Source: Nitrospinales bacterium
GTDB taxonomy: Bacteria > Nitrospinota > Nitrospinia > Nitrospinales > JAJDAT01
Direction: 5' to 3'
DNA length: 27,313 nucleotides
NCBI GenBank assembly: GCA_046757665.1
Contig: JBHHYO010000037.1
Span: 1 to 27,313 of the forward strand
Every line of letters starts with the position of its first letter. Positions within the stretch are counted from its first letter, which is position 1. Both the position numbers and the translations under genes were made by a program. The notes beneath the pieces were generated by a model, which saw only the letters and a list, made by a program, of their open reading frames with translations, made no database searches and was not told the DNA's origin. Shown here in pieces: positions 1 through 27,313 of the stretch.

Positions 1-92
1 AAATTAGCTGATTTTCCCGGGGCCGCCGGCCCTTCGGCGCCAACCCGCCCGTCATCTCTGCAACTTGAAATTATTGGCTGTCGGCAAAAAAA

Positions 93-101
93 TGGTATGA
101 T
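93..101 (+). promoter_or_regulatory. Possible extended -10 sigma-70 promoter element for the histidine kinase gene
   Basis: TGgTATGAT at 93-101, with a weak -35 (TTGGCT, 74-79) 16 bp upstream of the hexamer. Confidence 0.3.
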
Positions 102-173
102 GCCACTTCGCGCACAATGTTGCATGGTGCGCCAAACCTGCGTTCACGTTATCCCATCTCAGGTATTTACAAC

Positions 174-1772
174 ATGAAATTCAAGGAATCCAAAGCGTTG
201 ATCGACCTGCTGGTCGATCACCTGCCCGTTCTGGTCGCCTATGTGGACTCGGAACAGCGTTATCGTTTTAACAACAAAAAATATGAAGAGTGGTTCGGCG
301 TGCCACGGGAGGAAATCTATGGGCAACACATCAGGGATTTTTTGGGCGAGCCGACCTATAAGGCCATTCAAAAGAATGTTGAAGCGGCGTTATCCGGGAA
401 AAAGGTGCATCGCGAATTTTTCTCCCCTTACAAAAGAGGCGGCGGCCGATACATCCACATGTCTTTCGTGCCTCACCGAGCCGGCGACGGGAAAGTCGTG
501 GGCTTTTTCGTGACGGTCGAGGATATCACCACTCGCAAGCGAAACGAGGCGGAGCTGGAAAAATACCGGCATCATCTCGAGGCAATGATCAAGGAACACA
601 CCGCAAAATTTTTAAACTCGCAGACGGCCCTGCGGCATGAAATCGCCATACGCAAGCGGACGGAACAGTCGCTTCATAAAAAAGAACTGACGCTTCGTTC
701 GATTGTCGAAAACATGCGGGACGCGCTGATCATGATCGACGATACGGCGGCGATTCAAATGTTCAACCCGGGTGCGGAGCAAATATTCGGTTATTCGGCC
801 GCCGAGGTGATGGGGAAAAATGTCGATATCCTGATCCCGGAATCCCACAAAAGCCGGCATGAAGTCGGGTTTAAAAACTATGCGAAGTCCGGCAAAAGAA
901 CAATCGAGGTTTGGCGGTCGATCGAGGTTCCCGGAAAGAAAAAAGACGGGACCATCGTTCCCATGGAATTGTCCATCAGCGAAATGGAACTGGACAAAAA
1001 AAAATATTTTATCGGAACGTTTCGGGACATTACGAGCCGCAAACAGGTCGAGGAGAAGTTACAGCGTTATTCCCTGGAGCTGGAACGCAGTAACCAGGCG
1101 TTGAACGATTTTGCCGCCATCGCCTCGCACGACCTTCAGGAACCCCTGCGCAAGGTGACGCTTTTCTCCGACCGGTTGAAGGAGAAATACGCGGACGCGC
1201 TGGGTGACTCGGGAAAAGATTATATCGAGCGCATGCAAAGGGCCGTGGAACGGATGCGTTGTTTTATTGAAGACTTGCTGAATTATTCGCGGATCACTAC
1301 CCGGGCGCAACCTTTCAAGCCCGTTGATCTGGGAAAAATCACCCGCGAGGCGCTTGTGGACCTGAAATTGCGTGTTACCGAGTCGGGCGGGCGCGTGGAC
1401 ATCCACCAATTGCCCATTCTGGAAGCGGATAAATTGCAGATGTGCCAACTGTTTCAGAATCTCATAGGCAACGCCTTGAAGTTTCACAGAGAGGGGGCGC
1501 CTCCCGAAATCTCCGTAAACAGCCGGCGGCTGAACAACGGTTTCTGGGAAATTACCGTCGAGGACAATGGGATCGGTTTCGATCCAAAAGACGTCGAACG
1601 AATTTTCAAACCCTTTGAACGGTTGCATGGCCGTAGCGCCTATGAAGGTAGCGGCATGGGATTGAGCATCTGCCAGAAAATCGCCAAACGCCACGGCGGC
1701 GCCATAACCGCCAAAAGCGTTCCACAACAGGGTACGACGATGATCGTCACCCTCCCCGAAAAGCACTCCTGA
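174..1772 (+). CDS. Cytoplasmic PAS-PAS sensor histidine kinase; second PAS is FixL-like
   Basis: Two PAS domains (LPVLVAYVDSEQRYRFNN...VEDIT; MRDALIMIDD...FRDIT), H-box SHDLQEPLRK, N-box QLFQNLIGNALKF, G1 VEDNGIG, G2 GSGMGLSIC. No transmembrane segment. Start is either ATG 174 or ATG 117. Confidence 0.93.
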   Translation: MKFKESKALIDLLVDHLPVLVAYVDSEQRYRFNNKKYEEWFGVPREEIYGQHIRDFLGEPTYKAIQKNVEAALSGKKVHREFFSPYKRGGGRYIHMSFVPHRAGDGKVVGFFVTVEDITTRKRNEAELEKYRHHLEAMIKEHTAKFLNSQTALRHEIAIRKRTEQSLHKKELTLRSIVENMRDALIMIDDTAAIQMFNPGAEQIFGYSAAEVMGKNVDILIPESHKSRHEVGFKNYAKSGKRTIEVWRSIEVPGKKKDGTIVPMELSISEMELDKKKYFIGTFRDITSRKQVEEKLQRYSLELERSNQALNDFAAIASHDLQEPLRKVTLFSDRLKEKYADALGDSGKDYIERMQRAVERMRCFIEDLLNYSRITTRAQPFKPVDLGKITREALVDLKLRVTESGGRVDIHQLPILEADKLQMCQLFQNLIGNALKFHREGAPPEISVNSRRLNNGFWEITVEDNGIGFDPKDVERIFKPFERLHGRSAYEGSGMGLSICQKIAKRHGGAITAKSVPQQGTTMIVTLPEKHS

Positions 1773-1819
1773 GCGGAACAGCCTCCGCCGTTTTCTTCTC
1801 CAGGAGGCGTTCGGAGACT

Positions 1820-1886
1820 CTTCGACAAGCTCGAAGTGACAACTGACAGGCTCGAAGTGACACTTGACCCGTTCAGAGTGAAAGGC
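1820..1886. repeat. Three degenerate 21-bp tandem units with a small hairpin, REP-like, between convergent genes
   Basis: Units start at 1824 (gacaagctcgaagtgacaact), 1845 (gacaggctcgaagtgacactt) and 1866 (gacccgttcagagtgaaaggc). Hairpin cttcga-caagc-tcgaag at 1820-1836. Confidence 0.6.
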
Positions 1887-1902
1887 GGCTTAGCGCCGGT
1901 TT

Positions 1903-3300
1903 CTACCTGGGCCGGGCCGGGCCGGTCATTTTTCCCGGCTGGACTTTTTGGTCAAATTCCTCGGCGGTGACCAGCTTCAGCGCCACGGCGGCTTCCTTCA
2001 AAGTGATATTTTCCTGATGGGCTTTTTTGGCGACCTTGGCGGCGTTGTCATAACCGATGTGCGGGTTCAGGGCGGTCACCAGCATCAACGAGTTTTTGAG
2101 GTGATGGTCGATGCGCTCCCGGTTGGCCTCAACGCCGGCCATGCAGTGGTCGTTGAAGGAACGGCAGGAATCGGCAATCAAGCGGATGGACTGCAACAGG
2201 TTGTAAATCATGAGCGGCTTGAACACATTGAGTTCAAAGTTGCCCGATGCGCCGCCGATGTTGACGGCGGTGTCGTTGCCGATCACCTGGGCGGCCGCCA
2301 TGGTCATGGCTTCCGACTGGGTGGGGTTGACTTTTCCCGGCATGATGGAACTGCCGGGTTCGTTGGCGGGCAGGGCCAGTTCGCCGATGCCGCAACGGGG
2401 GCCCGACCCCAGCCAGCGGATGTCGTTGGCGATTTTCATGAGCGAGCAGGCGATGGTTTTTAAAACGCCGCTGGTTTCGACGACGGCGTCGTGGGCGGCG
2501 AGGGCTTCGAATTTGTTGGGCGCGCTGACGAACGGCAGGCCGGTGATGGCGGCGATCTCCGCCGCCACCCGGTCGGGAAAATCGGGATGCGAATTGAGGC
2601 CGGTGCCGACGGCCGTGCCGCCCAGCGCTATCTGCTGTAACCGCGGCAGACAGGTTTGGATGCGCTCCAGAGCGTTCTCCAACTGCGTTTGGTAGCCGCT
2701 GAATTCCTGGCCCAGCGTCAATGGAGTGGCATCCATCAAATGCGTGCGCCCGATTTTGATGATGTCGCCGAAGGCCTCCGCCTTTTCGGCGACGGTGTCG
2801 CGCAGTTTCGTGATCGCCGGGATCAGCCGGGAATGAATTTGCTCGACGGCGGCGATGTGCATGGCCGTGGGAAAGGTGTCGTTCGAGGACTGCCCCTTGT
2901 TCACGTCGTCATTGGGATGGATCGGCGTTTTACTGCCCAGTGTGCCGCCGCTGATTTCTATGGCCCGGTTGGCGATCACCTCGTTGGTGTTCATGTTGGA
3001 CTGGGTGCCGCTACCCGTTTGCCAGACGCGCAGGGGGAAATGGTCGTCGAGCTTGCCCTCGATGACTTCCTCGGCGGCCCGCACGATGAGGTCTTTTTTG
3101 TCGTCCGGCAACAGGCCGAGCCCGGCGTTAACGATGGCCGAGGCTTTTTTCAATATTCCCATGGCGCGGATGATCTCGCGCGGCATGGTCTCCAGTCCGA
3201 TATCGAAATGAATCAGCGACCGCGCCGTTTGCGCGCCGTAATAACAAGTGGCGGGGACTTTGATCTCGCCCATGCTGTCGGTTTCGACCCGGTATTCCAT
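1903..3300 (-). CDS. fumC: Class II fumarate hydratase
   Basis: [10 protein letters not shown]-terminus, [32 protein letters not shown], signature [15 protein letters not shown]; 465 aa. Confidence 0.98.
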
Positions 3301-3371
3301 GGCATTCTCCTTCGGCTGTTGACGGTGAGGTTGGCGGATTGCGCCCGGCTCCTTGGCCGGCGGCGGCCCGG

Positions 3372-4337
3372 TCAGGCGTTAAAATGTTCTGTGGATTCCG
3401 GCATGGTTTGCAGTAGATGCGCCCGGATTTTTTTCATCAGGCGCTGTTCCGCCTGGCGCACCGCTTCTCGCGTGACGTGGTAGTCGTCGCCGATTTCCCG
3501 CAACGACCGCGGCGTTTCGGAGAGAATCCGGTTTTCCAGGATTTCGCGTTCGATCGGCTTGATGCCGTCGGAGAACTCGGCGATGTTTTTTCTGATCCGC
3601 TCGCGGAACTGTTCGGATGCCACCTGCTGTTCCGGATGCTTTCCGTCGGTCAGGAAGTGGGCCGGGGAGAGCGGGCTGTCTTCCGTCACCGGGGTGTCCA
3701 TGGAAACGTCCGCGGCTCCCAGGCCGGCTTGCACGTCGATGACCTCGGACTCCTCGACGCCGAATCGTTCGGCCAGAAGCTTGGGGGTCGGATTGAGCCC
3801 TTCGCGCTCCAGTTTTTCTTTTTCCTTTTGCAGGTTGTAAATCAGCTTGCGGCGGGTATTGGTGGTCCCCACTTTCACCAGCCGCCAGTTGTCGAGGATG
3901 AATTTGAGAATGTAAGCCCGGATCCACCAGGAAGCATAAACGGGCAGGCGGACGCCGCGAAAAGGATCGAAATTTTTTACCGCCTGCATGAGGCCGACGT
4001 TGCCTTCCTGGATCAGGTCCATGAGGTTTTTCCATTCGCGTTTGAAACCCATGGCGATCTTGACCACTAGCAACAGGTTGGCGGTGATCAACTTGTAAGC
4101 CAGGGCGGAGTCGCCCGACTCTTTGTACTGGACGGCCAATTGGCGTTCTTCTTCCTCGCCGAGCCCTTCGTATTTGCGGATTTCATGAAGGTAGGCGCCC
4201 AGCGGATCGACGGGCGTCAGCGCGCGCTCTTCCTTCAAAACCGGGACGTTGCGGTGCTCGTCCGGCTCGTCTTCGGACGGAGGCTCAATGACCGGTTCCA
4301 ACTCGATATCTTGTTCGTCGTCGTATTCTGGGTTCAT
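3372..4337 (-). CDS. rpoH: RNA polymerase sigma factor, sigma-32/RpoH-like
   Basis: Region 2 [19 protein letters not shown] and [10 protein letters not shown]; RpoH-type segment [18 protein letters not shown]; region 4 SLREIG...TREAVRQ; 321 aa with no region 1.1. Confidence 0.8.
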
Positions 4338-4422
4338 GGGATCGGGACAAAGAATTCCGCGGGCCGCGGCATGTGGGTCAAAATGCGTTGAATTCGTCGT
4401 TTTTTAAATTTAGAATGAGTGA

Positions 4423-4656
4423 ATGATCCGTCTGGTCATTTTCGGCATTTTAATTGTTTTCATCATTTTGCTGATTCGCTCTTATTTTTCCCCTGCCTCC
4501 GAGGATGAGGAAAAGCGCCTGTCAATGGAAATGGTGCAGGACCCGAACTGCGAGACGTACATCCCGAAATCCGAGGCCGTTGTCAGAACCGTGTCAGGCA
4601 AAACCCACTATTTCTGCGGCGAAAAGTGCGCCCGCGAGTTTGAAGAAAAGATATAA
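4423..4656 (+). CDS. Membrane-anchored YHS/TRASH-domain protein
   Basis: N-terminal hydrophobic helix followed by MVQDPNCETYIP...HYFCGEKC. Confidence 0.85.
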   Translation: MIRLVIFGILIVFIILLIRSYFSPASEDEEKRLSMEMVQDPNCETYIPKSEAVVRTVSGKTHYFCGEKCAREFEEKI

Positions 4657-4731
4657 TGTGGCAAGCTCGTGTTTTTATTTTATCATAACTGAACCGGAAA
4701 GTTTTTTAAAAACTAAGGGGAGCATAACCCG

Positions 4732-4964
4732 ATGGGCGCTACAAAGGAATATCGATTCGCAATTATTCTGGAGCCCCGTGAAGAAGGCGGTTACTTTGCC
4801 CAATGTCCTGTTTTCCCGGGGGGTCATGTGGAAGGGGAAACCTACGAAGAAACCATTGCCGAAATGAAAAAACTATCGCCGCCTTTATTGAAGATTATAA
4901 AAAAGACGGGGAAAAGATACCGGACGAGGAATTTACGATAACTTCTTTGAAAGTCGCGGTGTGA
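4732..4964 (+). pseudogene. hicB: HicB-family antitoxin, frameshifted (1 nt missing at the A6 run 4867-4872)
   Basis: IILEPREEGGYFAQCPVFPGGHVEGETYEETIAEMKK continues in the -1 frame as IAAFIEDYKKDGEKIPDEEFTITSLKVAV*. The restored stop (4962-4964) overlaps the hicA GTG. Confidence 0.8.
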
Positions 4965-5207
4965 CATCAAAAAAATTTCCGGCGGTTACCTCGAAGGAGA
5001 TCACCAGGGTTTTGGAATCTATCGGATTTCAATTCCATAGGCAATCCGGAGGCAGTCGCGATTTACAAAAGAATGAACGACAAGCGAAGAACTAACGTCC
5101 CCATGCACTCGGGGAAGATTATTAAGCGCAAGACCTTGAAGGCTATTCTAAAAAGCGCCGGTTTAACAGTTGAAGAATTCCTGAAGTTAAAAAGAAAATC
5201 TCATTGA
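4961..5207 (+). pseudogene. hicA: HicA-family toxin, frameshifted at about 5057 within the GSH motif
   Basis: GTG start gives MTSKKFPAVTSKEITRVLESIGFQFHRQSGGS; the sequence resumes in another frame as AIYKRMNDKRRTNVPMHSGKIIKRKTLKAILKSAGLTVEEFLKLKRKSH*. Confidence 0.8.
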
Positions 5208-5236
5208 CCTGCAACAACAACTTGTGAAGGAAGTTT

Positions 5237-5785
5237 ATGTTAAAAAAATCCGCGGTTTTGTGTCTCGCAGTATTCATGCTCATTTCCGGGCCGATGGCGG
5301 CGGGGGCGCGCGCCGAAACGCAATGCCCGTCTCTGGAAGAACAGCCGATTAAAATCGACGCCTGGATTTCCAGAAAGTTCAAGAAGCAACAGAAAGCCAT
5401 TAAAAAAGAGATGGGCGACATGGAGCACGTCAAGGTCCGGTTGCGGGTTTTTTCCATGGCTTTTCCGGCCAAGGTCATGGCCATCGGCAGATGCGTGCCG
5501 GTGAAGATTGCCCAACACGCCTTGCGGCAGGCCCTGAAATACACGGCGGGGATAAAGGAGCTGGTCAACCAGCAATTGCTCGCTTCTTACTGGATCGGCA
5601 TCGGCACCATGAATTTCGATGAATATTCCCAGCGGCCGGTCAGCGCGGACCAGGTCAACGCTCTGCTGGACGACTCGCTCACCACGGAAGAGTTTCAAAG
5701 CCTTTATCGAAAATTTGCCAAGCAAAAGGAAACGGTAAAAGGCTTCGGCGCGCAGGTTCCCAATCCGCGGAAAATGGGCAACTGA
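5237..5785 (+). CDS. Secreted hypothetical protein, paralog A
   Basis: Sec-type signal peptide (MLKK, hydrophobic core, ARA); collinear similarity to the next ORF. Confidence 0.85.
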   Translation: MLKKSAVLCLAVFMLISGPMAAGARAETQCPSLEEQPIKIDAWISRKFKKQQKAIKKEMGDMEHVKVRLRVFSMAFPAKVMAIGRCVPVKIAQHALRQALKYTAGIKELVNQQLLASYWIGIGTMNFDEYSQRPVSADQVNALLDDSLTTEEFQSLYRKFAKQKETVKGFGAQVPNPRKMGN

Positions 5786-5811
5786 CGGCCGCCGACAAAA
5801 TTTGTTTTATC

Positions 5812-6351
5812 ATGAAACTCCGGCGTTGCATTGTGGCTCTCTTGTTGGCGGCGCTTTTCGGCCCCGCCCCGGTTTTCGCCGCCGCGGAATGCCCGCCCCT
5901 GGAAGAGCATCCGGTCAAGCTCGAGGGGTGGTTGTCCAAAAGGTATGAAGGGCGTTTGCCGGGGCTGGTGAAGGAGTTTGCCGCCATGGGCCATACCCGC
6001 GTGACGCTGTGGGTTTACCCGGCGGAAAATCCGTCCGGGATCGTGGCCATCGGCCGTTGCGTTCCGGTTTACATCGCGCAACATGCCATCCGCGGCGCCC
6101 GGGCGTACACCGCCGGGGTGAACAGCCTGGTGCATCAGAACTTCGTCGGCCCTAACTGGATCGGCGTGGGGACGAACCTGTTCGCCGAACTGGCTCGCCA
6201 GCCGGTGACCGACAAGCAGGTCGAACAGTTGCTGGATGAAAACCTGACGACCCGGGAGTTCCAGACGCTTTACCGCCGGCTCACGATCCAGGATAAAACC
6301 ACCCATTCCTTCGGCATAGACCTGCCCAACCCGAAACTGATGCGCGACTGA
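5812..6351 (+). CDS. Secreted hypothetical protein, paralog B
   Basis: Signal peptide MKLRR...VFA; shares CPxLEE, AIGRCVPV, WIGxGT, LTTxEFQxLYR and PNP with paralog A. Confidence 0.85.
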   Translation: MKLRRCIVALLLAALFGPAPVFAAAECPPLEEHPVKLEGWLSKRYEGRLPGLVKEFAAMGHTRVTLWVYPAENPSGIVAIGRCVPVYIAQHAIRGARAYTAGVNSLVHQNFVGPNWIGVGTNLFAELARQPVTDKQVEQLLDENLTTREFQTLYRRLTIQDKTTHSFGIDLPNPKLMRD

Positions 6352-6371
6352 CGTCGCGCCCTGCACCCTGG

Positions 6372-6794
6372 CTATCGCCTGACGAGCCTGACGGCGTGGG
6401 AGATCGTCTTGTCGTCTTTTTCGTACCAGTAGGGGCAACCGTTGAGGTAGAAGACGATTTGCGCCTCGCGTTCGCCGCGGGTGGTGCTGGTCCACGCGCA
6501 ATTCCCCGCGCCGGGAGGGAAAATCGGGTCGATGTGAATGTCGCCGCCCTTGAAATCCTTGTTGGCCTTCTCCGGGTCGAACAAGGTCAGGGCTTCCTGC
6601 ACGGTGGGCATTCGCCAATCGCCATGCCCGCCGAATTTTTTGCTGTTCATGTCCGCGGCGTATTGCGCGGCTTCGTCCCAACTGACATCCCGGTCCAGGT
6701 CCAGGCGGGAGTCGTTGGCCATCCACGTCAGGGTGGTTTTGGAATCATAAATCAGTCCGTTCGAGTCTTCCATATAGCGTGGTTTTTCTTGCAT
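6372..6794 (-). CDS. DUF1566 / Lcl C-terminal domain protein
   Basis: DxxTxLxW, W.EA..YA..MN...FGG..DWRMPT..E, WTST and terminal AVRLVR motifs. Start chosen from AAGGA spacing; ATG 6800 is an alternative. Confidence 0.8.
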   Translation of the reverse strand: MQEKPRYMEDSNGLIYDSKTTLTWMANDSRLDLDRDVSWDEAAQYAADMNSKKFGGHGDWRMPTVQEALTLFDPEKANKDFKGGDIHIDPIFPPGAGNCAWTSTTRGEREAQIVFYLNGCPYWYEKDDKTISHAVRLVRR

Positions 6795-6907
6795 GGACAT
6801 ATCCTTCCGAAATGGCAAAAAGTTGCCTTGTTAAATGAGAAGCATGATCCGGGTCATTGTGGATTTTATCTCGTAATCGGCTTGCGGACAAGCGGGTGTT
6901 TACCGAT

Positions 6908-7702
6908 TCAGTTCAATTCGTAGAGGTCGGCTCTCCGGTCTTCAAAAATGAGGTTGTGCTCGGTGAGCCGTTTATTTCTTGCTTGCTCGATATCGATTTC
7001 GACGACTTGCACTTCTTCCCGGTCGCGTGAGGCGCGGTAGAGGATGTCTCCGTCCGGGCCGACCACCTGGCTTTGGCCGATGAACTTCAAGGGCCGGCCG
7101 GCGAGGCGCTCCTCGGCGCCCACGCGGTCCGCGGTCACGGCAAAGACCCGGTTTTCCAGGCATCGCGTGATCATGGCCTGGGGGCAGTGCGGCAGAACCA
7201 GGTTGGCGGGGTGCGCGATGATGTCGGCGCCCTTGAGGGCGAGGGTGCGCGCCGTTTCCGGAAACCGCCAGTCGAAACAGATCATGAGGCCGACGCGCGC
7301 CGGGCCGACGTCGAACACCGGCAAGGGCAGGTTGCCGGGCAGGAAACACTGTTTCTCGGTGTCGAACAAATGCGCCTTGCGGTATTTGCCGATATAGCCT
7401 CGCGGACCGACGACGAGGGCGGAGTTGTAAACCGCATCACCGTCCCGCTCGGCAATGCCCGCCACCAAAACGGCATTGACGGACGCGGCAAGAGATTGCA
7501 GACGCTCGCCGGTTGGCCCGCCGGGAACGGGCTCCGCCTGCGCCAGCGCCTCGGCTCGGCCGGTGAACTGGTAGCCCGTCGCAAACAGTTCCGGCAGTAC
7601 CAGCAGGTCCGCCTCGACGCCGCGCAACAGCGCCTCCAGCCGCTCCAGGTTTGCCCCAACCTCTCCAAAGACCGGGCTGTTTTGAACGAATCCGACTTTC
7701 AT
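6908..7702 (-). CDS. Carbon-nitrogen hydrolase (nitrilase superfamily)
   Basis: Catalytic triad E (LPELF), K (YRKAHL), C (ICFDWRFPE). Confidence 0.92.
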   Translation of the reverse strand: MKVGFVQNSPVFGEVGANLERLEALLRGVEADLLVLPELFATGYQFTGRAEALAQAEPVPGGPTGERLQSLAASVNAVLVAGIAERDGDAVYNSALVVGPRGYIGKYRKAHLFDTEKQCFLPGNLPLPVFDVGPARVGLMICFDWRFPETARTLALKGADIIAHPANLVLPHCPQAMITRCLENRVFAVTADRVGAEERLAGRPLKFIGQSQVVGPDGDILYRASRDREEVQVVEIDIEQARNKRLTEHNLIFEDRRADLYELN

Positions 7703-7712
7703 GGACTGTTTT

Positions 7713-8786
7713 TTATTTCGTCAGGCGGGAGTGTTTGTTTCTCATGAGGTGGTCGATCAGGGTCAGCGCCACCATGGCCTCGACGATGGGCACGGCTCTG
7801 GGGGACACGCAGGGGTCGTGGCGGCCCTCGACGCGCACCGTGGTTTTCTTCCCCCGGGTGGTGACGGTTTCCTGTTCGATCAAAATCGACGAGGTCGGTT
7901 TCACCACCAGCCGGAGCACGATGTCCATGCCGTTGGAGATGCCGCCCAGGATGCCGCCGGCGTTGTTGGTTTTGGTGACGATTTTCTTTCCCTTGCAGGT
8001 GAAGCGGTCGTTGCACTGGGAGCCGGACATGGCGGCGGCGGCGAAGCCGACACCGATTTCCACGCCCTTGACGGCGGGGATGCACATCACCGCCTTGGCC
8101 AGGTCGGCGTCCAGCCGGTCGAAAACCGGTTCTCCGAGGCCGGCGGGCACGCCCCGCGCCACGACTTCCAGAATGCCGCCGACGGAATCGCCCTTTTTCC
8201 GCATCTTCATGACGTAGTCGATCATTTTCTGGGCGCGGCGTTTGTCCGGACAGCGGACGATGTTGTTCTCGATTTCGTTGAAGTCGATGGTCTGGGCAAC
8301 GATGGGGCCGATTTGCTTGGTGTAGGCGACGACTTTAATGCGGTACCGGGCCAGCAGTTTTTTGGCGACGGCTCCGGCGGCGACGCGGCCGACCGTTTCC
8401 CGGGCGCTGGAGCGGCCGCCGCCGCGGTGATCCCGGAATCCGTATTTCATCCAGTAGGTGAAATCGGCATGGCCGGGGCGGAACAGGTCCTTGATGGCGT
8501 CGTACTTCGAGGAATCCGCGTCCTCGTTTTCCACCCACAGGGCAATGGGGGTGCCCGTGGTTTTGCCCTGGAACACGCCCGAGAGAATACGCACCCGGTC
8601 GGCCTCCTTGCGGGTGGTGGTGACTTTGCTTTGCCCCGTGCGCCGGCGGTCGAGTTCTTTCTGGATGTCTTTCTCTTTCAGGGGCAGGCCGGCGGGACAA
8701 CCTTCCAGCGCCACGCCGACACCCGGTCCGTGGGACTCGCCCCAGGTGGATATCTTGAACAGTTTTCCGAACGTGTTTCCCGACAT
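7713..8786 (-). CDS. aroC: Chorismate synthase
   Basis: GNTFG, GESHG, RPGHAD, GGGRSSARET, NNAGGILGGISNG and GRHDPC motifs. GTG 8792 is an alternative start. Confidence 0.98.
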   Translation of the reverse strand: MSGNTFGKLFKISTWGESHGPGVGVALEGCPAGLPLKEKDIQKELDRRRTGQSKVTTTRKEADRVRILSGVFQGKTTGTPIALWVENEDADSSKYDAIKDLFRPGHADFTYWMKYGFRDHRGGGRSSARETVGRVAAGAVAKKLLARYRIKVVAYTKQIGPIVAQTIDFNEIENNIVRCPDKRRAQKMIDYVMKMRKKGDSVGGILEVVARGVPAGLGEPVFDRLDADLAKAVMCIPAVKGVEIGVGFAAAAMSGSQCNDRFTCKGKKIVTKTNNAGGILGGISNGMDIVLRLVVKPTSSILIEQETVTTRGKKTTVRVEGRHDPCVSPRAVPIVEAMVALTLIDHLMRNKHSRLTK

Positions 8787-8788
8787 GT

Positions 8789-9496
8789 TCACCGTTTCAT
8801 GCTGATGCGGAACCGGACGATTTGCACCATGGTATCGACAAACTGGCCCAGCGTTTTTGTTGAATCGCCTTTCACCCGGTCTTCAAAAACAATGGGAATT
8901 TCTTTCATCTTAAACCCTTTCAGGTGACAGGCGTACAGGATTTCCTCGACGATGGAGGGGCCGACGGAAACCATGTTCTCGAGGCCGATGGCCTGCAAGA
9001 CTTCCCGCTTGAAACAACGAAAGCCCGAGGTGCAATCCTTTATGGAAAGCCCCATCACGACGCGGATGAACAAGCTGGCGAACTGGGTGATGCCGACGCG
9101 GATGGGGCCGCGTCCGGTTTCCCTGCCGCCCGCCACGGCGCGCGAGCCGATGGCGACGTCGCAGTCCCGCATCGCCTCGACCAGCGCGGGGATGTAGCGC
9201 GGATGGTGCGAGTAGTCCGCATCCATTTCGATGATGAAGTTTGCTCCCAGCTCGACCGCGTACAACATGCCCTCGATGCCGGCGGTGCCCCGCCCCCGTT
9301 TGTTTTTGCGCGTGATCAGGTGAACCCGCGGTTCGTTTTTGCCGATCGCCTCCACCTCCCGGCTGGTACCGTCCGGAGAGTCGTCATCGACGACCACTAC
9401 GCCGAAGGAGGGATCCAGTTCCAGGATATCGTGGATCAGGGCGGCGATGTTGTCCCGCTCGTTGTATGTCGGGATCATGGCGACGGCGTTCAACAT
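8789..9496 (-). CDS. Polyprenol-phosphate glycosyltransferase (GT2, Dpm1/Ppm1-like)
   Basis: IPTYNE, VDDDSPDGT, MDADYSH, GSR, DCTSGFR. ATG 9496 overlaps the upstream TGA (translational coupling). Confidence 0.9.
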   Translation of the reverse strand: MLNAVAMIPTYNERDNIAALIHDILELDPSFGVVVVDDDSPDGTSREVEAIGKNEPRVHLITRKNKRGRGTAGIEGMLYAVELGANFIIEMDADYSHHPRYIPALVEAMRDCDVAIGSRAVAGGRETGRGPIRVGITQFASLFIRVVMGLSIKDCTSGFRCFKREVLQAIGLENMVSVGPSIVEEILYACHLKGFKMKEIPIVFEDRVKGDSTKTLGQFVDTMVQIVRFRISMKR

Positions 9497-10608
9497 CACA
9501 GCCGGTTTTGCACGATGTGCCGGGTTTTTTCGCAAACCAGGCCGGCGGGAATCCGCACCATGCAGTGTTGAATGATATCACAGGTTTTCTTGTAGCAGGG
9601 GGCGCATTCGATGGGGCTGACGATAATTTCCCCGCGCCCGTAAAGATCGATTTCCTGCGGACAGGTCGGCCCGAAAATCGCCAGGACGTGTTTGCCGTGG
9701 CCGATGGCCAGGTGCATGGGCAGGGTATCGCCGGTGATCACCAGGTCGCAGTTGCGGATGATGGCGGAAAACTGGGGCAGGGTGTGGTGGTTGCCGGCAT
9801 CCAGAACCGGGGAACGCAGGCGTTGTTTGATTGCGGCGTTTTTTTCGACTTCCGCCTTGCCGCCCAGGAGTAGCACTTGCACGCCGTCCATCCCGTTCAA
9901 CGAGTCGATCAGGGTCGCATAGCCTTCGACGGTCCAGGATTTGTTGGCGAACAGCGGCCCGGCGCCGGGGCAGACGCCGACCAGCCGGGAACCGTTGCGC
10001 ACGCCGGTTGTCCGCAAAACCTGCGCGGCGTATTCGGACTCCTCGGGCCGCACCGTCAACTCGTACGGCTCGCCATGGTACTCCAACCCGACCGCCTCGA
10101 AAATGATTTCCTGGTAGGTTTTGCGGTTTTTGCGAAACTTCAACTCATCGTCGAGGCCCAGTTCAAAGGCGTGCTGGCACTCCGGGTTCAAGGGAAAAAT
10201 GTTGCCGTAGCGTGAGAGGCCAAAGCCTTTCTTCTCCCCGGCGTTGATTTGCATGGCCCAGGCGGCGGCGCGCGCATCCTTGTCCAGGGAAAGCAGAAGG
10301 TCGAACTCCTCCACCGCAAGTTGCAGGCGGGTCTCTTCCCGAAACTCGAACAGGCGGTCGATATGGCGGTTGTCCCGCAACAAGTCGTAGGATGCCGGGT
10401 CCACGACCCAGGTGATATGCGACTGCGGATAGCGGGTTTTCAAGGCGGCCAGCAGGGGCGTTGTGCGCAGAACGTCGCCCATGGCGGCCAGCTTGACGAT
10501 CAGAATACGCTTGCCCATGGGGCTGTACTCGTCACAGCCTTCACAGGGTCTCTTGAATTTGCAGGGCTTCTCGCCGTTAAAATATCGGCAATCGGGTTTG
10601 ATAATCAT
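9496..10608 (-). CDS. Glycosyltransferase family 9 (heptosyltransferase-like) with Cys-rich termini
   Basis: ILIVKLAAMGDVLRTTP, GDTLPMHLA, IFGPT, C-terminal CAPCYKKTC; N-terminal C-x8-C-x5-C-x2-C. Confidence 0.9.
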   Translation of the reverse strand: MIIKPDCRYFNGEKPCKFKRPCEGCDEYSPMGKRILIVKLAAMGDVLRTTPLLAALKTRYPQSHITWVVDPASYDLLRDNRHIDRLFEFREETRLQLAVEEFDLLLSLDKDARAAAWAMQINAGEKKGFGLSRYGNIFPLNPECQHAFELGLDDELKFRKNRKTYQEIIFEAVGLEYHGEPYELTVRPEESEYAAQVLRTTGVRNGSRLVGVCPGAGPLFANKSWTVEGYATLIDSLNGMDGVQVLLLGGKAEVEKNAAIKQRLRSPVLDAGNHHTLPQFSAIIRNCDLVITGDTLPMHLAIGHGKHVLAIFGPTCPQEIDLYGRGEIIVSPIECAPCYKKTCDIIQHCMVRIPAGLVCEKTRHIVQNRL

Positions 10609-10641
10609 GAAATGATCTTTGCGCGCCTCAAGGTTGAAAAA

Positions 10642-12177
10642 TTAAACCTCCAAAAGGCCTCCCTTGTAGTTTTGACACAGGAAAAACCGGAAGGTGCGGA
10701 CGGTTTGTCCTTTCCACTCGATGGGCAAGGAGTTCAGTTCCATCACCGAGTCGAAATGTTGCTTGACCAGAGGGAGGTTTCCGCGTCCCTCGACAAACAC
10801 GTAAAGACCGTCTTTCCCGGCCAGGTGATCGAGGTTTCCCAGGTAGGGGTATCGTTTCAGGCCATGGATTCTGTAGGTTTGCGGTTGTCCCGGAATGTAA
10901 AACCCCAACTCGCCGGTAATCTGGTGGCGGTCGGCGAACACAAAAATTTTACGGGGCCTGCCGGTGTTCTGCAAGAGTTTTCCGGCCTTCCGGCCCAGTT
11001 GTTCCCAACCGTAGGCTCTTTTGGCAAAGACGTCCGATTGGAGCGACAGCGGGATGATATTAAACATCGCCTGGACATGAACCGCCACGGCGACCAGGAT
11101 TCCCGTATAGACGGCGGTTTCCTTGACGAAGCCGAGCATGGTGTTGCCGGCCGCCCGGTCGCGCCCGCCACGGGAGAAGTAAAGCCCCACCATGGCAAGC
11201 GTCGCGGGGAAATAGGCCATGACCGGCCAGTTGCCCTCCACCTTGCTGTTAAAACTGACGAGCAGGAAAAACAGGAAAATCGGCACGGAAAAAGCCAGCA
11301 AAAAGAGAAACCGGTCGTCTCTCTCCTTGCGCCAGAACTGATAGCAATAGACCAGCGCCGCGACCAGGGCGGTAAAAACAAAAGGCGTGACCAGCATCGC
11401 CTGGCTCCCCAGGTACTCCAGAACGCTTGTGACAGGCTCAACCGGCTTGCCCGTGAAACCGTGGGAAGCCTGAAAGCCGAAGGAAATCCAGCCGTTCGCC
11501 GCATTCCAGATGATGACCGGACTGAACACCAGCGCCGCCAGCGCCAGCGCCAGCCAAGGTTCTTTTTGCCCGAGAACGTGCTTGTGGCGAAAGGACAGAC
11601 CCAGGAACAACGCCGTACAGGGCGCCAGCAGGATTCCGGTGTACTTGCTCAACAGGGAACATCCCAGGGACAGCCCGGAGTAATACCAGAAATGCGGTTT
11701 CTGCTTGAAAATGGCGTGGAAAAGCAGGTACAGGGTCAGGGCGCTGAAAAAGACCTGGGGAGTGTCCGGGGTGATCACCACGGAGCCCAGCGAAAAGATC
11801 AGGATCACGTTCAGCCAGAGAACGCAATAAAACCCGACTTTTGCGCTTTCAAAGATGTCCCTGCCGAGAAAATACGTCACCAGGGACAAACCGATTCCCG
11901 GAATGACGGCGGCCAGCCGCACAAAAAATTCGGTACTGCCTCCTATCCCGGTCGTCAGGGCGATAAGGAATGCCACCATCGGAGGGTGGTCGAAATAACT
12001 CCACTGCAAATGCCGCGACCAGTCCCAGTAGTAAGCCTCGTCGCCGGTGAGATTCAGGCGGGTGATCAGAAACAGGCGAACGGCGGTGGCCAGAACCAGA
12101 AAAATTGTAAGTCGGGTTGTGTACGGTTTCACAAGTAACCGGACGGATGTACGACGACGCTCGGGAACGTCCAGCAC
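10642..12177 (-). CDS. ArnT/PMT-like (GT-C) membrane glycosyltransferase
   Basis: DEAYYWDWS, YFDHPPM, TPDTP, LLSKYT and many transmembrane helices; start uncertain. Confidence 0.88.
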   Translation of the reverse strand: MLDVPERRRTSVRLLVKPYTTRLTIFLVLATAVRLFLITRLNLTGDEAYYWDWSRHLQWSYFDHPPMVAFLIALTTGIGGSTEFFVRLAAVIPGIGLSLVTYFLGRDIFESAKVGFYCVLWLNVILIFSLGSVVITPDTPQVFFSALTLYLLFHAIFKQKPHFWYYSGLSLGCSLLSKYTGILLAPCTALFLGLSFRHKHVLGQKEPWLALALAALVFSPVIIWNAANGWISFGFQASHGFTGKPVEPVTSVLEYLGSQAMLVTPFVFTALVAALVYCYQFWRKERDDRFLFLLAFSVPIFLFFLLVSFNSKVEGNWPVMAYFPATLAMVGLYFSRGGRDRAAGNTMLGFVKETAVYTGILVAVAVHVQAMFNIIPLSLQSDVFAKRAYGWEQLGRKAGKLLQNTGRPRKIFVFADRHQITGELGFYIPGQPQTYRIHGLKRYPYLGNLDHLAGKDGLYVFVEGRGNLPLVKQHFDSVMELNSLPIEWKGQTVRTFRFFLCQNYKGGLLEV

Positions 12178-12296
12178 ATGGGTGGGAAAGATGGTTTAAA
12201 AAACTCCAAACGCCAGCGACGGACGACACGGGACCAATTTTGTCTGGAACAAAATGGTATCGGGTTAACCGCTGGAAATAAGGAAAGAGTTATCCG

Positions 12297-12587
12297 CTAT
12301 TCCTGGGAATTGTCAGTATCGACCAGCTCTCTCAGCTCCTTGCCCGCCTTGAAGAATGGAACTTTCTTGCCGGGGACATTGACGGTTTCGCCGGATTTCG
12401 GATTTCTGCCAATCCTCGGGTTGCGCTCGCGGATACGAAAACTGCCGAACCCTCGAAGTTCAACCTTTTTACCCTGGCTGAGCGATTCCGTAATGCTTTG
12501 AAATACTGTGCTTACTACGACTTCCGTTTGCTTTTTGGTCAAATTGATTTGACCGGCAACTTTCGCAACCAGCTCCGCCTTGGTCAT
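12297..12587 (-). CDS. ihfB: Integration host factor beta subunit / HU-family protein
   Basis: MTKAELV, VELRGFGSF, GRNPKSGE, PFFKAGKELRE; conserved position after rpsA-sppA. Confidence 0.9.
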   Translation of the reverse strand: MTKAELVAKVAGQINLTKKQTEVVVSTVFQSITESLSQGKKVELRGFGSFRIRERNPRIGRNPKSGETVNVPGKKVPFFKAGKELRELVDTDNSQE

Positions 12588-12647
12588 CAAAAATTTCCCC
12601 CGATATGTTTATATTGATATTGAAGGTATTGGGAAAAATCGGATGGA

Positions 12648-12675
12648 AGTATATCATCAAAGTCAATTAAGTCAA
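12648..12675 (-). promoter_or_regulatory. Putative internal sigma-70 promoter for ihfB
   Basis: Minus strand TTGACT-16 bp-TATACT with an extended TG, in the AT-rich sppA-ihfB gap. Confidence 0.55.
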
Positions 12676-12701
12676 GGGCTTTCAGAGTGTTTTTCCGGCT
12701 C

Positions 12702-13607
12702 TCAGCCACGCCAGAGGTATTGCAGGACCGGGAGCTTGTCATAAGAGGCTATCGTATCGGCGATCCGCGCTGGTGAATAGCCTTCGATCAGCCAGCTTAA
12801 AAGACTGCGAAACTCCTTTTCCTGAATCAGCTTGGGACGTTTTTTCAGATCAAGGAGTTGCATCAGCAACTCGACGCTGTCTTCAAAACCTCCCAGTTGG
12901 TCCACAAGATTGAACTTCATGGCCTGCCTGCCGGTAAATATGCGCCCGTCGGCCAGTTTGTTGACTTCATCAAGGGGCATATTGCGGGCCTTGGAAACGG
13001 CTTCGGCAAACTGTTGATGCACGTCATCGAGAACCTGTTGCAGGATTTTGCGCTCCTCAGCCAGCATGGGGCGCAAGGGAGAACCGGCATCCTTGAATTT
13101 TCCGCTTTTGATCACTTGAGGTTTGATGCCGATTTTGTCCATCAATTTCTGGATGTTGGAAGAGGCCATGATTACCCCGATGCTACCGGTCAAGGTTCCG
13201 GGGTTGGCAACGATGCGGTCGGCGGAGCTGGCGATGTAATACCCGCCGGAAGCCGCCAGACTGCCCATGGAAGCGATGATCTTCTTTGTGTCCCGGGTTT
13301 TCAGCACTTCATTGTAAATTTCCTGCGAGGGCGCCACCGCGCCGCCGGGAGAATCGATCCGCAGAATAATCCCCTTGATCGAAGGGTCCTCCCGATACTT
13401 GACCAACTGGCGAACCACGTCCCGGGAATCCGTAATAATTCCGTGCACTTCCACAACGCCGACTTTTGGCCGCGCCGCAACCAGCTGGTCCGGCAGAAAG
13501 ACGGCCAGAATTCGCGAAAGACCCACCAGCGCCAGGACTCCCACAAAAAAGTAGAATAGCCGGACAAGAAAAGACTTTTTCTTTCGTGGTGCGTTTACCG
13601 CTTCCAT
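12702..13607 (-). CDS. sppA: Signal peptide peptidase SppA (36K type)
   Basis: RIDSPGG, AASGGYYIA, GSIGV, KSGKFKD, ADGRIFTG; N-terminal transmembrane helix. Confidence 0.95.
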   Translation of the reverse strand: MEAVNAPRKKKSFLVRLFYFFVGVLALVGLSRILAVFLPDQLVAARPKVGVVEVHGIITDSRDVVRQLVKYREDPSIKGIILRIDSPGGAVAPSQEIYNEVLKTRDTKKIIASMGSLAASGGYYIASSADRIVANPGTLTGSIGVIMASSNIQKLMDKIGIKPQVIKSGKFKDAGSPLRPMLAEERKILQQVLDDVHQQFAEAVSKARNMPLDEVNKLADGRIFTGRQAMKFNLVDQLGGFEDSVELLMQLLDLKKRPKLIQEKEFRSLLSWLIEGYSPARIADTIASYDKLPVLQYLWRG

Positions 13608-13623
13608 AATACAACCCGCCGGC

Positions 13624-15327
13624 TCATGTTTCGTCCTTGGCGCCGGTCTTGCCGTTTTCCATCAGAGCCTGTTCCTGCTCGATTGCCGAAACGTCCATGT
13701 CGGCCTCATAGGCCTTGATGCTCAGGCCGATCTTCTTGTTTGTCGTATCCACCTTGACCACCTTTGCCTTGACGACGTCACCCACCTTGACCACTTTTTC
13801 CGGGTGCGAGACTTTCTCGGTGCTCAATTGGGAGATATGAATCAAGCCTTCCAATCCATCGTCGAATTCGGCAAAAGCGCCGAACCCGGTGGTTTTGATA
13901 ATGGTTGCGGTCACCTCCGTTCCCACGGGCACACGCTCGGCGATGTCGTCCCAGGGGTTGGGTTGCAATTGTTTGATCCCCAGGGAAATGCGAAAGGCGT
14001 CCTTGTCGATGTGCAGGACAACGGCCTTGACTTGCTCCTTTTTCTTGATGACTTCCGACGGATGTTTGATCTTGCCCCAGGAAAGGTCGGAAATATGGAT
14101 CAACCCGTCCACTCCGTCCTCCAGTTCCACAAAGGCCCCGAAATCCGCCAGGTTTCTCACCGTACCGGTTACCTCGGAGCCGATGGGATACTTGTTTTCG
14201 ATGTCTTCCCAGGGATTCGGTTCAACCTGCTTCATTCCCAGGGAGATGCGCTTCTTTTCCTTGTCGAGAGTCAGGACGACGGCTTCCACCATATCGTGAA
14301 TGGAAACGATTTTGCTGGGATGCTTGGTTTGGCGGCTCCAGGACATTTCCGAAATATGGACGAGGCCCTCGATGCCTTTTTCAAGTTCGATGAAGGCGCC
14401 GTAATCCGTAATGCTCACCACCTTGCCGGTGATTTTGGAATTCACCGGATATTTATTCTCCAGGTCGATCCACGGGTCGGGGGTGATCTGCTTGAGTCCC
14501 AGGGAAACCCGCTCGCTTTCCTTGTCGAATTTGAGGACCATCACCTTTATTTTGTCGCCGATGGAGAACATTTCGGAAGGATGGTTCACGCGCCCCCAGG
14601 ACATGTCGGTAATGTGCAATAGCCCGTCGATGCCGCCCAGGTCGATAAACACGCCGTAGTCCGTGATGTTTTTGACAATGCCGTCCACCAGGTTGCCTTC
14701 CTTCATGTTTGCCAGGGTTTCATGGCGGGCCTGCTTGCGCTGTTCCTCAAGCAGAATCCTGCGCGAGCAGACGATGTTGCCTCGTTTCTTGTTCATCTTG
14801 ATGATTTTCATCTGGAACTTTTCGCCGATCAGTTTTTCCAGATTGCGAATGGGACGGAGGTCGATTTGCGATCCCGGCAAAAAAGCCTTGAGGCCGATGT
14901 CCACCGTCAATCCCCCCTTGGCCTTGGCCACCACGGTGCCCTCGATGGTTTCATCGTTTTCCGAGGCCTTGACCAGCAGGTCCCAAACCTTGATTTTGTC
15001 GGCCTTCTCCTTGGACAAAACCACGACGCCGTGTTCGTCCTCGATTCTTTCGAGAAACACCTCGATCTCGTCGCCTATCTTGAGTGTCTTCTCGCCGCTG
15101 GGGAACTCGTCGAGGCTGACGATGCCCTCCGATTTAAATCCTACGTCCAGGGTGACCGTTTCCTTGGAAACGTCGATTACCTTGCCGAAAATAAGTTCCC
15201 CGGCCTTGAATTTTTTTAGGCTACGGTCATAGAATTCCTCCATTTCTCGGAACTCGGCTTTTTCCTGTTCGGTCATCTCCTCCTGTTCGTCCATATCCAG
15301 GTCCAGGGTATTCGATTTGTCCTTCAT
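13624..15327 (-). CDS. rpsA: 30S ribosomal protein S1
   Basis: Six S1 repeats, AFLPGSQID, KNITDYGVFIDLGGIDGLLHITDMSW. Confidence 0.98.
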   Translation of the reverse strand: MKDKSNTLDLDMDEQEEMTEQEKAEFREMEEFYDRSLKKFKAGELIFGKVIDVSKETVTLDVGFKSEGIVSLDEFPSGEKTLKIGDEIEVFLERIEDEHGVVVLSKEKADKIKVWDLLVKASENDETIEGTVVAKAKGGLTVDIGLKAFLPGSQIDLRPIRNLEKLIGEKFQMKIIKMNKKRGNIVCSRRILLEEQRKQARHETLANMKEGNLVDGIVKNITDYGVFIDLGGIDGLLHITDMSWGRVNHPSEMFSIGDKIKVMVLKFDKESERVSLGLKQITPDPWIDLENKYPVNSKITGKVVSITDYGAFIELEKGIEGLVHISEMSWSRQTKHPSKIVSIHDMVEAVVLTLDKEKKRISLGMKQVEPNPWEDIENKYPIGSEVTGTVRNLADFGAFVELEDGVDGLIHISDLSWGKIKHPSEVIKKKEQVKAVVLHIDKDAFRISLGIKQLQPNPWDDIAERVPVGTEVTATIIKTTGFGAFAEFDDGLEGLIHISQLSTEKVSHPEKVVKVGDVVKAKVVKVDTTNKKIGLSIKAYEADMDVSAIEQEQALMENGKTGAKDET

Positions 15328-15354
15328 GGTGATTCAATCCTTTCGTAAAATTTT

Positions 15355-16020
15355 TCAGACATTGGCGGCGGGCCCGATGTGTTCCACTACCTTGTCCACG
15401 ACTTCATCAATGGTTAAATGGGTGGTATCCAGGTAAATAGCGTCCTTGGCCCGAATCAGCGGGGCGATTTTTCTGTGCGCGTCTTCATAATCGCGTTGCT
15501 TGATTTGCGCGACGATCTTTTCCAGGTTGACTTGCTGTTGCTTGGCCCTCAGTTCGTGGTAGCGGCGTTTCCCCCGCTCGACGGGGTCGGCGTCAAAATA
15601 GAACTTGATGTCGGCATGGGGGAACACCACGGTGCCGATATCCCGCCCCTCCATGACGATTTTCCCTTCGTGGCCCATGTGGCGTTGCAGGGCGGTCATG
15701 ATTTCGCGGACCTTGGGCTGGCTGGCGACGACGGCGGCGCCTTTGCCCACCACCTCGCTCTTGAGGATTTGCGTGACGTCGTTGCCGTTGACCATTACTT
15801 TTTGCCCATCCGGATGGGGAACAAATTCGATGTCCAGTTCCGCCGCCACCCGGGCAACCTGTTCCCGGTCATTCAGGTCCATGCCGTTGTTTTGCGCGGT
15901 CCAGGCGACGGCGCGGTACATGGCTCCGCTGTTGATGTAGCGAAACGCCAGTTTTTCGGCGATGGTTTTGGCGATGGTGCTCTTGCCGCTCCCGGCCGGT
16001 CCGTCAATCGCGATAATCAT
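15355..16020 (-). CDS. cmk: Cytidylate kinase
   Basis: IAIDGPAGSGKST, GAMYRA, MEGRDIGTVVFP. Confidence 0.97.
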   Translation of the reverse strand: MIIAIDGPAGSGKSTIAKTIAEKLAFRYINSGAMYRAVAWTAQNNGMDLNDREQVARVAAELDIEFVPHPDGQKVMVNGNDVTQILKSEVVGKGAAVVASQPKVREIMTALQRHMGHEGKIVMEGRDIGTVVFPHADIKFYFDADPVERGKRRYHELRAKQQQVNLEKIVAQIKQRDYEDAHRKIAPLIRAKDAIYLDTTHLTIDEVVDKVVEHIGPAANV

Positions 16021-16024
16021 TCAG

Positions 16025-16897
16025 TTATTTCCTGAACGCCGGTTCAAACGTTTCCCTGGCGTTCGTAAATAGTTTGACCAAATAGTCCTCTTCCTCCCTG
16101 CCGATTCCCGATTTGATTTCGTCCAGGGTGTCCTCGAACCGTTCGATAATGTCCAGCACCGCGTCCTTGTTGAAAATGCAGATGTCCTTCCACATAACCG
16201 GTTCGCTGACAGCCAGGCGTGACATGCTTTTCAAGCCGTTGCCGCCGTATGAGGCGATCACCTGGCCTTGCCGCGTTTTCAGGCCGGCAATGGTGTTTAC
16301 CAGCGCGAAAGCGACGATGTGAGGCAAATGGCTGACCGCTCCGTAAACGATGTCGTGCTCGCTCGCATCCATCGACAAAACCGTCGAGCCCAGCTTTTGC
16401 CACAACTCGGTGACGCGGCCCAGGGCGGCCCGGTCGGTGTTCGGCGTGGGCGTGACGACGCATTTCGCGTTTTCAAACAAGTCCGGGTCGGAAGCCGCGA
16501 ACCCGGATTTTTCACTGCCGGCGATGGGGTGCGTCCCGACAAAACAAACGCCCGCGGGAAGCGCTTTCTCCATTTCCTCGACCACGGGGGCCTTGACCGA
16601 GCCGACATCAATGAGAATGCAACCCTTGCGGAGAGCGGGAATCATGGCGCGGGCGCAACGCGCGATACTGCCCACGGGGGTGCAGATGACAATCAGGTCG
16701 GACCCCCTGGCGGCCGCGGGCAGGTCGGTGAACGCTTCATCAATGAGACCCTGTCTTTTGGCCGCTTCGATGTTCTCGCGGTTTCTGCCGCAACCGACGA
16801 TTTTGCCGGCCAGGCCGCGCCGGCGGCACGCCTGGGCCAGCGACCCGCCTAAAAGGCCCACGCCGACTATCGTTATCTGTTCAAACAAGGGTTTCAT
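16025..16897 (-). CDS. tyrA: Prephenate/arogenate dehydrogenase
   Basis: GVGLLGGS Rossmann motif, DVGSVK, HPIAGSEKSG, HD...VSHLPH; start at ATG 16897 just after the pheA stop. Confidence 0.93.
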   Translation of the reverse strand: MKPLFEQITIVGVGLLGGSLAQACRRRGLAGKIVGCGRNRENIEAAKRQGLIDEAFTDLPAAARGSDLIVICTPVGSIARCARAMIPALRKGCILIDVGSVKAPVVEEMEKALPAGVCFVGTHPIAGSEKSGFAASDPDLFENAKCVVTPTPNTDRAALGRVTELWQKLGSTVLSMDASEHDIVYGAVSHLPHIVAFALVNTIAGLKTRQGQVIASYGGNGLKSMSRLAVSEPVMWKDICIFNKDAVLDIIERFEDTLDEIKSGIGREEEDYLVKLFTNARETFEPAFRK

Positions 16898-16905
16898 GGT
16901 TCGGC

Positions 16906-17979
16906 TCAGACCTTTTGTGGATAAGAACCCAGAACGTTTAAAAACAGGCATCGCCGTTTCAACAGCTCGATCACCCGAGCGATGGCCTTGTCCTCGATAT
17001 GGCCTTCAAAATCGAGGTAAAACAGGTATTCCCAGGGCCGGTTCCGCAGGGGCCTGGATTCGATCCTGGATAAATTGATTTTGTTCCGGGCAAACAGTTG
17101 CAGTGTTTTCAGGAGCGCCCCGGCCTCGTCCTTGATGGAAAACATGATGGACGTTTTATTGGACTTCGCCCGTTTGGCGGGCGTTTTGCCGATGACGAGA
17201 AAGCGAGTGTAGTTTTCCGTGCGGTCCTGGATATTTGCGGCGTGGACGCTCAACCGGTAATGCTCGGCGGCCAGTTTCCCGGAAATCGCCGCGGCGTGCT
17301 TGTTCTTGACCGCCATCTCTGCGGCGGTGGCGGTGCTGGAGGTCTCCACTTTCTCGACCTCCGGCAGGTGGCGGTTCAACCAGTTCCGGCACTGCGCCAG
17401 GGGGTTGGGGTGGGAATAGACCACCTTGATCTCGCTGGGGTCTTGCACCCGCGACAATAAATAGAGCGAGATACCCAGCTTGATTTCATCGCAAATCAAA
17501 AGAGGCGAATCGACGAAGCAATCCAGCGTCAGGTTGACCACGCCCTCGCTGGAGTTTTCGATGGGGACGACGCCGTAGTCGGCGCCGCCGCGCTCCACTT
17601 CGTGGAAAATGGCGTCAATGGCCGGGTGCGGCAAAAACACCGTCCCATGACCGAATTGCTTGATGGCCGCCTGGTGGGTGAAGGTGGTTTCCGGGCCCAG
17701 ATAGGCGATCTTGAGAGGTTTCTCCAGCGCCAGTGTCGCCGAGAAAATCTCCCGAAAAACCGCCTCCACCGAGGTGTTCGGAAACGGGCCCCGGTTGGCT
17801 TCCTTGAGGCGGTCAATGATCTCCCGCTCCCGATGGGGAACGTGGAAATGGTTGTCGCCGCCCCGCTTGGATTTTTCCCTGCCGATTTTGATAGCCAGCT
17901 CGGCTCGGCGGTTGATCATCTTCAACAGCCGGTCGTCGATCCGGTCTATCTTGTCGCGTAAAATAGCAATTTCGCGCAA
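16906..17979 (-). CDS. pheA: Chorismate mutase / prephenate dehydratase (P-protein)
   Basis: LRDKIDRID chorismate mutase domain, AYLGP, VPIENSSEG, NYTRF, ACT domain IESRP; TTG start. Confidence 0.96.
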   Translation of the reverse strand: MREIAILRDKIDRIDDRLLKMINRRAELAIKIGREKSKRGGDNHFHVPHREREIIDRLKEANRGPFPNTSVEAVFREIFSATLALEKPLKIAYLGPETTFTHQAAIKQFGHGTVFLPHPAIDAIFHEVERGGADYGVVPIENSSEGVVNLTLDCFVDSPLLICDEIKLGISLYLLSRVQDPSEIKVVYSHPNPLAQCRNWLNRHLPEVEKVETSSTATAAEMAVKNKHAAAISGKLAAEHYRLSVHAANIQDRTENYTRFLVIGKTPAKRAKSNKTSIMFSIKDEAGALLKTLQLFARNKINLSRIESRPLRNRPWEYLFYLDFEGHIEDKAIARVIELLKRRCLFLNVLGSYPQKV

Positions 17980-18035
17980 ATACCGCTACCAACTTTCCTT
18001 GGGAATGATTCGAATTTTTGGGATTTCGAATTGGC

Positions 18036-18064
18036 TTGATCATTTCATATTTGGGCCATAAAAT
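18036..18064 (+). promoter_or_regulatory. Putative sigma-70 promoter for the MTH1187 gene
   Basis: TTGATC-17 bp-TAAAAT, followed by RBS AAGGAG before ATG 18094. Confidence 0.45.
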
Positions 18065-18093
18065 GCAAGCATATTTTTCAAGGAGATCCGAAT

Positions 18094-18402
18094 ATGGTGC
18101 TTCTCGAATTCAGCATGACTCCCCTGGACAAAGGCGAAAGCGTCAGCCCCTACGTCAGCCGGTCGCTGAAAATCATCGACGAAAGCGGACTGGACTACCG
18201 GCTCAACCCCATGGGCACGGTTCTGGAGGGGGAATGGGACGAGGTGATGGCGGTCGTCAAACAATGCTACGAGGCCATGAGCGCCGACTGCAACCGCATC
18301 ACCTGCTCCATCAAAATCGACGCCCGTAAAGGCCACAAGGGCCGACTGCAATCCAAGGTCGCCTCGGTCGAGGCCAAACTGGGCAAAACGCTGAAGAAAT
18401 AA
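18094..18402 (+). CDS. MTH1187/YkoF-like thiamine-binding family protein
   Basis: FSMTP...SVSPYV...SGLDYRLNPMGTVLEG...IKID.R...KVASVE; strong RBS. Confidence 0.9.
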   Translation: MVLLEFSMTPLDKGESVSPYVSRSLKIIDESGLDYRLNPMGTVLEGEWDEVMAVVKQCYEAMSADCNRITCSIKIDARKGHKGRLQSKVASVEAKLGKTLKK

Positions 18403-18505
18403 TCCGACCGCCGATCCGCGCCCCGGCAAGTGGGAAGGTTGATGGCAAAACCCCGTTGCCAAACCAATCCGAACAGCCGAAAACGGAACGGGAGGTTTCA
18501 TTACC

Positions 18506-18698
18506 ATGGAAAAAACTGTTTTTTTTCGCCCTGCTCGCCCCTTGCCTTTTCCTTGCCGCGCCTGGCTGTACGATTACCGGTTCACCGATTCCGCCGTCAG
18601 AGAGAAGAACGGCGCCTGGTGGCGACGCCAACGCCTCCAACCCTACACCCCGGTCTTCCACCTGCCCGATTCCCTGTAGCGCCTCTTATTCCGAATAA
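18506..18698 (+). pseudogene. Possible degraded lipoprotein gene
   Basis: GGAGG RBS (18491-18495) and ATG 18506 lie one base out of frame with KKLFFFALLAPCLFLAAPGC, a lipoprotein-like signal peptide. Confidence 0.3.
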
Positions 18699-18928
18699 AA
18701 ATGACTTCTTAATTCAGTGTCCGGGATGTAAGCCAACGCTTGCCGATAAATCGCGCGAAGCGTACCGGTGTCAATTTCCTTGTGATTGGGAAGAGTAAGA
18801 GTTTGTCTTTTGCCGTCTACAATCCTTGCCAACTTGACATGACTGCCTTTTTGTCCGGCAAGGGTAAAGCCGAAGTTTTTCAGGATAGAAATCAGTTGCG
18901 TTCCGGACAAACGCCTAAGTTTGGGCAT
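18686..18928 (-). CDS. hicA: HicA-family mRNA interferase toxin, intact
   Basis: MPKLRRLSG...LKNFGF...QKGSHVKL...LPNHKEIDTGTLRAI; start overlaps the hicB 3' end. Confidence 0.9.
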   Translation of the reverse strand: MPKLRRLSGTQLISILKNFGFTLAGQKGSHVKLARIVDGKRQTLTLPNHKEIDTGTLRAIYRQALAYIPDTELRSHFYSE

Positions 18929-19151
18929 GGACCGGTTCAAGCTCCATGCTGACAATGAGCGGCGCGTCAGGTGAAAGGCCGGATTCTTCCGGCGTTTCGT
19001 CCTCAAAATGGAGGGCCAACGCCTCTTTTATATTTTTAACGGTATCGTCTATCGACTTTCCCTGGGTAATGACCGGCAGACTGACGCACTCGGCCACATA
19101 GCCGCTTTCTGTGCCTGGATACAAGATAATTTGTATTACGTTGCGTTTCAT
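18915..19151 (-). CDS. hicB: Short HicB-family antitoxin, intact
   Basis: GYVAECVSLPVITQGKSIDDTVKNIKEALALHFEDE; 78 aa with no evident DNA-binding domain. Confidence 0.9.
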   Translation of the reverse strand: MKRNVIQIILYPGTESGYVAECVSLPVITQGKSIDDTVKNIKEALALHFEDETPEESGLSPDAPLIVSMELEPVHAQT

Positions 19152-19217
19152 TTAATTTCCCTGCCTCCGATTTTTAACCCAGCCCCTACGATCCAATTAA
19201 AATCCCATTTTTACCAT

Positions 19218-19239
19218 CAGTAAACAAACAGTAAACAAA
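19218..19239. repeat. Perfect 11-bp tandem direct repeat upstream of hicBA
   Basis: CAGTAAACAAA twice (19218-19228, 19229-19239). Confidence 0.6.
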
Positions 19240-19363
19240 AATCGGCACTTCCGCTTTTCAAGCGCTTCTCATGTTCCTAATTTTATTCCTTCTGTTCTGC
19301 CGCTCCTCAAAAACTTCTCGGCTATTTTCTGGTGAGTATCGAAGGTGATTAATGATGGCAATT

Positions 19364-19646
19364 CACTACTGTCCGGGGAAATTCTTGATCTCGTTGTTAT
19401 AGTGTTTTCAAAGAAATCAACTTCTTTATTTTTCAATAAGTTAGCTTTTTGCGATCCATGCTGTCCGGGGAAACCCTGATCTCAATTCCTGAAAAGCTTT
19501 TCTGGAATCATTTGAGAATCCCTTTTCATTGTGGAAAGGGCGTTTATAGCCGTTTAAAGGGTTCCTTTATGCTGTCCGGTTAAAAAAAGAGCCTAACTAA
19601 GCCTCATATTTTCAATGAAGCTTTTAATTTTCCCCGGACACTACTG
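19364..19646. mobile_element. Non-autonomous MITE-like element (283 bp), copy 1
   Basis: Terminal inverted repeats CACTACTGTCCGGGGAAA (left) and CAGTAGTGTCCGGGGAAA (right, reverse complement); flanking direct repeat ATGGCAATT at 19355-19363 and 19647-19655; internal CTGTCCGG copies at 19461 and 19572; AT-rich and non-coding; related copy at 27197. Confidence 0.85.
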
Positions 19647-19677
19647 ATGGCAATTATGAATTTCGGGGACACAAGAT

Positions 19678-19770
19678 TCAATTCTTTTCGATGTTCACCT
19701 CGGAATTCCGATGCTTTATATCGTCGGGCAGTGCCGTTTCAAAAAACAGCTCCAGTGCTTCTCGAATTTT
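19678..19770 (-). pseudogene. Possible C-terminal remnant of a third short hicB gene
   Basis: KIREALELFFETALPDDIKHRNSEVNIEKN* resembles the EAL.LFFETA...EI..R...EV C-terminus of short HicB proteins (recalled family pattern); no N-terminal half is visible. Confidence 0.4.
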
Positions 19771-19829
19771 ATCCAACTCAGACCGTATTATTCTCACGGC
19801 CTGATTGTAACATCCTCCGGCGCCCGGAT

Positions 19830-19877
19830 TGTGCGTTTTTTCAGCAGACGGGTTTTTGTGTGCACAAAAATGGTGCG
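19830..19877. promoter_or_regulatory. NtrC-like enhancer (one strong site, one weak site)
   Basis: TGCACAAAAATGGTGCG (19861-19877) versus consensus TGCACC-N5-GGTGCA; weak TGT-N11-GCA site at 19830-19846, 31 bp upstream. Confidence 0.7.
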
Positions 19878-19961
19878 GAATTCCCCGGCGCTCGCATTCC
19901 GGGATCGGTTTGATGCTCCGGATTCGCCCGTTTAAACGGGAGGTTCCGCGGTTTCGGGAAT

Positions 19962-19977
19962 TGGCACGGATATTGAA
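19962..19977 (+). promoter_or_regulatory. Sigma-54 (-24/-12) promoter of the nitrate-assimilation operon
   Basis: TGGCACG-GATA-TTGAA versus consensus TGGCACG-N4-TTGCW: perfect -24 element, C-to-A change at -12; about 85 bp downstream of the strong enhancer site. Confidence 0.65.
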
Positions 19978-20040
19978 TGTACCTGTTTCTTTCAATTCTA
20001 TCTTATGAAATTCTAAAGTAAAAAGTTCCCGAGGCACTGC

Positions 20041-21639
20041 GTGGTGAACAAAATAGAAAAATTGAAGGGCGAAAAGGACGGCCTCGATATTGCCGGGGAT
20101 ATCGCCCGGTTCGCCAGGGAAGGTTGGGAGTCCATCTGCGAGGAGGACGTGCAACGATTGAAGTGGCACGGATTATTTTTGCGTAAACCGACGCCCGGCT
20201 ACTTCATGTTGCGCGTGCGGATGGCCAACGGACAGACCTTTTCGCATCAGGTGAAAATGCTGGCCCGGATCGCCCGGGAATTCGGCAACGGGTTGATTGA
20301 TATCACCACCCGGCAACAGGTGCAGGTCCGGCATTTGCGGATCGACGATGTGCCGCAAGTGTTTGAGCTGATGGAATCGGTAGGTTTGACTTCCCTGCAA
20401 ACCGGTCTGGACAATGTTAGAAATGTGATGGGATGTCCGGTGGCGGGACTGCATCCGCGGGAGGCGATCGACGCTTCTTTTCTGGTGAAGGCGTTGACCC
20501 AGCACATTCTGGAAAACCGGGAGTTCACCAATCTCCCCAGGAAATTCAACGTCGCCATCACGGGGTGCCCGGACAATTGCCTGCACACGGAGACCCAGGA
20601 CCTGGCATTGATCCCTGCCGGCAGGCAAGACACGGACGAGGCACGGGTCGGATTCAACGTCATGGCCGGAGGGAAATTGGGCTCCGGAGGCTATCGCATC
20701 GCCTCGCCTCTTGATATATTTGTATTACCGGAGGAAGTGGTTGAAGTGTGCTCTGCCGTGATTTTGTTGTACCGGGATCACGGGAGCCGGGAGCTTCGGA
20801 CGCAGAACCGTCTGGCCTTTCTTTTGGACGAATGGGGTGTCGACCGGTTTCGTTCGGAGTTGGCGCGGCGCCTGAAACGCCCCCTGGCGCGGGCCGGGCA
20901 AGACCTGCGCAACAACGAAAAAAAAGACCACTCCGGAATTTACCGGCAAAAGCAGGGGTTGATGAACTACGTTGGTTTGAAAGTGCGGGTGGGAAGAATC
21001 CGCGCCGAGGACTTTGGCGAGCTGGGCGTGTTGTCGGAAAAATACGGAACCGGGGAGTTGCGGATTTCGCCCGCGCAGACCCTGATTATCCCCAATGTGT
21101 CGGATAAAAAACTGGGTGATTTGCTGGAGGAGCCGTTACTGGTCAGCGAGTTGTCCTATGCGCCGTCGCGCGTGGTGCAAAACCTGGTCAGTTGCGTGGG
21201 GTCGGACTACTGCTCCCTCGCCGCCATAGAAACCAAAAGCCGCGCGCTGGAGGTGGCGGGGAAGCTGGAGGAAAAATTGAAAGACGTCGCGCCCATCTCC
21301 ATGCACTGGTCCGGATGCCCCGCCGGGTGCGGCAACCATTTGGTGGCGGACATCGGCTTGCTGGGTAAGCGCATCAAAGTGGCCGGGGAGGTGGTGGACG
21401 CCGTGGATGTTTATGTCGGCGGCCGCGCCGGGCCGCATCCGAAACCCGCCACCAAGCTGTTGCAAAACGTTCCCTGCGACCGGTTGCCCCAGGTTCTGGA
21501 AGGAATCATCCCGTACCACACCCGGGAAAAAATGCACCCCATCAAGGGAGCGAAGACACGGAAAAAAGACATGAAACAAAAACCGGCCGCGCCGGCCACC
21601 CCGGTTGTCAAGAAGACGCCCGCGGCAACGGTATGTTAG
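20041..21639 (+). CDS. nirA: Ferredoxin-nitrite reductase (siroheme, [4Fe-4S])
   Basis: NKIEKLK N-terminus, RLKWHG, FMLRVR, DITTRQ, DNVRN, NLPRKFNVAI; ligands CVGSDYC and HWSGCPAGC; GAGG RBS and GTG start; adjacent to a nitrate transporter. Confidence 0.92.
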   Translation: MVNKIEKLKGEKDGLDIAGDIARFAREGWESICEEDVQRLKWHGLFLRKPTPGYFMLRVRMANGQTFSHQVKMLARIAREFGNGLIDITTRQQVQVRHLRIDDVPQVFELMESVGLTSLQTGLDNVRNVMGCPVAGLHPREAIDASFLVKALTQHILENREFTNLPRKFNVAITGCPDNCLHTETQDLALIPAGRQDTDEARVGFNVMAGGKLGSGGYRIASPLDIFVLPEEVVEVCSAVILLYRDHGSRELRTQNRLAFLLDEWGVDRFRSELARRLKRPLARAGQDLRNNEKKDHSGIYRQKQGLMNYVGLKVRVGRIRAEDFGELGVLSEKYGTGELRISPAQTLIIPNVSDKKLGDLLEEPLLVSELSYAPSRVVQNLVSCVGSDYCSLAAIETKSRALEVAGKLEEKLKDVAPISMHWSGCPAGCGNHLVADIGLLGKRIKVAGEVVDAVDVYVGGRAGPHPKPATKLLQNVPCDRLPQVLEGIIPYHTREKMHPIKGAKTRKKDMKQKPAAPATPVVKKTPAATVC

Positions 21640-21652
21640 GAAAGAGGAACGT

Positions 21653-22861
21653 ATGATCAGAGGATTTTGCAAGCAGGGACACAAGCCGACATTGTTCAGC
21701 GCGTTTTTGTATTTTATGTCGAGCTGTATGATCTGGGTGGTTCTGGGATCGCTGGCGGTGCACATCGCCCGGGACCTGGAATTGCATCCGGCGCAAACGG
21801 GGCTGATGGTTGCCGTTCCGGTTTTGTTCGGCGCCTTGTTGCGCATTCCCGCCGGGTTTCTGGTTGACCGCCTGGGGTCGCGGAGGACGGGGCAGATCGG
21901 CCAGGCTCTGGTAATTCTGGCCTTGTTTTTCGCCTGGTTCCTGGGTCTGCGCAGTTTGGAGGGGCTTTACCTGATGGGGTTTTTCCTCGGAGTGGCGGGC
22001 GCCAGTTTCGCCGTCGCCCTGCCCCTGGCGGGCCAGTGGTATCCGCCGCAATACCAGGGGCTGGCGTTGGGAATCGCCGGCGCCGGAAATGTCGGAACGG
22101 TTTTGGCCGCACTGCTTGCGCCCCGCCTGGCGGAAGCTTTCGGCTGGCAGGCGGTGTTTGGCCTGGCCATTATCCCGGCGGCGTTCACCCTGCTGGTGTT
22201 TAGTCTGATGGCAAAGGACGCGCCGGGGAAAGAAGCGTCCCGTCAGACTCCGCATTACTTTTATATTCTCAAGGAAACGGACACGTGGTGGTTCTCCCTG
22301 TTTTACATGGTGACGTTCGGCGGGTTTGTCGGCCTGGCTTCCTCGCTGGTGATTTATTTTAACGACCAGTATGGCCTGGATCCCGTGACAGCCGGGACTT
22401 TCACGTCCGTTTGCGTGTTTGTCGGCAGTATGGTCAGGCCGTTGGGCGGCGCGCTTGCCGACCGGATCGGCGGCATCAAAACCCTGCTGATCCTGTACGT
22501 TGTGATGGCCCTGAGCCTGTTTGCCGTCGGTTTGGAGGCGGATTCCCCCTCCCTGGCGCTGGTGGTGCTTTCGATTGCCATGCTGGCCCTGGGCATGGGC
22601 AACGGCGCGGTTTTCCAACTCGTCCCCCTGCGGTTCGGAAAAGAAATCGGCACCATCACCGGCATCGTGGGGACCGCCGGCGGGATAGGCGGCTTTTGCC
22701 TGGCTTCCCTGCTGGGCTACTCCAGAGAATGGACGGGCAGTTACCAGCTGGGTTTCATGACCTTCGCCGGCCTGGCCGTTGTTTGCCTGCTCGTCATCCT
22801 GGCGGTGCAAACCCGGTGGCGGACCAGCTGGCGGGCGGCGTCCGTCATGGTCAAGATTTAA
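21653..22861 (+). CDS. narK: Nitrate/nitrite porter (MFS NNP family, NarK/NasA-type)
   Basis: GHKPTLFSAFLYF, nitrate signatures GVAGASFAV...GAGNVG and GMGNGAVFQLVP, conserved Arg in LLRIP and VRPLGG; RBS AAGAGGA before ATG 21653. Confidence 0.92.
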   Translation: MIRGFCKQGHKPTLFSAFLYFMSSCMIWVVLGSLAVHIARDLELHPAQTGLMVAVPVLFGALLRIPAGFLVDRLGSRRTGQIGQALVILALFFAWFLGLRSLEGLYLMGFFLGVAGASFAVALPLAGQWYPPQYQGLALGIAGAGNVGTVLAALLAPRLAEAFGWQAVFGLAIIPAAFTLLVFSLMAKDAPGKEASRQTPHYFYILKETDTWWFSLFYMVTFGGFVGLASSLVIYFNDQYGLDPVTAGTFTSVCVFVGSMVRPLGGALADRIGGIKTLLILYVVMALSLFAVGLEADSPSLALVVLSIAMLALGMGNGAVFQLVPLRFGKEIGTITGIVGTAGGIGGFCLASLLGYSREWTGSYQLGFMTFAGLAVVCLLVILAVQTRWRTSWRAASVMVKI

Positions 22862-22935
22862 TCCGTAGTTTTTTTATTCACAGACAATTTTTCAACCCTT
22901 GAATCGCAAGATTCTTCTTCCATACATTACAATTT

Positions 22936-24582
22936 ATGACCGATACGATGACGTTAACGTGCGCCGTTCCCACGGACAGCGTGCCCGAGGCCTTGCCGGT
23001 ACGCATTCCCCAATTGCCTCTGGAGTCCGGGGAGAATTACCGCTTCCATTTCGACATGACCAAGTGCATCGGTTGCCATTGTTGCGAGGTGGCGTGTTCC
23101 GAACAAAACAACAATCCGCCCGATGTCCAATGGCGGCGCGTCGGCGAAGTTGAAGGCGGCGCCTACCCTCACACCTTCCGGGCTTATGTGTCCATGGGAT
23201 GCAACCATTGCCTGGAACCGGCCTGCCTGACCGGCTGTCCGGTGGACGCCTACCGCAAGGAAGGGACGGGAATTGTCCTGTTGCAGGAGGATCAGTGCAT
23301 CGGTTGTCAATATTGCACGTGGAATTGCCCGTATGGCGTGCCCAAGTACAATGAGGACCGGAAGATCGTCACCAAGTGCGACATGTGCCGTTCCCGCCTG
23401 TCCGAGGGGCAGGAACCGGCCTGCGTGGGGTCGTGTCCGACCGGAGCCATCACCATCGAGTCGGTTCGCCCGGAAGGTTGGAAACGCAATCCGGGCGCGG
23501 GCGATGCGCCGGGCATTCCGCGGGTGGAAGGCACTCTGTCCACCACCCGGTTTACGCTTCCGGATCACTTGCCCGACCCGACGGTCACCACCGGTTATTA
23601 TCAGGTCAAGCCGGAGAAGGCGCATCCCTCGCTGATCATCTTGACGCTTTTGACGCAAATGTCCATCGGTGGTTTCGTCACCTTCTGGCTTGCGGACTGG
23701 TTTTCCACGGGGCGGGCGCTTTCCGCCGCGGCGCATGACGCCGTGGCCCTGGGGGCGGTGTTTTCGATTCTGGTGGGGTGGTTGGCCTTGGGGGCCTCGG
23801 TGTTTCATCTCGGCAGGCCCCTTTACGCCTTCCGCGCCCTGAAGATGTGGCGGCGGAGCTGGCTGAGCCGGGAGGTGTTGCTGTTCACCCTGTTCGCCAT
23901 GGCGGCGATTGTTTATTCCCTGCTGTGGGGCATGGAGTTGATGCCCGAATGGTTTGCCTGGGCCGGTTTTGCGGGTGGGGCGTATCGTCAGGCCTGGGGA
24001 GGCCTGGTGGCGGGGGTGGGTGTCGCCGGACTGGTTGCCAGCGCTTATATTTACATGGTGCCGGCGCGGCCGGCGTGGAACACGCCGCGCACGCCCGTTT
24101 CGTTTCTGACCACGGCGGCGGTTTTGGGACCGCTCTTTGCCCTGGCGGCTTACACGGTGTCCTTGTGGCATATCCCGCCGAACGATTGGAGCGCTGTTCT
24201 CGCCGCCGTCAACCCGGCGCTCCGCCTTATTTTGTTGTTCATCGGCGCGGCGGCGTTCTTTCAACTTTTAAACCAGGTGCAGATGTTGTTCTATCTCGCC
24301 GGTGAGCAAAACCCGGAACTCCATGCCACGACGCGGCTGTTGACCGTGAATTTCAAGGGCCACTTCCTGGCGCGCCTGGGCCTCCTGGTGGCGGGAGCGA
24401 TTTTGATGCCCTGGGTAGGATATGAAATGGCCATGAATCCCGCCACGGGGTGGGGAGGTTTCATGGCCGTGGTTAGCCTGGCCTTCTCGCTGACTTTGTC
24501 GGGGGAGATACTGGGCCGTTACCTCTTTTTCGTCACCGTCGTTCCCAAGAACATGCCCGGAAACTTTTTCCGGACGGAGTAG
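22936..24582 (+). CDS. Fused DmsB-like 4x[4Fe-4S] domain and DmsC/YnfH-like membrane anchor
   Basis: CIGCHCCEVAC, CNHCLEPACLTGCP, CIGCQYCTWNCP, KCDMC...PACVGSCP; then H.SLIILTLLTQ, ASVFHLGRP, SWLSRE and EILGRYLFF with about 8 hydrophobic helices. Confidence 0.9.
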   Translation: MTDTMTLTCAVPTDSVPEALPVRIPQLPLESGENYRFHFDMTKCIGCHCCEVACSEQNNNPPDVQWRRVGEVEGGAYPHTFRAYVSMGCNHCLEPACLTGCPVDAYRKEGTGIVLLQEDQCIGCQYCTWNCPYGVPKYNEDRKIVTKCDMCRSRLSEGQEPACVGSCPTGAITIESVRPEGWKRNPGAGDAPGIPRVEGTLSTTRFTLPDHLPDPTVTTGYYQVKPEKAHPSLIILTLLTQMSIGGFVTFWLADWFSTGRALSAAAHDAVALGAVFSILVGWLALGASVFHLGRPLYAFRALKMWRRSWLSREVLLFTLFAMAAIVYSLLWGMELMPEWFAWAGFAGGAYRQAWGGLVAGVGVAGLVASAYIYMVPARPAWNTPRTPVSFLTTAAVLGPLFALAAYTVSLWHIPPNDWSAVLAAVNPALRLILLFIGAAAFFQLLNQVQMLFYLAGEQNPELHATTRLLTVNFKGHFLARLGLLVAGAILMPWVGYEMAMNPATGWGGFMAVVSLAFSLTLSGEILGRYLFFVTVVPKNMPGNFFRTE

Positions 24583-24614
24583 CCAAATGGTTTTCAAATT
24601 TTTTTCGGGGCCTC

Positions 24615-26807
24615 ATGACAAAGTCTTCTACATTATTTAAAACCTTGCAGGGAATTCTCGGCTGGGACACCGGCGCGGAGCGATACCGTTTCGGAAGCGA
24701 TCCACAATTCGGCCTCATGGCGGAGGCAAAGATTCCGGACCACTGGGTGTCCACGACCTGCGGCTATTGTTCGGTGGGTTGCGGCATCAAGCTCGGCGTT
24801 CGCGACGGCAAGGCGGTCAGCGTTCGGGGAGACCCCGACCACTCCGTGAACCGCGGAATGCTGTGTCCCAAGGGACTGACCGCCCATTACGCGATCCATG
24901 CGCCGGACCGGGCGCGGCATCCCCTTCTGCGCCGGGAAAACCAGTTGACGCGGGTGAGTTGGGACCGGGCGCTTTCCGTCATGGCGGAGCGTTTCCGGAA
25001 AATCCAGAAAGAACACGGGCCGGAATCGGTTGCGGTGGTCGGCACCGGACAGTTGGTGACCGAGGAGTTCTATACGCTGGGCAAACTGGCGCAACTGGGG
25101 CTGGGAACCTCGAATTATGACGGCAACACCACGCTGTGCATGGCCAGCGCGGTCGCCGGTTACAAGCGGTCGTTCGGCAGTGACGGGCCGCCGGGATGTT
25201 ACGCCGACCTGGAACGCGCCGATTGCGTCTTTCTCATCGGCGCCAATATCGCCGACAACCATCCCATCCTGTACACCCATCTGGAGCGCAACCCGGACAA
25301 GACGGTGCTGGTGGCCGATCCGCGGATCAGCAAGACCGCCATGAAAGCCGATCTCTATCTGCCGCTGAAACCGCGCACGGACCTGGCGCTTCTCTATGGG
25401 ATGATGAAGGTACTGATTGACGCGGACCTGATCGATTCCCGGTTCGTCGCCGAGCACACCACCGGGTTCGAGGAGTTGCGGGCGTTTCTGGCGGATTACA
25501 CGCCGGCCCGGGTGGCGGCGATCACCGGACTGCGCGAGGCCATGATCCATCAGGCGGCGTTTGCCTACGGGCGCGCCCGTGCCGCGTTTATCGGCTGGAG
25601 CATGGGGGTGAACCAGAGCACGCAAGGCACCGCCACGGTGAACGCCATTAATACGCTGGCCCTGATTACGGGTAATATCGGCATCGAGGGCGGCGCTCCC
25701 TTCTCCATTACCGGGCAGTGCAATGCCATGGGGTCGCGGGAAACCTCCTTCACCTCCAGCCTGCCCGGTTACCGGGAGTTCGACAATCCGGCGGACCGGA
25801 AGGAACTGGCCGCGCTTTGGGGGATCGAGGAAACCCGCTTGCCGAAAAAAAGAGGACGGGCGTACCCCGACATTATCAACGATATTATTCTGGAGCGAAT
25901 CCACGGCCTGTGGATCATTGGCACCAATCCCATGGCGTCGTTTCCGAACTTGCAGTTTATCGGCGACGCGCTGGACCGCCTGGATTTTCTGGTCGTGCAG
26001 GACGGGTACCATCCCACTCCCACCAGCGCCCGGTGCGACCTTTTTCTGCCGGCGGCGATCTGGGGGGAAAAGGAGGGAACGTATACCAACTCCGAGCGGC
26101 GCGTTTCCAAAGTCAACCGGGCGGTTGCGCCTCCCGGCGAGGCAAAACCGGATTTCGATATTTTTCTCGAACTGGCCCGGAAACTGGGCTGTGACCGGGA
26201 ATTGTTCCCCGGCTGGAAAAGCCCGCGGGACGCCTTTGAAGAATGGAAACGGGTTTCACGGGGCCGGCTGTGCGATTATTCCGGCCTGGATTATGAACGC
26301 ATCGAACGCCTGGGCGGCATCCAATGGCCCTGTCCGGAAGAGGGGCCGCGGGAAGACCCGGCCCGGCTCTACGCGAAAAAACGATTCCCCTCTGCCGACG
26401 GCAAGGCCCGCCTGTGGTGCGTTCCCTGGGAACCGTTCCCCGAAAGCGGTAACCGGGAGTTTCCCTTTATCCTCAATACCGGGCGGACCGTGGAGCACTG
26501 GCACACCCGCACCAAAACCGGGCAAATCCCTCTCTTGAACAATCTGGCGCCGGAGGCCTGGCTGGAATTGAATCCGCAGGATGCCGGAAAATTAAAGGTC
26601 AAGCAGAACCAGTATGTCTCCGTCGTATCCCAGCGCGGCCGAATCGATCGAATCCGCGTCCGCGTCACGTCTATTGTTCGTCCGGGAGAAGTGTTTGTTC
26701 CCTTTCATTACGCGGAATGCTCGGCGAATCACCTGACGTTTAATATTTTCGATCCGATTTCGCGGCAACCCAACTACAAGCAATGCGCCGTGATGATTGA
26801 GGTTTAA
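24615..26807 (+). CDS. Molybdopterin oxidoreductase catalytic subunit, assimilatory nitrate reductase type (NasA/NarB-like)
   Basis: CGYCSVGC...LCPKG [4Fe-4S] motif, Mo-ligand Cys in TTLCMASAVAGY, SITGQCNAMG, GTYTNSERR, LNTGRTVEHWHT, DPISRQPNYKQCAV; no twin-arginine signal and no C-terminal BFD-like [2Fe-2S] domain. Confidence 0.88.
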   Translation: MTKSSTLFKTLQGILGWDTGAERYRFGSDPQFGLMAEAKIPDHWVSTTCGYCSVGCGIKLGVRDGKAVSVRGDPDHSVNRGMLCPKGLTAHYAIHAPDRARHPLLRRENQLTRVSWDRALSVMAERFRKIQKEHGPESVAVVGTGQLVTEEFYTLGKLAQLGLGTSNYDGNTTLCMASAVAGYKRSFGSDGPPGCYADLERADCVFLIGANIADNHPILYTHLERNPDKTVLVADPRISKTAMKADLYLPLKPRTDLALLYGMMKVLIDADLIDSRFVAEHTTGFEELRAFLADYTPARVAAITGLREAMIHQAAFAYGRARAAFIGWSMGVNQSTQGTATVNAINTLALITGNIGIEGGAPFSITGQCNAMGSRETSFTSSLPGYREFDNPADRKELAALWGIEETRLPKKRGRAYPDIINDIILERIHGLWIIGTNPMASFPNLQFIGDALDRLDFLVVQDGYHPTPTSARCDLFLPAAIWGEKEGTYTNSERRVSKVNRAVAPPGEAKPDFDIFLELARKLGCDRELFPGWKSPRDAFEEWKRVSRGRLCDYSGLDYERIERLGGIQWPCPEEGPREDPARLYAKKRFPSADGKARLWCVPWEPFPESGNREFPFILNTGRTVEHWHTRTKTGQIPLLNNLAPEAWLELNPQDAGKLKVKQNQYVSVVSQRGRIDRIRVRVTSIVRPGEVFVPFHYAECSANHLTFNIFDPISRQPNYKQCAVMIEV

Positions 26808-26854
26808 ACTATCGACGAGGACGGAAACCGGGATTGTTTTTTAGGCGGGAGGGA

Positions 26855-27145
26855 TCATTCTTCCCTGAAAAATCCGATAAAAATCAAGGTTGCGGTAATG
26901 ACGCCGGAAAAGACATAGATAAAAAAACCGGTTGTGGCGTAGCCTAATATATCTATGAAAAATCCGCGGTTGAAGAAAAATCCCCAATAAAAAACAAAAG
27001 TGTAGGAAATCAAAAGTCCCATCTTATGTTTTGAAAGAAAAAAACAAATAGAGATCATGAAGGCAAACAGAAGCATTTGTCCTAACGGAACGGAAAACTG
27101 CTTGTCGGACAAAAAGTTGATCATGCTGTTAACAAAGTCCATCAA
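26855..27145 (-). CDS. Small hydrophobic membrane protein of unknown function
   Basis: 96 aa, about 3 hydrophobic Phe-rich segments, RBS GGGAGG upstream; low GC. Confidence 0.7.
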   Translation of the reverse strand: MMDFVNSMINFLSDKQFSVPLGQMLLFAFMISICFFLSKHKMGLLISYTFVFYWGFFFNRGFFIDILGYATTGFFIYVFSGVITATLIFIGFFREE

Positions 27146-27196
27146 ATTCCTCCCTGGAGTGGTTTGGTTTCACATAATATGAATTTTATGCTTTAT

Positions 27197-27313
27197 CAGT
27201 AGTGTCCGGGGAAAATTAAAAATTCCTTTGAAAACATGAGGCTTAATTGGGCTCTTTTTTTTACCGGACAGCATGAATCGAAAAAAGATAACTCCTTAAA
27301 AAACAATAGATTT
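27197..27313 (-). mobile_element. MITE-like element copy 2, inverted relative to copy 1 and truncated by the window end
   Basis: Reverse complement of 27195-27274 matches 19569-19648 at 72/80 positions without gaps; 27272-27306 matches the reverse complement of 19426-19460 at 28/35. Confidence 0.8.

What the first reader, a model, noticed from the sequence alone, without database searches (positions are those of the whole stretch)
22936..26807. Candidate membrane-anchored, quinol-fed assimilatory nitrate reductase (DmsBC fusion plus Tat-less Nas/NarB enzyme)
Seen: a Cys-ligand NasA/NarB/NapA-type molybdoenzyme with no Tat signal sits directly after a single polypeptide fusing a four-cluster DmsB-like domain to a DmsC-like membrane domain. 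Both lie in one operon with nirA and a NarK-type porter, and the operon has no NADH-diaphorase (NasB/C), NirBD or ferredoxin gene. Established: characterized assimilatory nitrate reductases are soluble and use NADH or ferredoxin/flavodoxin, whereas DmsBC-type subunits carry electrons from quinol to respiratory molybdoenzymes. Inference: this is a cytoplasm-facing enzyme that reduces nitrate with quinol, which is thermodynamically sufficient, and so spares low-potential electrons for NirA. It fits none of the Nar, Nap or Nas architectures. Similar gene pairs probably exist in other phyla, but I know of no biochemical characterization.
Basis: partly seen in the sequence, partly recalled or inferred. 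Interest (0 to 1): 0.82.

Follow-up and report, generated by a model that had tools for sequence, protein, structure and literature searches.

The report
Membrane-anchored quinol-type assimilatory nitrate reductase
A nitrate-assimilation operon of a probable nitrite-oxidising bacterium pairs its cytoplasmic nitrate reductase with a single protein that fuses an iron-sulfur wire to an inward-facing quinol-binding membrane anchor, so nitrate for growth is probably reduced with electrons from the membrane quinol pool rather than from NADH or ferredoxin.

Summary
On the + strand the window carries nirA (20041-21639), narK (21653-22861), a 548-aa DmsB-DmsC fusion (22936-24582) and a 730-aa Tat-less Nap/Nas-type molybdoenzyme (24615-26807).

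The catalytic subunit has the nitrate-reductase active-site signature (Cys-Met and Thr), not the formate-dehydrogenase one. The fusion keeps all 16 cluster cysteines and the four quinol-site residues of E. coli DmsC. Its charged loops put the iron-sulfur side in the cytoplasm (12 K/R against 1).

A complex model passes its controls (ipSAE 0.92, best control 0.00) and shows the canonical FS0-to-FS1 interface.

The pair is conserved: 78 of 80 related loci keep it. In one acidobacterial order, all 38 genomes with this NasA clade hold the fusion and none of the other 113 do. Usual neighbours are nirBD, MFS porters and ANTAR regulators.

Best reading (about 0.6): a cytoplasm-facing menaquinol:nitrate oxidoreductase for assimilation, built like SoeABC but with a Nas catalytic subunit. 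No activity has been measured.

Six literature searches found no description of it. This scan has already noted the same module on other DNA (17 earlier findings). New here: the host looks like a Nitrospinota nitrite oxidiser, the only carrier among the 120 genomes of its phylum searched.

The parts
19152..20040 (+). AT-rich non-coding stretch upstream of nirA; presumed promoter and regulatory region of the operon
   Evidence: Only short ORFs lie here. GC is 0.48 in the 18001-20000 block. No Rfam family matches. One weak sigma-70-like match lies at 19174-19203. Its function is not shown.
20041..21639 (+). nirA, ferredoxin-type sirohaem nitrite reductase (532 aa)
   Evidence: It has NIR_SIR and NIR_SIR_ferr domains. 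NF007125 ferredoxin-nitrite reductase scores 545.6 bits, below the 594 cut-off but the best hit.
21653..22861 (+). NarK-family MFS nitrate/nitrite porter. The listed ORF starts at TTG 21605 and overlaps nirA; ATG 21653 is the more likely start.
   Evidence: It matches MFS_1 and TIGR00886 NarK family at 295.7 bits, just under the 311.7 cut-off.
22936..23610 (+). Fusion protein, N-terminal DmsB-like domain (residues 1-225), four [4Fe-4S] clusters, no signal peptide
   Evidence: TIGR02951 DmsB covers residues 35-174. Sixteen Cys (44, 47, 50, 54, 89, 92, 97, 101, 121, 124, 127, 131, 148, 151, 163, 167) are invariant in 25 and in 60 sequences. Foldseek matches FdnH, PsrB and ArrB. No RR motif is present.
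23626..24534 (+). Fusion protein, C-terminal DmsC-type membrane anchor (residues 231-533), eight transmembrane helices
   Evidence: PF04976 covers residues 232-532. hhalign to E. coli DmsC gives probability 98.3. The AlphaFold2 model has eight long helices with pLDDT mostly above 85 in this part. Foldseek matches ActC and PsrC.
23797..23874 (+). Predicted quinol site: S288, H291, S308 and E313, between the end of TM2 and the start of TM3, on the iron-sulfur (cytoplasmic) side
   Evidence: These residues align with E. coli DmsC Ser62, His65, Ser82 and Glu87. H291, S308 and E313 are invariant in 60 sequences. The review PMC8076601 lists these four residues as the DmsC quinone site and reports that replacing His65 blocks quinol oxidation.
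24615..24758 (+). NasA N-terminal extension (residues 1-48) ahead of the first cluster cysteine; not a Tat signal; predicted docking arm
   Evidence: The first CxxCxxxC lies at residues 39-53 in 72 paired NasA, against 7-14 in the NasC, NasN-type and Bacteroidota references. Residues 18-39 touch the iron-sulfur domain in the complex model. G16 and G33 are invariant, and D18, Y24, Y26, D29 and K39 are nearly invariant.
24759..26807 (+). NasA catalytic core: FS0 cluster (C49, C52, C56, C84), K86, Mo ligand C175 (bases 25137-25139), Mo-bisMGD domains
   Evidence: Pfam domains are. The named residues are invariant. PDB alignments show Cys175-Met176 and Thr366 as in D. desulfuricans NapA, where formate dehydrogenases have Cys/Sec-His and Arg. 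It sits in a clade with 24 paired NasA, SH-aLRT 98.

Best explanation
The two genes encode one membrane-bound, cytoplasm-facing enzyme, a (mena)quinol:nitrate oxidoreductase that performs the first step of nitrate assimilation. NarK brings nitrate in. Quinol binds at the cytoplasmic face of the DmsC-type anchor, at S288/H291/S308/E313. Its two electrons pass along the four [4Fe-4S] clusters of the fused DmsB-like domain to FS0 of NasA (C49/C52/C56/C84), then through K86 and the pterins to Mo (ligand C175), where nitrate becomes nitrite. NirA then reduces nitrite to ammonium with ferredoxin. Quinol protons are released, and nitrate-reduction protons are consumed, on the same (cytoplasmic) side, so the step is probably not electrogenic. 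Shown by computation: gene structure; domains and ligands; absence of export signals; charge bias of the loops; conservation of quinol-site residues; predicted subunit interface; strict gene co-occurrence. Inferred: quinol as the donor, nitrate as the substrate, the direction of electron flow, and the physiological role.
For: (1) The catalytic subunit is a nitrate reductase by signature. It has Cys175-Met176 and 'SITGQCNAMG' (Thr), like D. desulfuricans NapA. The three formate dehydrogenases aligned have C/U-H and 'LRGQNN'. Its best solved relative is that NapA at 494 bits. In a tree it falls inside the Nap/Nas group and apart from FdhF (99).
(2) The context is assimilation. nirA and narK lie in the same operon. 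In 80 related loci, NirB occurs in 54, NirD in 48, an MFS porter in 54, GAF-ANTAR regulators in 12 and NrtA-like proteins in 9.
(3) The electron wire is intact. All 16 Cys of the fusion, and FS0, K86 and C175 of NasA, are invariant.
(4) The quinol site is retained. H291, E313, S288 and S308 match DmsC His65, Glu87, Ser62 and Ser82 with identical 22-residue His-Glu spacing.
(5) The orientation is cytoplasmic. No Tat-like signal occurs in 0 of 72 NasA and 0 of 80 fusions, while both NapA controls are positive. K+R counts are 12 on the iron-sulfur side against 1 on the far side, with means over 60 sequences of 13.75 against 0.97. The model has eight TM helices.
(6) The subunits are predicted to bind. 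ipSAE is 0.92 in three runs, best of 3 controls 0.00. That mark was reached by 58 of 80 solved complexes and 2 of 110 mismatched pairs. The runs share at least 81% of their contacts and partner pLDDT is at least 82. Contacts join NasA residues 83-89 (around C84) to fusion residues 43-59 (first Cys group).
(7) The genes are coupled. 78 of 80 loci keep the pair. By my start-codon heuristic, 65 of 72 pairs overlap by 4 bases. In 151 genomes of one acidobacterial order, all 38 with this NasA clade (37 full length at 58% identity or more, 1 fragment) hold the fusion next to it, and 0 of the other 113 hold it.
(8) This genome has no NirB/NasB-type partner above cut-off and has a futalosine-pathway (MqnA family) gene, which suggests menaquinone.
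Against: No activity, localisation or expression data exist. No RNA run holding the stretch was listed.
The complex score may reflect likeness to solved A-B pairs such as PsrAB, FdnGH and ArrAB rather than this pair's own signal (caveat stated).
NasA scores below the cut-off of every NCBIfam nitrate-reductase equivalog: 541 against 1100 for NasC, and 522 against 1000 for NasA_Halo. It scores highest on the broad Fdh-alpha model, 587 against 666.
The tree lacks characterised NarB, Klebsiella NasA and B. subtilis NasC references, which I could not obtain. It is also only a quick search.
Most related loci carry NirB and NirD. From recall, in Paracoccus these can pass NADH electrons to NasC, so a second donor route is not excluded there.
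Soluble 4Fe-4S ferredoxin-like genes exist elsewhere in this genome.
A nitrite oxidiser has little obvious need for nitrate reduction, and the module occurs in only 1 of 120 genomes of its phylum.
Confidence: 0.6

Rival explanations
1. The complex is the same, but its main role is dissimilatory or redox-balancing. It would be a non-electrogenic quinol:nitrate reductase that dumps excess reducing power or supports low-oxygen survival, with NarK exporting nitrite. Assimilation would be secondary.
For: Quinol-fed nitrate reductases are otherwise respiratory (established knowledge). NarK-family porters include nitrate/nitrite antiporters (recall). The host appears to be a nitrite oxidiser that can obtain nitrogen from nitrite directly through NirA. 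Nineteen of the 80 loci show neither NirB nor a NirA-like gene within the fetched flanks, though many of those flanks are cut by contig ends.
Against: The pair sits in one operon with nirA here. In 54 of 80 loci it sits beside assimilatory-type NirB, often with ANTAR regulators and NrtA-like proteins. A quinol site on the cytoplasmic side gives no proton-motive gain (inference).
Confidence: 0.13
2. The fusion protein is a membrane tether and electron hub, but electrons enter its iron-sulfur wire from a soluble donor (ferredoxin here, NirB/NirD elsewhere). The DmsC-type domain does not oxidise quinol.
For: All characterised assimilatory nitrate reductases use soluble donors (established knowledge). 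NirB and NirD accompany the pair in 54 and 48 of 80 loci. Ferredoxin-like genes exist in this genome.
Against: The DmsC quinone-site residues His, Glu and two Ser are kept; H291, S308 and E313 are invariant in 60 sequences from several phyla. That is hard to explain for a passive anchor. The whole eight-helix domain is conserved, including the HLGRP and WLSRE motifs. This genome has no NirB above cut-off.
Confidence: 0.12
3. The catalytic subunit acts on another substrate (formate, chlorate, selenate or an S/N-oxide). Its association with nitrogen genes is then incidental or regulatory.
For: The top NCBIfam score is on the formate dehydrogenase alpha model, and no nitrate-reductase equivalog cut-off is reached.
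Against: It lacks the His that follows the Mo-ligand Cys/Sec and the active-site Arg seen in the formate dehydrogenases aligned. It matches NapA at both positions. It groups with nitrate reductases and not with FdhF. It has constant nitrate-assimilation neighbours.
Confidence: 0.05
4. The complex faces the periplasm like DmsABC and is exported by an unrecognised route.
For: All solved DmsC/PsrC-type complexes face the periplasm (PMC8076601, passages read).
Against: Neither protein has a Tat or Sec signal in any of the 72 and 80 sequences tested. The iron-sulfur side loops carry 12 K/R against 1 on the other side. The iron-sulfur domain is N-terminal to TM1 with no preceding helix.
Confidence: 0.02

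Closest known systems
SoeABC sulfite:quinone oxidoreductase (Allochromatium vinosum, Aquifex aeolicus)
   Same: It has three modules: a Mo-bisPGD subunit with FS0, a four-cluster protein and an eight-helix DmsC-like anchor. The peripheral subunits are held to face the cytoplasm and the anchor to be inverted. SoeC is listed with His65 and Glu87 at its quinone site, as in DmsC and as in this fusion (PMC8076601, passages read).
   Different: Soe oxidises sulfite and reduces quinone, whereas here electrons should run from quinol to nitrate. The catalytic subunit here is of the Nap/Nas type. B and C are fused into one chain. I could not obtain SoeA, SoeB or SoeC sequences, so no direct alignment was made.
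E. coli DmsABC (DMSO reductase)
   Same: The fusion's N-terminal domain scores best on the DmsB model, TIGR02951 at 157.8 bits. The C-terminal domain belongs to Pfam DmsC and aligns with E. coli DmsC at hhalign probability 98.3 and 25% identity. Ser62, His65, Ser82 and Glu87 are conserved.
   Different: DmsA has a Tat signal and the enzyme faces the periplasm, whereas here there is no signal and the charge bias is reversed. DmsB and DmsC are separate proteins. DmsA is a different clade of catalytic subunit: P0002 scores only 166 bits on the dmsA_ynfE model.
Soluble assimilatory nitrate reductases NasA/NasC/NarB/NasN
   Same: They are cytoplasmic Mo-bisMGD enzymes with an N-terminal [4Fe-4S] cluster and a Cys ligand. 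Their genes lie beside nitrite reductase and nitrate transporter genes.
   Different: Those enzymes take electrons from ferredoxin or flavodoxin, or from NAD(P)H through NasB/NirB, NasG or a fused flavoprotein (established knowledge; fused and nirBD-linked examples were seen). The window's NasA is at most 41% identical to all 940 plasmid-borne relatives. It forms its own clade, carries a 40-50-residue N-terminal extension, and always has the membrane fusion as neighbour.
Periplasmic nitrate reductase NapA with the NapGH quinol dehydrogenase
   Same: NapA is the closest solved catalytic subunit (D. desulfuricans NapA, 494 bits). The principle that quinol feeds an iron-sulfur protein, which feeds a Nap-type subunit, is known (recall).
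   Different: Nap is exported by Tat and works in the periplasm. NapH and NapG are not DmsC/DmsB-type fusions. There are no nap accessory genes in the window.
NarGHI used for assimilation in Mycobacterium tuberculosis
   Different: NarG is an Asp-ligand subunit of about 1200 aa and NarI is a dihaem cytochrome b. Nothing of that kind lies in this operon. P0001 scores only 53 bits on the NarH model.

Membership tests
Complex iron-sulfur molybdoenzyme (CISM) of the A + B + NrfD/DmsC-anchor type | Mo-bisPGD catalytic subunit with an N-terminal FS0 [4Fe-4S] cluster | tested here: met
   It has Molybdop_Fe4S4, Molybdopterin and Molydop_binding domains. C49, C52, C56, C84 and K86 are invariant in 60 sequences.
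Complex iron-sulfur molybdoenzyme (CISM) of the A + B + NrfD/DmsC-anchor type | Four-cluster electron-transfer protein with 16 ligand Cys | tested here: met
   Sixteen Cys in four groups are invariant. It matches TIGR02951 and Fer4_11. Foldseek matches FdnH, PsrB and ArrB.
Complex iron-sulfur molybdoenzyme (CISM) of the A + B + NrfD/DmsC-anchor type | Haem-free eight-helix anchor with a quinone site next to the B subunit | tested here: met
   It matches PF04976. The model has eight helices. H291, E313, S288 and S308 match DmsC His65, Glu87, Ser62 and Ser82. Quinone binding itself was not measured.
E. coli-type DmsABC | Tat signal on the catalytic subunit and periplasmic orientation | tested here: not met
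   There is no RR motif with an h-region, while the NapA controls are positive. K/R counts are 12 against 1, favouring a cytoplasmic iron-sulfur side.
E. coli-type DmsABC | DmsA-clade catalytic subunit | tested here: not met
   The dmsA_ynfE model scores 166 bits against a 778 cut-off, while the Nap/Nas/Fdh models score 415-587 bits.
Assimilatory nitrate reductase (Nas/NarB) | Cytoplasmic Nap/Nas-clade enzyme with a Cys Mo ligand and nitrate-reductase active-site residues | tested here: met
   It has Cys175-Met176 and Thr366 as in NapA, not the FDH pattern. It has no signal peptide. It lies inside the Nap/Nas group in the tree.
Assimilatory nitrate reductase (Nas/NarB) | Score above the curated cut-off of a Nas equivalog model | tested here: not met
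   NasC NF047855 scores 541.5 against 1100, and NasA_Halo NF041323 scores 522 against 1000.
Assimilatory nitrate reductase (Nas/NarB) | Clustered with assimilatory nitrite reductase and nitrate transporter genes | tested here: met
   nirA and narK lie in the operon. NirB occurs in 54, NirD in 48 and an MFS porter in 54 of 80 related loci.
Assimilatory nitrate reductase (Nas/NarB) | Soluble enzyme fed by ferredoxin/flavodoxin or an NAD(P)H diaphorase | not testable with these tools
   There is no diaphorase gene in the operon and no NirB above cut-off in the genome. The predicted tight complex with a membrane protein argues against a soluble enzyme, but neither donor nor localisation has been measured.
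SoeABC | Cytoplasm-facing A and B subunits on an inverted DmsC-like anchor | tested here: met
   The Soe orientation is taken from PMC8076601.
SoeABC | SoeA-type sulfite-oxidising catalytic subunit | not tested
   No SoeA sequence or model was at hand. The subunit here carries the nitrate-reductase signature, so membership is unlikely.
Periplasmic nitrate reductase Nap | Tat-exported NapA with NapB/NapC or NapGH partners and the NapD chaperone | tested here: not met
   There is no Tat signal. None of the ORFs that I scanned in the window matched a Nap family; I did not scan every short ORF.
Respiratory nitrate reductase NarGHI | NarG (about 1200 aa), NarH and the dihaem NarI | tested here: not met
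   P0002 has 730 aa, and narG is not among its 25 listed NCBIfam hits. P0001 scores 53 bits on narH against a 524 cut-off. The anchor is DmsC-type.

The most novel reading that the evidence does not exclude
The pair defines a further, widespread class of bacterial nitrate reductase beside Nar, Nap and soluble Nas: a cytoplasm-facing menaquinol:nitrate oxidoreductase dedicated to assimilation. Its inverted NrfD/DmsC-type anchor would not be a passive quinol site. It would carry the quinol protons (or extra protons) across the membrane, so the roughly 0.5 V drop from menaquinol to nitrate would be partly conserved. Nitrate assimilation would then be energy-yielding at its first step. That would matter most for organisms such as nitrite oxidisers, which pay dearly for low-potential reductant.
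Probability: 0.15. Interest if true: 0.85.

Novelty: new variant of a known kind. Interest (0 to 1): 0.62.

Why it matters
Textbook schemes give bacteria three nitrate reductase systems and describe assimilatory enzymes as soluble and fed by NAD(P)H or by ferredoxin/flavodoxin.

If this module works as read, assimilatory nitrate reduction is wired to the respiratory quinone pool in many bacteria. Relatives were confirmed in 561 of 599 matched stretches of species-representative genomes. Record titles among the 80 loci kept name Acidobacteriota, Omnitrophota, Planctomycetota, Nitrospira, Turneriella and others.

That would have three consequences:
- It changes the electron and energy budget assumed for nitrate assimilation.
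- It affects how nasA marker genes are interpreted in metagenomes.
- It offers a second example, after SoeABC, of an inverted DmsC-type anchor.

For a nitrite oxidiser it also raises the question of when such an organism needs nitrate as a nitrogen source at all.

Tried and rejected
- Formate dehydrogenase reading of P0002. It was suggested by the top NCBIfam score and rejected on active-site residues and the tree.
- Periplasmic orientation. Rejected.
- Expression evidence. No RNA holder was listed for window 20041-26807, so I did not spend the read-laying run. This says nothing either way.
- Rfam scan of the whole window. No family matched.
- Promoter and terminator consensus scans of 18300-27313. 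Counts were at background level: 6 promoter-like against 3.8 expected, and 15 terminator-like against 14.7. They were not used.
- Plasmid collection. The fusion is not there. Only separate DmsB/DmsC of enterobacteria and vibrios match, and no hit covers 80% of the query. All 940 NasA relatives are below 60% identity, with the best at 40.7%.
- Unfused forms. Among proteins of 300 aa or fewer, 598 match the anchor part. Most lie on contigs of 1-3 kb and are probably cut fragments. Five (P0132, P0141, P0154, P0178, P0190) lie on contigs of 28 kb or more and may be true separate anchors. Their context could not be read.
- Named references for cyanobacterial NarB, Klebsiella NasA, B. subtilis NasC and SoeABC. 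I could not obtain them; the control genomes of the genome search give no sequences.
- Literature. Six searches found no paper describing a DmsB/DmsC-type partner of an assimilatory nitrate reductase. One search, with six exact phrases for a membrane-bound or quinol-dependent assimilatory enzyme, returned 0 papers. Passages of PMC10359470 and PMC12153308 mention nas genes only in general terms. Subscription journals and supplementary files were not searched.
- Hydrogenase as an alternative energy source for the host. No NiFe large subunit was found in a 97.6%-complete genome.

Full report
**What is in the window.** The window is a whole contig (G000:C37:1-27313) of a 2.97-Mb genome in 160 contigs, 97.6% complete.
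- Positions 1-18500 carry housekeeping genes: a PAS histidine kinase, fumarase, a sigma factor, rpsA, cmk, tyrA and pheA.
- A HicA-type toxin gene and a thiamine-binding-protein gene follow.
- An AT-rich gap of about 890 bases comes next.
- Four + strand genes then follow at short spacing: nirA (20041-21639); a NarK-family porter (ORF from 21605, likely start 21653, to 22861); a 548-aa protein P0001 (22936-24582); and a 730-aa protein P0002 (24615-26807).

The contig ends about 500 bases later, so the 3' end of the operon cannot be seen.

**The two proteins.** P0001 joins a DmsB-like domain to a DmsC-family membrane domain.
- The DmsB-like domain matches TIGR02951 over residues 35-174 and Fer4_11 over residues 83-174.
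- The membrane domain matches PF04976 over residues 232-532.
- Sixteen cysteines in four groups are invariant in alignments of 25 and of 60 relatives, which is enough for four [4Fe-4S] clusters.

P0002 has the Fe4S4, molybdopterin and dinucleotide-binding domains. Its closest solved relative is the monomeric NapA of Desulfovibrio desulfuricans at 494 bits.

In the residue-by-residue alignments, P0002 has Cys175-Met176 and 'SITGQCNAMG', as NapA has Cys-Met and 'SLTGQPNA'. The three formate dehydrogenases aligned have Cys/Sec-His and 'LRGQNN'. So P0002 carries the nitrate-reductase pattern and not the formate-dehydrogenase one, even though the broad Fdh-alpha NCBIfam model gives its top score. 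It reaches no curated nitrate-reductase cut-off.

**Orientation.** Neither protein has a twin-arginine signal. A simple test (an RR motif followed by a hydrophobic stretch) gave these results:
- It flagged E. coli NapA and a Selenomonas NapA.
- It flagged none of 72 paired NasA. Four have 'RRLG' but no hydrophobic region after it.
- It flagged none of 80 fusion proteins.

An AlphaFold2 model of P0001 (60-row alignment, mean pLDDT 79.4, pTM 0.81) shows eight long helices between residues 231 and 533, after the iron-sulfur domain.
- The loops on the iron-sulfur side carry 12 Lys/Arg and those on the far side carry 1. Over 60 sequences the means are 13.75 and 0.97.
- E. coli DmsC, mapped on the same segments, has 2 and 2. 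Several of its charges fall at the helix ends that my segment borders count as membrane.

By the positive-inside rule, and for want of any export signal, the iron-sulfur domain and NasA sit in the cytoplasm. This is the reverse of DmsABC.

**Quinol site.** E. coli DmsC was fetched from the K-12 record. It aligns with the membrane domain at hhalign probability 98.3. DmsC Ser62, His65, Ser82 and Glu87 fall on S288, H291, S308 and E313 of P0001, with the same 22-residue spacing between His and Glu. H291, S308 and E313 are invariant in 60 sequences.

The review PMC8076601 (passages read) gives three relevant points:
- It lists exactly these four residues as the DmsC quinone site, and His65/Glu87 also for SoeC.
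- It reports that replacing DmsC His65 blocks quinol oxidation.
- It describes SoeABC as the one NrfD-type complex thought to face the cytoplasm with an inverted anchor.

In the model, H291 ends TM2 and E313 begins TM3. Both are therefore on the side of the iron-sulfur domain, as in the canonical geometry.

**Do the two proteins bind?** A complex prediction used P0002 with residues 1-225 of P0001, each as a 60-row alignment. It gave ipSAE 0.92 in all three runs against 0.00 for the best of three controls. The runs share at least 81% of their contacts and the partner pLDDT is at least 82. In the tool's calibration, the mark was reached by 58 of 80 solved complexes and 2 of 110 mismatched pairs.
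- The tightest contacts join NasA residues 83-89, around FS0 ligand C84, to residues 43-59 of the fusion, which is its first cysteine group. This is the standard A-B interface of this enzyme superfamily.
- Because such interfaces have been solved for relatives, the pass shows likeness and not proof.
- The N-terminal 18-39 of NasA also touches the iron-sulfur domain. This extension is a clade feature. The first cluster cysteine lies at 39-53 in 72 paired NasA, against 7-14 in the NasC, NasN-type and Bacteroidota references.

**Conservation of the pair.**
- The fusion has thousands of relatives: 5386 hits among the 8000 candidates scored. All 120 listed carry PF04976, and 119 of them also a Fer4-type domain.
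- A scan of species-representative genomes confirmed a relative in 561 of 599 matched stretches, and I kept the best 80 loci.
- In 78 of the 80, a NasA homologue of 56-66% identity follows directly on the same strand. The other two loci end within about 270 bases.
- In 65 of 72 complete pairs the genes overlap by 4 bases, using my start-codon heuristic.
- In a sample of 151 genomes from the order of one acidobacterial carrier, 38 hold a NasA of this clade: 37 full length at 58-64% identity and one fragment. The same 38, and none of the other 113, hold the fusion, which lies adjacent wherever I compared coordinates. I compared the two lists by eye. Twenty-eight further genomes have only distant (31-42%) relatives and no fusion.
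- One genome (G236) keeps only fragments of both genes.

An unbiased clustering of all flanking ORFs in the 80 loci found, beside the pair:
- NirB in 54 loci
- NirD in 48
- an MFS porter in 54
- an Alginate_exp-type porin in 16
- GAF-ANTAR regulators in 12
- NrtA-like proteins in 9

The usual layout is fusion-nasA-nirB-nirD-porter. The window's nirA-narK-fusion-nasA is a minority form; NirA-like genes at 32-45% identity occur in 3 of 80 loci.

**Phylogeny.** A quick maximum-likelihood tree of 34 rows was built. The rows were the window; 24 of the 72 paired NasA, chosen to span phyla (48 left out); eight named references from E. coli K-12 and plasmid records; and one paralogue from this genome.
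- The tree places the window with all 24 paired NasA in one clade (SH-aLRT 98).
- That clade lies beside but apart from NapA, the NasC/NasN/Bacteroidota types and a Deinococcus/Halomonas type.
- All of these are separated from FdhF (99).
- Several reference branches are long, and no characterised NarB, Klebsiella NasA or B. subtilis NasC could be included.

**The host.**
- The nearest named relative of the fusion comes from a Nitrospinales MAG.
- The genome encodes a Tat-signal, 1153-aa type-II DMSO-reductase-family enzyme followed by a 425-aa ORF. This looks like periplasmic nitrite oxidoreductase.
- It also has two NuoG-like proteins and a futalosine-pathway gene, which suggests menaquinone.
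- No NirB and no proteobacterial UbiA reach their cut-offs, and no NiFe hydrogenase was found.
- Earlier notes of this scan also call the genome Nitrospinota.
- DNA runs holding the stretch are labelled hydrothermal vent metagenome and may be its source.
- Within the phylum, the fusion was found in 1 of 120 genomes, this one. A Nas-like enzyme was found in 5 of 120, and the other four are at most 41% identical. The module therefore looks horizontally acquired.

Why a nitrite oxidiser keeps a nitrate reductase is unexplained. Nitrite is already its nitrogen source through NirA, and reducing nitrate with electrons drawn from nitrite is a loop.

**Mechanism and standing.** The best-supported reading is a cytoplasm-facing (mena)quinol:nitrate oxidoreductase for assimilation. 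Electrons would run from quinol at S288/H291/S308/E313, through four clusters to FS0, then K86, the Mo-bisMGD cofactor (C175) and nitrate. Protons would be released and consumed on the same side.

Rivals are a dissimilatory or redox-valve role, a soluble donor feeding the wire, another substrate, and a periplasmic orientation.

Compared with what is known, it works like SoeABC run in the reductive direction with a Nas-type catalytic subunit. It is a member of the CISM superfamily but not of the Dms, Soe, Nap or Nar families, and it fails the curated Nas equivalog cut-offs.

Six literature searches found no description of it. Subscription journals and supplementary files were not covered. The same module has been reported by this scan in 17 earlier findings on other genomes, with the same reading. 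I reached the SoeABC comparison from the review before seeing those notes, and I tested each point here independently.

Noticed in passing
window 18686-19151 (- strand): There is a HicA-type toxin ORF (106 aa, PF07927, E 5e-17). An overlapping 78-aa ORF lies just upstream in the position of a HicB antitoxin, but it has no Pfam hit.
   Followed up: partly
window 19152-20040: An AT-rich stretch of about 890 bases with no convincing ORF lies between the toxin-antitoxin pair and nirA. It has no Rfam match and only one weak promoter-like site. It may hold the operon's regulatory region.
   Followed up: partly
G000:C22:10463-13924 and downstream (L087 2464-7300): A Tat-signal, 1153-aa type-II DMSO-reductase-family enzyme is followed by a 425-aa ORF. 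It looks like periplasmic nitrite oxidoreductase NxrAB, so the host is probably a nitrite oxidiser.
   Followed up: partly
own phylum, 120 genomes: The fusion gene occurs only in this genome among the 120 of its phylum searched. Nas-like enzymes occur in 5 of 120, and the other four are at most 41% identical. This points to horizontal acquisition of the module.
   Followed up: partly
G236:C1:1687263-1690018: In one acidobacterial genome both genes survive only as fragments: the fusion over query residues 20-168 and NasA over residues 128-411. They seem to have decayed together.
   Followed up: no
16 of the loci L001-L080, e.g. L005:11900-13306: An Alginate_exp-family outer-membrane porin gene recurs near the pair. 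It may be an anion (nitrate/nitrite) porin belonging to the assimilation cluster.
   Followed up: no
L093 5899-8250 and L095 4923-7751: Plasmid-borne 'nitrate reductase' genes of Deinococcus aetherius and Halomonas sp. KO116 form their own clade. They have a different 42-residue N-terminal extension. In Halomonas the downstream neighbour is an HPP-family gene; in Deinococcus it is annotated only as hypothetical. This is another little-described Nas type.
   Followed up: no
window 4505-4867, 5704-6726, 7701-8927, 8924-9571, 10249-12138: Several sizeable ORFs have no Pfam match. Some may be spurious frames opposite real genes; for example 10249-12138 lies opposite the PMT_2 glycosyltransferase gene at 10642-12177.
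   Followed up: no
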